This document shows, one piece after another, positions 1-45,068 of a DNA stretch of 45,068 nucleotides. Below the pieces are notes generated by a model. That model worked only from the letters and a program-made list of their open reading frames with translations, had not been told where the DNA came from and did no database searches. Source of the stretch: a virus. Location: positions 1 through 45,068 of the IMG/VR virus record IMGVR_UViG_3300033549_000082. One strand, 5' to 3'. The position numbers and the translations under genes were made by a program. Positions within the stretch are counted from its first letter, which is position 1, and each line of letters begins with the position of its first letter.

Positions 1-141
1 CTCTCTATAGCTCCACAGGAAGCTAAAGAGAAACAAAAAATAAATATTAAGGTAATATTTTTCATGATTCTTCAAGGTCTAATATTTGCTAATAACTGTA
101 ATCCATAAATAACCTCATTCATCTGCTCACAAACACTTAAC
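1..141. repeat. terminal direct repeat, copy 1 (assembly overlap of a circular or permuted genome)
   Basis: Exact 141-nt identity with 44928-45068 (offset 44927). The repeat falls inside a lipoprotein ORF and the stop region of ORF 72-365, so it is not a natural intergenic terminus. Confidence 0.9.
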
Positions 142-365
142 GCTCTTCGTTCAACTCTAATATAAATCACTTTTGAACCAGCTGGAATTTCCATCTTACT
201 TATCCCTACACCTAAAACAACGGTAATAGGAAAAGGAGGAACTTTATCTTCTTCTTCGATAGAAACCTTAATCTCCTCAATACCATCAACCGACTCAATT
301 ATTAGCGTCTGTGCATAAGCAGTACTAATTAAGAGACTAATCAAGATACTAATCAACACTCGCAT
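72..365 (-). CDS. small exported protein with cleavable signal peptide, function unknown (possible i-spanin-type partner of the next lipoprotein)
   Basis: 97 aa. The N-terminus MRVLISILISLLISTAYA|Q has a hydrophobic region plus an AxA cleavage site. AGGAG lies 7 nt upstream of the ATG. The start overlaps the upstream ORF by 17 nt. A lipoprotein gene follows 6 nt downstream across the junction. Confidence 0.55.
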   Translation of the reverse strand: MRVLISILISLLISTAYAQTLIIESVDGIEEIKVSIEEEDKVPPFPITVVLGVGISKMEIPAGSKVIYIRVERRALSVCEQMNEVIYGLQLLANIRP

Positions 366-1083
366 AAGCTACTCCTAAAGAAGAATGTATTTGAACCACT
401 GTCATATTAACTCCAACCTCAGCGTTTATTGAAACAGGTAAATAAATAGGAGGAAAGACTCCACTGTAATCTTTTTCAGTTAAAGTATTAAGCATACATC
501 CTAAACACGAGTTCGCATTTATGGTTTTTTCATAACTGTCTGCTCCAATCATAATCTTTACAGAGCTCGTATAATTAAGATTCGAGCATATAGCTATCCC
601 AACCATCCATTCTCCTCCGTTCTTCTCACTTCTTCCAATACAAGCATATAGAGTTTTTCTATCAGAAAACATAAATGTGAGAGAGGCACTACCTAAAAAT
701 TCGTCCTCTTCCGCATTAGCCGATTTTATAAGAAAAACCCTAAATTGATATATATGATTTAAAGGAACCTTATTTATAATAATCTCATTACTATAAGTAG
801 GTATCACAAACGTATTCAACACTTTATCTGTTTGGTCAACTACCTTAACCCTAAAACCAAAGATATTTTCGTAAGATTCCCATCTACAGCCAATCTTACC
901 ATCATAAGTTTGAAAGGCTATAACTTTGATTTTATCCGTTCCTATAATATCATCAAGAACAGTATTATCATCACTCCAATCAAAAGGATTAGGCTCACAG
1001 TTTGCTGGACATGCTTGAATAAAAAGCATAACAATTACCAATAAGGTAATAGGAATATTAGGTACTGGCGGTCTTTTTTTCAT
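349..1083 (-). CDS. lipoprotein with beta-rich (Ig/FN3-like) mature domain
   Basis: 244 aa. MKKRPPVPNIPITLLVIVMLFIQA|C shows a basic n-region, a hydrophobic region and a lipobox. AGGAG lies upstream. The ORF overlaps both neighbours. Confidence 0.6.
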   Translation of the reverse strand: MKKRPPVPNIPITLLVIVMLFIQACPANCEPNPFDWSDDNTVLDDIIGTDKIKVIAFQTYDGKIGCRWESYENIFGFRVKVVDQTDKVLNTFVIPTYSNEIIINKVPLNHIYQFRVFLIKSANAEEDEFLGSASLTFMFSDRKTLYACIGRSEKNGGEWMVGIAICSNLNYTSSVKIMIGADSYEKTINANSCLGCMLNTLTEKDYSGVFPPIYLPVSINAEVGVNMTVVQIHSSLGVAYASVD

Positions 1084-1693
1084 TTGTTTCTCCTTTTAAT
1101 GTCTCATATCCATTCCATTCATTAACTTTAATCTGAATAGTAGAGAACTTTGAATCTGTTTGTTGATTTATTTTGTTTATCATACTACTTAACGCATCCG
1201 AATTGTAGCTTTTGGCTACTATAATTCTAATATTTAATCTGTTCATCTTAGATTCTTTTAATATAGCCGTTTCAAATGCGTCAATAAATTCCTCATTAGC
1301 AAAGTCTGTATCAACAAGATTAAACGTAACATGAACTCTCAACTCAGACAAATAGTCAAATATCTCCAATAAAGGGGCTAATAATTCATCTTTACTCTTT
1401 ACATAAACAAATTGCTCTACATCATATACTACCCTTCCACATCTAAGACCATATTTTGATGGAATAATAACTATACAAGTCTTACAACACTTTAAACTTA
1501 TAACCTTCTCTTCTGGTTTAATAATATCCGACCATCTTTTTTTTCTAACAGCAACTGAAAGAATGTGCGGAAGATAACGTTTAATTACATCTGAATATAA
1601 AACTATAATGAGTATAGACGTAACAAAAAACAATATCCAAAACAACACATCTATTTTGCTTAATGCTTCTATTAGTTTAATTGCTGTAACCAT
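1058..1693 (-). CDS. single-pass membrane protein with a cytoplasmic alpha/beta domain of about 160 aa, function unknown
   Basis: 211 aa. A hydrophobic segment at aa 15-34 is followed by RKKRW (positive-inside rule). The ATG sits in a 22-nt overlap with the upstream ORF and has no SD, which suggests translational coupling. Confidence 0.5.
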   Translation of the reverse strand: MVTAIKLIEALSKIDVLFWILFFVTSILIIVLYSDVIKRYLPHILSVAVRKKRWSDIIKPEEKVISLKCCKTCIVIIPSKYGLRCGRVVYDVEQFVYVKSKDELLAPLLEIFDYLSELRVHVTFNLVDTDFANEEFIDAFETAILKESKMNRLNIRIIVAKSYNSDALSSMINKINQQTDSKFSTIQIKVNEWNGYETLKGETNEKKTAST

Positions 1694-2370
1694 TTTTTAA
1701 CAGTGTATCCTATAGATATAAACAGTATTATTGCGGCTAAAAAAACTATTATCATATATACCATATATTCAACAACTATCATATCCCTGACCGTTGAACG
1801 ATATATAATAATAAAATAACCAATAGTATTTTTATATCCAAGATAACTAATCTCAATTGGTTTATACGCTACAAATACCCTTAGATTATCATGCTGCATA
1901 ACATAAGAATATCTACGCTCATTAAATAATTCAGTTAAATCACTATTAAATGTCCCAATGCTGGATGTATCGGAACTCCAAATAATATAGCCATTATCCC
2001 CAACTACATTGCTACTTACCGTTTCTACGGAGGTAAATAAAATAAGAATTAAATTTATAGACTTATTCAAATATAATGAAAAATTACTTTCTCCATCATT
2101 GCAACACATATACAGTTGACCTTTATATTTATTATACGCTTCATCTTCAATACAACTCTTAACTTCTGATTGAGTCATAGAAAACGTAGTAAAGGCAGAC
2201 TCAATTTTATTTTTGGTTTCTTTAGCCCCTTGTCTCGCTATAGCGTTAAATCCATTGTGTATCATAGACTCAGTATAAAAAGTTCTCCAAAAGCCCAAAA
2301 GACCGAAAGAGATTAAAAATATTATAACAACTAATAAGGTTATATTCCTCTGTATCGTTTTGATTCCCAT
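1672..2370 (-). CDS. two-TM protein with an extracytoplasmic Cache/PAS-like sensor-type domain of about 170 aa and no output domain
   Basis: 232 aa. TM1 is at aa 11-28 and TM2 at aa 198-220, and the protein ends 12 aa after TM2. The intervening domain has a long N-terminal helix followed by beta strands with aromatic/Gly patterns (DNGYIIWSS, RVFVAYKPIEISYLGYKNTIGYFIIIY). The fold assignment is inference. Confidence 0.5.
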   Translation of the reverse strand: MGIKTIQRNITLLVVIIFLISFGLLGFWRTFYTESMIHNGFNAIARQGAKETKNKIESAFTTFSMTQSEVKSCIEDEAYNKYKGQLYMCCNDGESNFSLYLNKSINLILILFTSVETVSSNVVGDNGYIIWSSDTSSIGTFNSDLTELFNERRYSYVMQHDNLRVFVAYKPIEISYLGYKNTIGYFIIIYRSTVRDMIVVEYMVYMIIVFLAAIILFISIGYTVKKWLQQLN

Positions 2371-2741
2371 GACGCACCTATAATTATAAATAATCCAACA
2401 AAAAACTCAGCTATTCCATATTTATCATCCATACTGGTAAGCTGAGCTTCAGCATACCAGGAGACTGTTAGGTAAAAATAAAAAGATGCAAGTACGATGC
2501 CTAAAGATGCAACTAAGTGAACTTCACTATATATAATATAGTAGGCACATACCATAATAGCACAAAGAAATATAAACATCTCAGCATAAAGAATTATATA
2601 AGTCCCTTTAGTTTTAGAAGAAATAAACAACGATACAAACAAAAGAGCTACAATAAAGGATAACTCAAAAACATCCCCCATAAATCTGGAGCTAAGAATT
2701 GTATCGAGATAAGCACGCACCTTTAGATATATTTCTTTCAC
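2340..2741 (-). CDS. small polytopic (about 4 TM) membrane protein
   Basis: 133 aa with four hydrophobic segments. GTG start preceded by AAGGGG. Overlaps the terL 3' end by 50 nt. Confidence 0.45.
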   Translation of the reverse strand: MKEIYLKVRAYLDTILSSRFMGDVFELSFIVALLFVSLFISSKTKGTYIILYAEMFIFLCAIMVCAYYIIYSEVHLVASLGIVLASFYFYLTVSWYAEAQLTSMDDKYGIAEFFVGLFIIIGASWESKRYRGI

Positions 2742-4236
2742 TTGGACCCCTTAAATAAGGCATATAATTAAGCCTCTGCGGTGTGCGGTTAATTGTGTCA
2801 GCAAAACCGACATATTTATTATCTGTAGGAATAAACGTTATTCCCATTTCTTTGCAGATAACAGGTAAATACCCAAAAGCATCCATACAATCCCAAAGTT
2901 GCGAAACTGGAAATGTAAGAAGCTGTTGTTCTAATTTTTCACAGTTTACTTTATTATGATAAATTACTCCTGCCCTATAATACGGAGCAAGTTGAGCTAT
3001 TCGCTCTTCCTTTTTTCCAACAGCTTTTAACTCCCGAAGCTGAATCATTACTCCATGTGTTTGAAGATAATTTTCAAACGGCTGAGTTATAAATGTATGT
3101 AATGAAGTCGCCTCATAAAAAATAGACGTTGCGTTATAAAGAATAGCTTGTTTAGTCGCAAGGTCATAAATCTCATCTGGATAAAATTTTCCAGACATCA
3201 CATTTCTTACAAAAACCCTTGAATTTTCTGATTCTATTCCAATAGTTAAAATAGCCGTGTCCGATGAGTGAACTTTTACGGTCTTAGCTGGGTCAATAAC
3301 TACGAAGTTTATCAACTTATTTGCATCTGTTTTCTCTCCATTAACGTCAATCTTTGTTAAAGTATCTTCATAATATTTAAAATTCTTCGGACTAAACACA
3401 GGATCTTCTGTTGACATAGGAATATTTCTATACTCTCTATAAAACGAGTCAAGCATACCCATTTTCTTATGCGTCTCATATTCCAACTGAATACGCTCAT
3501 CAGACATATACTCTGGTGCTTTACTCTTTAAATCATCTCCAAAAGCCTCAAATCTAATAACATGCCAATCATCAAGCTTCATGAGATAGACAGGAATAGC
3601 ATCTTGATGTTTTAATGTATCAATATACACTATTTTAAACTCAGCATCAAAAAATCCAGTACATTTAAGCGGGTCAGAAAAGAACCATTCTCTTCTCTTT
3701 TCTCTCATATCTTCACTAATAAGCTCTTCTTTATCTTCAATATCATCACAAATTATAAGGTCTGGTCTATAACCTGAATAATTAAGACTCCTAACCTGTT
3801 GACCGATACCACGTGGAATTATGAATGAATAATTATTTGCAACCCATCCTTCAGTAGAAAATGTCTCCTCTCTTCCTTCAATCTTCTCGGGTTTCATACT
3901 ACCATAAAATTTTCTAATAAGTTCATTAGTCATTAAAGCATTCTTTAAATTTTCTGTTTGTCTTGTCGCTATTGTATTCGAGTATGAAATATATACCATA
4001 AACCTACTTGCCTTTAATAAAATCTTCCTTGCCATATAACGAAATAAAAGAGTTGTTGTTTTTCCAAATCCACGTGGGCATAAAATTAAAATCTTTTTAT
4101 GCTTACCATCAAGAGCCTCACATATTTGTTTATGTATATGAGTATCAACTGGAAACAAATCAGGAAAGTAAAACTTTCCAAACTTTAAAGAAGTTGATAA
4201 AGACTCAGCCAAAACACCTTTAACATCAGTCATCAA
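2692..4236 (-). CDS. terL: terminase large subunit
   Basis: 514 aa. Walker A is CPRGFGKTT and Walker B-like is DLIICDDIED. The C-terminal half carries RNaseH-like nuclease Asp motifs (VVIDPAKT, DCMDAFGY). The TTG at 4236 has GAGGAG 7 nt upstream; an alternative ATG lies at 4233. Confidence 0.92.
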   Translation of the reverse strand: MMTDVKGVLAESLSTSLKFGKFYFPDLFPVDTHIHKQICEALDGKHKKILILCPRGFGKTTTLLFRYMARKILLKASRFMVYISYSNTIATRQTENLKNALMTNELIRKFYGSMKPEKIEGREETFSTEGWVANNYSFIIPRGIGQQVRSLNYSGYRPDLIICDDIEDKEELISEDMREKRREWFFSDPLKCTGFFDAEFKIVYIDTLKHQDAIPVYLMKLDDWHVIRFEAFGDDLKSKAPEYMSDERIQLEYETHKKMGMLDSFYREYRNIPMSTEDPVFSPKNFKYYEDTLTKIDVNGEKTDANKLINFVVIDPAKTVKVHSSDTAILTIGIESENSRVFVRNVMSGKFYPDEIYDLATKQAILYNATSIFYEATSLHTFITQPFENYLQTHGVMIQLRELKAVGKKEERIAQLAPYYRAGVIYHNKVNCEKLEQQLLTFPVSQLWDCMDAFGYLPVICKEMGITFIPTDNKYVGFADTINRTPQRLNYMPYLRGPSERNISKGACLSRYNS

Positions 4237-4780
4237 TACTACTCTCCTCTCTAATCATTTCAATCCCAGCCGCTTTTGCTCTCGCCCTAATTGCCTCAAG
4301 GTCTTCAGGCGAGATTGCTACAGTTATTTTTCTCATATCCATCCTTTGTAATGGACTAAAACCACCTACAGCAAGAAGATGTCTTGCATTTTGAGACTTT
4401 ACAGAATGGGACACAGCATCACTTCTTAGTGTTTCTTCAAGATACTCTAACGCCCTCGGCATTATTTCATTTATTCTTGCATTGATGTCCATTACATCAC
4501 TATTCTTATTAGCCTCAAGTAATTGAATCTGTGCCATAATAGCAGGCATCCTCCTAACCTTAGAGATATATTCTGGCACCATTCCAACAATCTTTGCTAT
4601 CTCAGCATTATCTAATCCTAATACAATATATCTCGCAATGTTAGAGTGTTTACTCCACAATAACTCAGAATCTGCCGAATAAGCATCTCCATTACTAACC
4701 CTTCCATCCTTAGACCAACTTCCCAACTCCTTAACCACCCCCCTCCACCTCCTCCCTATACTTTTTACATTTTCCGCCAT
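4226..4780 (-). CDS. putative small terminase subunit (HTH protein immediately upstream of and overlapping terL)
   Basis: The ORF track gives 4226-4792 with a TTG start; an in-frame ATG at 4780 is preferred here. A helix-turn-helix-like segment is present (NAEIAKIVGMVPEYISKVRR). The stop overlaps the terL start. Confidence 0.55.
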   Translation of the reverse strand: MAENVKSIGRRWRGVVKELGSWSKDGRVSNGDAYSADSELLWSKHSNIARYIVLGLDNAEIAKIVGMVPEYISKVRRMPAIMAQIQLLEANKNSDVMDINARINEIMPRALEYLEETLRSDAVSHSVKSQNARHLLAVGGFSPLQRMDMRKITVAISPEDLEAIRARAKAAGIEMIREESSIDD

Positions 4781-4924
4781 CTTACTTCCCAATAATATAA
4801 TCTACAATGTATAAAACACTTCAACTTTGAGGGTTTAATTATCTATTCAGAAATAGTAAATAAACCACCTTGACATGGTTAGAGATGGTTATCCCCCTTT
4901 CTATTTTATACATGGCAACCGATC

Positions 4925-4956
4925 TCATAATTTTTCCTAATACGGAAAAATTATGA
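4925..4956. repeat. perfect 13-bp inverted repeat (hairpin or cruciform), 6-nt loop
   Basis: TCATAATTTTTCC-taatac-GGAAAAATTATGA, read directly. Confidence 0.8.
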
Positions 4957-4959
4957 CCC

Positions 4960-5001
4960 GCCGAATTACATTCAGTTATTGAATTATTCTTTACTCATTA
5001 T
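4960..5001 (+). repeat. bipartite 42-nt direct repeat, unit 1
   Basis: GCCGAATTACATTCAG + 12-nt variable core + TCTTTACTCATTAT. Unit 2 lies 56 nt downstream. Confidence 0.8.
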
Positions 5002-5015
5002 GCCTCCATTCAGTT

Positions 5016-5057
5016 GCCGAATGACATTCAGAAAATATTGCACTCTTTACTCATTAT
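5016..5057 (+). repeat. bipartite 42-nt direct repeat, unit 2
   Basis: GCCGAATGACATTCAG + 12-nt variable core + TCTTTACTCATTAT. The arms match unit 1 at 29 of 30 positions; the core is unrelated. Confidence 0.8.
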
Positions 5058-5123
5058 TACTCGGTTCAGAAGAAAAGGTGTATTCGGTAAGGGGTGATGA
5101 GTAATTTGGAAAGTAAAAGTTAT

Positions 5124-5163
5124 TTCGGTAAGACGAAAATGTTTTGGCTTGCCGAACATTTTT
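5124..5163 (+). terminator. candidate plus-strand intrinsic terminator
   Basis: A 9-bp stem pairs TTCGGTAAG (5124-5132) with CTTGCCGAA (5148-5156), including one G.U pair. TTTTT follows at 5159-5163. The 15-nt loop is large. Confidence 0.35.
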
Positions 5164-5269
5164 CACAGTAGGTTAAAGTGTTGATAATAGTGTGTTTTGG
5201 ATAAGTGCGAAGGTGCGTGGATAGGGGTTTTAGCGTAAAACGAAAATATTTAGGAACGCCTAACTTTTA

Positions 5270-5304
5270 AAACGAAAAACCGTGCAGAGTTTTCACCCTG
5301 CACG
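5270..5304 (-). terminator. intrinsic terminator of ORF 5313-5915
   Basis: On the minus strand: CGTGCAG-ggtgaaaact-CTGCACG followed by GTTTTTCGTTTT, starting 8 nt after the stop codon. Confidence 0.7.
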
Positions 5305-5312
5305 ATTCGGGG

Positions 5313-5915
5313 TTATTTTTTCATTAAGCCGTACTTCTTCAATTTATCGTTATCAGCCAGTAACGACATGATGAACTTCTCTTCTCGTTGCTCTTTCGTA
5401 AGTGTTTTATTATCAACAATAAGTTCATAACCACCAGTTTTGAGAGTGTTGTAGATACTCTCAAGAGTTCTAAGCGTTCTCAGGTAGGTCTGAAATTTTA
5501 CAATAATACCACTGCCCACCAGTGAGCGTGTTACATCACCTGTTAGGACAAAACCTTCTTGAATATACACTTGAAACAATTCATTGCCTTGCCACTTGGT
5601 TTCAACAAATGGGGTAGAGGAAAAATTTGTTTTGCTCAAGTTTTCATTTTCCTCTTTCATGATTACAGCTTTAAGTTGTTCCCGTTTCTCACCTTGTAGG
5701 GAAATACGAAAACGACTGGTGCTGAGTTCAAACACATCATCAGCTTTTTTTGGGATAAAAAACACAACCACCCTACCGAGCTTTTTTTCGTTTTTAAACG
5801 TGATTGTATCGGCATAAGTCAAGCAATACCAGTCGTTTTCACCTTGATATAGCCCACGTGTTGCCTTAAAATCAATACTCTCCACCTTGTCATTTTTCAT
5901 TTTTTCGTTTTTCAT
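5313..5915 (-). CDS. orphan 200-aa soluble protein, the only ORF in the control region; candidate regulator
   Basis: ATG with AAGGGA upstream. It has its own terminator and an upstream palindrome cluster. GC is about 40-42%, against about 32% in structural genes. No motif recognised; the C-terminus is basic. Confidence 0.6.
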   Translation of the reverse strand: MKNEKMKNDKVESIDFKATRGLYQGENDWYCLTYADTITFKNEKKLGRVVVFFIPKKADDVFELSTSRFRISLQGEKREQLKAVIMKEENENLSKTNFSSTPFVETKWQGNELFQVYIQEGFVLTGDVTRSLVGSGIIVKFQTYLRTLRTLESIYNTLKTGGYELIVDNKTLTKEQREEKFIMSLLADNDKLKKYGLMKK

Positions 5916-6076
5916 TTGTTATTTTCCCTTTTTTTTCAAAATTTAAATCCGATACCTATACTAATGCAAAGTATATGCCAAAATACCACAAAAACACAAA
6001 TTTCTTATAAATCCGCAGTAGGCAAGGATTTACAGCACTTCACTTTTAGCATAGATGTTTTCACTAAACTTAAAAA

Positions 6077-6091
6077 TGACAAAATTTGTCA
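6077..6091. promoter_or_regulatory. operator-like perfect palindrome O1, TGACAAA-A-TTTGTCA
   Basis: Read directly. It lies in the leader of ORF 5313-5915. Confidence 0.5.
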
Positions 6092-6121
6092 TGCGAAAAT
6101 GCTCTTTTTAGTGGGTAGCCT

Positions 6122-6149
6122 ACAGTATCAAGGTTTAAGAGACTGACAA
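6122..6149 (-). promoter_or_regulatory. candidate leftward sigma70-type promoter for ORF 5313-5915
   Basis: Minus strand reads TTGTCA (6144-6149), a 16-nt spacer, then TACTGT (6122-6127). The -35 element lies inside palindrome O2. Confidence 0.4.
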
Positions 6150-6158
6150 AAATTGTCA
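6144..6158. promoter_or_regulatory. operator-like perfect palindrome O2, TGACAA-AAA-TTGTCA
   Basis: Read directly. It overlaps the -35 elements of both candidate divergent promoters. Confidence 0.5.
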
Positions 6159-6182
6159 TTTTTTGACAAAAATTGTCATAAT
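6153..6182 (+). promoter_or_regulatory. candidate rightward sigma70-type promoter
   Basis: TTGTCA (6153-6158), an 18-nt spacer, then CATAAT (6177-6182). The spacer and -10 are covered by palindrome O3. Confidence 0.35.
6164..6178. promoter_or_regulatory. operator-like perfect palindrome O3, TGACAA-AAA-TTGTCA
   Basis: Identical to O2, centre-to-centre spacing 20 bp. Confidence 0.5.
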
Positions 6183-6517
6183 TCATTTTTGAACGTTTTA
6201 ATGTATTGCGTGGCATGAAATATGCAACGGTGAGCTAATTCAGGTAATCTTAAATGTGTACGGAAAAACAAGTTTATTTCGCCATTGGTTAAATGGTTTC
6301 ATTCACTTAAAGGATTTTACCGATATGAAAAACATTAGCATAAAAGAAAAAAGTTAGGTGAGCCAAAATGGTTTTGGTCGCATAAAACGGTATAAATTTT
6401 GCATTTGCAGGTATTATGCCAACCGAAATGCGTTCAATAAATAAGACATGAATAATAAATAAAGGAAAGTTACTAAACGACATTTATTCGAAGAAAACAA
6501 AACGATAAAATTTTTAC

Positions 6518-6560
6518 CTCACATGGCTATAGCCGTTTTCTGCATCTCACATGGCTGTAG
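6518..6560 (+). repeat. two 15-nt direct repeats CTCACATGGCTRTAG (6518-6532, 6546-6560)
   Basis: 14 of 15 positions identical, period 28 nt. The first copy contains the palindrome GGCTATAGCC. Confidence 0.7.
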
Positions 6561-6590
6561 TAACAACCTCAACTGAGTTTATTTTTTAAC

Positions 6591-6619
6591 TTCAGATTGC
6601 GAAGAGGAGGTGATATTAT
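6591..6619 (+). promoter_or_regulatory. candidate extended -10 promoter
   Basis: TTCAGA, a 17-nt spacer whose last three bases TGA supply the TGn motif, then TATTAT at 6614-6619. It is paralogous in context (CAACTGAGTT ... GGAGGTGATATWAT) to the promoter at 11557-11585. Confidence 0.45.
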
Positions 6620-6874
6620 CTTCAAAAGGCGAAAAGAAAGAAAATAATGGGGGGCGAGGGGGGGCTTAATAGATGAAGGTAGAGAACTTAACCTAAAAAA
6701 GAAAATCCAAAGCTACTTCTTAATGAAAGAGAGGAAAAGAAATATCTTAAATAAAAAGCCTTTTTTGAACGTAGGTGGAAGTGAAGAGAAGGAATAAATT
6801 CTTTGATTTTTATCTGTTTTCATCAGGTAAAAGTGGAGAGAAGAAAAGAAAAGGAGGAATTTTCAAGAAGCTGT

Positions 6875-6893
6875 GTTTTTGTGGCTTTATGGT
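6875..6893 (+). repeat. iteron-like repeat GTTTTTGTGGCTTTATGGT
   Basis: Direct copy of 7203-7221 and inverted copy of 6988-7006 (17 of 19 positions). Confidence 0.7.
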
Positions 6894-6987
6894 TTTACCT
6901 TAAATTCTCGTAGAAATAGTCATTTTTAAAGATATTACCTTTAAAAAACAGTCCTTTTTCATTATAGAAGAGAGTTTTATCTATGCT

Positions 6988-7006
6988 ACCACAAAACCAC
7001 AAAAAC
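6988..7006 (-). repeat. iteron-like repeat, inverted copy (ACCACAAAACCACAAAAAC)
   Basis: Its reverse complement GTTTTTGTGGTTTTGTGGT matches 6875-6893 at 17 of 19 positions. A partial copy lies at 5985-6000. Confidence 0.7.
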
Positions 7007-7076
7007 GGGGGTCGGCACAGGCAGACATCTTTTTTCCTTTCTTAGCTTTTTTCTCTTACTGTAGCGTTTACAGGGA

Positions 7077-7119
7077 GATATATATAGATATATATATAGA
7101 TATATATATATCTATATAG
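7077..7119. repeat. (TA)n-rich tandem and palindromic tract
   Basis: GATATATATA GATATATATATA GATATATATATATCTATATAG. It includes the perfect 16-nt palindrome AGATATATATATATCT (7098-7113). Confidence 0.85.
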
Positions 7120-7172
7120 AAAAACTACTAATAAGTAATTGAATTTACTCAAAAAAAAATCCAAAAAAATAC

Positions 7173-7201
7173 TTGACTTTTTCCTGTTCGTGGGATATAA
7201 C
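7173..7201 (+). promoter_or_regulatory. early sigma70-type promoter with upstream A-tracts
   Basis: TTGACT, a 17-nt spacer, then TATAAC. A9 and A7 tracts at 7151-7169 are UP-element-like. The first early gene starts at 7244. Confidence 0.7.
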
Positions 7202-7202
7202 G

Positions 7203-7221
7203 GTTTTGTGGTTTTATGGTT
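7203..7221 (+). repeat. iteron-like repeat GTTTTGTGGTTTTATGGTT immediately after the -10 of the early promoter
   Basis: Direct copy of 6875-6893. It sits at about +2 to +20 relative to the -10 end, which is an operator position. Confidence 0.65.
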
Positions 7222-7243
7222 ATGAGGGATAGGAGGTTTTTAT

Positions 7244-7480
7244 ATGAAGATAAAATTAAATGAAGCAATGTTTATCGTAAAGGTTTATGAGAGTTTGGAA
7301 GACGGTCTAATAGAGGTGAGAGACTTCAATAAAGAGGTAAAGGAATCATTGGTAGAGGTATTAACTACCATGATTGGAGTCTTCGAAAAAACAAACTTGC
7401 TTGAGGAGGCGGATGAGGTTATCTTCAAGTATGAGGAAAAAAAGAAAAGAGGAGGAATAAATGATAACAATAGGGGATAA
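7244..7480 (+). CDS. early hypothetical protein (acidic, 78 aa)
   Basis: AGGAGG 7 nt upstream. First ORF after the early promoter. Confidence 0.65.
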   Translation: MKIKLNEAMFIVKVYESLEDGLIEVRDFNKEVKESLVEVLTTMIGVFEKTNLLEEADEVIFKYEEKKKRGGINDNNRG

Positions 7481-7718
7481 GAAGTTTGAGATTCAAAAAA
7501 TTGTGAGACCAGAGACGATTAAGGTCTCCACTACAATAAAAGTAAAAGGAGGCAGAATAAGAGCTTCTCTCTACAAAAAAGGAGATGACAGCCTTAACAG
7601 TGAAAGGTTGAAATTCCATATATTAAATGCAGAAGGTGGTGTAGCACCCTCTACATATCATGAGTACAGAATAAACTACGAGTTCATCCAAAACCTCTCA
7701 CCTGAAGTCAAAATTTAA
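7461..7718 (+). CDS. early hypothetical protein (85 aa)
   Basis: AGGAGG 5 nt upstream. Overlaps the previous ORF by 20 nt. Confidence 0.65.
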   Translation: MITIGDKKFEIQKIVRPETIKVSTTIKVKGGRIRASLYKKGDDSLNSERLKFHILNAEGGVAPSTYHEYRINYEFIQNLSPEVKI

Positions 7719-7750
7719 ACGTAGGTGAGAGAGTTAAAGGAGGTTTTAAA

Positions 7751-8080
7751 TTGGAAGATAAATGTTATGTGTATGCAGATGGGAGGATAATCTACTGCTC
7801 CTCCCATGAAGAGTTTGCAAGAAAACAAGGATTTTCTGATTCTGATTCACTCCAGAAAAAATTCAATGCTGTTAAACTAACTGATTATGGCTGGGTTAAG
7901 GAACTTGAATTTGAATTAACAGGTAGACAAATCACATCAATTATTCAAGTTTCCTTAAAGCAAGGTGTGCCTGTGCCTGTGTTCTTAAGGTCTTACCTGC
8001 CAAACTTTACGGGGTTTGATACCCCTATAGGGTGGCTGAAAGTTAAAGACCTTAAAATTCTGCTTGCTATGGTGGGATAA
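7751..8080 (+). CDS. early hypothetical protein (109 aa)
   Basis: TTG start with AAGGAGG 7 nt upstream. No in-frame ATG nearby. Confidence 0.55.
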   Translation: MEDKCYVYADGRIIYCSSHEEFARKQGFSDSDSLQKKFNAVKLTDYGWVKELEFELTGRQITSIIQVSLKQGVPVPVFLRSYLPNFTGFDTPIGWLKVKDLKILLAMVG

Positions 8081-8092
8081 AGGAGATGAAAA

Positions 8093-8281
8093 ATGGAAAA
8101 GAACACAAAAAAACTCCTTTCTGCAAAAAAATCATCCATAGTGAAGATGATGATAAGAAAGGGGATAAAAATAAAAAGGAGCTGGAATAAAACTCAGCTT
8201 CTTGAGGCTTTTGAAAGGGAAGGCTTGGAAGTAGAGGTAAAAAGAAGAGAATTTTATAATCCTCAGATAAAGGAGAAGTAA
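8093..8281 (+). CDS. small basic protein with possible HeH/SAP-like DNA-binding motif
   Basis: 62 aa and Lys/Arg rich. The segment WNKTQLLEAFEREGLEV resembles Rho-N/SAP helix-extension-helix motifs. AAGGAG lies 7 nt upstream. Confidence 0.45.
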   Translation: MEKNTKKLLSAKKSSIVKMMIRKGIKIKRSWNKTQLLEAFEREGLEVEVKRREFYNPQIKEK

Positions 8282-8282
8282 G

Positions 8283-8537
8283 GTGTTTGAGTTGACATGT
8301 TTTACAAGGCAAAATAGAGATGGAGAGTATGCTGCTTACAGCCTGGGAAGATTTGAACAACTCTCTTGGGCTATAAACAGCATAAATATTGAGGATGCTC
8401 TTTCTTGCATTGATGAACCTGCAGGATTGACAGATATTTATGCTATAGAAGAGAGTGGAGCAGTTGTAGCAATAGGCTACTTAACCATCAATGCCCTTAA
8501 ATGGGTATTTACAAAGGAGGAAAAAGATGAAGGATGA
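8283..8537 (+). CDS. early hypothetical protein (84 aa)
   Basis: GTG start with AAGGAG 7 nt upstream. Confidence 0.5.
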   Translation: MFELTCFTRQNRDGEYAAYSLGRFEQLSWAINSINIEDALSCIDEPAGLTDIYAIEESGAVVAIGYLTINALKWVFTKEEKDEG

Positions 8538-8955
8538 CATAATGACAGAGTCATCAGTCAGAGTGGACGTGGTGGTTTTAGCAAACGGAATAAAAGGAAT
8601 GCAAAAAGTTGATGTGTTCTCTCGCTCAGTAGGGGATGCTTGCAGAAAAGCAATTTGGTTGGCAGGACTTGTCTTACCACCTGAAGAGAGAATAACAAGA
8701 ACAGAAGAAGCACTAAGGTTTCTTGGAGTTATCGGCATTACTCCAAGAATAAAAAAGAAAAAAAAAGGAGGTAGTATGAAAGAAAAAGAAGATAGGGATA
8801 GTTGCGAGTGGGAAGACTGCAATTTCATGGCAGAGTTTTTAATCATACCAAAGATTCAGGTAGGGTTCGAAGACTTTATGGTATGCGAAAAACATAAAGT
8901 AAAATTTTCAGTTAAGGAGTATTTCATATACTCCTTATGGGAGGAACATGGATAA
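8527..8955 (+). CDS. early hypothetical protein with C-terminal Cys/His cluster
   Basis: The ORF track gives 8491-8955. The ATG at 8527 has AAGGAGG 6 nt upstream. The C-terminal half carries CEWEDC...CEKH. An internal A-run plus SD plus ATG sits at 8751-8779. Confidence 0.55.
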   Translation: MKDDIMTESSVRVDVVVLANGIKGMQKVDVFSRSVGDACRKAIWLAGLVLPPEERITRTEEALRFLGVIGITPRIKKKKKGGSMKEKEDRDSCEWEDCNFMAEFLIIPKIQVGFEDFMVCEKHKVKFSVKEYFIYSLWEEHG

Positions 8956-9172
8956 AGTAAGGAGAGAGATATATTTGAGGTATGCGAAAAACATAAATTT
9001 TCTGAACTATGTCGAACTTGCTGGCTGGTTTTTCGCAAAACAAGAGAAAACCAATGTTCGGGAAGGAAAAATAGTTCAATCCCTTCTTGATGAATTAAAA
9101 GAAGAGGATAGAAATATGAATCCTTTCTTAGAAGTATTCAGAGAAATTCTTAAGTTAGAAGGATATTGTTAA
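8948..9172 (+). CDS. early hypothetical protein (74 aa)
   Basis: GGGAGG upstream. Overlaps the previous stop. Confidence 0.55.
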   Translation: MDKVRREIYLRYAKNINFLNYVELAGWFFAKQEKTNVREGKIVQSLLDELKEEDRNMNPFLEVFREILKLEGYC

Positions 9173-9176
9173 CCTT

Positions 9177-9216
9177 CTCCGCCATGCCTGCGGCGGAGTG
9201 AAAAAAAAGCAGGCAT
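9177..9216 (+). promoter_or_regulatory. interlocked GC-rich hairpins at the entry to the GC-rich cassette
   Basis: Stem A pairs CTCCGCC (9177-9183) with GGCGGAG (9192-9198). Its 8-nt loop ATGCCTGC (9184-9191) is complementary to GCAGGCAT (9209-9216), which follows an A8 run. Confidence 0.35.
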
Positions 9217-9291
9217 TCAGCAGGTTATATGCACTTTTTCAGTAATCACAAAGACGTAAGTTTTATCGAGGCACATACAGAGGAGAAATGC

Positions 9292-9573
9292 ATGCTTATT
9301 CAACACCCATATATTGAGCCTGAATGGAGTGTTGAAGAAATTCGTTCCCGCTGTGCTAAGGAAATTGGGCAAGCGGTAGAAGCGGAGAAGTTGATAATCA
9401 ACGGGGATTATACCCTTGTTGCTATCATTCTTCTTGCAAGAGCAGAGGAAGGAAAGCCTACGGGCTTTCTTGCTATGAAGAAATTCAATGAACCGAGCAA
9501 TGAGAAGGATGCAGAGGGGAGAATAATACACCAGAACATCCTGAAACCGGTGGGAATCAGGTGGATAAGTTAA
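9292..9573 (+). CDS. hypothetical protein (93 aa) in the GC-rich cassette
   Basis: The ORF track gives 9229-9573. The ATG at 9292 has GAGGAG 6 nt upstream. The overlapping antisense ORF 9217-9609 looks non-protein-like. Confidence 0.5.
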   Translation: MLIQHPYIEPEWSVEEIRSRCAKEIGQAVEAEKLIINGDYTLVAIILLARAEEGKPTGFLAMKKFNEPSNEKDAEGRIIHQNILKPVGIRWIS

Positions 9574-9697
9574 GAAGTTAAAAAAATTCCCAAACCCAAC
9601 ACTCCGCAAGGGGGCTTGGTAGAAAGGGGATGCTACATACTAATCTTTAATCAGCAGCCCGACGTCTGCTTAAACAACGCCGGAAAGGAAAAACAAA

Positions 9698-10462
9698 ATG
9701 AAAGGAATTAAAATGGTTATGATAAAAAAATTGCAGGAAGAGTTGAAGAAGTTATATGATGGAAAGTATTTCGCCCCGATTTGTTTCGGGGATTCCTTTC
9801 TTAAAAAAGGGAAGCAATATTTCATAAATAGAGGTAATTTAGCCTCTATATATGAGTTTGAACATGCACATATCACCGGGAAAAAATTTACCCCGGCAAT
9901 AAATATATCTGAGTGTATCTCAGATATAAATATATTTAGAATGGCACAGGACATCCTTTCAGGAAACTTTTATCTGGGGGAGCCGGTCGAAAAGAATTCA
10001 CTCCCTGTAACAAAATGGAAGGAGGTGGATTTGTTGGCGGTTCTTCGGGAAAAGGACATACAAATGAAAACTATAGACAAGTACTTGCTATGTCTTGACC
10101 CGTCTGCGGTTGAGATATGGCACTATGAATGGCATACTGCGGTATGTGGTTTGCGCAACGGCACCGGTTGCGGTACTGCGGAAATGTCATATATAGTTAT
10201 TCCTAATCCTGACCCTGAAGGGGAGTTCTACCGACCCTTCTATGGAGAAAAGCTGATAGGGAAATGGGGTCGGGGTTTCGGGAACGTATCATCTCAGTCT
10301 GTCCCCAAAATAGAAACTGACTTTGAACTCACTGAAGAAACGGAACAGTGGGTGAATCAGCATTTAGAAGAATTCACCCACGTTCAGAAAAGTTCCGCTC
10401 ATACCGAAGCCGAATATGCTGAGGCTGAGGCGGAAAGGCAAAGGAGAGAATATGAATATTAG
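9698..10462 (+). CDS. hypothetical protein (254 aa) in the GC-rich cassette
   Basis: Long ORF with about 45-48% GC. Acidic C-terminal tail (EAEYAEAEAERQRREYEY). No motif recognised. Confidence 0.6.
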   Translation: MKGIKMVMIKKLQEELKKLYDGKYFAPICFGDSFLKKGKQYFINRGNLASIYEFEHAHITGKKFTPAINISECISDINIFRMAQDILSGNFYLGEPVEKNSLPVTKWKEVDLLAVLREKDIQMKTIDKYLLCLDPSAVEIWHYEWHTAVCGLRNGTGCGTAEMSYIVIPNPDPEGEFYRPFYGEKLIGKWGRGFGNVSSQSVPKIETDFELTEETEQWVNQHLEEFTHVQKSSAHTEAEYAEAEAERQRREYEY

Positions 10463-10811
10463 GCGGTTAAGATTACCTCCGGGCGGCGTATTCACGGCAG
10501 CAAACTATATGTTTCCGTTGGAAACCTTACAGGTGTCTCAGCTACAGCACCTGCTGAGAATTGTGAGAACCAAGTCAAGAGGTCAATGGTTGTTTTATGC
10601 CGCCAGAGACCTCAAAGCGGCGGGAAAATACAGATTAGAAAAATTTGTTAGGTGGATTTTATCACTAAGCAGAGAGGAAGCGGAAACTGCTCTCTGCTTA
10701 GTGATGAATAACGGGGATGAGCAAGGATACGTTTATTTCAGTAGTTTCGTCTGCAAAAACCTCGCTATTTTGGCAGGAGACGAAGAATACCTGTCCAGCA
10801 ATCCAATTTGA
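10452..10811 (+). CDS. hypothetical protein (119 aa) in the GC-rich cassette
   Basis: The ORF track gives 10416-10811. The ATG at 10452 has AAGGAGAG upstream and overlaps the previous stop (ATGAATATTAG). Confidence 0.55.
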   Translation: MNIRRLRLPPGGVFTAANYMFPLETLQVSQLQHLLRIVRTKSRGQWLFYAARDLKAAGKYRLEKFVRWILSLSREEAETALCLVMNNGDEQGYVYFSSFVCKNLAILAGDEEYLSSNPI

Positions 10812-10828
10812 AATACCCTACCTCGAAT

Positions 10829-10860
10829 AAGGGCTTATTCTGATTATAGAATAAGCCTTT
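10829..10860 (+). terminator. hairpin with weak T-tract (attenuator or terminator)
   Basis: GGCTTATTC-tgattata-GAATAAGCC followed by TTTGTGT. Confidence 0.4.
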
Positions 10861-10896
10861 GTGTAAAAAGGAGATAAAATAAAAAGGAGATAAAAC

Positions 10897-11100
10897 ATGG
10901 AAAAAAGAGATTTGCAATTTTTGGAAACTTGCCGTTATGACAATTTCCTCTCGGTTATGAGGTTCGAGAGTGTGGTTGCTGAAGATAACATCCACTACCT
11001 CGACATCAAATTGGAGGAAATTTTTGCGGGGCAAATAGGAGTCAGCATAACTGCTTCTCAGAAGTTATGGCAACTGCCGAAATACAGGGATGCGGTGTAA
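10897..11100 (+). CDS. hypothetical protein (67 aa)
   Basis: Preceded by a tandemly duplicated AAAAAGGAGATAAAA that contains the SD. Confidence 0.5.
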   Translation: MEKRDLQFLETCRYDNFLSVMRFESVVAEDNIHYLDIKLEEIFAGQIGVSITASQKLWQLPKYRDAV

Positions 11101-11106
11101 AGAGAC

Positions 11107-11418
11107 ATGAAAGGAAAATGTTACGAGTACAGTGTGAGAGCAATCCTTTTAGACCCGACTCTCATACTTGCAAAGGGGCATTACTACTGTCCCTTTACGA
11201 ACAGAAAATATCCGCACTGGTGGTGCGTTAGGAAAGACGGGTCGATCTATGACCCCACCGCCAGTCAGTTCCTCTCCAATGGGGAGGGTGAGTATCTCCA
11301 AGCAACAGACTTTGTAGTTTGTGAAGTCTGTGGAAAAGAGGTGGCAGAAAAAAATGCTTTTTGGTCAGGAAAGCATCCTGCTTGCTCTGGAAGGTGCTTT
11401 GAGAAGATGGTTTTATAA
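11107..11418 (+). CDS. minimal transglutaminase-like (papain-fold Cys-His-Asp) domain protein with C-terminal zinc ribbon
   Basis: 103 aa. KGKCYEYSVRAILL matches the G-x-C-x-x-F/Y-A nucleophile helix. HWWCVRKDGSIYDPT matches the H-A-W-x-E...dG.w...DPT signature of the transglutaminase core. The C-terminus has CEVCGKEV...CSGRC. Confidence 0.4.
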   Translation: MKGKCYEYSVRAILLDPTLILAKGHYYCPFTNRKYPHWWCVRKDGSIYDPTASQFLSNGEGEYLQATDFVVCEVCGKEVAEKNAFWSGKHPACSGRCFEKMVL

Positions 11419-11452
11419 CCTGAGTTTATTTTTTAAACTCAGGTTTTTTTTT
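11417..11452 (+). terminator. strong intrinsic terminator ending the early transcription unit
   Basis: AACCTGAGTTT-atttttt-AAACTCAGGTT; counting the last two T of the 3' arm, the downstream T-run is 11 T long. Confidence 0.85.
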
Positions 11453-11489
11453 ACCTAAAATTCCTAAATAGTTTCTCTCTCAACTCAGT

Positions 11490-11518
11490 TTGACAAATTC
11501 CCAAAAATATATTATACT
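11490..11518 (+). promoter_or_regulatory. sigma70-type promoter
   Basis: TTGACA, a 17-nt spacer, then TATACT. Confidence 0.7.
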
Positions 11519-11556
11519 GCGTACAGTGAAAATTGGAAAGGTCATAAAACAACTGA

Positions 11557-11585
11557 GTTCAAAAAATAAATGGAGGTGATATAAT
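11557..11585 (+). promoter_or_regulatory. extended -10 promoter
   Basis: GTTCAA, a 17-nt spacer whose last three bases TGA supply the TGn motif, then the consensus -10 TATAAT at 11580-11585. Confidence 0.55.
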
Positions 11586-11675
11586 TTCTAAATCTGGCAA
11601 AGGTGTAATGAATACTATTTTCTTATCTTGAAAACGGTTTTAATCATTACAAATCAAATATAAAACATGGGAAAC

Positions 11676-11704
11676 TTGACAAAACATGAAAACCATGATA
11701 AAAC
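11676..11704 (+). promoter_or_regulatory. sigma70-type promoter proximal to the replication operon
   Basis: TTGACA, a 17-nt spacer, then TAAAAC. It overlaps four AAAAC(C)ATG repeats (11662, 11681, 11689, 11700). Confidence 0.5.
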
Positions 11705-11736
11705 ATTTTAAATCTTAATCGAAGGAGGATTTTAAC

Positions 11737-12228
11737 ATGAACGAACAAGTAAAAGAAAATGGCATAAAAGAAAATGGCGAAAATACATCTGATTTACGCC
11801 TTGTGTTTGAGGCTCCTAAATCTGCAGATTTGATGGAGCATGAATACAGAACAATTGTAACAGGCTCACCCAAAGCGGGCGTGAAGAGTATCCATTATAT
11901 CCGCTGGGGGAATAACGTGAATAAACTTGTTGAAATTTACGGTGAAAAAGCTATCATGGAAGCTATTGAGGATAATTTACGTATCTCCCTTCAACAAGGA
12001 GTACGTAACAATCTTAATAAACTGTCCGAAGCAAACAAAGGAAAGTACATCGAGACCGACGTTATCTCAGCAATAGCTGAGGTAAAGTATGAAAGTTGGA
12101 CTCCTGAGCTAAAGGGAAGACAGATAATCTCCACAGATGTGTGGAAGAGCCAAACAGAGGACAGAATCAAAGCTATGACGGCAGAAGAGAGATTGGCATA
12201 TATCGAAAAAGTTCAAGCAATGGTTTAA
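11737..12228 (+). CDS. hypothetical protein (163 aa), first gene of the middle/replication operon
   Basis: AAGGAGG 8 nt upstream. Confidence 0.65.
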   Translation: MNEQVKENGIKENGENTSDLRLVFEAPKSADLMEHEYRTIVTGSPKAGVKSIHYIRWGNNVNKLVEIYGEKAIMEAIEDNLRISLQQGVRNNLNKLSEANKGKYIETDVISAIAEVKYESWTPELKGRQIISTDVWKSQTEDRIKAMTAEERLAYIEKVQAMV

Positions 12229-12241
12229 AATTCAGAAAAAG

Positions 12242-12278
12242 GACTCCTAAAATTAGTACTTTAGGAGTTCTTCTTTAT
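12242..12278 (+). terminator. hairpin plus T-rich tail (attenuator) after the first operon gene
   Basis: ACTCCTAAA-attagtac-TTTAGGAGT followed by TCTTCTTTAT. Confidence 0.4.
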
Positions 12279-12307
12279 ACAAAAATGAGTAAAAATGAGG
12301 AGTTAAA

Positions 12308-13171
12308 ATGGGAAAACGACAAGGTATAATGTTAGCCTATCCTTTCGAGGAAAGGCGAATAACAGATAAAAAGTTCGGATGGAGTCCGCCTTATTTTATA
12401 CAGCCAAAACTTGATGGTCTTCGTTGTAGAGCAGTTATAAACGAAGACGGAGAGTTTATACTCAAATCTTCTGAAGGAAATGAGTTCTTTGGATTTGAAC
12501 AAATTCAAGAAGACCTTAGAGAATGCTGTAAAGAAAGCGGAATTACGGAGTTTGATGGTGAATTATATAACCACTACCTGCCTTTTGAGGCAATTGAAAG
12601 TGCCTGTACATCTAAATATGATACAGGAGCTATTTCAAAAAGCCTTATTCAATATCACATTTTTGATATGGTAGATTCTACATTGGAAATGCCTACCTAT
12701 ATCAGACTTCGCAAAGTCTTTAAAATCAAAGAGACCGACAGGATTAAGACCGTAAAAGCTATCGCTATAAATAACCTAAATGAACTATATTCTATAACAG
12801 ATACGATTGTTACTGACTATGAAGGTTTTATCCTGCGTGAACAAAGTTCCTCTTATGTAAGAAGACGCTCAACTAAAATGCTTAAATTCAAAGCAAAAAG
12901 GTTTGATGAATACGAAATTATAGAGCCTATAGTATATAACAACCAAAAAATGGTTGGAGCATTTCAGCTAAACGGCTTCAAAGTCAGTGCAGGTAATCTT
13001 AGCCATCAAGAGCGTACATGGCTATATAATAATCTGGAGTGGTGTAAAGGGAGGAAAATATTGATAAAATTTCAATCCTTTACTGAACAACATAAACCAA
13101 GATTTGGAATTACCGTTACAATTGACGGCTTATTCGCCGCAATGAAAGGAGGATTTTTGAATGAAAGTTAA
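12308..13171 (+). CDS. ATP-dependent DNA ligase (small phage type)
   Basis: Nucleotidyltransferase motifs in order: I PKLDGLR, III FDGELY, IIIa YHIFD, IV EGFILR, V MLKFK. GAGGAG lies 5 nt upstream. Confidence 0.9.
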   Translation: MGKRQGIMLAYPFEERRITDKKFGWSPPYFIQPKLDGLRCRAVINEDGEFILKSSEGNEFFGFEQIQEDLRECCKESGITEFDGELYNHYLPFEAIESACTSKYDTGAISKSLIQYHIFDMVDSTLEMPTYIRLRKVFKIKETDRIKTVKAIAINNLNELYSITDTIVTDYEGFILREQSSSYVRRRSTKMLKFKAKRFDEYEIIEPIVYNNQKMVGAFQLNGFKVSAGNLSHQERTWLYNNLEWCKGRKILIKFQSFTEQHKPRFGITVTIDGLFAAMKGGFLNES

Positions 13172-13748
13172 AGACCTTAAAGAGCTAAGCCCTAATTTGA
13201 TGGTTTTGGTTAAAGACAATGAAGATACTTATGATTTTAACTTGTATATAGAAAACACACTTACTTCTCATGAATATTATATCTTTAAGTTATCCGATTT
13301 ATTTAAACTTGATGCGGATACTGAAATAAAAGCTATAATTGATGATAAAATTCATGAGATAGCCAGCTATCATATAACATACGGAGGAGAGATAGTTTTA
13401 GAAACGGCTCAAAAAAAGCCCTTAGAAAATAAGTCTATAAATGAATGGACTTCATTGATTCATAAACTATCAGTAGAAAAAGGCTGGTGGGAGACAGAAG
13501 TTATACCAGAAAAACTACTACTAATTCACTCAGAGATATCCGAAGCAGTTGAAGAGCTTAGGGACGGGACAGAGGTAACCTATTTTATGGACAAAAAGCC
13601 TTGCGGGTTAATTTTTGAGTTGATTGACGTTATTATACGAACCCTTGATGTATTAGGCTTCTACGATTGCAATGTAGAAGAAATGTTAAGAATAAAACAT
13701 TCTTACAACGAGACTCGTACATATAGGCATGGAGGTAAGTTACTATGA
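13161..13748 (+). CDS. protein with C-terminal MazG-like nucleoside triphosphate pyrophosphohydrolase domain
   Basis: 195 aa. LIHSEISEAVEELRDG carries the EXXE...E acidic helix, and ELIDVIIRTLDVLGF is the second metal-binding helix. The N-terminal 100 aa or so are unassigned. Confidence 0.65.
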   Translation: MKVKDLKELSPNLMVLVKDNEDTYDFNLYIENTLTSHEYYIFKLSDLFKLDADTEIKAIIDDKIHEIASYHITYGGEIVLETAQKKPLENKSINEWTSLIHKLSVEKGWWETEVIPEKLLLIHSEISEAVEELRDGTEVTYFMDKKPCGLIFELIDVIIRTLDVLGFYDCNVEEMLRIKHSYNETRTYRHGGKLL

Positions 13749-14101
13749 TAAAGGCAGTTATTGAGATTTTAGAGGAGACTGTAGAAGAGCTAAATAAAAA
13801 TCCTCTTTTTAAACAGATTTATGAGACTAACTATATACTAAAGAACCTTATGGACGCTAAAACTATGCTAATTAACATGACAGAAGAAAATAGCGTCTGC
13901 CCAATTTGTGGTAATGAGTTGATTAAACGTACAGGCAAATTAGGTGTCTTTTATGGTTGCGTCAATTATCCCAGATGTAATTTTACATCTGACAGTCTTT
14001 ATTCAAAAGACATTAAAAAAGGATTAAAAAGACTGGCAGATAAGATTTTAGCTGGAGATGATGCAAAGAGAAAAGATAAGGTTTTTGCGTATAAAAAATA
14101 A
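13745..14101 (+). CDS. zinc-ribbon protein with topoisomerase-type C4 finger
   Basis: CPICGNELIKRTGKLGVFYGCVNYPRCNF matches the CxxC...GC.nyP.C pattern of Topo I C4 fingers. Confidence 0.55.
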   Translation: MIKAVIEILEETVEELNKNPLFKQIYETNYILKNLMDAKTMLINMTEENSVCPICGNELIKRTGKLGVFYGCVNYPRCNFTSDSLYSKDIKKGLKRLADKILAGDDAKRKDKVFAYKK

Positions 14102-14147
14102 TCTGTGGTTAAGAAATAAACGCAGATTAAGAAAAAGGAGATAAAAT

Positions 14148-15167
14148 ATGTACGATTCTTCAACGATGAAAGATTTTATGGTATGCCCAAGAATGTATTA
14201 CTTTAAGAACATTCTGCATTGGCGTTCTAACTCACCTCGAATAGACGCTATGTTCGGTAGTGGCATACATAAATCTGCGGAAGTTTTTCTTCTTGGCAAA
14301 AGGAAGAAGTATAACTTTCGCAAAATCTATGAGGGATTAGGAAAAGACGAGCTTTATTATATAGAGCAATTATACGATAACATTCCTGTTCTTCAACGTG
14401 GATTAGAGGCATTTGACTCCGAGTTTACTGTTGATGAATATGATTATAACACAGTTAAAAACAGGGAAAGAGCGTGGCTATTCCTTCCTTTACTTCATGA
14501 CTACACACAAGAGCTTATGGAAAGATATTCTCTTGTTATGTACGGCGATGTTCCATTGATAGAAGCAGGAGGGCAAATTCTCCTTAACTTAAACCAAGAC
14601 GAATTATCATTCAGAATGGATGCCGTTTTAAGAAATGATAGAAAATATATCTGTTATGATTTCAAGACGTCATCAAGCGGATTTGACTTTGCGTCAAGAT
14701 GGGAACATGAATTTCAAGTTCTTACATATACCTACGCCATGTTGATGGTGTTTGGCGAAAACTCGTTCGATTGTGTAAAGATTGGAGGACTTATCTTTAA
14801 GAAAACCAAGATAGAAAATGGAAGAACACCTCCTCTTGGACATTTTGATATAATTGAAGTAGATATAACACCATCTTTTGGTGAAGTAAAGGAATGGTGG
14901 ACGCAGGCAAATCTTATAGTTAAGGAAATACAAGATAATAAGCAGAGGCTAACACTTGACTTAGAAAAGCCTATAATGGAGTCATTCAGGAAAAATTACA
15001 ACGTATGTCATTTTCAATTCGGAAAGAGGTGTGATTATTTAGACCTTTGCCAACTATGGCAAAATCCTGTAAGAGAATCTCATACGCCACCGATAGGGTT
15101 CATTGTAGAAGAGTGGAATCCTATTCAGCCAAAAGTCAAGATAGGAGACGCTAATGGAAAATGTTAA
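14148..15167 (+). CDS. PD-(D/E)XK exonuclease of the Cas4/RecB family with a Cys cluster
   Basis: An N-terminal Cys (FMVCPRMYYF), the core ICYDFKTS (D-x-K), the QVLTYTYA motif, and C-terminal CHFQFGKRCDYLDLC (3 Cys) fit a 4Fe-4S Cas4-like nuclease. Confidence 0.8.
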   Translation: MYDSSTMKDFMVCPRMYYFKNILHWRSNSPRIDAMFGSGIHKSAEVFLLGKRKKYNFRKIYEGLGKDELYYIEQLYDNIPVLQRGLEAFDSEFTVDEYDYNTVKNRERAWLFLPLLHDYTQELMERYSLVMYGDVPLIEAGGQILLNLNQDELSFRMDAVLRNDRKYICYDFKTSSSGFDFASRWEHEFQVLTYTYAMLMVFGENSFDCVKIGGLIFKKTKIENGRTPPLGHFDIIEVDITPSFGEVKEWWTQANLIVKEIQDNKQRLTLDLEKPIMESFRKNYNVCHFQFGKRCDYLDLCQLWQNPVRESHTPPIGFIVEEWNPIQPKVKIGDANGKC

Positions 15168-15996
15168 TATGACTGCTGGGGAAAAGGAGTTAAGAAGACT
15201 TCTTGAATCGCAAGAAAACTTAACAAAACAACAAAATTTCCTGCGAGCTACAATCTATAGTCCAAAGGGATTTGGAAAGACTCATTTACTAAGAACATGT
15301 CCCTTTCCTATTCATGTTGACTCTTTTGACCCTTCTGGGTCTCAAACGCTTAGTGATTTAAAGACACAGGGAAAGGTTATTGCAGATACGAGGTATGAAA
15401 TTGATACCTTACAAGAACCAAAAGCCTTTGATACATGGGTAACTGAGTTTTATTCAAGAGAAAAAATAGGCTATTGGCAGTATATCTCCACATACGCTAT
15501 TGATAGCCTAACCATGTTTCAAGACGCCATAATGAACAAAATTCGTTATGAGGCGTCAAAAGCAGCACCGACTAAGGAAAAAAAGGCGTTGTATAAAATA
15601 GATGACGTTCCCTGGCAAGATATGTACACCAAACAGATGAACTTAATATATAGGCATATAAGAGTTATGCTGAATTTGCCTTGCCACGTAGTTCTGTTGT
15701 GTCATGATGACCAACAGGTAGATAAAGAAGGTAATGCTAAAGGTAACCTATCAATCCTCACTGTTGGAAAGTTGAGAAAAAAACTTCCAACGCTTTTCTC
15801 TGAGTTATGGAAGTTAGAAATACATAACTTTGTAACAGGAGAGAGGAGACTTTTAACTCAACCAATTTCTGGTACAGATGCAGGCACTCGAATTGGGCAT
15901 GGTGGAAAGTTAGAAAAATATGAGGTGGCTAACATAAGGCAAATCTTGAAAAAATGTGGGTTGCCTTACGAAGACAAAGAAAGGATAAAAATATGA
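15154..15996 (+). CDS. Sak4-like (AAA_24) RecA-fold ATPase, recombination/annealing protein
   Basis: Walker A in ATIYSPKGFGKTHLLRT followed by IHVDSFDPSG. Walker B-like VVLLCHDD. Sits next to the Cas4-like nuclease. Confidence 0.7.
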   Translation: MENVNMTAGEKELRRLLESQENLTKQQNFLRATIYSPKGFGKTHLLRTCPFPIHVDSFDPSGSQTLSDLKTQGKVIADTRYEIDTLQEPKAFDTWVTEFYSREKIGYWQYISTYAIDSLTMFQDAIMNKIRYEASKAAPTKEKKALYKIDDVPWQDMYTKQMNLIYRHIRVMLNLPCHVVLLCHDDQQVDKEGNAKGNLSILTVGKLRKKLPTLFSELWKLEIHNFVTGERRLLTQPISGTDAGTRIGHGGKLEKYEVANIRQILKKCGLPYEDKERIKI

Positions 15997-16139
15997 CCGA
16001 AGAATATGATAGTCCAAAGATAGTCAGGCTTTCTGATTTAGAGCCAGAACCAGAAAAAGAAGAAGAAGAATCTATAACAATAGATGATACACCTTGTCCC
16101 TTTTGTAAAAATCCAAAAGAATTTTGTTCTTGTGAATAA
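15993..16139 (+). CDS. 48-aa acidic microprotein with C-terminal zinc knuckle
   Basis: ATGA start/stop overlap with the Sak4-like gene. The sequence has EPEPEKEEEE followed by CPFCKNPKEFCSC. The ORF track extends it to 15954. Confidence 0.45.
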   Translation: MTEEYDSPKIVRLSDLEPEPEKEEEESITIDDTPCPFCKNPKEFCSCE

Positions 16140-16236
16140 CTTATAGAAACATCAGCCATTTAAACATGGTTGATGTTCAGGCAAAGCCTGCTGATGACAT
16201 AAGTTATTAGATAAAATAAAAGAAGGAGAAAGAAAA

Positions 16237-16710
16237 ATGAACGAAGTTTTCAGGTTAGACCAAGACTTAATAACCGAGATAAGTTCAGCTCAAGAGGTAA
16301 TTGCTGCCGAAAAAGGGGACTATACCATAGAGCTGATAGGATTCGCTGAGGACTCAAATGGAGACATTATAAGAGAAAACAAGTCAGGAAACTACTTTAT
16401 CATGCCTGAGTTCGAAATTTATGGAACTGGACAAGATGAACGTTACAAAACAATAAGGCATTATATAGGTTTGCCATTTAAGATAAATTCTGATGAGTAT
16501 GAAACGCCTAAAGATTTTGCCAGAGCTAAAAAAGCACAACAAAATGCGTTAGTACAATACAGAAATTTCTCCGAAATTATTGGCGCGGTCGGGCAAACGG
16601 AGATACGATGGACTGACTATGTAGGTGCAAAGATGTACGTAAAGCTCGACAAGGTCGAGGACAGCTATGGAGTTAAAAACGAAATAGAGCAATTTATAAA
16701 ACAACTGTAA
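16237..16710 (+). CDS. hypothetical protein; positional candidate for a DUF669-type ssDNA-binding protein
   Basis: 157 aa with AAGGAG upstream. It follows the nuclease/Sak4 pair, where SSB-like genes usually sit. No motif confirmed. Confidence 0.4.
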   Translation: MNEVFRLDQDLITEISSAQEVIAAEKGDYTIELIGFAEDSNGDIIRENKSGNYFIMPEFEIYGTGQDERYKTIRHYIGLPFKINSDEYETPKDFARAKKAQQNALVQYRNFSEIIGAVGQTEIRWTDYVGAKMYVKLDKVEDSYGVKNEIEQFIKQL

Positions 16711-16720
16711 TCTGAAAATT

Positions 16721-16749
16721 CATCTGGATTTATTTTTTAAATCCAGATG
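16721..16749 (+). terminator. 11-bp hairpin with the conserved ATTTTTT loop and no T-tract
   Basis: CATCTGGATTT-atttttt-AAATCCAGATG. The loop is the same as in the 11417-11452 terminator. Confidence 0.4.
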
Positions 16750-16769
16750 AAGCTATTTAGGAGGATAGT

Positions 16770-16994
16770 ATGAAAAGATTAAATGTAGATTTAGAAGATA
16801 GGCACGCTGGATTTCTAAACATATTACCTTATGGTGCTAAAAAAGCACTCTTTCATTGGTTTATAGATATGTTAATTATGAAGTCTATGAAAGACCCGTC
16901 TTTAACGGCTAGGATAGTTTCTGGAGAAATTACCAATGATATAAGCACTTGGATAGAGGCTATAGGAGGAGGAAACGATGTACTCAAGGAATGA
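16770..16994 (+). CDS. hypothetical protein (74 aa)
   Basis: AGGAGG 7 nt upstream. Confidence 0.6.
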   Translation: MKRLNVDLEDRHAGFLNILPYGAKKALFHWFIDMLIMKSMKDPSLTARIVSGEITNDISTWIEAIGGGNDVLKE

Positions 16995-17184
16995 CTTAAT
17001 GTTAAAACTTATCACTTTTAGGTCTCAACGTGTTGAGGTTTGTACTAAGGCTAAGATTGTGAAGGCTAAAAAGATAACGCACGATAAAAAACAAGTAAAG
17101 AAGCTGGACACTTTAGACGATATAATCGTCAAGTCAACGCCAGAAATGAAAAAAACGATAATTGAGATGTTAAAAACTCTTTAG
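16978..17184 (+). CDS. hypothetical basic protein (68 aa)
   Basis: AGGAGGAGG upstream. Overlaps the previous ORF by 17 nt. Confidence 0.55.
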   Translation: MYSRNDLMLKLITFRSQRVEVCTKAKIVKAKKITHDKKQVKKLDTLDDIIVKSTPEMKKTIIEMLKTL

Positions 17185-17194
17185 GAGGTTAGGT

Positions 17195-18565
17195 ATGGCT
17201 ATGAAAGAAAACGTTTTATATGAATCAATTCACTTTTCTAAAATAAAAGAAGGTGAAAGATATAGAAAGGACTACGGTAAAGTAAACGAGCTTGTAGAAT
17301 CTATCCATTCCGATGGGTTGTTTCATCCCATAGGAGTAAGAAAAAAGGGAGATGAATATGAGCTTGTCTTTGGTGGAAGACGCTTCAAAGCCCTCTTACA
17401 ATTAATAGAGGCAAAAAAACATGAAGAGCTTATTCCGTGTAAAATCTATCTGGATGAGCTTACTGAACTCCAACTGAGAGAAATGGAGCTGTCAGAAAAT
17501 CTTTACAGAAAAGATTTAACGTGGTATGAAAGGCAGGTTCTTAGAAAAAGAATCTTCGAGCTTAGGGAGGCAATTTCTGGAAGAAAACCTGCCAGAGTTA
17601 AAGATGGAGAAGGTATAACAATAGAGGAAATTGCTGCGTCATTTGGAATAAGTAAAGCCTCTTTATCAAACGACATCGCTATGCAGAAACAAATAGAAGC
17701 ACTTCCTCCAGATATGAGAGAACACGTTATGGGTGCTCCAACAAGGAGCGATGCAGAGAAAGCCATAAAGAAATTACAGAGTAGAATTATTACTTCTGCT
17801 AATGCGGAAGTGATAAAAAGCCAAATTGATAAAGTTTATAGTGGCTCTATAAAAGCAGCGTTAATAGAATCATATAAACTTAATGATTTTTTTAAAGGTG
17901 TTGAGCGTTTTGATGATAATACCTTTAATTTTATTGAGGTAGACCCTCCTTACGGAATTGGTTTGGTTGAAAGTAAACAAGGGGACGTCATCTCATCCGA
18001 ATATGTGGAAATAAATCATACCGAGTATGATTCATTTATCAATAAGGTTTGTCGAAGTTGTTATAGAGTTCTTCGGGATAACAGTTGGGCGATTTTTTGG
18101 TATGCAATGCCTAATCAACAGCTTTTATGGAACGCTTTGATAAATGCAGGATTTAAATTTGATAAACGTCCTGCCATCTGGAATAAAGAGAAAACAGGAC
18201 AAACAAACAATCCACAACTTATACTTGGAAGTACTTATGAGTTGTTCATATATGCAAGAAAGGGAGTACCACATATACAAAAACAAGGTAGAAGTAACGT
18301 ATTTACTTTTCATGAAGTTCCACCCACCAAAAAAATCCATCCTACAGAAAAGTCCTTAGAACTATATAAGGAAATCTACGCAACTTTTTGTTCTGAAGGC
18401 TCAAATGTTCTTGTATCGTTCGCAGGCAGCGGAGTAAGCTTAATAGCCTGCTATAAACATAACTGTCGTGGAATAGGATTTGATTTAAGCGAAAGTTTTA
18501 GAAACTCTTTTATAGTAAAAGTCGGAGAGTTGGAGAAGGAGGTAAAACATGAAGGGAATAGTTAA
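17195..18565 (+). CDS. ParB-like nuclease domain fused to a beta-class N6-adenine/N4-cytosine DNA methyltransferase
   Basis: N-terminal ParB box FGGRRFKAL. Methyltransferase motif IV is EVDPPYG, followed later by motif I FAGSGVS (order IV then I). Confidence 0.88.
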   Translation: MAMKENVLYESIHFSKIKEGERYRKDYGKVNELVESIHSDGLFHPIGVRKKGDEYELVFGGRRFKALLQLIEAKKHEELIPCKIYLDELTELQLREMELSENLYRKDLTWYERQVLRKRIFELREAISGRKPARVKDGEGITIEEIAASFGISKASLSNDIAMQKQIEALPPDMREHVMGAPTRSDAEKAIKKLQSRIITSANAEVIKSQIDKVYSGSIKAALIESYKLNDFFKGVERFDDNTFNFIEVDPPYGIGLVESKQGDVISSEYVEINHTEYDSFINKVCRSCYRVLRDNSWAIFWYAMPNQQLLWNALINAGFKFDKRPAIWNKEKTGQTNNPQLILGSTYELFIYARKGVPHIQKQGRSNVFTFHEVPPTKKIHPTEKSLELYKEIYATFCSEGSNVLVSFAGSGVSLIACYKHNCRGIGFDLSESFRNSFIVKVGELEKEVKHEGNS

Positions 18566-18917
18566 TTCTATGAAAGAAGAGCTTGATAAACTGGTAGGAA
18601 TAAGCGCAGAAGATAAGTTCATAATTGTTAAGCTGCGTAATAGTATAAAAGAGCTGTCTGCTATAGCAGAAGGAAAAAAAGTATCTTTTAGTGGAGTAGA
18701 TTCTGAATCAAGATACTACGATAAAGGAGGAATTGAAACAATTGACATAATAGCCGCAAAGTTAACTGAAGAACAATTTGATGGCTTTCTTTTAGGTTCT
18801 GCGTTGGCTTATCTTTGCAGATGCAATTTTAAACATGATGATAAGGCAAGAGACGTGGAAAAAGCACAAGTTTACCTTAAATGGTTATCAGAATCATGCA
18901 AACCAAAAAAGGAGTAA
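18549..18917 (+). CDS. DUF3310-family protein
   Basis: YYDKGGIETIDII...FLLGSALAYLCRCNFKHDDKARDVEKAQVYLKWL matches the conserved DUF3310 core. Confidence 0.65.
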   Translation: MKGIVNSMKEELDKLVGISAEDKFIIVKLRNSIKELSAIAEGKKVSFSGVDSESRYYDKGGIETIDIIAAKLTEEQFDGFLLGSALAYLCRCNFKHDDKARDVEKAQVYLKWLSESCKPKKE

Positions 18918-19114
18918 AAGAATGTATTTATGCACGTGAATGTGAGCTTATATATGTACATGATTTTTGTCCTTGTAGTGCTTACACCACAACAATAGAC
19001 CTAAACCAACGTGCATATTTATGTAAGCACTATAAAAAATGCTTAAACACATGGGCATTTAAAGATGTTAAAGTAAAGTGTCCATGTCTTAAATATGAGG
19101 AGATAAAGTTATGA
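18881..19114 (+). CDS. Cys-rich small protein (start uncertain)
   Basis: At least 9 Cys in 72-77 aa. No clear SD. ATGA overlap with the polymerase start. An alternative ATG lies at 18896. Confidence 0.4.
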   Translation: MVIRIMQTKKGVKECIYARECELIYVHDFCPCSAYTTTIDLNQRAYLCKHYKKCLNTWAFKDVKVKCPCLKYEEIKL

Positions 19115-21588
19115 AGCAGTCAATTTTTGTACCTCCATCAGGTAATCCTAACTCTCCATGTCTCGCAATTGTAGGCGAACAAAATGGTGAAGTTGAACTA
19201 AAAATGCGTCAGCCATTTGTCGGACCTACAGGCAGAGAGCTTGAAAAAATATTCAGAGAATTGAGAATCACGAGAAATGAGATATATCTTACCAATACGT
19301 TTAAATACGGTAGTAGTCTTAACATGTATTTAAACATGGTAAAAAATAAGCCTGTCTTGACGCCTTTAGGCACAGAACAAATTAACCTTCTAAAAGATGA
19401 ATTGAGTAAAGTTAAGCCCAGAGCTATAGTAGTTTTAGGAAATGTTGCGTTATATGCCCTAACAGGGGAATGGGGCATAACTAAATATAGAGGTTCTATC
19501 TTTAAACAACCTTTTGGAACAGTAGTTGCTTCAATCCATCCAGCTACCATATTAAGAGGAGAGCCAGAAAATAAGTATCTTATAACTCTTGATATGGAAA
19601 AAGCAATGAGAGTATCCAAAGGATATAAAGAAAGAGAGCCTAACATATTTATAAAGCCTACGTTTAATCAGGCGTTAGACTTTATAGACTATTGTATGTC
19701 TCAAGAGTCCGTAAGTTATGACATTGAAACAACAGGAAGAAGAGGTTACAAGACACAATTAAGTTGTATATCTTTCTCTACTGAGAAGGACGTTATGTCT
19801 ATTCCATTCTTAGGCGAAGGTAATATAAACTACTTTACGCAAGAAGAAGAGGCAACTATAATGGAAGCCATAGATAAGCTTCTATCAAATCCAGACATAG
19901 AGAAGGTAGGTCAAAACCTAATGTTTGACGCATACTTTATGCATTGGCTGTACAGAATTATACCTAAGAATCTTCAAGATACAATGATAGCACAAAAAAT
20001 TCTAATGCCTGAGTTCAGAAAAGGTTTAGATTTTATATCATCTATCTTTATGGATATGAGATATTATAAAGATGATGGAAAGGAGTTTACCCCAGGGAAA
20101 ATAAAAGATTTCCAACAGCTATGGAGATATAACGCTATGGATTCTTATGTTTGTAGTCAAGCATTTCCTGCACAAAAAACGTTGTTGATAAATCAAGGTA
20201 ATTGGGAAACCTATCAATATCAGGTTAAATTGATAGAACCGTTAATGATGACTACATTTAAAGGTATTTATGTTGACCAAAAAAGAATGTCCGATGAGTT
20301 TCTTAGAATGAAGGCTGAAAGCGTACAACTCAAAATTAAGCTTCTTGAGATAGCTCTAAGTAAAGGAGCTAAACCTGATAAGGTAGATAACAAAATGGCG
20401 TCAAGTCATAAACAATTGTCTTACTATTTTTATGATGTTTTAAGATTGAGGAAGTATAAAACTAAGGCAAGAACAGACGGATTTGATGACATTGTGCTAA
20501 ATAGATATATAGCCAACAACATTGAAGAAGCTTCAATAATTCAGAAAATACGGGAGTTAACTAAGCTGTCAAAAACATACCTAGACCCAATGAAGATTGA
20601 TGATGATAGCAGAATCCGTTGTTCTTATGATATTTCTGGAACAAGGTTTTCTAGGTTATCTTCATCTAAGAATTTATTCGGGACTGGCACAAACATGCAA
20701 AACTGGCCACATGAACTTCTAATATACTTAAAGCCTGATAAAGGACATATTTATTGCTCTTTTGATTTAGCTCAGGCAGAAAACAGAATAGTAGCCTATA
20801 CAGCTAACTGTCTTCCCATGATGGAGGCATTTGAAACAGGTAAAGATATGCACAAAAGGACAGCAGCACTAATATTTAAGAAGCCAGAAGACTTGATTAG
20901 TGATGTTTCTGGTAGTGCCGTCTTGGGAGGAGTAGCTACAAGATTTTCAGAAAGGGCAATTGGAAAGAAGGCAAATCATGGATTAAACTATAAGGAAAGT
21001 CCTAATGGGTTTGCGGTCATAAACGCCATGACGTTAAAAGAAGCAACATTAGTACACAATACTTATCATAAAGTTTATCCTGAAATATCGAGGGCTTTCT
21101 GGGGTTACTGTAATGAAAGTCTTATAAAAAATGGCTGTATTACTAATCTTCTTGGAAGAGTTACCGTCTTTCACGGAGACCGTTCAAGCGAAGAGGTTAG
21201 AAGAAAGGCTTACAGCTGTATTCCTCAAGGAACAGTGGGAGACCTAATGAATCGTTATGGAATTTTATATCTATACCATTTTATGGACATAACTCCCATG
21301 AATCAAATTCACGACTCATTAGGATTTCAACTTCCATTAACATTATCATGGACTTGTATAGCACAAAGGTTAATCATGATAAAAGCAAATCTTGAAAAAG
21401 AACTAACATGCCCTAACAAAAATGTCTTTACAATTCCAGCTGACTTAACAGTTGGAAAAACGTTAAGAAAGGAAAACGAAAAGGGAAAAGCTCCAATTGC
21501 CTTTGAGTTAAAAGGAAAAAAGATGAGTAGTAACGTAAATGAATTATCTGAACTATTGGAGGCAAAATGGAAAGACCTCGAAGAGTGA
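19111..21588 (+). CDS. family A DNA polymerase with 3'-5' exonuclease and an N-terminal UDG-superfamily (family 4-like) domain
   Basis: UDG-like motifs: VGEQNG (versus GE[AG]PG), PFVGPTGRELE, IHPATILR. Exonuclease motifs: SYDIETTG, NLMFDAYF. Polymerase motif A SFDLAQAENRIVAY, motif B RAIGKKANHGLNY, motif C QIHDSL. Confidence 0.93.
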   Translation: MKQSIFVPPSGNPNSPCLAIVGEQNGEVELKMRQPFVGPTGRELEKIFRELRITRNEIYLTNTFKYGSSLNMYLNMVKNKPVLTPLGTEQINLLKDELSKVKPRAIVVLGNVALYALTGEWGITKYRGSIFKQPFGTVVASIHPATILRGEPENKYLITLDMEKAMRVSKGYKEREPNIFIKPTFNQALDFIDYCMSQESVSYDIETTGRRGYKTQLSCISFSTEKDVMSIPFLGEGNINYFTQEEEATIMEAIDKLLSNPDIEKVGQNLMFDAYFMHWLYRIIPKNLQDTMIAQKILMPEFRKGLDFISSIFMDMRYYKDDGKEFTPGKIKDFQQLWRYNAMDSYVCSQAFPAQKTLLINQGNWETYQYQVKLIEPLMMTTFKGIYVDQKRMSDEFLRMKAESVQLKIKLLEIALSKGAKPDKVDNKMASSHKQLSYYFYDVLRLRKYKTKARTDGFDDIVLNRYIANNIEEASIIQKIRELTKLSKTYLDPMKIDDDSRIRCSYDISGTRFSRLSSSKNLFGTGTNMQNWPHELLIYLKPDKGHIYCSFDLAQAENRIVAYTANCLPMMEAFETGKDMHKRTAALIFKKPEDLISDVSGSAVLGGVATRFSERAIGKKANHGLNYKESPNGFAVINAMTLKEATLVHNTYHKVYPEISRAFWGYCNESLIKNGCITNLLGRVTVFHGDRSSEEVRRKAYSCIPQGTVGDLMNRYGILYLYHFMDITPMNQIHDSLGFQLPLTLSWTCIAQRLIMIKANLEKELTCPNKNVFTIPADLTVGKTLRKENEKGKAPIAFELKGKKMSSNVNELSELLEAKWKDLEE

Positions 21589-22757
21589 AGGATTGGATAT
21601 CTGCTTATGAGGAGTATAACGCAGACATTGAAAGTCCAGATAGTTATATTCATTGGGCGGCAATATCAACGGTAGCTGCTGCTCTTAGAAGAAAAACTCG
21701 ATTAAGTTGGGGACAAGAGAATTTTTATCCTAACTTTTATGTTCTCTTAATTGGGCCGAGTGGAATTAGGAAAACTACCTCCTTAAAAGCAGGAGGTAGA
21801 TTATTAGACGATTTAATGATTCCAACCACAGGTGAAAGTGTAACAAGAGCCGCTCTTATAAAGGCTCTTGAAGAATCTGTTGATTCTATCGTTGATACTA
21901 AGGAGGGAACAAGTTATACTCACTGTTCTCTTACTGCCCATATCTCTGAATTTGCTACATTTATGGGCTATAAAGACACACAATTCATAAATGACCTTTG
22001 CGACCTTTATGATTGCAGAGAGAAGTATCGCAAAAGAACTACTACACAAGGGAATAATTATATAAAAGGGGTGTTCTTTAATCTAATAGCTGCAACCACT
22101 CCTGAAAGTCTTAACGACTTGATTCCTCATGAGATGATAGGATTAGGGTTATCCTCAAGAATAGTTCTGGTATATGAAAGAAGACCAAGAACGAGAAATT
22201 CACAGCCATTTTTTTCATTAACACCACAAGGAAAAAGTCTATATGAAGACTTAAAATATGACTTGTCATCAATAGCAGCTCTAAGCGGAGATTTTAAATA
22301 TACAGATAGATTCATGACTATATATGACAAATGGTACATAGGAATGGATTTTGTATCTCCGTTTAAAGATAGTCGTTTTGATGGCTACTGGAATAGGAGG
22401 CAAGTTCACTTACTTAAACTATGTATGATTTACTCCGTTAGCAAATCAGATAGCCTTATTATTGATGAAGAATGCTTTAATAGGGCTTTAAGTACGTTAG
22501 AGAAAACAGAAGTAAATATGCACTTATCTTTCTCTGGTGTAGGGCATAGTTCTTATGCTCCACTAATTCCTAAGATTTTAGCTTATATAGGGATGCAGAA
22601 GGAGGCAACTATGGCAGACCTATTAGAGAAGTTTCATCTTGATACTACCCTTACAGAGATGGGGAAAATTTTAGATACGTTAATTATGGCAAGGGCTGTA
22701 ACAGTTACTCTTGTAGGGAAGGAAAAGATATACAAGTTTAAGGGAAGTCCAATCTAA
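21567..22757 (+). CDS. P-loop NTPase, DUF3987-like; candidate replicative helicase or loader
   Basis: 396 aa. Walker A is LLIGPSGIRKTTS, about 65 aa from the N-terminus, preceded by WAAISTVAAAL as in DUF3987 proteins. Last gene of the replication operon. Confidence 0.4.
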   Translation: MERPRRVKDWISAYEEYNADIESPDSYIHWAAISTVAAALRRKTRLSWGQENFYPNFYVLLIGPSGIRKTTSLKAGGRLLDDLMIPTTGESVTRAALIKALEESVDSIVDTKEGTSYTHCSLTAHISEFATFMGYKDTQFINDLCDLYDCREKYRKRTTTQGNNYIKGVFFNLIAATTPESLNDLIPHEMIGLGLSSRIVLVYERRPRTRNSQPFFSLTPQGKSLYEDLKYDLSSIAALSGDFKYTDRFMTIYDKWYIGMDFVSPFKDSRFDGYWNRRQVHLLKLCMIYSVSKSDSLIIDEECFNRALSTLEKTEVNMHLSFSGVGHSSYAPLIPKILAYIGMQKEATMADLLEKFHLDTTLTEMGKILDTLIMARAVTVTLVGKEKIYKFKGSPI

Positions 22758-22768
22758 AGTCAAAAAAT

Positions 22769-22797
22769 AAACCCAGATGATTATTTCATCTGGGTTT
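22769..22797. terminator. bidirectional intrinsic terminator between the convergent arms
   Basis: AAACCCAGATGA-ttatt-TCATCTGGGTTT, flanked by an A-run upstream and a T-run downstream. Confidence 0.8.
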
Positions 22798-22801
22798 TAT
22801 T

Positions 22802-25800
22802 TTATTTAAATTTCTTCTTTCTTTTTTTAGCTTTCCAATCAAACATCTTTCCAAATACTCCGCTTGACCATTTTTTCTCCTTCTTCTTACCTAAATTGGT
22901 GTGTATAATTGTCTTCTTTTTCTTAGGTTTATTTAAGGACTCCTCTGTTAATTTAAGACTTCCAGCTAATGCTTGCTTTACATTTTTAGCTCCCATATCA
23001 ATGTTTTTTCTTACCTGATAAATAGGCTCAACAATAGGAACTGCAAACATTCTTGAGATATGCCTAAAGATAGGTTCTTTATGTGGTTGTCCTACAAGAC
23101 CTCTAAGAATGTCTGAGGCTATATCATCACCTATTCCAAAAAAAGGTCTTCCAAACCTTATCGAAGTAGATTGAGGAACATTTAAAGATTCTCCTAAAGC
23201 TCCAACAGCCTTGAAAACAGTTGTTAAGAGCGGGTCTTTTCTATCTATGCTCTCTTGAAGGTCTTTAAGTGGCGTAGGATATGGACTCCTCATATCAAAC
23301 AAATCGTTAAAGAGTACGTTAATTAAGGCAGTTGTAATTATTAACGATATTCCCATCTTTACTCCCGTCAGCTTATCAACTTTAGGGTTTTTACCCAAAA
23401 CACTTCCAACTGTTTCCATTATGTAATTATGCTCTGATATGGCATAGTTCATAAGTGCTATAGTATGTCTAAATAGTGGATGTCTTCCAAGAACTGAGAC
23501 GTCTGTTTTAGCTGAAGTAGATTGAATCTTTTTTAAGCATATATCTGCAAATCTAACCGCCTCGATATGAGGCATTTTTTTAAACTCTGCTACCTTATAA
23601 AAAGCCAACCATGTTCCATGAGCGTTAAATTGGTCGGCTAATTTCATGCCAAGGAGCAATGTAAAGTTAGCATCATCCCTAAGTCTTTTTATGTCTCCAA
23701 ATAAGAGACTATCTAAGAGTGGAACAGAAGATCTTGTTTTATCGGTAAATGCTATAGTTTCTGGAGTATCTCTTGAAGCAAGAGCTAACGAGTCTTTCCA
23801 AGGCATATCAGCTTTTGGATTAGATATTTTATGAATGTTATAATACAAGGCTTCCATATAGCCTTGAATAAATGGTCTAAAAGTAAAGAGACTTTTTGAA
23901 TTAACTAATCCAATATGCTTTATTATTTCAGGAGGAATAAGTCTCCATGAAAATAAGTTAAGAAGTGCAGTTCTGGTAGAGCCAGCTAAAATAGCTATTG
24001 ATGGATTCTTAACCAAATGGTCTGCAATTGTTTTAATTCCCTGAGCTATTCCTGTAAGCTTTACCTCAGACCAGCCAGCTACATCATTTATCCATGTAGC
24101 GATATACTTGTGTAAATTAGGTTTATTTTCGAGTAAACTGGTAAGTGCAACGTTTTTAGCCCCACTGTTAACCTTAACTAAATCTTCTGGAGGATAATAA
24201 CCATTTTTAAGCGTATAGTTTAACTGAGCTACGTGTTCTGTATGAACTAATGCGTTTATTGCAGCTCTATAATAATCTTCAAACGCTTGAAATGGATTTA
24301 GTTCAATTTCATATAACTGTTTATTACTTCTACGTTTTCCATGCTTAAAACCAACTGAAGTAGCTAAATTAGCTTTAATAAATACATCTTCTGGCATTTC
24401 ACTAAGTCCAAATGTGTATTTAGTTTGAGTAGCGATATGATGAGAAAGAATATGGGGAAAATAATTTTGCCTTAATGGAAACATCTTAAGTCCATTTCTA
24501 TCTCTTACGGTATTTATCTTTTCATATAGCTGTGCAGCCATATCTTGCATGGTAGTAAATGCGTTCTGAGCCTCCTTAGAGAGACTTCTAAAATCCATTC
24601 CTTTTATCCCATAGTCGGCATTAGCTATCAAAACATTTTTGTTTGCTTCCATAGAAAGAGCATATGAGGTTATTTCTTTTAGCTCTGAACTTTTAAGTTT
24701 ATTCCTTAAGCTTTTAAGATTATTGATATGTTCTTCCAGCATAACTTTTCCAATCTTTTCGTCTTTTTCCCATCTCCTTGTTAAAACCTCATAAATTCCT
24801 TCTCCAGATTCAAGTAATGTACGAAGACCAGTTTTAGCCATCATAAAGAACTTCATTGGTTTTATCTCTTTTGCATAATTAAGAGCAAAGGCTATATCGT
24901 TTGTTACTATAGGATATGTTTTACTTTTACTATTTCCTACCTTTCCACCACCGTTATTTATTAAGTCATTAGGAATCGGAGGTAATGTGTTAGTCTGCCC
25001 GCTAACAGACGTATGAAAATCCTTTGACCAATCTGGACTATTACTTTTCCAGTCCCAAACATCATTTAATCCATGTTCAATGCTGTTCTTTCCCATTGTA
25101 TAGGTGGTTACTTTAATAGGAGTAGTTTGGTCTCCAGTTCTATATTGTTTAGTAATATGTTGGTCAGAAGGATTTAATATACGTTCTGAAGTAATAGTTC
25201 CAGCTTTAAACGATGCTTCATGGGCTTTATAACTACTGGAAAATGCCTTCTTTACATTATTAGGCAAATTCAACATGTCTAAATAATCGTCAATATGTAT
25301 ACCTTTTTTAGTCAACTTAAACCAAAGTTTTAACAATAATTCTGGGTCAGGAAGAGGCATACCAGCGTAAAGATATTTACCTTTTTTATGTGTATCCATG
25401 TTCGTTAATATGCTAATTCTATCTGTAGTTTTTAAAGCGTCTTCAGGAGATAGAACAGTCTTTAAGGCTTTAAATATCTTTTTAGCCATTAAGTCGATAG
25501 GAACACCACTATAAAGCGTAGTAGGACTATCATAATTAAAACTCCAATTCTCAATATCTTCCCACATTTGAGTGTTAGTTCTGCCTGCTTTCTTAATTCC
25601 ATGCCTTAAATAAACAGCTCTGACTATAGAATCAGCCGCTCTGTCTGGAATGTTTTTCATCTTCATTGCAGCTTTTACAATATTAGTCGCTTTAGAAAGA
25701 GTTTTAGTATTTAATACAGCGTTAATAACTCCAAGCTCTACTGCTCGTTTATAAAGCAAACTAACTATACTTGGCTTTTTAACTCCAGCTATCTTATCAA

Positions 25801-27442
25801 GAACTCCATCAACAGTATCTTCAGGCTTAAGAAATTCCTTTTCTTCTTTTAGCCCGTCAATAATATTGCTTGTTTTGGCGTAATCTTCTACTAATCGTTC
25901 TCCTTCCTTTTTAAAAGCCGCTTTAACTTCAGAAGGCAAGTCATAGGTAGGATATTCAGTCATATTATCTTCTATATACTCACCAAGAGACTCATCTTTA
26001 ACTAACTGTTCATCAAAAGATTTTTCATCTGTGTGTTTTATCTCTTCATCAAAGGCGTCTTCTTTTCCTTCTTCTATATGTTCATCCTTTATAGGTATTT
26101 TTTCTTCTTCCTTTATTATCTGTGGTAATTTAACCTCAACGGCTTTTTCCATATCTTCTAACGTAAGTATATCTTCACGAGGAATCTTTTGTACATCTAA
26201 ATTTTCGGTGGAAATTTCTACGTTATTAGCTGTTCTTTTGTTCCTTACCTCAAAGTAATCAGCCTTTCTTATATCGGCTTCCTTATTCTCAATAGAGGAT
26301 GTAATTTCATTAAGTCTTTGAAGTCTGGATTCAATAATATTCTTATTTTTGATAAGTTCATTAAACTCCGCCACATATTCATCATAAACTTTTATCTCCT
26401 CTGGAGTAAGTTTACTTTGTATGCTTTTAAATTCAGCTATAATCTCTTCCAGCTGAACGAATCTCTGAATTAGCGACATATTTAATCCATAATAAGTAGC
26501 CTGCATTTCATATATTTTATTTAAAGACTGATAAACAGGCTCTTTCAGTTTTCCTTCTGCGACTTTTTCTACAAGAACTGAAGTTCTTAAATTAGCATAT
26601 TCTTTAGCTTTACTATGAATCAATGAAGGTATAGCCAATCCAAAAGCATACTCTCCAAGAAGCCTTGTTGAAGGGTCTAATTTTCCGAGAATATCCTCAA
26701 AGAATTCTTGTGAACTTTTTTTCCATTCTTCTCCATTTCCTTCAGTAATATTACCTATAACCTTAGAAGCCGCAGGAATCCACACTTGTGGTTCAAGAAA
26801 TTCAATTCCCTTTGAAATTCCTGTTAACATACCTTTAGCAATAACTCCCTCTGGAATAGTCTTTTCTACAACGTTAGCTGTTTTATCAAAGCCTATAAAT
26901 CTTAAAGCTCCTTGTGCGAGGTCAGTTATAGAATCAATTTTTTCTGCGTAAGAAGCTATATTTTCTACAGCTTTCAGCTGTTTCTTAATTGTAGGAGCTT
27001 TTTCTGCTTCAGCCACCTCAGTCATGGTTATATCCATAAAGGGAATTTTATCGTCTCCTACATATTTCTTAATATTAGTAATAGTTTCAGGGTTTGGCTT
27101 AGGGAGTACATCTTTTAACATATCCAATCCCTTTATATATGCGGCTGCTGCACCTTGAGTAAGAAAGCTTGCTCCATGAACTCCGAACTTTAATCCTACT
27201 CCAACAGGATTAAGCTCAGCAATTTCTCCAGCTACTTTGGGAATAACTCCAAAATCAACTGGAAGTTCTTCTGGGCTACGGTAGGTATTAGCGTAAGATT
27301 CCCCATCCTCTACTTGCTCTTTCGCTACAATACCGTCAATAAGCTCATCATCAAACGTATTATATGTTTTCTTAGTAGCCTTTGCTTTATGTGAATATTC
27401 ACTGATGTCTTCATTTATAAGCTCATCCAATAAATCACTCAT
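22802..27442 (-). CDS. very large virion protein (1546 aa), putative internal/ejection protein (T7 gp16-like position)
   Basis: The ORF track gives 22802-27463. The ATG at 27442 has AGGAGG 10 nt upstream and an ATGAGTGA overlap with the upstream stop. It is the last gene of the late arm, with a Lys-rich C-terminus. No catalytic motif recognised. Confidence 0.45.
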   Translation of the reverse strand: MSDLLDELINEDISEYSHKAKATKKTYNTFDDELIDGIVAKEQVEDGESYANTYRSPEELPVDFGVIPKVAGEIAELNPVGVGLKFGVHGASFLTQGAAAAYIKGLDMLKDVLPKPNPETITNIKKYVGDDKIPFMDITMTEVAEAEKAPTIKKQLKAVENIASYAEKIDSITDLAQGALRFIGFDKTANVVEKTIPEGVIAKGMLTGISKGIEFLEPQVWIPAASKVIGNITEGNGEEWKKSSQEFFEDILGKLDPSTRLLGEYAFGLAIPSLIHSKAKEYANLRTSVLVEKVAEGKLKEPVYQSLNKIYEMQATYYGLNMSLIQRFVQLEEIIAEFKSIQSKLTPEEIKVYDEYVAEFNELIKNKNIIESRLQRLNEITSSIENKEADIRKADYFEVRNKRTANNVEISTENLDVQKIPREDILTLEDMEKAVEVKLPQIIKEEEKIPIKDEHIEEGKEDAFDEEIKHTDEKSFDEQLVKDESLGEYIEDNMTEYPTYDLPSEVKAAFKKEGERLVEDYAKTSNIIDGLKEEKEFLKPEDTVDGVLDKIAGVKKPSIVSLLYKRAVELGVINAVLNTKTLSKATNIVKAAMKMKNIPDRAADSIVRAVYLRHGIKKAGRTNTQMWEDIENWSFNYDSPTTLYSGVPIDLMAKKIFKALKTVLSPEDALKTTDRISILTNMDTHKKGKYLYAGMPLPDPELLLKLWFKLTKKGIHIDDYLDMLNLPNNVKKAFSSSYKAHEASFKAGTITSERILNPSDQHITKQYRTGDQTTPIKVTTYTMGKNSIEHGLNDVWDWKSNSPDWSKDFHTSVSGQTNTLPPIPNDLINNGGGKVGNSKSKTYPIVTNDIAFALNYAKEIKPMKFFMMAKTGLRTLLESGEGIYEVLTRRWEKDEKIGKVMLEEHINNLKSLRNKLKSSELKEITSYALSMEANKNVLIANADYGIKGMDFRSLSKEAQNAFTTMQDMAAQLYEKINTVRDRNGLKMFPLRQNYFPHILSHHIATQTKYTFGLSEMPEDVFIKANLATSVGFKHGKRRSNKQLYEIELNPFQAFEDYYRAAINALVHTEHVAQLNYTLKNGYYPPEDLVKVNSGAKNVALTSLLENKPNLHKYIATWINDVAGWSEVKLTGIAQGIKTIADHLVKNPSIAILAGSTRTALLNLFSWRLIPPEIIKHIGLVNSKSLFTFRPFIQGYMEALYYNIHKISNPKADMPWKDSLALASRDTPETIAFTDKTRSSVPLLDSLLFGDIKRLRDDANFTLLLGMKLADQFNAHGTWLAFYKVAEFKKMPHIEAVRFADICLKKIQSTSAKTDVSVLGRHPLFRHTIALMNYAISEHNYIMETVGSVLGKNPKVDKLTGVKMGISLIITTALINVLFNDLFDMRSPYPTPLKDLQESIDRKDPLLTTVFKAVGALGESLNVPQSTSIRFGRPFFGIGDDIASDILRGLVGQPHKEPIFRHISRMFAVPIVEPIYQVRKNIDMGAKNVKQALAGSLKLTEESLNKPKKKKTIIHTNLGKKKEKKWSSGVFGKMFDWKAKKRKKKFK

Positions 27443-28814
27443 CTTCAGTAATCCTCCTAGCATAACCTTTTTTAACTAATTCATCGATGATTATCGTTAA
27501 TGCCTCTGATTGTTCTGTAACTTTAGGGTTCTTTTTCATGTACTTGTCTATCAATCCATTTATTCTCTCAGGAGTGAATAGAGCTTCATTATCATCTATC
27601 CCTAATTGTACAACATCCCAAACAGGAGACTTTAAACGTCCAAAAAAGTTTCTACTTTTAGATGGATATATAAAGACATTATACATAGGGTCTTTTAAAT
27701 TCTCTTCGACACTACTTATAGCATCTTTATAATTATTATATGCTTTAGCCTCAGACATAAGCCTATTATGTAAAACCAAGCCTTCTTTCTCTGTAGGTAA
27801 ATAAGTATCGTCTCCTATAAGGGCTAAAGTTGAATCCATCATACGTGTTCTTGTTGCCGCCGCCTGAGTCGGAGACGTAATATTAGTATCTTTACTTGTC
27901 TTTTTAGCGATACTATCTGCCTTACTTGAAAGCAACTGATTTTGTAAATCAACTTTCGATTCATTGGTAGCAATTTCTGATGGTGTAGCTTTAACTGCAT
28001 TAACTATTCTAAGATTACCTCCCCTATCACCGTCATAACCGTATAATGCCATTACTTTATCTCCAACAGCAACTTTCTTTAAAGACTGTCTTACCTCATC
28101 AAGATTTTCATCAGTTACTTCAATATAGCGTCTTGTAGGAGATAATATGTCTGCCTTAAGCTGAGTATCACTGACTTTATCTCTTAACTCTTTTTCTTGA
28201 CTATATCTACTTGCATCTCGTTCGACCTGAAATTTATGTTCCTGTTGAGCTTTTTCCATTTCAGCTCTTTTTGATAAGTCAAATTGTCCCTCATTCATCT
28301 TAAACTTAGCAGCATCAATAGGTGAAATGTCATATCCATTATAAGGAACTGTCTTAAGGTCTTGAATGTCTTTAAGATACTTAGGAATCTCTTTTCCATA
28401 AATATCCACATCTACTTTTCCTATACCAGGCACTTCAGTGGCTATTCGTCTTGAGTTAGCTAAATCTTCATAACGTTTTAAGATATCACTATAACTACCG
28501 ATAGCCTTCTCCTCACTTAGCCTTCTGTTGAGGTTTTCTTTTCCTGTCATTTCAATTGCGTTATTAGTTAATTTTTCCTCCTTACCTAAAATGTCTTTGT
28601 AAAGTCCCTCTGTTTGTTCAGGCATAAGTCCAAATGTGCTAAGTTCGCCTCCTTCATAAACAGGAAACTTAACATCATTTTTACCAAGTTGAGAAGCAAG
28701 ATATGTATTATATGTATTAAGAAAGTTTCTCTTTACTCTTGCCTTCTCATGTTCAGCCAAAGACGCAAAATTTGGATTATTTTCCCATTCTGTAAATACT
28801 TCTATAGGCGACAT
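27435..28814 (-). CDS. virion-associated hypothetical protein (459 aa)
   Basis: The ORF track gives 27435-28895. The ATG at 28814 (MSPIEVF) has AAGGAG 8 nt upstream and starts 14 nt after the upstream stop. Confidence 0.6.
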   Translation of the reverse strand: MSPIEVFTEWENNPNFASLAEHEKARVKRNFLNTYNTYLASQLGKNDVKFPVYEGGELSTFGLMPEQTEGLYKDILGKEEKLTNNAIEMTGKENLNRRLSEEKAIGSYSDILKRYEDLANSRRIATEVPGIGKVDVDIYGKEIPKYLKDIQDLKTVPYNGYDISPIDAAKFKMNEGQFDLSKRAEMEKAQQEHKFQVERDASRYSQEKELRDKVSDTQLKADILSPTRRYIEVTDENLDEVRQSLKKVAVGDKVMALYGYDGDRGGNLRIVNAVKATPSEIATNESKVDLQNQLLSSKADSIAKKTSKDTNITSPTQAAATRTRMMDSTLALIGDDTYLPTEKEGLVLHNRLMSEAKAYNNYKDAISSVEENLKDPMYNVFIYPSKSRNFFGRLKSPVWDVVQLGIDDNEALFTPERINGLIDKYMKKNPKVTEQSEALTIIIDELVKKGYARRITEDE

Positions 28815-28827
28815 AAAAAATTCTCCT

Positions 28828-29397
28828 TTACTTATAATCAGAATAATTAGTAGAAAATGGAAACTTAATATAACTACTTTTACCCATAGCGTCAAGAAAT
28901 TTTTTATTGTATTCCTGACGCCTCCTTCTCTCAGCCTCTTGATTCCTACTCTGTATCTGACTTTGAGCTAAATTTTGTCCTAAGCCTCCAAGCTGTGCTT
29001 GCCAACTTTGTTGAAACGGCCCCATTATAGCCTTTCCAACTCCACCTAAAACTGACGCAAGAGCCTGCTTGTCGAATGTTCCGTCAGGTAGATAAAAGCT
29101 ACTTTTCGCTGGATTTGTCGTTTGGGCTATAGGAATAGAGGAAGAGTTCTCATCTGAAGTATCCCCTATATTTTCATCATACGTTACTGTGTAGGTTTTT
29201 TTTCCTCCAGCATCTACTCCATTCAATGAAATGCTTACATTGTTTCCTCCCGTTTCATGTTCCATATTAAGAGTCTTAATAAGCTCAGAAAGAGCTTCCT
29301 CTCCAACAACCATGTTCCTCTTTCTTATGTTTCCATATTTTCCTTTAGAATACGTAGAAGAAGTCATTCCAGGTAAATCTCTTTCTGTGTAACTCAT
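28828..29397 (-). CDS. hypothetical structural protein (189 aa), Gln-rich C-terminal half
   Basis: AAGGAAGG upstream. Preceded by the conserved 23-nt leader element at 29412-29434. Confidence 0.6.
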   Translation of the reverse strand: MSYTERDLPGMTSSTYSKGKYGNIRKRNMVVGEEALSELIKTLNMEHETGGNNVSISLNGVDAGGKKTYTVTYDENIGDTSDENSSSIPIAQTTNPAKSSFYLPDGTFDKQALASVLGGVGKAIMGPFQQSWQAQLGGLGQNLAQSQIQSRNQEAERRRRQEYNKKFLDAMGKSSYIKFPFSTNYSDYK

Positions 29398-29442
29398 AGT
29401 TTCCTTCCTTTCTGTGTTTAATTTTTAAATTCAGTTTAAAAG

Positions 29443-31008
29443 TTATCTTGATAACCAACCACCTATTCCTCCAGCGATTGCTCCAATAGCTATTCCTACT
29501 GGACCAGCTTGAGCTCCAATAGAAGCACCAGCAAAAGCACCTCCAAGCACGCTTTGAACGGTAGAAGGCTCACTTGAATGTGTTGTAACACCTCCAGTAT
29601 AAGAGGCAACAGCGTTCATTCCTCTTCCAATAACATCAAAAGCCCAATTATTCTGATTTACAAGTCGTGCATTATCCGCATCAAATTGCTCCTTTCTCAT
29701 AACAGTTATTATACGCTCCACTTCAGCGGTAGATTTAAGTAAATCTTTATAAACATTTACCAAGGTTTCCTTTGCTGTTTCGGCTTCTTTATAAACATTA
29801 GCCACCATACCAATAGTCTTTTGTTTTTCTAAGTTTATTGTTGCCGCTCTACTTTGTGCTTCATTGGATATAGCAGCAACTTGACCTTTTGTCTTTAACT
29901 CTTCTATTTTAAGCTCTTCATATTGATATAGATATTTATTAGCATCGGTTAAGTTGGTTAGATAGCCAGATGTTTTTCCTATAGCGTCAGCAAGGTCTGT
30001 TTTTATTGCATAGATGATAGCTAAAATTTTCTTTGCTTCTATATAAAGTTTAGCTATCTCTATATGCAATTCGATTTTGCGTATAGTTGCTTCCATACAG
30101 GAATTAACTATAAATTTAAGCATATCAATCTTCATCTTATACGCTTCATGGCTAAGTTCGGATGTATGCTTATTTATATCTCTGTTTCTCATTCCCTCTA
30201 AGATAGCGGCACCTATAACAAAGGATGAACTCATAACTGCACCCATATCTCTCATACCAGCATTATATTTACTGAGCGTTTCAGATAGATACGTATCCTG
30301 AACTATATCCGCAAACTTTTTAGCTTCTGCGGCTATAGTAACATTATTAAACACATAAGAATCTAAGTGCTTTAACGTAGTATTAAGATATGTTCTCCAA
30401 TACTCAAATGGATTAAAGCCGTTTAATATAGCCTCTGCTCTACAGATAGCATCATCTACACTGGAAATATCGATAGTATAAGTATCAAACACAGAATTTA
30501 GGCTTGTTACTAAGTTATTAAGTGTTGTGGTTACAGTAGTACTCGGCAGAAATTGAGTTTTGGCTACAATGTCCGTATAAGAAATAGTAGGTGCATAACT
30601 TATACTTGTAGGAGCTGTTATAGTCCCTAATGCCGTTATAGCTGTTTGAATTGTTGTTTGCACGTAAGCCATAGATAAGCCAAGTCCATTTACAACGCTT
30701 TCATATAGTCTGTTTACTCTTTTTATTTCTTCTGTCGCTGCCTCTGGGCTATAAATCGCAAATCGTCTATATGGATTGTTTATATCGTTTGCTGTAATAT
30801 CATCTCTCATAGCAAGCGTAATCCACTCTAATAGACTTTTGGCGTCTTCATAAAAGGGTTTAACTCCAAGACATTGATGCACCGCTGTAACGTCTGGAAG
30901 AAGCCAACCACCTTCATTAACAACACCTTTTGCAATTAACATTGAAGCTAACTCTGTTGATGCTTGAGGTGGACCTGAACTACCACCGCCTCCTGATGAA
31001 CCGCCCAT
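29443..31008 (-). CDS. structural protein with Gly-rich N-terminus and C-terminal glycine-zipper hydrophobic tail (putative ejection or membrane-inserting protein)
   Basis: N-terminus MGGSSGGGGSSGPP. C-terminus GGAFAGASIGAQAGPVGIAIGAIAGGIGGWLSR. AAGGAGG upstream. Confidence 0.5.
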   Translation of the reverse strand: MGGSSGGGGSSGPPQASTELASMLIAKGVVNEGGWLLPDVTAVHQCLGVKPFYEDAKSLLEWITLAMRDDITANDINNPYRRFAIYSPEAATEEIKRVNRLYESVVNGLGLSMAYVQTTIQTAITALGTITAPTSISYAPTISYTDIVAKTQFLPSTTVTTTLNNLVTSLNSVFDTYTIDISSVDDAICRAEAILNGFNPFEYWRTYLNTTLKHLDSYVFNNVTIAAEAKKFADIVQDTYLSETLSKYNAGMRDMGAVMSSSFVIGAAILEGMRNRDINKHTSELSHEAYKMKIDMLKFIVNSCMEATIRKIELHIEIAKLYIEAKKILAIIYAIKTDLADAIGKTSGYLTNLTDANKYLYQYEELKIEELKTKGQVAAISNEAQSRAATINLEKQKTIGMVANVYKEAETAKETLVNVYKDLLKSTAEVERIITVMRKEQFDADNARLVNQNNWAFDVIGRGMNAVASYTGGVTTHSSEPSTVQSVLGGAFAGASIGAQAGPVGIAIGAIAGGIGGWLSR

Positions 31009-31019
31009 AATATTCCTCC

Positions 31020-31343
31020 TTAATAAACTAAAGTCAAATATAAATACAGGTTTATTGTAGTTAACGAATATCCAGAAGGAGTTACAGTATTTATTACCCC
31101 TGTAATAAAAGCTGCTAACGCTGTTTTCATATTAGCTATCGTTGAAGTTTCAATGTAGGTAGTACTGTTAAACTTCTTATCTACACCAGCGGTGGTATTT
31201 ATAAACGTTACTTGCATAGACGTTTTAAATCCAGTTATACCGCTAACCAAAGAACTAAAATAATCTAATGTAGAGTTTATCTTAGTAGTTACTCCCGCTG
31301 CTGTAGTATCCCTAATTAAACCGCTTGAATATCTTGCTTCCAT
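31020..31343 (-). CDS. hypothetical structural protein (107 aa, Thr/Ser rich)
   Basis: AAGGAG upstream. TAATG overlap with the upstream gene. Confidence 0.55.
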   Translation of the reverse strand: MEARYSSGLIRDTTAAGVTTKINSTLDYFSSLVSGITGFKTSMQVTFINTTAGVDKKFNSTTYIETSTIANMKTALAAFITGVINTVTPSGYSLTTINLYLYLTLVY

Positions 31344-31753
31344 TATATCTCCTTACTTAAGAAATTACTACATTTAAATCCTCTGGTTATAGCTAATCTC
31401 TTTATTTTATCGTTATTAGCATAACCGATAATTGCTGCAATGTGATTATTTTTGGCATAATTAACCAATATACCCAAGCATTCATCATAGGCGTTTATCG
31501 GCAACCCTTCACTGCTAAAACTATAAATCATCAGTAATTTTCTTCCAGTGAAGGTATCAGTTATAATCCCAGTAGTAATCACTCCAGCCAAATTATCATT
31601 AACTAAATAAACCCAACAATCCAATATTTGGCTTAAAAGCATCCGAAGAACATTTACTGGGTTATAGTTATCTACAGCCTTTTCGATTTCAATACTCAGA
31701 TTATCCCATATTCTCGCTACCTGCTCTGGTGTTAACTTCTGAAGCATACGCAC
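31343..31753 (-). CDS. hypothetical protein with weak GNAT-fold-like C-terminal pattern
   Basis: 136 aa. The segment ...EGLPINAYDECLGILVNYAKNNHIAAIIGYANNDKIKRLAITRGFK resembles GNAT beta4-alpha3-beta5-alpha4 but lacks the R/Q-x-x-G-x-G/A loop. GTG at 31753 or ATG at 31747. Confidence 0.35.
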   Translation of the reverse strand: MRMLQKLTPEQVARIWDNLSIEIEKAVDNYNPVNVLRMLLSQILDCWVYLVNDNLAGVITTGIITDTFTGRKLLMIYSFSSEGLPINAYDECLGILVNYAKNNHIAAIIGYANNDKIKRLAITRGFKCSNFLSKEI

Positions 31754-33014
31754 CTCTTAAAATTCCCTTATCTACTCTCTTTATTCCCATTCGCATATAA
31801 CTAATGTCAAATGGTAAAGTAGCAATTATTGTACATATATAATCAACGCCCGAAACACGAGGAAAAACAAACCCTCTATTATTAAACGGTTTAGTTGACA
31901 CTAAAATATAATCATCATTATTATGATAATGAGCATAGCTTTTAAGTACAGCATTATTTAAATTTCTTCCAATTTCAATCACTGAGATGAATTTTCTGGC
32001 TCTTGAAGATAATCCAAAGGGAGTAGTTGTAAGCTCAATATTTGAGTTAAAAACATCTTTATATACTGCGTTATAAGCTCCGTCTATTAAAGTTATACCT
32101 GTAATTAAAGCTCCTACATCAAATAGTTTCTCTTGTCTATTCATACATAAACAACGCTCAGAAGACGTAAAATAATGTCTTCCATCAATAGAAAACGTAA
32201 CAATCGGAGACGTTAAAGACTTAAAAATATATCCGAAATTAAGGTATTCAATCTTATCATTACTTAATTTATACATTTGTCCATTGCTTATAAAGTAATG
32301 CGTATAAGTATTGCCTGAAACAACTCCATCACATTTTCCATCAAATAACTTCTCCTTTCCAAAAAAGACCCCATTCGGAGTCAACCTGTATACACCGTCA
32401 GTACAGTAAGCTATTATACTATTAGCTAACTGTTTTATATTTATAACGCTTCCTTCTGAGACATACGTATAGCCAGACTCATTAGAAATATCAATAGTCA
32501 TATCAATATTTCCAATTTTACTCCACGCAACAAAACCATCATCACAACCACCTATTCCACTAAGTATTCCACCAAGAAATAATTGCCCATTATTTAGTGT
32601 ACAGATGGAATTTGCTTTAGGAAAGGTAGTGTCGTTTACTATCGTCTCAGATGTAACGTCATACTTAATAGTATTTAACCCATTCTGAAGCATCCAAAAT
32701 TTACCGAAATTAACAAAACTATAAGGCTTAGTGCTAACAACATTAAGCTGTTTGTCAAAAGTTCCATCTTCATTATACATCTTTACAGCATCAGAAAAAA
32801 CTAATAAAAAACCCTTTTTTAGCTGATAAAGAATAGGAAAAGGAAATTCTTGATATTCAACATTAATTTGTTGTGGAATATTATATGCCAATAAAGTACT
32901 CATTATAGGCTCTGCATTGATACACTTTGTTAGTCCAAAGTCTCCTTCATAAGGTAAATTTGTTCTTGAAATACCGTTAAACATCTCATTAACCATAAAA
33001 GAAGTCTCTTTCAT
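31701..33014 (-). CDS. tail-associated hypothetical protein (437 aa, beta-rich)
   Basis: The ORF track gives 31701-33095. The ATG at 33014 (MKETSF) has AAGGAG 6 nt upstream and follows the upstream stop at 33017. Confidence 0.6.
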   Translation of the reverse strand: MKETSFMVNEMFNGISRTNLPYEGDFGLTKCINAEPIMSTLLAYNIPQQINVEYQEFPFPILYQLKKGFLLVFSDAVKMYNEDGTFDKQLNVVSTKPYSFVNFGKFWMLQNGLNTIKYDVTSETIVNDTTFPKANSICTLNNGQLFLGGILSGIGGCDDGFVAWSKIGNIDMTIDISNESGYTYVSEGSVINIKQLANSIIAYCTDGVYRLTPNGVFFGKEKLFDGKCDGVVSGNTYTHYFISNGQMYKLSNDKIEYLNFGYIFKSLTSPIVTFSIDGRHYFTSSERCLCMNRQEKLFDVGALITGITLIDGAYNAVYKDVFNSNIELTTTPFGLSSRARKFISVIEIGRNLNNAVLKSYAHYHNNDDYILVSTKPFNNRGFVFPRVSGVDYICTIIATLPFDISYMRMGIKRVDKGILRGAYASEVNTRAGSENMG

Positions 33015-33016
33015 TC

Positions 33017-33400
33017 TTATCTCCTTTCCATATATCTTACTAAATCCGAAATGCTTATAGAGTATAACAATAATTCCCCATATTGAGTCGTGCATGTAGG
33101 ATTAAAGCATACTAAGGCTGACGTATAATCTCCACCAACTTTAGTGCATTTAGAATTATTTACAGATATTACTGTAAGAGGCTTACCGCAAGCAGAACAA
33201 AGTCGTGGAATATTTAAAGCGTCTAATTCATTTTCCTTATCCACATAGGCTCTTACCATAAGATTATCAAACTCATTTAACGCTAAATACAGTTCTTGGT
33301 CAGTTATTTCATGTAGTCTTGCATATTCAAGAATGTTCATGAGTTCTCTTATTTTTCTTCTGCCATATCTTCTAAATAGAGTCAATAGTTTCTCTTTCAT
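33017..33400 (-). CDS. small zinc-ribbon protein downstream of the fibre gene (possible fibre chaperone or assembly factor)
   Basis: The ORF track gives 33017-33526. The ATG at 33400 (MKEKLL) has AAGGAG 6 nt upstream. Contains CSACGKP...CFNPTC. Confidence 0.5.
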   Translation of the reverse strand: MKEKLLTLFRRYGRRKIRELMNILEYARLHEITDQELYLALNEFDNLMVRAYVDKENELDALNIPRLCSACGKPLTVISVNNSKCTKVGGDYTSALVCFNPTCTTQYGELLLYSISISDLVRYMERR

Positions 33401-33410
33401 GTTTTTCTCC

Positions 33411-35762
33411 TTAATATCTATATGGGTCGTTATTGTACATATCGCAAAGAGGAAGACCAGAATCACAAGTCCACTCACAGGTAGAACATATACCAGCGAC
33501 ATAATAGCAACTATAACCAGCCTCATTTATAAATGCTTCTCCACAGAGATAATCACATGCTGTAGTAGGATTCCAACAACTACCAAATTCTAAGCCATGA
33601 CATTTTTCTCCTGAGCATTTGGTATAAAATGTTTTTATTTTACCTATGGTTCTATACATAAGTTCCGTTGCCTCTCCACAGGCAGTTCCACAAACACCAT
33701 AATGCACATCAACAGGTGTCCAATAACCGCCTGTTCCAGCACCTATAATACTATGTTCAACAGTTCTGTTACATAAATCAGTAAATTTAACTGTAACTAC
33801 ACCACAATAGTTATATACAGAACAGACCATACACCCTGTTGAAAGTACTTTTCCATCCGCAGACGCATTTTCAAGCCATACATCAGCACTTTGTCCACCG
33901 ACTATTTCCCAATATCCGTTTCCTGCTCCTGTTCCTGTTCCAGTCTCAGCTTCTATAAGAACACGTGCTTTATCATACATAGCAGCACCAGAATAGTGCC
34001 AAAATTCACTGTCCGAGATATCTAAATCAACAATAGGAGACATAGAGGTATAATATGGGTCGCAATGCCAATTGGCATCAGCAATTCTTCCACATCCATC
34101 TGTAACTGATACTACACCCGATTCTGTTGAGCATGACCTTGTACAATCATTGGTGATAAACATAGGAAAATCACCACCAGATAAAAAATACTTAGGATTA
34201 TTTGTACTATAAGTATTCCCGAATCCGATATTTCCTGCAATATATGCGTCAAGATGATTACTAACATAACTCCCCGCAGGAGTTTGTGAGCATTTAGCAG
34301 AAGGGAAATTACCGTTATTTTCTAAAGATAAAGTTAATATCGGTAATACATAATCGAAAGACGCTGAGAGTAAATTACCATAAATATCCCTAATCGTAAA
34401 AGTATAATGTCCCTCTGTACAAATATTTGATGGAATAACCGCAGAAAGATTATTCCCAATATCAACAACTATTACATCCCCAGAAACAACTACATAGTCA
34501 GTCCCAGGGACTATTATTATTCCAGTTTCTATCGGAGGCACATATACACCTGGAGGAGGTATTATATCAATTTCATCGTCTTCATCAATGACGTATGGAA
34601 AAGGAACTGTTCCACAAATTTCGCAAGAGGGTACGACATTAGTTATACTTGGTTCATACTCATAATCGCCTCTTGAAATTTCTAAAACACGCCAACACAT
34701 AATAGAGTCTGTTAAAGTGATTACTTTATTAACAAAAGCCGAAAGGTCATAATTAGTATATTTATCAGGATACATTTTTAAACAGTCTATTAGTATATAC
34801 GATTTATCTGATGACTCAATTATAGGCATTGGAATGATTATATCAGGTTGTTCGTTTGTTATAGCACATACATAACAGATATCTAAATCAGCACATATAC
34901 TTAAACATATCTCAACAATATTTCCACAAAAATCTTCTATGGTGATTATAATTGCACCTCTAACATCAAAAGAAACAATAAGATTATTTAAAACGGACGG
35001 TGTTGTAATAGTTTGTAATGAAACGCCTGTTTTGGGAGCCATAATACTCCAAGTATATGGAGCAACTCCACCATTAACTGCTATGGTAGTTATCCAGTCT
35101 TCTTTAACAACATTTTGAAACCCTACTCCACCAAAGAAATATTTTTCATCTTGACAAGAATCGAATTGTATCCTTTCTACTGAAATATCAGGTCTTCCAG
35201 GAGATATGGTTGGACCTGTATAATTAAAAGACACAAATTTTGATGGTTTTAAGTAAGTAAAAGCAAATTCTCCGCAATTAAGAACAACAAAAAAATTAGG
35301 TTGTTGTATAGAAGCCATACAATATAACTCAGTATTTGGAGTAAACGTAAACGCTGGATTTGAGCCATCGACAGGATTTCCACCTATCCATATATTGGCT
35401 CTTCCAAACCATATTTTACCGTTAGTAAAATCAACGGCAATTCTTATAGTTTCTCCAGTGCCTGTATAACCACTACCATATGGTACAGTAGTACCATTAA
35501 ACTTACAATTACTTCCATAGCCATAACCACTACTACTACTTCCCACATAATTACTTAAGGCGGCTACATTAGACCCAACACCAACAATATAATTAAGAGT
35601 ACTCCCAGAAACTCCACCAAGATATACCTCAAAATAACGTTTTAAAGTAGACGCCTTTAATACACTTCTAACACTTGTATAAGATCCGCAAGTGTTAAAT
35701 GCTTTCTTATTGTTTGTGTCTGATAAAGTATAGCAAGTACTTTTATCCAATGGATTCCACAT
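33411..35762 (-). CDS. tail fibre/spike protein: N-terminal SPRY (B30.2-like) domain, four Ig-like repeats, Cys-rich C-terminal knot
   Basis: The ORF track gives 33411-35801. The ATG at 35762 (MWNPLDKS) has AAGGAGAGG upstream. SPRY signature: W.P.DK...YFEVY...VGVG...GYGY...G...YG..Y..GETIRIAVDF.NGKIWF...LNCGEFAF.Y. Repeats carry the [VIF]x[VIF]xDxCG/YGN pattern. The last 95 aa or so hold 12 Cys. Confidence 0.6.
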   Translation of the reverse strand: MWNPLDKSTCYTLSDTNNKKAFNTCGSYTSVRSVLKASTLKRYFEVYLGGVSGSTLNYIVGVGSNVAALSNYVGSSSSGYGYGSNCKFNGTTVPYGSGYTGTGETIRIAVDFTNGKIWFGRANIWIGGNPVDGSNPAFTFTPNTELYCMASIQQPNFFVVLNCGEFAFTYLKPSKFVSFNYTGPTISPGRPDISVERIQFDSCQDEKYFFGGVGFQNVVKEDWITTIAVNGGVAPYTWSIMAPKTGVSLQTITTPSVLNNLIVSFDVRGAIIITIEDFCGNIVEICLSICADLDICYVCAITNEQPDIIIPMPIIESSDKSYILIDCLKMYPDKYTNYDLSAFVNKVITLTDSIMCWRVLEISRGDYEYEPSITNVVPSCEICGTVPFPYVIDEDDEIDIIPPPGVYVPPIETGIIIVPGTDYVVVSGDVIVVDIGNNLSAVIPSNICTEGHYTFTIRDIYGNLLSASFDYVLPILTLSLENNGNFPSAKCSQTPAGSYVSNHLDAYIAGNIGFGNTYSTNNPKYFLSGGDFPMFITNDCTRSCSTESGVVSVTDGCGRIADANWHCDPYYTSMSPIVDLDISDSEFWHYSGAAMYDKARVLIEAETGTGTGAGNGYWEIVGGQSADVWLENASADGKVLSTGCMVCSVYNYCGVVTVKFTDLCNRTVEHSIIGAGTGGYWTPVDVHYGVCGTACGEATELMYRTIGKIKTFYTKCSGEKCHGLEFGSCWNPTTACDYLCGEAFINEAGYSCYYVAGICSTCEWTCDSGLPLCDMYNNDPYRY

Positions 35763-35764
35763 AA

Positions 35765-36898
35765 TCAACCTCTCCTTATAAGAATCTGAGATTCCTGCCA
35801 TATTAGATTTTTACTAATATTTATCATCTCCATCGTTATAGCATTCATCCAATCTTTTGACCCCTCGGTATTTCTATGTGTTACTTCTATCTGATATAAC
35901 GCAGCATAAACAACCATATGGGGATATCGAGAGGTAAATATATTCTCTGTTACACCGAGAGTTGTTGTTGACACAGAGGCATTATAAGCTCCGTTAATAA
36001 TAGTCCAATCAGTAAGAGACCTTTCTGTCCATACAGAACCTACGAGAAATTCAACCTTATTTAAACTAAGACTTTTATCAATGTCGGTAAATAATTGAAG
36101 ACGATAAATATCTGCATTTCCAGTAGTGCTATCAATCTTAGTTCCAGCATAGGAAATTGGAGATAATATCTTCTCTGAAATAACATAGTCATCTCTTAAC
36201 AAGGTTTCAGGTATCCACCAAATACCTTCATCTGGCTCTAACATTACAAGAATCTCCATAGCATTAGTAGAAAATGTAAGCCTAATTGATGTAGGTCTAT
36301 ATCCAGTAGCCCATATCTTTGGCTCTAAGGTTATAAGCTTACTTACTCCTATAATAACACCTTCTATATTTGCAGGAGTAATAGTCTTAATATCATCAGT
36401 CAATTCAGCACTATAATAATCACCACAAATTTCTATAATATAGTCTTTATCTGCTGCTGGAGAGAATAAAATTACATCCTCTGAAAAGTTTTCTAAGGCA
36501 GTAGTAGAAAAGAAAGTGTCTATACCTTCACCAGAAAATTGTGAATTTACAATGGTGTAGTATGTTGGTCTTCCTAAATTCGTTGACGCTAAGAAGTTAT
36601 AATAGCTTAAAAATCCCTGAAAGCCCATAAAACATAATGGGGTTCTTATTGAATCACAATAAGCAAAAATAGAGTATATGCTCCTTAAATTTTTTATTTT
36701 AACATAATTATCGCCAGCATTTACCTTAACACTGAACGACTTAAATGACATTCTTGTATTAAATAAGTCATCAAGCATCCTTATTCCAGCATTTATATAG
36801 AAATTACAGCCATTATCAACCTCATAATCATCATCAACTACAAGGTCTCTCATTCCATTTATTTCTATGATTTTTTTTCTGATGTCTTTAAGTTTCAT
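35765..36898 (-). CDS. structural protein following the capsid gene (377 aa; adaptor or tail-tubular candidate)
   Basis: GAGGTG upstream. First gene after the post-capsid hairpin. Confidence 0.5.
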   Translation of the reverse strand: MKLKDIRKKIIEINGMRDLVVDDDYEVDNGCNFYINAGIRMLDDLFNTRMSFKSFSVKVNAGDNYVKIKNLRSIYSIFAYCDSIRTPLCFMGFQGFLSYYNFLASTNLGRPTYYTIVNSQFSGEGIDTFFSTTALENFSEDVILFSPAADKDYIIEICGDYYSAELTDDIKTITPANIEGVIIGVSKLITLEPKIWATGYRPTSIRLTFSTNAMEILVMLEPDEGIWWIPETLLRDDYVISEKILSPISYAGTKIDSTTGNADIYRLQLFTDIDKSLSLNKVEFLVGSVWTERSLTDWTIINGAYNASVSTTTLGVTENIFTSRYPHMVVYAALYQIEVTHRNTEGSKDWMNAITMEMINISKNLIWQESQILIRRG

Positions 36899-36933
36899 TT
36901 TTCACCTCAGTTTATTTTTTGACTCCAGTTTAA

Positions 36934-36958
36934 AGTGCAGCTATTTGATAACTGCACT
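36934..36958 (-). terminator. hairpin downstream of the major capsid gene (partial terminator or processing site)
   Basis: Minus strand reads AGTGCAG-ttatcaaatag-CTGCACT followed by TTAAA. It starts 10 nt after the capsid stop. Confidence 0.4.
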
Positions 36959-36967
36959 CTAAAATGA

Positions 36968-38344
36968 TTAAGATTTATCACTACCAAAACCCGAAAGAAT
37001 AGCCATCTTACAAGGATGACGGTACTTTAATCCTTCTTCAGTAAGAAAACACTCCTTTTTACCATCAAACCACGCATTTCCAATGTTACTTTTACCGTCT
37101 CCGTCAATATAGATAGTTTTCTGAAGAGTTCTTCTACCTATATCTTTAGGGTCAAAGATGATAACCGTTCCCTTAGAATATGAATCTATAGACATAAGCG
37201 GATGTGTTTTCAAAAGAAGGGAATAGCCAAGAATTTCCCACCTGTTAATATTTATGCCATACGCAATAGTATCAGGTTTAAACGCAAATGATGAAGACGG
37301 CATTCCCTCGATAAGATTTTGTACTGCAAGTTTAGCATAACCATCACAGAAGCCCATCCTTTCAGTACCACCAAGTCTGAATATTTTCTCCATCTTTATG
37401 TTAATCCATTCACGTCCAAAACCTTCCCAAGTACTTCCAGCAGGCACGTCAGGGTCAGTTCTGAAGTCAGCTATAACAGGTTTAAATGGGTTGGGGTCAT
37501 TAAGGTATGCGTCCATTATCGCCCCCATAAGACCCATAGAAAGACGTTTTACCTTACCATTTAATCCTATAGCCTCAGACTTAATAGGATTATAAAGAAA
37601 CGCATATTCTCTGTCAATAGCGTGAAGTCTCAGTGTTTTACGTTTCTCGTCAGCATAGTTGCCATTATTGCCATATCTAAGGTCTGTTTGTGTCGCAGTT
37701 CTGGTCATCTCAAGTGTATTAAGAAAAATTTGACTAAAATTACTTCTCTTAATAGGATTATAGACCTTACTTTCAGGCATACCCGAACCTTCGGGAAATG
37801 CAGAACCAGCCCTTTGAATATACTTTATAGATGTGGAAGAAGGAACGACCATACCGAGACTGAAGTCTCCATTTAATATCCTGATTGCCACATAACTTGA
37901 CGTATCAACGTAATTTACACCAACTACCTCACCAAAGTAGGATATATTTACCCCTGATGTTGGGTGAACACCCCTAAGCCATGCGTTACTGCCTTGATTA
38001 AAATGTCTGGCTACCTCTTCAGTAGTTCTGATATAGGCTATAGGATTAGTTGTAAAGTTAGTATTATCCACCGTAAGTAATGAAGAAGTATTACAGCTAG
38101 TTACATTACCTCCAAGAACAAAAGGCATTTCTTCAAACCAATGAAATTCGGGGTCGCTAATACTACTGTCCTTTCCAAGACCTAAAATTGCAGTTAAGGG
38201 AACATCTCCATTCCACTCAACAAATTGAATAACATCATCAATACTAAGCTTTCTTGCATCAACTCTTCCAGTTCCTTGGTCTATAGGAAAGTCCTTAGTA
38301 CTAACCATTCCGCAGAATGGTTTAAAATCAAAATATTTAGGCAT
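36968..38344 (-). CDS. major capsid protein (HK97-fold type inferred)
   Basis: 458 aa, directly after the scaffold gene. The N-terminal pattern ...LTAILGLGKDSSISDPEFHWFEE... resembles the conserved L..lg......np.feW.E segment of podoviral capsid proteins. Strong SD. Confidence 0.75.
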   Translation of the reverse strand: MPKYFDFKPFCGMVSTKDFPIDQGTGRVDARKLSIDDVIQFVEWNGDVPLTAILGLGKDSSISDPEFHWFEEMPFVLGGNVTSCNTSSLLTVDNTNFTTNPIAYIRTTEEVARHFNQGSNAWLRGVHPTSGVNISYFGEVVGVNYVDTSSYVAIRILNGDFSLGMVVPSSTSIKYIQRAGSAFPEGSGMPESKVYNPIKRSNFSQIFLNTLEMTRTATQTDLRYGNNGNYADEKRKTLRLHAIDREYAFLYNPIKSEAIGLNGKVKRLSMGLMGAIMDAYLNDPNPFKPVIADFRTDPDVPAGSTWEGFGREWINIKMEKIFRLGGTERMGFCDGYAKLAVQNLIEGMPSSSFAFKPDTIAYGININRWEILGYSLLLKTHPLMSIDSYSKGTVIIFDPKDIGRRTLQKTIYIDGDGKSNIGNAWFDGKKECFLTEEGLKYRHPCKMAILSGFGSDKS

Positions 38345-38356
38345 TTTTTATCCTCC

Positions 38357-38692
38357 TTAAAAGGGAATAACTAAGTTAACCATAGTATCCCCATTAGAAT
38401 AGTATATATGTCTGGTTACATCCTCAGCCAAAGCACCAACAGACAGATTACCGAAATATACACTAATAGAGATATTAGTATCATTGATTATACCGACAAC
38501 TCTCCCAGTAAGTTCGCAGGCAGACGGTAACTTAATAGTAGGAGATACGGTGCTTGCTCCAATGAACTTATATACAGAAGCTACGGTATTTATGACAATC
38601 GGGCTTGCTGTAACAGGTTCTATATTCGTTACATACTGCTCAAAAACTACATCATTAGCTCTTGAACCTAAAGTTGTATCCATTGTAGGCAT
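38357..38692 (-). CDS. small beta-rich protein between scaffold and capsid (possible decoration or head protein)
   Basis: 111 aa. Shares the motif LP-x-A-x4-G-x2-[VI]-x-[VI]-x-[NH] with ORF 43600-44226. Confidence 0.5.
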   Translation of the reverse strand: MPTMDTTLGSRANDVVFEQYVTNIEPVTASPIVINTVASVYKFIGASTVSPTIKLPSACELTGRVVGIINDTNISISVYFGNLSVGALAEDVTRHIYYSNGDTMVNLVIPF

Positions 38693-38695
38693 TGC

Positions 38696-39397
38696 TTAAT
38701 CCTCCATTCCTAAAAGTTGTTTAATTGTCTTACTCTCTGAGTCTTCTTTTGCAGATGGCTTTCTTGAAGGTGTACCTGTTTTAGTAGGAACAGTTGCTTT
38801 AGCCTTTTTTGATATTCCCATTCCTGTTAATGCTCTGTTTCCTACCTCTTCCAATGTTTTCTCAATGTCCCAGTCAGGGTGTTCCACCAATACCTTCTCC
38901 GTAATTGTTCTAACATATTCCTTATTCTCTGCTAATAACGGATAGTCCGCATAGAATTTATCCCTTCTTTCAGCCAAAGCTCTTTGCGACATAATTTGTT
39001 GCGTTACCATTTCAGGTAACACCCTCATCGAATTTAACATTGCATTTTTAACGGCAAAAGACGCAACACGATTAAGCATCTTATTTAATGCACCTTTATC
39101 AAATTCATCCTCAACACCTGCTAAAAAATTCTCATTAAACTCAACGCCAATCTCTTTTTTAGGCTCTGTATCTGCTTTATCAGCAGTATGAGAAGCAATC
39201 TTTTCTAATTCTGCCCTCAAAGCTGTATTGGCTTGTTTAAGCTCTGTAAGTTCATCAGGTATTTCCTCTTTCGTAACGGACTCCTTATCAACTACAGCTT
39301 CTTTTTCACCCTCAATTACCTCCTCTGGTTTATTTACTTCTTTATTCTCCTTTTCTTCTTTTTCTTGTATATTTAAAACATCTTCTACTATGCTCAT
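38696..39397 (-). CDS. scaffolding protein
   Basis: 233 aa, highly acidic N-terminus (EKEEKENKE...), coiled-coil-like. Sits between portal and capsid. Confidence 0.6.
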   Translation of the reverse strand: MSIVEDVLNIQEKEEKENKEVNKPEEVIEGEKEAVVDKESVTKEEIPDELTELKQANTALRAELEKIASHTADKADTEPKKEIGVEFNENFLAGVEDEFDKGALNKMLNRVASFAVKNAMLNSMRVLPEMVTQQIMSQRALAERRDKFYADYPLLAENKEYVRTITEKVLVEHPDWDIEKTLEEVGNRALTGMGISKKAKATVPTKTGTPSRKPSAKEDSESKTIKQLLGMED

Positions 39398-39612
39398 AAC
39401 CCCTCCTTTTGTTTTTCCAAGTTCATAAATATGCTTAATATTTCTTCTATCGTTATATACTGTCCACGAATGATATTAGACCTATCATGGCTTGTATTTA
39501 GGCATAATATCTCTCTTTCAAGCATTTCACGTTGCTCTTTTAGAGAACTAACTATTCTTTCATGAAACGAAGAAGAAAAATATTTAACAAGTTCATCTTT
39601 TGATAGATTCAT
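39394..39612 (-). CDS. hypothetical protein (72 aa)
   Basis: ATGA overlap with the scaffold gene. Confidence 0.5.
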   Translation of the reverse strand: MNLSKDELVKYFSSSFHERIVSSLKEQREMLEREILCLNTSHDRSNIIRGQYITIEEILSIFMNLEKQKEGL

Positions 39613-39613
39613 A

Positions 39614-40309
39614 TCATTTTCCTATAAAATATTTGAGATATTCAGAGGCTAAATTACCGCTTTCGCCTTTAGAGAACTCTCCAGATTTAAGTTTACCCTT
39701 AGCAAAACTACGCATCGGGTCGCTTCTAAAAGCATTAGTGAGTTCCTTCCGTAAGAGTTTTCCTTCTACCGTTCTTCCATCAATAGTAGAAAGTCTGTTA
39801 GTCAAACTTCTTAAAAACTCCTTAGTACTAAACGCTTTACCCACTGTAGAAAATGCTCCTGCACCTCCCAATAACAAAGGTAAAATTTCCATAAGTTTAT
39901 CTTCAGATGTTTTAGGCTCAGGTTCAGGATTAGGCATATCTACATTAACTCCATTTACACCTTGAGTATAAATAGACGAATTTAAATTTGAATTTATATC
40001 TCCTTTAAGTCCGCCAGTATCCATAGGATACTCTTCAGGCGAAAGTATTTCACTTATCTTAGGAGCATCGTCTTCGGCATAAGGAGTGCCTTGTTCAAGC
40101 TTCTTACGTTTAATAGCATTTATAGCATCTTGTACGCTGGAAGGTGTTACATAAACAGAACTATCAAAATCTTTAGCCGCAGTGAGTTCATCAATAGCTT
40201 CATCAAGTCTGTCTTCTGGCAAACCAGATAAAATCTCCAGTGTTCTTGCTACCATATTATTATGTTCTTTATTTTTCTTAACCAGATGTTTGATTCGTTG
40301 CTTTGGCAT
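39614..40309 (-). CDS. hypothetical head-module protein (232 aa)
   Basis: The ORF track gives 39614-40327 with a TTG start. The ATG at 40309 has AGGAGG 3 nt upstream. Overlaps the portal 3' end. Confidence 0.5.
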   Translation of the reverse strand: MPKQRIKHLVKKNKEHNNMVARTLEILSGLPEDRLDEAIDELTAAKDFDSSVYVTPSSVQDAINAIKRKKLEQGTPYAEDDAPKISEILSPEEYPMDTGGLKGDINSNLNSSIYTQGVNGVNVDMPNPEPEPKTSEDKLMEILPLLLGGAGAFSTVGKAFSTKEFLRSLTNRLSTIDGRTVEGKLLRKELTNAFRSDPMRSFAKGKLKSGEFSKGESGNLASEYLKYFIGK

Positions 40310-42143
40310 ATTCCTCCTGTGGAACAATGTTTCCTGCTTGTGCTTCTTTTCTTACATGCTCAGTTGAAGCCAACCTTATAAATGTATCAGCGTTCTTTAC
40401 TCCAGCCTGAGTAAAACACTCCGAAAATATTCTGGTAATATCAAATTTTTCATAAAGTTCTTTGTTAGATGAAATAATTTCAATCATCTTTAAATAAAGA
40501 TTACTTAACGTAGGTTTAGGAACTGAGCCATCCCTTGTAATTATATCAAAATCTATTTGAAGCATATCTGGAGTAACAATTTGCCTACTACCAGAAGCAA
40601 TTCCATGATTTTTCATTAGGGTCTCAGTCCATCTACCAGTCATTTTCAAATACCTTGACTTAGATAACATAAGACTATTTAATTTGGCAAATATTATACC
40701 TAACGGCTTCATCAATTGCTCACTATAAAGCATCCCCATTCTTTCGAGTCTTGTATAAAAAGAATGTTGAGTACCTTCAAATTCAGCACCTGTAAGTCGT
40801 TCAGGTCCACTTCTCCTAAGCATACCCATAGTTGCTTCATCTGCTCCACCTATTCTTTCCATCGCTTGAATAACAATAGGTATATCTCTCATATGATTTT
40901 GAGTTACGTCATTTATAGGAACTTGAAAAATAGCATCTCCAATACTCTGTCCAAACATAGCACGTTCAACTCTAACAACACCTCCGCCTTGTTCCTTAGC
41001 TAAAGTAAAATCTGCGGCATTTATACGATACGGGTCAATCACATGAATATTGTTTACTGCTTGTTGAACTGCTTTGATGTGTGAATTAAAAAGCCAATCA
41101 ACAATCCCCTGAAGTCCATATAAAGACTCCATCTTGGAAAGAGGAGAAATTGAGTACCCATCTGGGTCAGGAGTTCCAGAAACTATTGGTAAATCAGAAG
41201 AAATATTAACTAAAGGCATAGCCCTTATCAATACCGAATCTGCGGCAATAGAAAACCACCAATTTTCAGGTACTTCTGAGTCTCCAAAATCTAACTCTTT
41301 AGGAATAATATTAACAAATAAATTTACCACTTCAAAACTTTTAGCTATTGATTCATCAGTTGATAATACACGTTGAATCCCAGTTCTTGTACTTCTTTTA
41401 GACATATCTATACCAAATGTAGATGTACGATTCCGCAAATGCCTTAAATACTTAACATTAAACAAAGCTTTATCGTCTTGTACTACTAACTTATTATACG
41501 TCTCCGTACTAATCCAACCAAAAAAGCTACCTTTTTTTGCTTCATGTGAAGCTAAATTAGGGTCGGGAAATGCAAGATACGGGTCTATGTTTTGAAGCCC
41601 TATTCCCTCAAAGCCTGTAACATGGTCAGTCTCCCATATAGGAATACTATAACCTACACCATAAATAAGCCCATCTCTAAATAATGTATGTAATGGCAAT
41701 CTTAATCCAGCTTTCTCACATTGTAATTCGATAAGCTTTTCAAGTAGAATTGCTCCCAACTCATCTTCAGGAGCTACTCCCTCGTACATAAAAATTGGAG
41801 TAGATAAAAATACCGAAGAAAGATAAGAAAGTAATGCCTCCAAAATAGCATAACTATACGGAAACACAATAGGAACAGGCTTATTATTATCTTTATCCAA
41901 CTTCTCCTTTTCCGTTAAGTCAACAAATCCAGTCATAACATAGTCTATTTCATTCCAAGCATTATAACGACTTGAAATAACTCTTGATGAATTAGACATC
42001 AAAGTAAGAAGTTTATCTACTAATTTATTATGATAATCCGAATTAGGAGATAAATCATGTCCTCCTATATATTCGTAATCATACTTTATATCGTGTAGAT
42101 TTTCTAAATACCTTTCAGAACTACTGACTATTGTATTGCCCAT
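40278..42143 (-). CDS. portal protein
   Basis: 621 aa, the largest head-module ORF, immediately upstream of the scaffold/capsid block. GGTGAGG SD. Confidence 0.72.
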   Translation of the reverse strand: MGNTIVSSSERYLENLHDIKYDYEYIGGHDLSPNSDYHNKLVDKLLTLMSNSSRVISSRYNAWNEIDYVMTGFVDLTEKEKLDKDNNKPVPIVFPYSYAILEALLSYLSSVFLSTPIFMYEGVAPEDELGAILLEKLIELQCEKAGLRLPLHTLFRDGLIYGVGYSIPIWETDHVTGFEGIGLQNIDPYLAFPDPNLASHEAKKGSFFGWISTETYNKLVVQDDKALFNVKYLRHLRNRTSTFGIDMSKRSTRTGIQRVLSTDESIAKSFEVVNLFVNIIPKELDFGDSEVPENWWFSIAADSVLIRAMPLVNISSDLPIVSGTPDPDGYSISPLSKMESLYGLQGIVDWLFNSHIKAVQQAVNNIHVIDPYRINAADFTLAKEQGGGVVRVERAMFGQSIGDAIFQVPINDVTQNHMRDIPIVIQAMERIGGADEATMGMLRRSGPERLTGAEFEGTQHSFYTRLERMGMLYSEQLMKPLGIIFAKLNSLMLSKSRYLKMTGRWTETLMKNHGIASGSRQIVTPDMLQIDFDIITRDGSVPKPTLSNLYLKMIEIISSNKELYEKFDITRIFSECFTQAGVKNADTFIRLASTEHVRKEAQAGNIVPQEEYAKATNQTSG

Positions 42144-42157
42144 ATCCTCACCTGTGT

Positions 42158-42706
42158 TTAATTTTTGAATTTAGATTTTTTTAACCTGTTATAAGCAGAC
42201 TCCAATCTTAAGTCATATCTATTCTTTTTATAACCCTTTCCATTATAGAGTCTTGCAAAGGTAGAAAAGTGTTTATTTCTTAAAGCTTCATCTAATCCCC
42301 TAAACTTAAGTAAGTTAACAAAGGCTTTAAGATGGTTATTTTCATCTGACATGGCATCAACAAATTCTACAACTGTATTATAACCAGCTTCTTTATAATT
42401 GAAGCCCATTATCTGAAATTTTCCCCATGAGGTTGCCTTCAATGCAGCATTAAGGTCAAGAGCCATAGCATCATCAAGACGCTTCCATTCTTTCTCTCCA
42501 CCAATATAGTTACGTACCCATTTATTAGTGCTAAGATTAGGATGACTCCTATCGTAATGTCCCTTTGTAAATTTATGAAATTGAAAAGATTCAAACAGAA
42601 TCTTAGGTTTTCCTGACTTTAACATTCCATCTCCGAAAGCTTCTACCTCAGCTACCGCCATAAGCATCTCAACTTCACACCCAAGTTCTTTTGCAGCAGA
42701 TATCAT
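42158..42706 (-). CDS. endolysin, N-acetylmuramidase of the DUF3380/PF11860 type
   Basis: Motifs FESFQFHKFT, WGKFQIMGFNYKEAGY and FARLYNGKGYKKNRYDLRL. The ATG at 42706 starts 17 nt after the holin stop. The ORF track extends to a GTG at 42733. Confidence 0.82.
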   Translation of the reverse strand: MISAAKELGCEVEMLMAVAEVEAFGDGMLKSGKPKILFESFQFHKFTKGHYDRSHPNLSTNKWVRNYIGGEKEWKRLDDAMALDLNAALKATSWGKFQIMGFNYKEAGYNTVVEFVDAMSDENNHLKAFVNLLKFRGLDEALRNKHFSTFARLYNGKGYKKNRYDLRLESAYNRLKKSKFKN

Positions 42707-42722
42707 GGAAACAGACCTTCTT

Positions 42723-42965
42723 CTAATTTCCACTCCTGTAATCGGGAATATCTACAGGAGCAGAATTCTTTACTGCGTATGCGTTAATGTCTGATATAAT
42801 AACGTCTTTACTTAACGTATCTCTTAAACAAACACATGCAACAAATACAAATATGTCGGCTGCTTGGTCTAACGCCTGATTATTTAACGTTATTCCAGCA
42901 ATCTTCGTTCCTGCTCCAATTATAGAAGCCCAAAAAGTCTTAGTTTTCAGTAATTTTTTAAACAT
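42723..42965 (-). CDS. putative holin (2 TM, 80 aa)
   Basis: Hydrophobic segments FWASIIGAGTKIAGITL and ADIFVFVACVCL with a charged C-terminus. Immediately upstream of the endolysin. AAGGAG 7 nt upstream. Confidence 0.55.
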   Translation of the reverse strand: MFKKLLKTKTFWASIIGAGTKIAGITLNNQALDQAADIFVFVACVCLRDTLSKDVIISDINAYAVKNSAPVDIPDYRSGN

Positions 42966-42976
42966 TTTTCTTCTCC

Positions 42977-43600
42977 TTATTTAGTACAGTAAATTAACTG
43001 CACTACAAATTCTTCCATCTGTGTTGCAGACGGTAAAGTTAAAACTAATGTGATTTCATCTCCATAAGTAACATGACAATTTGTTTCATCAAGGTCAACG
43101 CCTGTTTCTTGCCAAGCACTATTTACAACGTTCACGTCAGATGTTAGTACAGAAAGACTATTTTTATAACAATTTAATACTAACCCAGTCTTATCTGCAG
43201 TTATAAAAAATGTCAAACCAAGAATAACCGAATCTCTTCCTATCCATTTTGCTCTTCTGTAAATATTACCATTTATTTTATCTTTCATTTCCAACGAAGA
43301 ATCATAAACAAAACCTAAATTACTCCCATTTATTTTCATTTTATTTAAGGTAAGAGGTAATGGGAAACCTCTTACCGTTACTATGTTTGAAGCAATACTT
43401 ATCACTTGGTGATAACTTGTAACATTAGAAGCATCATAGCAACATAAGACAACACCTTTAGCTAAAGTAGATATAGACCTAAGAATCTCAAAAGTATTTT
43501 GACTTAATCTGATTGAATTGTAGTCAATATCTCTGATTAAATAATTCCATAATCCCTCAGCAGATAAAAAAGTATTAGTCCTAAGTTGCCCTACGTGCAT
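42977..43600 (-). CDS. hypothetical protein (207 aa)
   Basis: ATG overlaps the upstream stop (TAATG). Confidence 0.55.
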   Translation of the reverse strand: MHVGQLRTNTFLSAEGLWNYLIRDIDYNSIRLSQNTFEILRSISTLAKGVVLCCYDASNVTSYHQVISIASNIVTVRGFPLPLTLNKMKINGSNLGFVYDSSLEMKDKINGNIYRRAKWIGRDSVILGLTFFITADKTGLVLNCYKNSLSVLTSDVNVVNSAWQETGVDLDETNCHVTYGDEITLVLTLPSATQMEEFVVQLIYCTK

Positions 43601-44226
43601 TAGATAATTACCACCTTTCCATCAAATCTTCCATCAGGAACTTCTGGAATCCTCAAACCTATATTTCCTGTAGAAGAAATCTTTACCTCATCAACGTCAA
43701 TCTTAACAAAATCAGAACCAGAAGCCATAAAAATCTGTGCCGCTGGATTTACACCTCTTCCATGCGTAGCCGCAATTATAGAGAAATAATAATAACCTCC
43801 AGCTGGAGCTCCCCAACCCGCAATATCAAAGGCTTCTGTATAACGCTCAGAAGGAAGTGAGTCTGATTCTTCCAAGAAGTTACAATGCCAAACACCAGCA
43901 GACGTTGAATTATCAACAAGAGTAAAAGCATACGCTCTGCCTGACTCAACCGCCCTCAACAACACAGGAGTTGTTGCATGATAAGTCTTAACTGCTAATG
44001 CACCCGCACCAGCAGCATGAATATTTACCTGCCAACCAATACTCAATGTGGTAGCATCTGGCAGAATTGTATCTTGTCCTGCCGTAGCCGTTAAGTACTG
44101 CCACCACGCTGAATGTTTGTCTAAGACTTCTGCGGCTGTTATGGTTGCAGCTCTTAAACCTTGATTAGCACGCCTCCCTACCTCCAAAGTTCGTAAAACC
44201 TTAAAATCTCCTCTTACCTCATACAT
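43600..44226 (-). CDS. hypothetical beta-rich protein (208 aa), paralogous C-terminal domain with ORF 44232-44618
   Basis: C-terminus YYFSIIAATHGRGVNPAAQIF...LRIPEVPDGRFDGKVVII, compared with YELTIAHNMDSGNVLFKVF...LLVPSNPDCRFSGNIILHGG in the neighbour. Confidence 0.55.
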   Translation of the reverse strand: MYEVRGDFKVLRTLEVGRRANQGLRAATITAAEVLDKHSAWWQYLTATAGQDTILPDATTLSIGWQVNIHAAGAGALAVKTYHATTPVLLRAVESGRAYAFTLVDNSTSAGVWHCNFLEESDSLPSERYTEAFDIAGWGAPAGGYYYFSIIAATHGRGVNPAAQIFMASGSDFVKIDVDEVKISSTGNIGLRIPEVPDGRFDGKVVII

Positions 44227-44231
44227 AAACT

Positions 44232-44618
44232 TTAACCTCCGTGTAAAATAATGTTACCACTAAACCTACAATCTGGATTAGACGGAACTAACAACTTTAA
44301 AGTGTTGGCTGAAACAAAGATAAAATCTTCAGGAACTACCTCTGAGTAGCCAATAAAAACTTTAAACAACACATTACCGCTATCCATGTTATGAGCAATC
44401 GTCAATTCATACCTTCCAGCATTTAGACTCCAATCATCAACATTAAACAAAGCCTCAGCTATCTTAAAAGTCCCCGTAGGAGTCTCCTTCAACCTAACCT
44501 TTAACGCATCCTTTTCCTTCTCATAAACAGCATTGAAAATATCCTTATCACTACGAATCCCGCTTAATCCTTCCGCAGTGTAAACCCTATTTAAGATTTG
44601 TTTTGCTGAAAGCCGCAT
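44232..44618 (-). CDS. hypothetical beta-rich protein (128 aa), paralogous domain with ORF 43600-44226
   Basis: See the shared motif listed for ORF 43600-44226. AAGGA upstream. Confidence 0.55.
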   Translation of the reverse strand: MRLSAKQILNRVYTAEGLSGIRSDKDIFNAVYEKEKDALKVRLKETPTGTFKIAEALFNVDDWSLNAGRYELTIAHNMDSGNVLFKVFIGYSEVVPEDFIFVSANTLKLLVPSNPDCRFSGNIILHGG

Positions 44619-44695
44619 AATTAGTCCTTAGAAAATATGAGGGTTATATACAATCCCATATCATCATTTTTTGTCATTTTTTCTACGTATCCTCC

Positions 44696-44992
44696 TTAAA
44701 ATGGATTACTTGCTTCTACAGATACTCCTTCTCTCCCAACTCCAACCGCATACTTAAAAGCGTCTGCTCCAATCAACCACTTTAATATCTCTAATGTTGG
44801 GTCTATCGGCTCAACAGGGGGCTTAGTATAGCTAATATGTACATCTATCAATTTAACCTCCTTCGCATCAAAAGTAAAAGTAGGGAGTGGTATAGGCTCA
44901 CTAATACCCCTCTCAGCCTTTACTATTCTCTCTATAGCTCCACAGGAAGCTAAAGAGAAACAAAAAATAAATATTAAGGTAATATTTTTCAT
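44696..44992 (-). CDS. small Pro-rich lipoprotein (candidate o-spanin)
   Basis: MKNITLIFIFCFSLAS|C lipobox. The mature part has EPIPLPTF and KPPVEPIDP. The ORF spans the circular junction (its start corresponds to window position 65). Confidence 0.55.
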   Translation of the reverse strand: MKNITLIFIFCFSLASCGAIERIVKAERGISEPIPLPTFTFDAKEVKLIDVHISYTKPPVEPIDPTLEILKWLIGADAFKYAVGVGREGVSVEASNPF

Positions 44993-45068
44993 GATTCTTC
45001 AAGGTCTAATATTTGCTAATAACTGTAATCCATAAATAACCTCATTCATCTGCTCACAAACACTTAAC
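44928..45068. repeat. terminal direct repeat, copy 2
   Basis: Identical to 1-141. Confidence 0.9.

What the first reader, a model, noticed from the sequence alone, without database searches (positions are those of the whole stretch)
72..2741. terL-coupled six-gene envelope module containing a sensor-like two-TM protein with no output domain
Directly downstream of terL, five ORFs overlap terL and each other by 17-50 nt (2692-2741, 2340-2370, 1672-1693, 1058-1083, 349-365). A sixth follows 6 nt later across the circular junction (44696-44992). All six are envelope-targeted:
- a 4-TM protein;
- a TM / 170-aa extracytoplasmic domain / TM protein;
- a TM protein with a cytoplasmic domain;
- a lipobox lipoprotein with a beta-rich domain;
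- a signal-peptide protein;
- a second, Pro-rich lipoprotein.

This is not what normally lies between terminase and portal. The recognisable holin and muramidase are a separate cassette 1.7 kb further on (42158-42965).

The extracytoplasmic domain of ORF 1672-2370 (long helix, then beta strands with aromatic/Gly patterns) looks like the Cache/PAS sensors that bacteria fuse to kinases, chemoreceptors or cyclases. Here the protein stops 12 aa after TM2, and the next ORF supplies a separate TM plus cytoplasmic domain. That arrangement could be a split sensor/transducer. The last two genes could be a spanin pair.

The tight translational coupling to the packaging ATPase suggests late, stoichiometric expression. 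Hypotheses are a phage-encoded envelope-sensing, superinfection-exclusion or lysis-timing system of an undescribed type.
Basis: partly seen in the sequence, partly recalled or inferred. Interest (0 to 1): 0.72.

Follow-up and report, generated by a model that had tools for sequence, protein, structure and literature searches.

The report
Orphan envelope-protein block beside phage terminase
Six back-to-back genes for membrane, periplasmic and lipid-anchored proteins really do follow the terminase gene of this uncultured phage, but they have no relatives anywhere, sit in a variable stretch that holds lysis genes in a related phage, and show no evidence of being a sensor.

Summary
The window is a circular phage genome of 44,927 bp (bases 1-141 repeat at 44928-45068). 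Six contiguous minus-strand ORFs follow terL, and all carry N-terminal hydrophobic, signal or lipobox features. No other gene cluster in the genome does.

- B, C and D match only themselves among about 15 billion proteins. A, D, E and F match nothing in 50,697 phage genomes.
- Pfam, PHROGs, NCBIfam and PADLOC give no hits, and no Cache, PAS or HAMP match even at E <= 10.
- AlphaFold2 without an alignment gives unusable models (pLDDT 48 and 54). Foldseek finds nothing.
- Relatives (terL about 42% identical) lack the block. Their terL-portal interval varies from 1.2 to 5.7 kb. In the one complete annotated relative it holds a spanin-like pair and the endolysin.
- The long overlaps occur throughout the late operon, so they are not special to terL.

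D and F are the only lipobox proteins in the genome. The endolysin's relatives are all in two-membrane bacteria. E and F are therefore the likeliest spanin pair.

Best reading: a lineage-specific envelope and lysis accessory block. A–D most likely act in lysis timing or superinfection exclusion. Interest is low to moderate.

The parts
2692..4236 (-). terL, terminase large subunit. The source gene call starts at the ATG one codon in, giving 513 aa.
   Evidence: phrog_38 E 2e-65. 41.6% identity to Desulfofustis phage terL. Exact look-up.
2340..2741 (-). A: 133-aa small multi-pass inner-membrane protein with 3-4 TM segments and a basic C-terminus (WESKRYRGI). Holin/antiholin-type candidate. The start is uncertain (GTG at 2741 with AAGGGG upstream, or ATG at 2681).
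   Evidence: Hydropathy. Junction sequence. No family or phage hit. Not found in the source's gene calls with five starts tried.
1672..2370 (-). B: 232 aa, arranged as TM1 (10-28), about 170 aa of extracytoplasmic alpha/beta domain with 3 Cys, TM2 (203-221), and an 11-aa basic tail. Orphan protein.
   Evidence: both TM helices pLDDT 70-85; domain below 50. Only self-hits in 5.8e9 clusters and in 1.84e9 representatives with full HMMER. No Pfam, PDB or Foldseek match.
1058..1693 (-). C: 211 aa with an N-terminal TM (14-32), then a basic juxtamembrane helix (RKKR) and a likely cytoplasmic beta-alpha-beta domain. A CCxxC...C cluster lies at residues 68-84. Orphan protein.
   Evidence: pLDDT 54. 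Only a self-hit. Foldseek best E 0.13 against PDB and 0.012 against BFVD, with TM-score <= 0.36. No Shine-Dalgarno motif; a stop lies two codons upstream of the ATG.
349..1083 (-). D: 244-aa predicted lipoprotein (lipobox FIQA|C, Cys25, Pro at +2). The mature part is beta-rich and holds 6 further Cys. Orphan protein.
   Evidence: Lipobox scan. Composition. Strong AAGGAG Shine-Dalgarno motif. Only a self-hit. tblastn against phages found nothing.
72..365 (-). E: 97 aa. The N-terminal 21-residue hydrophobic segment is either a signal peptide (AYA|Q) or a type II membrane anchor, followed by 78 aa outside the cytoplasm. Candidate i-spanin or periplasmic partner.
   Evidence: Called identically by the source annotation, as a singleton cluster. 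No phage hit. The N-terminal LIS repeats are encoded by a 12-nt tandem repeat at 324-356.
44696..44992 (-). F: 98-aa predicted outer-membrane lipoprotein (lipobox LAS|C, Cys17, Gly at +2). The mature part is 82 aa with 9.8% Pro. Candidate o-spanin. It starts 6 nt after E's stop, across the circular junction.
   Evidence: Singleton cluster. No phage hit.
1..141 (.). Terminal overlap of the assembly, identical to 44928-45068. The genome is circular or circularly permuted, with a 44,927-bp unit.
42977..44618 (-). Three non-membrane ORFs (128, 208 and 207 aa) between F and the endolysin cassette. The first two share a C-terminal domain found in a virion-protein PHROG.
   Evidence: phrog_14293 E 5e-6 and 2.5e-7; phrog_10468 'virion structural protein' E 0.006.
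42723..42965 (-). 80-aa ORF just upstream of the endolysin. It is a holin by position only.
   Evidence: No Pfam, PHROG or NCBIfam hit. Best 19-residue hydropathy values are 0.93 and 1.52.
42158..42733 (-). Endolysin, a soluble N-acetylmuramidase. The source gene call starts at Met10 (42706).
   Evidence: PF11860 E 1.4e-54. phrog_1224 E 7.5e-64. Start.
40278..42143 (-). Portal protein, the downstream boundary of the variable interval.
   Evidence: PF23899 SU10_portal E 1.9e-11. 38% identity to the ORFs of L003 and L004.

Best explanation
The six genes are a lineage-specific run of late-operon envelope proteins. They sit in the variable terL-to-portal interval, where a related phage keeps its lysis genes.

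Most likely they are the membrane-acting side of host lysis plus accessory envelope proteins:
- E and F form the two-component spanin. E is anchored in, or exported across, the inner membrane. F is a proline-containing outer-membrane lipoprotein. The pair would break the outer membrane after the muramidase (42158-42733) has cut the wall.
- A is a small multi-pass holin/antiholin-type protein.
- B, C and D are fast-evolving accessory proteins that tune lysis timing or block superinfection from the envelope.

Shown: the genes, their topology signals, their orphan status, their absence from relatives, and their late-operon context.

Inferred: every functional role.
For: - All six carry TM, signal or lipobox signals. 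No other real gene cluster in the genome does.
- They lie inside one uninterrupted minus-strand operon, from terS through the endolysin, portal and capsid genes. No terminator lies within the block, and its codon composition is native.
- In the closest complete relative (Desulfofustis phage), the same interval holds a TM/helical 138-aa protein, an overlapping 195-aa lipoprotein (LSG|C-AQPPP) and the endolysin. In L004 a TM plus coiled-coil protein follows terL directly.
- D and F are the only lipobox ORFs in six frames. The 80 best-matching endolysin relatives fetched from bacterial genomes all lie in diderm lineages. About 85% of such phages have spanins (abstract of bioRxiv 10.1101/515445, listed), so the o-spanin is probably D or F.
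- The E-then-F order, the 6-nt spacing, the sizes (97 + 98 aa) and F's 9.8% Pro fit the 'separated' two-component architecture. That class tolerates beta content and i-spanins without coiled coils (PMC6139136).
- Own knowledge: in phage T7 the spanin genes 18.5/18.7 lie between the two terminase genes.
- Own knowledge: lysis and exclusion proteins are typically orphans. That fits the absence of homologues.
Against: - No homology or confident structure supports any assigned role.
- E's hydrophobic segment ends in a classic AXA cleavage motif. Its mature part does not look like a coiled coil, so E may be a soluble periplasmic protein rather than an i-spanin.
- E and F lie 1.7 kb from the endolysin, separated from it by three non-membrane ORFs.
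- Four of the six proteins (A-D) are more than any known minimal lysis system needs.
- The host is unknown. About 15% of phages of diderm hosts lack spanins.
Confidence: 0.45

Rival explanations
1. Superinfection-exclusion or receptor-masking module. The lipoproteins D and F and the membrane proteins A-C alter or occupy envelope components. Later-arriving phages then cannot adsorb or inject, and progeny are not lost on cell debris. T5 Llp, Cor, T4 Imm/Sp and P22 SieA work this way.
For: - Envelope targeting of all six proteins.
- Extreme sequence novelty and absence from relatives, as expected for arms-race cargo.
- Placement in a variable interval that also carries exported cargo in relatives.
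Against: - No match to any known exclusion family or PADLOC model.
- Known exclusion genes are usually single, and are early or lysogenic. These six are co-transcribed late genes in a phage with no integrase found.
- This reading would leave the phage without any spanin candidate.
Confidence: 0.2
2. B is a Cache/PDC-like extracytoplasmic sensor without an output domain. It signals through C (TM plus cytoplasmic domain) to set lysis timing or another response. This would be a new envelope-sensing system, functionally like T4 lysis inhibition (holin T / RI / RIII).
For: - B's topology (TM, about 170 aa, TM) and the order of predicted elements resemble a PDC domain: a long helix, then three strands, a helix and three strands before TM2.
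- E is the same size and kind as T4 RI, a 97-aa exported protein (own knowledge).
- T4 holin T also has a large periplasmic domain that is bound by RI (bioRxiv 10.1101/2025.11.12.688109).
Against: - No Cache, PAS, HAMP or holin-T family hit, even at E <= 10, on the isolated domain.
- No PDB sequence hit.
- The domain model has pLDDT below 50. Foldseek's best hit is E 0.67, with no sensor among the listed hits.
- C's domain matches nothing.
- B has no homologue, so there is no conserved pocket or covariation to examine.
- B plus C has three TM segments, which is not a simple split of a two-TM sensor.
Confidence: 0.1
3. C and D, rather than E and F, are the spanin pair. C would be an N-terminal-TM protein and D an overlapping lipoprotein, as in the 138-aa/195-aa pair of the Desulfofustis phage.
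For: - Same order and overlap style as the relative's pair: 26 nt here, 11 nt there.
- D is one of only two lipobox proteins.
Against: - The charge distribution places C's domain in the cytoplasm.
- C's domain is predicted as a beta-alpha-beta fold rather than helical.
- D is a large globular 220-aa protein with only 3.6% Pro.
Confidence: 0.12
4. Some of the ORFs are not genes, and are chance open frames in AT-rich DNA. This applies especially to A and E.
For: - E's 98-codon frame is within the range seen in shuffles.
- A was not found among the source's gene calls with five starts tried.
Against: - The five ORFs tile the minus strand of 72-2741 completely.
- Their GC1 > GC2 > GC3 pattern matches known genes.
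- Shine-Dalgarno motifs precede four of them.
- A's 133 codons exceed the 95th percentile of shuffles.
- The targeting signals sit exactly at the N-termini.
Confidence: 0.03

Closest known systems
Two-component spanins of the separated architecture (for example T4 PseT.3/PseT.2; lambda Rz/Rz1 is the functional prototype)
   Same: - E (N-terminal hydrophobic anchor) is followed 6 nt later by F.
- F is a lipobox lipoprotein with 9.8% Pro and no Asp at +2.
- Both are about 100 aa and are late genes in the same operon as the endolysin.
   Different: - No sequence relation to any spanin family in PHROGs or Pfam.
- E may be cleaved (AYA|Q) and is not obviously coiled-coil.
- The pair lies 1.7 kb from the endolysin.
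Phage T4 lysis-inhibition set (holin T, antiholin RI, RIII, spackle)
   Same: - A membrane protein with a large periplasmic domain (B, 232 aa, against T, 218 aa).
- A 97-aa exported protein (E, against RI).
- A partner with a cytoplasmic domain (C, against RIII).
- This is the known way a phage reads the envelope to time lysis (plus own knowledge of protein sizes).
   Different: - T has one TM and B has two.
- C is membrane-anchored, whereas RIII is soluble.
- No similarity is detectable by full HMMER against 1.84e9 proteins.
- The genes are clustered here, whereas they are scattered in T4.
Single-Cache / PDC sensor domains of histidine kinases and chemoreceptors (PhoQ, DcuS, CitA type)
   Same: - TM, then a roughly 170-aa extracytoplasmic alpha/beta domain, then TM.
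- A long N-terminal helix followed by strands.
   Different: - No profile match.
- No fold match.
- No output domain.
- No homologues from which to judge a ligand pocket.
Phage envelope exclusion proteins and morons (T5 Llp, Cor, T4 Imm/Sp, lambda Bor/Lom)
   Same: Small lipoproteins or membrane proteins encoded as variable cargo within or beside late operons.
   Different: - Those are single genes with known receptor targets.
- Here six genes are co-transcribed, and none matches those families.
terL-portal interval of Desulfofustis phage LS06-2018-MD01 (OP947158) and IMG/VR relatives
   Same: - Same genome layout: terS, terL, variable block, portal.
- In OP947158 the block holds a TM protein, a lipoprotein and the endolysin.
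- In two of the IMG/VR relatives it holds a TM/coiled-coil protein and large signal-peptide proteins.
   Different: - None of A-F has a counterpart there.
- The contents and length (1.2-5.7 kb) differ in every relative.

Membership tests
Cache/PDC (PAS-like) extracytoplasmic sensor domain | Significant profile match to a Cache, dCache, sCache, PhoQ-sensor or PAS family | tested here: not met
   Pfam hmmscan of full-length B at E <= 1 and of residues 29-201 at E <= 10. It returned only Tetraspanin, Endopep_inhib and Diacid_rec, at E 0.02-0.08 and far below their cut-offs. PDB phmmer at E <= 10 returned 0 hits.
Cache/PDC (PAS-like) extracytoplasmic sensor domain | PDC fold: a long N-terminal helix packed on a five-stranded antiparallel sheet | tested here: inconclusive
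   In the AF2 single-sequence model, residues 32-197 have pLDDT below 50. The order of elements is compatible. Foldseek against PDB gives a best E of 0.67, TM-score <= 0.2, and no sensor among the listed hits.
Cache/PDC (PAS-like) extracytoplasmic sensor domain | Covalent link to a transmitter module (HAMP, kinase, MCP or GGDEF) after TM2 | tested here: not met
   B ends 11 residues after TM2.
Cache/PDC (PAS-like) extracytoplasmic sensor domain | Conserved ligand-binding pocket | not testable with these tools
   B has no homologue in 1.84e9 representatives and no reliable model.
Two-component spanin (E = i-spanin, F = o-spanin) | o-spanin: lipoprotein signal with a lipobox Cys and no inner-membrane retention residue at +2 | tested here: met
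   F has ...FSLAS|C17-G, and K2 lies in the n-region. It is one of only two lipobox ORFs in six frames.
Two-component spanin (E = i-spanin, F = o-spanin) | i-spanin: N-terminal TM anchor (N-in, C-out) that is retained | tested here: inconclusive
   E residues 3-23 are hydrophobic enough for a TM (KD 1.96, Wimley-White -8.8). They contain AYA|Q, a possible signal-peptidase site. No SignalP or experiment was available.
Two-component spanin (E = i-spanin, F = o-spanin) | Adjacent genes in the order i then o (embedded, overlapped or separated) in the late/lysis region | tested here: met
   6-nt gap, same strand and same operon as the endolysin, but 1.7 kb from it.
Two-component spanin (E = i-spanin, F = o-spanin) | Homology to a known spanin family, or a helical/coiled-coil periplasmic domain in the i-spanin | tested here: not met
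   No PHROG, Pfam or phage tblastn hit. Coiled-coil content was not computed. The review notes that more than 120 i-spanins lack one.
Two-component spanin (E = i-spanin, F = o-spanin) | Outer-membrane disruption activity | not testable with these tools
   Needs complementation of lambda Rz/Rz1 or a lysis assay.
T4-type holin T / antiholin RI | Sequence membership of the holin-T or RI families | tested here: not met
   No Pfam or PHROG hit for B or E. Full HMMER with B finds only itself.
T4-type holin T / antiholin RI | Single N-terminal TM with a C-terminal periplasmic domain | tested here: not met
   B has a second, strongly hydrophobic TM at 203-221 (KD 2.82, pLDDT 70-85).
Holin (A) | Small protein with at least one TM and a charged C-terminus, encoded next to the endolysin, with a family match | tested here: inconclusive
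   A is 133 aa with 3-4 TM segments and a basic tail. It lies 4.8 kb of circular map from the endolysin and has no family hit.

The most novel reading that the evidence does not exclude
A-E, or at least B with C and E, form a phage-encoded envelope-sensing device that sets lysis timing or exclusion in a podovirus. B's extracytoplasmic domain reads a periplasmic cue and passes it to C's cytoplasmic domain. The device would be built from proteins unrelated to the T4 T/RI/RIII system or to any bacterial sensor family.
Probability: 0.1. Interest if true: 0.7.

Novelty: new member of a known kind. Interest (0 to 1): 0.3.

Why it matters
If E and F are spanins and A-D regulate lysis or exclusion, this adds a sequence-novel example to a class already known to be very diverse. 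That would be useful for annotating uncultured phages, but it does not change concepts.

It would matter more if B and C proved to be a sensor/transducer pair. Apart from T4-type lysis inhibition and the still unresolved N4 case, few ways are known for a lytic phage to read the state of the envelope.

The block is a singleton in a phage with no known host, so nothing here makes that question directly testable yet.

Tried and rejected
- **Homologues of B, C and D.** The k-mer/HMMER search of 5.8e9 clusters returned only self-hits. Full HMMER with B against 1.84e9 representatives returned only itself. No alignment, profile or covariation analysis was therefore possible.
- **tblastn of A, D, E and F against 50,697 phage genomes.** Nothing below E 0.1.
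- **Family libraries for all six proteins.** Pfam, PHROGs, NCBIfam and PADLOC gave nothing, including the isolated soluble domains at E <= 10.
- **AF2 single-sequence models of B and C.** pLDDT 47.7 and 54.1. Foldseek against PDB and BFVD found nothing at E <= 0.001 and TM-score <= 0.4. I treat these results as uninformative, not as evidence against any fold.
- **Closer relatives through terL.** IMG/VR and JGI metagenomes gave only relatives of 38-43% full-length identity, plus two short fragments at 47% and 50%. None carries the block.
- **Locating the source contig or sample by exact protein look-up.** Not on record.
- **Ideas from reading the sequence that the profile searches did not confirm.**
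  - A as a GtrA-like four-TM flippase.
  - C as a truncated GT2 glycosyltransferase ('IVIIPSKYG', 'VDTD').
  - B as a Wzz-like co-polymerase.
  - D as containing an FN3-like domain.
  - The first three I rejected; the FN3-like reading of D is kept only as an unconfirmed note.
- **Unimolecular spanin.** Rejected, because neither D nor F has a C-terminal TM.
- **Frameshifted B-C fusion.** Rejected, because a stop lies two codons upstream of C's ATG in C's frame.
- **Rfam and tRNA scans of the window.** Nothing found.

Full report
**What the window is.** Bases 1-141 are identical to 44928-45068. The window is therefore a circular or circularly permuted genome of 44,927 bp.

It is a phage with two arms.
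- The plus-strand arm (about 7.2-22.8 kb) is a replication module. It encodes a DNA ligase, an exonuclease, a Sak4-like annealing protein, a ParB-methyltransferase fusion, a DNA polymerase and a primase.
- The minus-strand arm is a late operon. It runs from terS (4226-4792) and terL (2692-4236; phrog_38, E 2e-65) across the junction. It continues through the muramidase (PF11860, E 1.4e-54), an SU10-type portal (PF23899) and the major head protein, down to 22802.

No integrase or tRNA was seen. GC content is 31-43%.

The nearest known phage is Desulfofustis phage LS06-2018-MD01, with terL 41.6% identical. IMG/VR and JGI metagenomes add full-length relatives of 38-43% identity, plus two short terL fragments at 47% and 50%. 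Most late proteins of this phage also lack PHROG hits, so the whole lineage is poorly sampled.

**Checking the observation.** F follows E by 6 nt across the junction. The five ORFs in 72-2741 tile the minus strand completely.

Their stop-free lengths are 248, 244, 212, 133 and 98 codons. Shuffles of the region give a mean maximum of 83 codons and a 95th percentile of 114. Only E is within chance range by length. E is nevertheless called identically by the source annotation. Its start sits behind an AGGAG motif.

GC1 > GC2 > GC3 holds for all six, and GC3 of 0.24-0.28 equals that of the rest of the late operon. The block is therefore native to this genome, not a recent import.

The stated overlaps are correct for the longest ORFs. 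Shine-Dalgarno-like motifs support the starts of A, B, D and E. C has no such motif and cannot start further upstream. A's start is the least certain.

Overlaps of 11-116 nt between longest ORFs occur all along the late arm. No terminator lies inside the block. The 'coupling to terL' is therefore just membership of a compact late operon.

**Topology.** Hydropathy, charge and lipobox rules give the following.

| ORF | Length | Predicted features |
|---|---|---|
| A | 133 aa | 3-4 TM segments, basic tail |
| B | 232 aa | TM 10-28, about 170 aa outside the cytoplasm, TM 203-221, 11-aa basic tail |
| C | 211 aa | TM 14-32, then RKKR; domain probably cytoplasmic, with a CCxxC...C cluster |
| D | 244 aa | Lipobox FIQA\|C; mature part with six further Cys |
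| E | 97 aa | 21-residue hydrophobic N-terminus containing AYA\|Q |
| F | 98 aa | Lipobox LAS\|C; mature part 9.8% Pro |

A genome-wide scan of every start in six frames finds lipoboxes only in D and F. Strong N-terminal TM segments in real genes occur essentially only in this block. The statement that all six are envelope-targeted is therefore confirmed as far as rule-based methods allow. SignalP, LipoP and TMHMM were not available.

**What the proteins are related to.** They are related to nothing.
- B, C and D match only themselves in a collection of about 15 billion proteins. For B this also holds with full HMMER against 1.84 billion representatives.
- A, D, E and F have no tblastn match in 50,697 phage genomes.
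- E and F are singleton clusters.
- Pfam, PHROGs, NCBIfam and PADLOC give no significant hit, even for the isolated soluble domains at E <= 10.
- With no homologues, AlphaFold2 had to run on single sequences.
  - For B, the mean pLDDT is 47.7 and the whole extracytoplasmic domain is below 50.
  - For C, the mean pLDDT is 54.1, with a beta-alpha-beta pattern at 74-193.
- Foldseek returned only weak, generic matches. The best for B is E 0.67. For C the best matches are flavodoxin-like or PP-loop folds at E 0.13 and TM-score about 0.3. The viral library gave nothing usable.

These results are uninformative rather than negative.

**The Cache/PAS claim.** The only thing in its favour is the order of predicted elements in B. 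TM1 runs into a long helix. Short helices follow, then three strands, a helix, and three strands before TM2. This resembles a PDC domain, but it comes from a low-confidence model.

Against it:
- No Cache, PAS, HAMP or PhoQ-sensor profile appears at any threshold.
- There is no PDB hit.
- No sensor appears among the listed structural matches.
- B plus C has three TM segments, so the pair is not a cut-apart two-TM sensor.

I rate the sensor/transducer reading at about 0.1.

**Context in relatives.** None of A-F occurs in any related locus or in any of the 97 loci fetched. The terL-to-portal interval differs in every relative.
- L003: 1.2 kb.
- L004: 4.3 kb.
- Desulfofustis phage: 5.7 kb.
- This window: about 5.5 kb.

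In the Desulfofustis phage the interval holds three relevant genes.
- A 138-aa protein with an N-terminal TM and a charged helical remainder.
- An overlapping 195-aa lipoprotein (…FLSG|C-AQPPP…).
- An M15 peptidase endolysin.

I read the first two as a spanin-like pair. In L004 a TM plus coiled-coil protein follows terL directly, and a 530-aa signal-peptide protein comes next. L002 carries a 462-aa signal-peptide protein.

Envelope-directed and lysis genes after terL therefore recur in several members of this clade. From my own knowledge, T7 also places its spanins (18.5/18.7) between terS and terL. The block is variable cargo in a known hot spot, not an anomaly of terminase biology. That outcome is met, with the caveat that the known relatives are distant.

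**Most likely function.** The 80 best-matching relatives of the endolysin fetched from bacterial genomes (39-53% identical) all lie in diderm lineages. These include Gammaproteobacteria, Bacteroidota, Desulfobacterota and Acidobacteriota. The endolysin is a single-domain soluble muramidase. The host is therefore very probably Gram-negative.

About 85% of such phages encode spanins (abstract of 10.1101/515445, listed). An o-spanin must be a lipoprotein, and only D and F qualify.

The E-F pair fits the separated two-component architecture in several ways. These are the order, the 6-nt spacing, the sizes of about 100 aa each, and proline-containing F with Gly at +2. That class often has beta content, and many i-spanins lack coiled coils (PMC6139136). 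C-D is a weaker alternative. C's domain is probably cytoplasmic and alpha/beta, and D is large, globular and poor in proline.

The 80-aa 'holin' upstream of the endolysin is assigned by position only and is weakly hydrophobic. A therefore remains a candidate holin or antiholin.

For B-D I can only infer. They are late-expressed, fast-evolving envelope proteins beside lysis genes. Such proteins are most simply lysis-timing regulators, in the manner of T4 T/RI/RIII, or superinfection-exclusion factors.

Overall confidence in the 'lysis plus accessory envelope block, with E/F as spanins' reading is about 0.45. Exclusion stands at 0.2, C/D as the spanin pair at 0.12, a sensor system at 0.1 and non-genes at 0.03.

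**Novelty and verdict.** The sequences are new, but the kind of thing is known: orphan membrane, periplasmic and lipoprotein genes in the variable lysis-bearing part of a phage late operon. Nothing tested points to a categorically new system. Nothing can be tested further by comparison, because the block is a singleton in a phage with no known host.

I score interest at 0.3. The most novel reading that remains open is a phage envelope sensor unrelated to T4's. It has a probability of about 0.1 and would deserve about 0.7 if true.

Noticed in passing
window 1-141 and 44928-45068: A perfect 141-bp terminal duplication. It marks a circular assembly, and the junction cuts through the E/F gene pair. 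It lies in coding sequence, so it is unlikely to be a true T7-style terminal repeat.
   Followed up: yes
window 324-356: A 12-nt tandem repeat (ACTAATCAAGAG, 2.8 copies) encodes the LIS-ILIS-LLIS hydrophobic core of E's N-terminus. It also overlaps the end of D. The signal or anchor segment may have grown by repeat expansion.
   Followed up: partly
window 5916-7240: A 1.3-kb stretch between the divergent arms with no convincing ORF. The GC skew changes sign near 6000. An (AT)20 / 12-mer repeat lies at 7078-7118, with further short repeats at 5890-5934 and 7029-7069. It is a candidate divergent promoter or origin region.
   Followed up: no
window 5277-5313: A strong hairpin with T-tracts on both strands (14 pairs on the minus strand, 6 on the plus strand). 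It lies between the 200-aa ORF at 5313-5915 and the start of the late operon. It looks like a bidirectional terminator that insulates terS/terL from upstream transcription.
   Followed up: no
window 17195-18565: A single 456-aa ORF fuses a ParB-like nuclease/partition domain (residues 9-180) to a DNA methyltransferase domain (231-437).
   Followed up: no
window 43600-44618: Two adjacent ORFs (128 and 208 aa) each match the C-terminal roughly 75 positions of phrog_14293. The second also matches phrog_10468, 'virion structural protein'. Pairwise BLAST between the two is not significant. They may be small virion or fibre-like proteins sharing a C-terminal module.
   Followed up: partly
window 42706-42965: The source annotation starts the endolysin at Met10 (42706). 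The 80-aa upstream ORF is then separated from it by 16 nt rather than overlapping it. That ORF has no holin family hit and only weak hydrophobic segments, so the phage's true holin is unidentified.
   Followed up: partly
window 349-1083 (D, residues about 50-140): By eye, the sequence has a fibronectin-III-like strand pattern (…CRWES…GFRVKV…IYQFRVFLI…). A second domain with four Cys follows. Pfam did not confirm either.
   Followed up: partly
window 1058-1693 (C, residues 68-84): A CCKTC-x11-C cysteine cluster at the start of the predicted cytoplasmic domain. It is a possible metal site. It lies in the least confident part of the model.
   Followed up: no
L004 4116-5708; L002 13266-14654: Distant relatives encode large proteins (530 and 462 aa) with N-terminal signal peptides just downstream of terL. 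The L004 protein begins like a right-handed beta-helix polysaccharide lyase. Exported cargo after terL therefore recurs in at least these two relatives.
   Followed up: partly
window 22802-27463: A 1553-aa late protein with no Pfam hit and only a marginal PHROG hit. Most other late proteins (486, 189, 521, 464 aa and others) are likewise unmatched. The whole virion module is poorly represented in current libraries.
   Followed up: partly

Follow-up and report, generated by a model that had tools for sequence, protein, structure and literature searches.

Three perfect palindromes upstream of an orphan phage gene are best read as enhancer sites for a host regulator of the PilR type, a sigma-54 regulator of the NtrC family, and the gene would accordingly be switched on by the host's own pilus circuit. 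On the sequence comparisons described below, we give this reading a probability of about 75%. The window, i.e., the whole 45,068-nt stretch of DNA analyzed, constitutes a complete, circular genome whose ends overlap by 141 bp, and the phage is apparently lytic and of the SU10-capsid type. Across 50 phage ORFs, Pfam finds no integrase or recombinase (E ≤ 1e-3) and no HTH family, in agreement with the initial annotation, which had noted no integrase and no obvious HTH repressor. The same search finds no Sigma54_activat domain, and no homologue of an enhancer-binding protein or of a Fis-type HTH occurs among the phage proteins, most of whose early members have no Pfam annotation. The usual promoters of phage genes are of the sigma-70 type or phage-specific. 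No account of a phage promoter requiring both sigma-54 and a host two-component regulator was found in the literature searched.

The three palindromes are exact and share the form TGACAA-N3-TTGTCA, as originally annotated; none is assigned to a strand. O1 (TGACAAAATTTGTCA, 6077–6091) is the single promoter-proximal site, a predicted enhancer element 67 bp from O2, while O2 (6144–6158) and O3 (6164–6178), both TGACAAAAATTGTCA, are the second and the distal member of a tandem pair that forms a putative PilR-type enhancer (UAS). The centers of O2 and O3 lie 20 bp apart, and 20–22 bp is the modal spacing across 98 loci bearing the motif. All three sites fall within 102 bp, whereas base composition predicts about 0.001 exact matches in 45 kb. 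Their half-site hexamers are rarer than expected across the phage genome, with 7 occurrences of TTGTCA (14.6 expected) and 10 of TGACAA (16.1 expected). The analysis supports the view that O1–O3 are regulatory sites ahead of a self-contained gene with its own terminator. A 12-mer of O2 does recur at 44671, as had been noticed, but only as a half-site with neither a palindrome partner nor a −24/−12 element nearby. The exact 15-mer palindrome has no match in the searchable literature.

Two other roles for the palindromes were considered and dropped. Many viral loci carry the sites just upstream of terS, which prompted the idea that they are TerS/pac recognition sites; the adjoining TerS proteins come from unrelated families (GP3_package, Terminase_2, HTH type), and the bacterial context of the motif is that of pilin promoters. 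A function as RNA hairpins was discarded on the grounds that the A/T center faces either way relative to the adjacent genes.

The gene itself (5313–5915, minus strand) is present as annotated and encodes a protein of 200 aa (23.3 kDa, pI 9.2) that is predicted to be soluble, with no transmembrane segment. Its product has no sequence match in Pfam, PHROG, PADLOC, or the PDB, and none by tblastn in isolated phages. Neither a word search of 5.8 billion proteins nor an exhaustive HMMER search of 1.8 billion cluster representatives returned a homologue beyond the protein itself; a 3,816-aa repetitive protein (P0002) owed its score to nine copies of a short repeat and was treated as noise. Single-sequence AlphaFold modeling gave a mean pLDDT of 39.9. 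At the nucleotide level, the region has no blastn match in isolated phages, a 37-nt tandem-site query of the same phages found weak partial matches only, Rfam returned nothing at either gathering or permissive thresholds, and no tRNAs were detected. The transcription unit ends in a predicted intrinsic terminator, which the initial annotation had rightly recognized and which the scan places at 5277–5308 on the minus strand, where a stem of 14 pairs leads into a U-rich tail (fold −21.5 kcal/mol, z = −4.4).

Between O1 and the gene lies an element that had been overlooked, the predicted sigma-54 (−24/−12) promoter P1 (TGGCATATACTTTGCA, 5965–5980, minus strand). It reads TGGCAT-N5-TTGCA, with the GG of the −24 and the GC of the −12 element at the fixed spacing typified by TGGCAC-N5-TTGCW, and it is the sole match without mismatch to TGGCAY-N5-TTGCW in the phage genome. 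Its PWM score of 27.2 compares with a median of 24.6 for the bacterial promoters used in training and with 15.1 for the second-ranking site genome-wide. P1 stands about 39 nt upstream of the ATG, and its distances to O1 (97 bp, a typical value) and to O2 and O3 (164–184 bp) fall within the range of roughly 60–200 bp at which activator sites lie upstream of sigma-54 promoters. A search for an IHF site between O1 and P1 found none. From the −24/−12 geometry, transcription is predicted to start near 5954, which would give a 39-nt leader (5916–5954, minus strand) that is predicted to be unstructured (−1.1 kcal/mol, z = +0.39). The Shine–Dalgarno sequence, an AAGGG some 10 nt ahead of the ATG, is weak by comparison with other genes of this phage.

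The identity of the probable regulator emerges from the occurrence of the same motif in bacteria. The initial annotation had proposed a search for the gene together with its palindromes in bacterial genomes; the palindromes were found, in tandem at 20–22 bp, in 75 loci from many phyla, while a homologue of the gene was found in none. The tandem pattern TGACAAWWWTTGTCA occurs in these 75 bacterial loci and in 22 IMG/VR contigs, over a GC range of 0.28–0.63, and its chance expectation, estimated from the length of the pattern and the size of the collection, is far below 1. An outward-facing TGG[CT]A[CT]-N5-NTGC[AT] lies within 300 bp of the sites in 57 of 98 motif-bearing loci, against a background of 0.026 per kb. 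In bacteria, the sites sit 40–200 bp upstream of such a −24/−12 promoter, and the first downstream ORF is a type IV pilin, confirmed by its N_methyl motif, in 28 of 41 loci; the remaining 13 begin with other genes, e.g., for HD-domain, PilZ-like, or secreted proteins. The motif in bacteria is thus, as far as can be read from these loci, an upstream element of sigma-54 pilin promoters. Often a pilS/pilR-like two-component pair lies immediately upstream of these promoters. Moraxella atlantae NBRC 14588 is one bacterium with the motif at its pilin promoter, and a cable bacterium and Thermodesulfovibrio offer further examples. The flanking genes include regulators with the Response_reg, Sigma54_activat, and HTH_8 domains as well as histidine kinases, and several loci (e.g., L034 and L098) have the order regulator gene, sites, promoter, pilin gene.

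The layout of the phage unit also follows that of the bacterial promoters. A third site 64–70 bp from the tandem pair recurs among them, and the full phage arrangement (a pair at 20 bp, a third site at 67 bp, and 97 bp to P1) aligns with the pilin promoters of L036, L067, L080, and L053; some low-GC bacterial pilin promoters share it. The phage unit therefore agrees with the bacterial promoters found here in its motif, in the spacing of the tandem sites, in having a third site, and in the distance to the promoter, and it differs in driving a soluble orphan protein instead of a pilin. A similar arrangement is known from the PilS–PilR/sigma-54 control of pilA in Pseudomonas aeruginosa, Myxococcus xanthus, and Geobacter sulfurreducens, in which repeated TGTC-containing sites stand tens to about 200 bp upstream of the −24/−12 element. 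In those systems, the NtrC-family regulator is encoded beside the pilin gene, whereas the phage unit has neither pilS nor pilR. The 15-bp palindrome differs from the PilR site published for P. aeruginosa (TGT-N11-ACA, with GTCT elements), to which it bears only a loose similarity.

Taken together, the gene neighborhood points to PilR as the probable binder. In the proposed mechanism, phosphorylated host PilR would bind O1–O3 and assemble into an active AAA+ oligomer, which would loop the DNA to contact host RNA polymerase–sigma-54 held on P1 as a closed complex and would spend ATP to open the promoter. P1 would then fire in vivo, and the transcript would run from near 5954 through the short leader and the 200-aa ORF to the hairpin stop at 5308–5277. 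No phage regulator would be needed, as the unit would be controlled by the pilus-regulation circuit of the host. The purpose of such wiring may be to limit expression to piliated, and therefore probably susceptible, cells, and replicating phage DNA could possibly titrate PilR. Binding of the palindromes by a host factor, which the initial annotation had listed as contrary to its own model, is most likely what occurs.

Morons, which have been described for lambdoid phages, are insertions between phage genes that form transcription units of their own. The phage gene, which lies upstream of the terminase genes where two modules meet, resembles them in having its own predicted promoter and terminator and may do so in its absence from relatives: the motif, P1, and the ORF are all missing from the six nearest relatives found (L001–L006), which are distant (TerL 38–43% identical). 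For these reasons, it can be regarded as an autonomous moron-like unit that host PilR and sigma-54 most likely activate, and the fallback suggestion of the initial annotation, a moron with an unrelated function, fits. Known morons are transcribed from ordinary sigma-70 promoters and occur typically in temperate phages, whereas this unit is predicted to depend on an enhancer and sigma-54 and resides in a phage without lysogeny genes. Unlike in typical morons, the GC contrast is minimal: a content of 40–42% against 32% had been given for the gene, but the measured values are 37.0% for the ORF and 35.3% for the genome.

The interpretation offered first for this region was a switch of the cI/Cro type, in which O1–O3 would be operators over divergent sigma-70 promoters, bound by the ORF product as a repressor or immunity factor. 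Three dyad-symmetric sites inside a divergent intergenic region do recall OR and OL of lambda, and the proposed rightward promoter, TTGTCA-18-CATAAT, is listed by the promoter scan, where it overlaps O2 and O3, carries an upstream TG, and matches at 10 of 12 positions. However, the proposed leftward promoter (TTGTCA-16-TACTGT) fails the scan, and the sigma-70 signals that the switch requires are no better than chance, with 11 such matches in the region against 8.5 ± 3.2 expected. The spacings of 20 and 67 bp are unlike those of lambda, and the motif also serves host pilin promoters; it recurs with the same spacing at about 125 loci (75 bacterial, about 50 viral), and not one of them has a homologue of the ORF. 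No repressor- or cro-like genes flank the sites, lysogeny functions are missing along with an integrase or HTH protein, and the ORF bears no relation to known repressors. Rightward of the sites, the scarcity of genes that had been remarked upon was borne out, as no ORF of at least 43 aa occurs on the plus strand from O3 to 7244, a distance of about 1 kb. With the consensus sigma-54 promoter P1 accounting for expression of the ORF, and the motif belonging with pilin promoters next to genes of PilR architecture, a lysogeny switch governed by a new repressor is very improbable. Less likely still, in our estimation, is that the cassette is a remnant of a host pilin promoter that was acquired by illegitimate recombination and has lost its function in the phage. 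The absence of the unit from the distant relatives and the weak Shine–Dalgarno sequence would suit such an origin, but all three palindromes are perfect, P1 scores above the bacterial median, a 200-codon ORF has stayed intact in a 35% GC genome ahead of a strong terminator, and dozens of unrelated viral contigs are wired in the same way.

Two further explanations share more ground with activation by PilR. The sites may serve mainly as a sink or operator for PilR, either stopping synthesis of pilin, the receptor, by titration or allowing PilR bound at O2 and O3 to repress an overlapping sigma-70 promoter, with P1 secondary. Three perfect sites of consensus strength would suit this role, as would the overlap of O3 with a sigma-70-like element and the many viral loci that have tandem sites without a recognizable sigma-54 promoter, some abutting a sigma-70-like −35. 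Yet the quality of P1, at its canonical distance and with an equally canonical site layout, would be hard to explain if activation were irrelevant, and such a role is compatible with activation by PilR and does not exclude it; as the principal function, it is unlikely, although it is the alternative to which we give most weight. Slightly behind it, and likewise improbable, is a different binder of equal specificity, either another host sigma-54 activator unconnected with pilins or an unrecognized phage mimic of its DNA binding. The 13 of 41 bacterial loci with a non-pilin first gene and the many unannotated early phage proteins leave room for this, but pilins dominate the downstream genes, regulators of PilR architecture adjoin the sites, and no phage protein resembles the DNA-binding domain of the activator. 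Moreover, the non-pilin targets fit a wider PilR regulon, as has been reported for other species.

The palindrome sites are also carried by about 50 IMG/VR viral contigs, many of which have sigma-54 promoters ahead of non-pilin genes without known function; several are confirmed as phage by nearby terminase genes. In 28 further viral contigs, the palindrome is accompanied by a sigma-54 promoter, and in none does this drive a pilin; the cargo proteins of other viral loci lack Pfam annotation and do not resemble the product of the 200-aa ORF. Of the first 22 viral loci, about 13 lack a sigma-54 promoter close to the sites, and in some (the L017 family and L022) a sigma-70-like −35 directly abuts them instead; in certain phages, the sites may therefore serve a different purpose. 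Control by the host pilus regulator PilR may nevertheless extend to roughly 50 other uncultured viral contigs. A broader generalization, for which we would offer slightly less than even odds, is that many phages of varied bacterial phyla tie genes to host pilus regulation via PilR enhancer sites, often with sigma-54 promoters, and thereby read the pilus state and possibly drain PilR against receptor synthesis. This would be an undescribed and widespread strategy of exploiting a host two-component system along with sigma-54, of which the present phage provides one complete-genome example.

The type IV pilus is a common phage receptor, and phage proteins that block it for superinfection exclusion include Tip of D3112, Aqs1 of DMS3, and PfsE of the Pf phages. 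The link to these proteins is conceptual only, in that a phage gene sharing its regulation with the pilus might also target it, and the ORF has no homologue of any kind; pilus-related manipulation of the host, e.g., superinfection exclusion, is thus a low-confidence guess at its role. If the proposed wiring is correct, expression of one phage gene depends on how active the host pilin regulator is, which could allow the phage to sense piliated, probably adsorbable, cells in a simple way and could keep the gene expressed when sigma-70 transcription is shut off. Perfect sites on replicating phage DNA could also depress pilin synthesis. For the field at large, TGACAA-N3-TTGTCA in tandem at 20–22 bp is a candidate consensus for the pilin-associated sigma-54 activators of many uncultured phyla, and the genes of roughly 50 viral contigs become candidates for pilus-related functions.

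Weaker promoter-like elements lie on the far side of O3. The candidate P2 (TGGCATGAAATATGCA, 6211–6226, plus strand) is a rightward −24/−12-like element 33 bp from O3, with one mismatch to the pattern and a PWM score below 12 when the flanks are included; its core is almost identical to the bacterial promoter in L066. Downstream of P2, neither a structured RNA (z = 0.16) nor a convincing small ORF is apparent. Farther on, two weak, opposed, and overlapping candidates of the same kind occupy 6388–6421, namely CGGTATAAATTTTGCA (plus strand, 6388–6403), with a PWM score of 14.1, and TGGCATAATACCTGCA (minus strand, 6406–6421). An inverted repeat, I25, pairs this 6388–6421 region with P1.

The palindromes O1 (6077-6091), O2 (6144-6158) and O3 (6164-6178) are exact, at precisely the coordinates assigned to them in the initial annotation. 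About 0.001 such palindromes are expected per genome from base composition, and their half-site hexamers are rarer than expected elsewhere in the window. The centres of the pair lie 20 bp apart, and the third site is 67 bp off. Between O1 and the 200-aa ORF (5313-5915, minus strand), 97 bp from O1, lies the predicted sigma-54 promoter P1 (TGGCATATACTTTGCA, 5980-5965, minus strand), the genome's sole match to TGGCAY-N5-TTGCW without a mismatch. With a position weight matrix trained on 49 bacterial sigma-54 promoters, P1 scores 27.2, compared with a training median of 24.6 and 15.1 for the genome's second-best site. The predicted transcription start, near 5954, leaves an unstructured leader of 39 nt ahead of the ATG. 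The order seen here, a distal pair, a single proximal site and then the promoter, recurs with 97-101 bp to the promoter in pilin promoters from four uncultured bacteria of low GC (loci L036, L067, L080 and L053).

Searching one genome per bacterial or archaeal species for two copies of TGACAAWWWTTGTCA with 3-8 bp between them gave 75 loci, distributed over Desulfobacterota (including cable bacteria), Acidobacteriota, Nitrospirota, Aquificota, Gammaproteobacteria (including Moraxella atlantae), Clostridia, Planctomycetota and others. Given the length of the pattern and the sizes of the two collections, we estimate that chance would yield far less than one match, either here or in IMG/VR. When ORFs lying up to 1.5 kb from the sites were clustered, type IV pilins dominated (42 of 75 loci), followed by NtrC-type regulators, histidine kinases and PilB-like ATPases. 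Pfam identified the regulators as Response_reg + Sigma54_activat + HTH_8 proteins; the kinases and the N-terminal methylation motif of the pilins were also confirmed. An outward-facing -24/-12 element (TGG[CT]A[CT]-N5-NTGC[AT]) is found within 300 bp in 57 of the 98 motif-bearing loci, against a background of 0.026 per kb, and a pilin is the first ORF behind the sigma-54 promoter in 28 of 41 bacterial loci. Over all loci, site spacing peaks at 20-22 bp centre-to-centre, and a third site often lies 64-70 bp off. Several loci (e.g., L034 and L098) run from the regulator gene through the sites and the sigma-54 promoter to the pilin gene, an order which we take to be the pilS-pilR-pilA layout described for Geobacter. 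Because of this neighbourhood of pilin, regulator and sigma-54 promoter, we infer by association that PilR, the sigma-54 activator associated with the pilins, uses the palindrome as its enhancer site. The exact 15-mer was not found in the searchable literature, and the published Pseudomonas aeruginosa PilR sites, described as TGT-N11-ACA and as GTCT elements, are compatible with it only loosely.

Some bacterial occurrences stand out. One low-GC 'Pseudomonadota' MAG (prefix JBDREC01) carries at least nine separate tandem-site loci (L032, L039, L041, L042, L059, L060, L073, L078 and L097), several with the identical promoter TGGCATGGAAATTGCT at 73 bp, before paralogous pilins. Genes other than pilins behind the sigma-54 promoter (L033, L040 and L051) include, judged by eye, HD-domain (HD-GYP-like) proteins and a PilZ-like protein, which hints at a link of the pilin-type regulon to c-di-GMP signalling. 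Tandem sites also lie at 11-46 of L101, a contig of 1.7 kb that binning assigned to a Woesearchaeota archaeon; it may be misbinned or a fragment of a virus.

The same tandem pattern occurs in 22 IMG/VR contigs with GC contents from 0.28 to 0.58, the 15-mer being identical in nearly all, and a second search, for one palindrome followed by TGGCAY-N5-TTGCW at 55-115 bp, added 28 further viral contigs. Nearby terminase genes confirm that several are phages. The first ORF was not a pilin in any of the 36 viral promoter instances; it mostly encodes a small protein, and the few cargo proteins checked had no informative Pfam annotation. Some viral loci have tandem sites without a sigma-54 promoter. 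In L017, L018, L026 and L028 (e.g., L018 3247-3282) and in L022 (5461-5497), the sites are instead followed after 5-7 bp by a sigma-70 promoter close to consensus (TTGACT-17-TATAAT or TTGACA-17-TAATAT), which leads into terS in the L017 family and into an unannotated ORF in L022. Such sites may have a second use, for example PilR titration or repression. L018 also has variant repeats, TTTGTCAAYARTTGTTAC.

The window is a complete, circularly assembled phage genome of ~44.9 kb, since bases 1-141 are an exact direct repeat of 44928-45068 (a terminal overlap of 141 bp). Its GC content is ~35%, and its genes form two divergent arms. The minus-strand arm is structural and packaging and includes TerL (2692-4236; closest named relative Desulfofustis phage LS06-2018-MD01, 41.6% identity); the plus-strand replication arm starts with a gene at 7244, and no credible ORF was found in the 1.33 kb between the arms (5916-7243). 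The ORF unit has this divergent control region on one side and, on the other, a putative gene for the small terminase subunit (4226-4792), upstream of which a 54-nt imperfect direct repeat (4960-5069, 74% identical) may represent packaging-recognition or late-promoter elements. The ORF product (23.3 kDa) is basic (pI 9.2) and soluble. No match was found in Pfam, PHROG, PADLOC or PDB, nor by tblastn in isolated phages; 5.8 billion clustered proteins and exhaustive HMMER over 1.8 billion representatives returned only the self-match, apart from one artefact whose score is inflated by repeats. By these searches, the ORF is a true orphan. The structure prediction suggested earlier was uninformative (single-sequence AlphaFold, mean pLDDT 39.9). 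The proposed terminator of its own is borne out as a strong predicted hairpin (14 pairs, -21.5 kcal/mol, z = -4.4, U-rich tail); the supposed GC contrast is not, at 37.0% in the ORF against 35.3% in the genome. Motif, sigma-54 promoter and ORF are all missing from the six nearest relatives recovered, an absence that is only suggestive because these relatives are distant (TerL 38-43% identical). With a promoter and a terminator of its own, both predicted, the unit is moron-like.

The initial annotation saw the geometry of a lambda-like switch in the region, with the ORF as a possible repressor or immunity factor or else a moron. Sigma-70-like matches in the region are at chance level, 11 compared with 8.5 +/- 3.2 in shuffled sequence, and the leftward candidate fails the scan. 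Its own remark that there is no integrase and no obvious HTH repressor agrees with a Pfam scan of 50 phage ORFs (E <= 1e-3), which detected no Sigma54_activat, HTH family, integrase or recombinase; families found were SU10-type capsid and portal, family A DNA polymerase, UDG, DUF3987, a ParB_N-methylase fusion, PD-(D/E)XK nuclease and muramidase. The switch is thus not supported. Neither tblastn with the bacterial regulators nor an HMM of their DNA-binding domains gave a match in the window, and with no phage-encoded activator found, P1 would therefore need host sigma-54 and a host activator. The palindromes are most likely bound by a host factor, an outcome named earlier as contradicting the switch. 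The best explanation, at a probability of roughly three in four, would be a self-terminated moron dependent on host PilR and sigma-54; a pilus-related function of its product is a low-confidence guess. No phage promoters of this kind were described in the literature searched. The unit would belong with two known kinds of element, sigma-54 enhancer promoters and phage morons, and its pattern is seen again in dozens of unrelated viral contigs.

Three weaker -24/-12-like elements lie rightward of the palindromes, at 6211-6226 (P2, plus), 6388-6403 (plus) and 6406-6421 (minus). The core of P2 is almost identical to the bacterial promoter of L066, while its flanks score poorly. Since strong divergent sigma-54 promoters flank the sites on both sides in the viral contigs L020 and L111, a rightward sigma-54 promoter is plausible but unproven; neither a structured RNA nor a credible small gene was seen downstream of the rightward elements. 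The direct repeat CTCACATGGCT(A/G)TAG (6518-6532 and 6546-6560), which contains the palindrome GGCTATAGCC, lies 100-140 bp upstream of the minus-strand element and might be a second activator site. The palindromic (ATATATATAG)n tract at 7075-7128, with perfectly complementary 18-nt arms, is a possible DNA-unwinding element or origin, given the nearby cumulative GC-skew minimum (~5-6 kb). A strong sigma-70-like promoter, TTGACT-17-TATAAC (7174-7202), which precedes the plus-strand gene at 7244 by ~40 nt, was missed by the scan because its last -10 base is C, and is probably the real early promoter. An ACCA(C/T)AAA(A/G)CCACAAAA-like motif occurs in four copies, at 5984-6000 (+), 6987-7007 (+), 6875-6893 (-) and 7201-7220 (-), one adjoining the P1 -24 element and another just downstream of a candidate early sigma-70 promoter; a phage regulator or replication initiator may bind them. 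Within the genome, the ORF at 17195-18565 fuses a ParB N-terminal domain to an N6/N4 DNA methylase domain.
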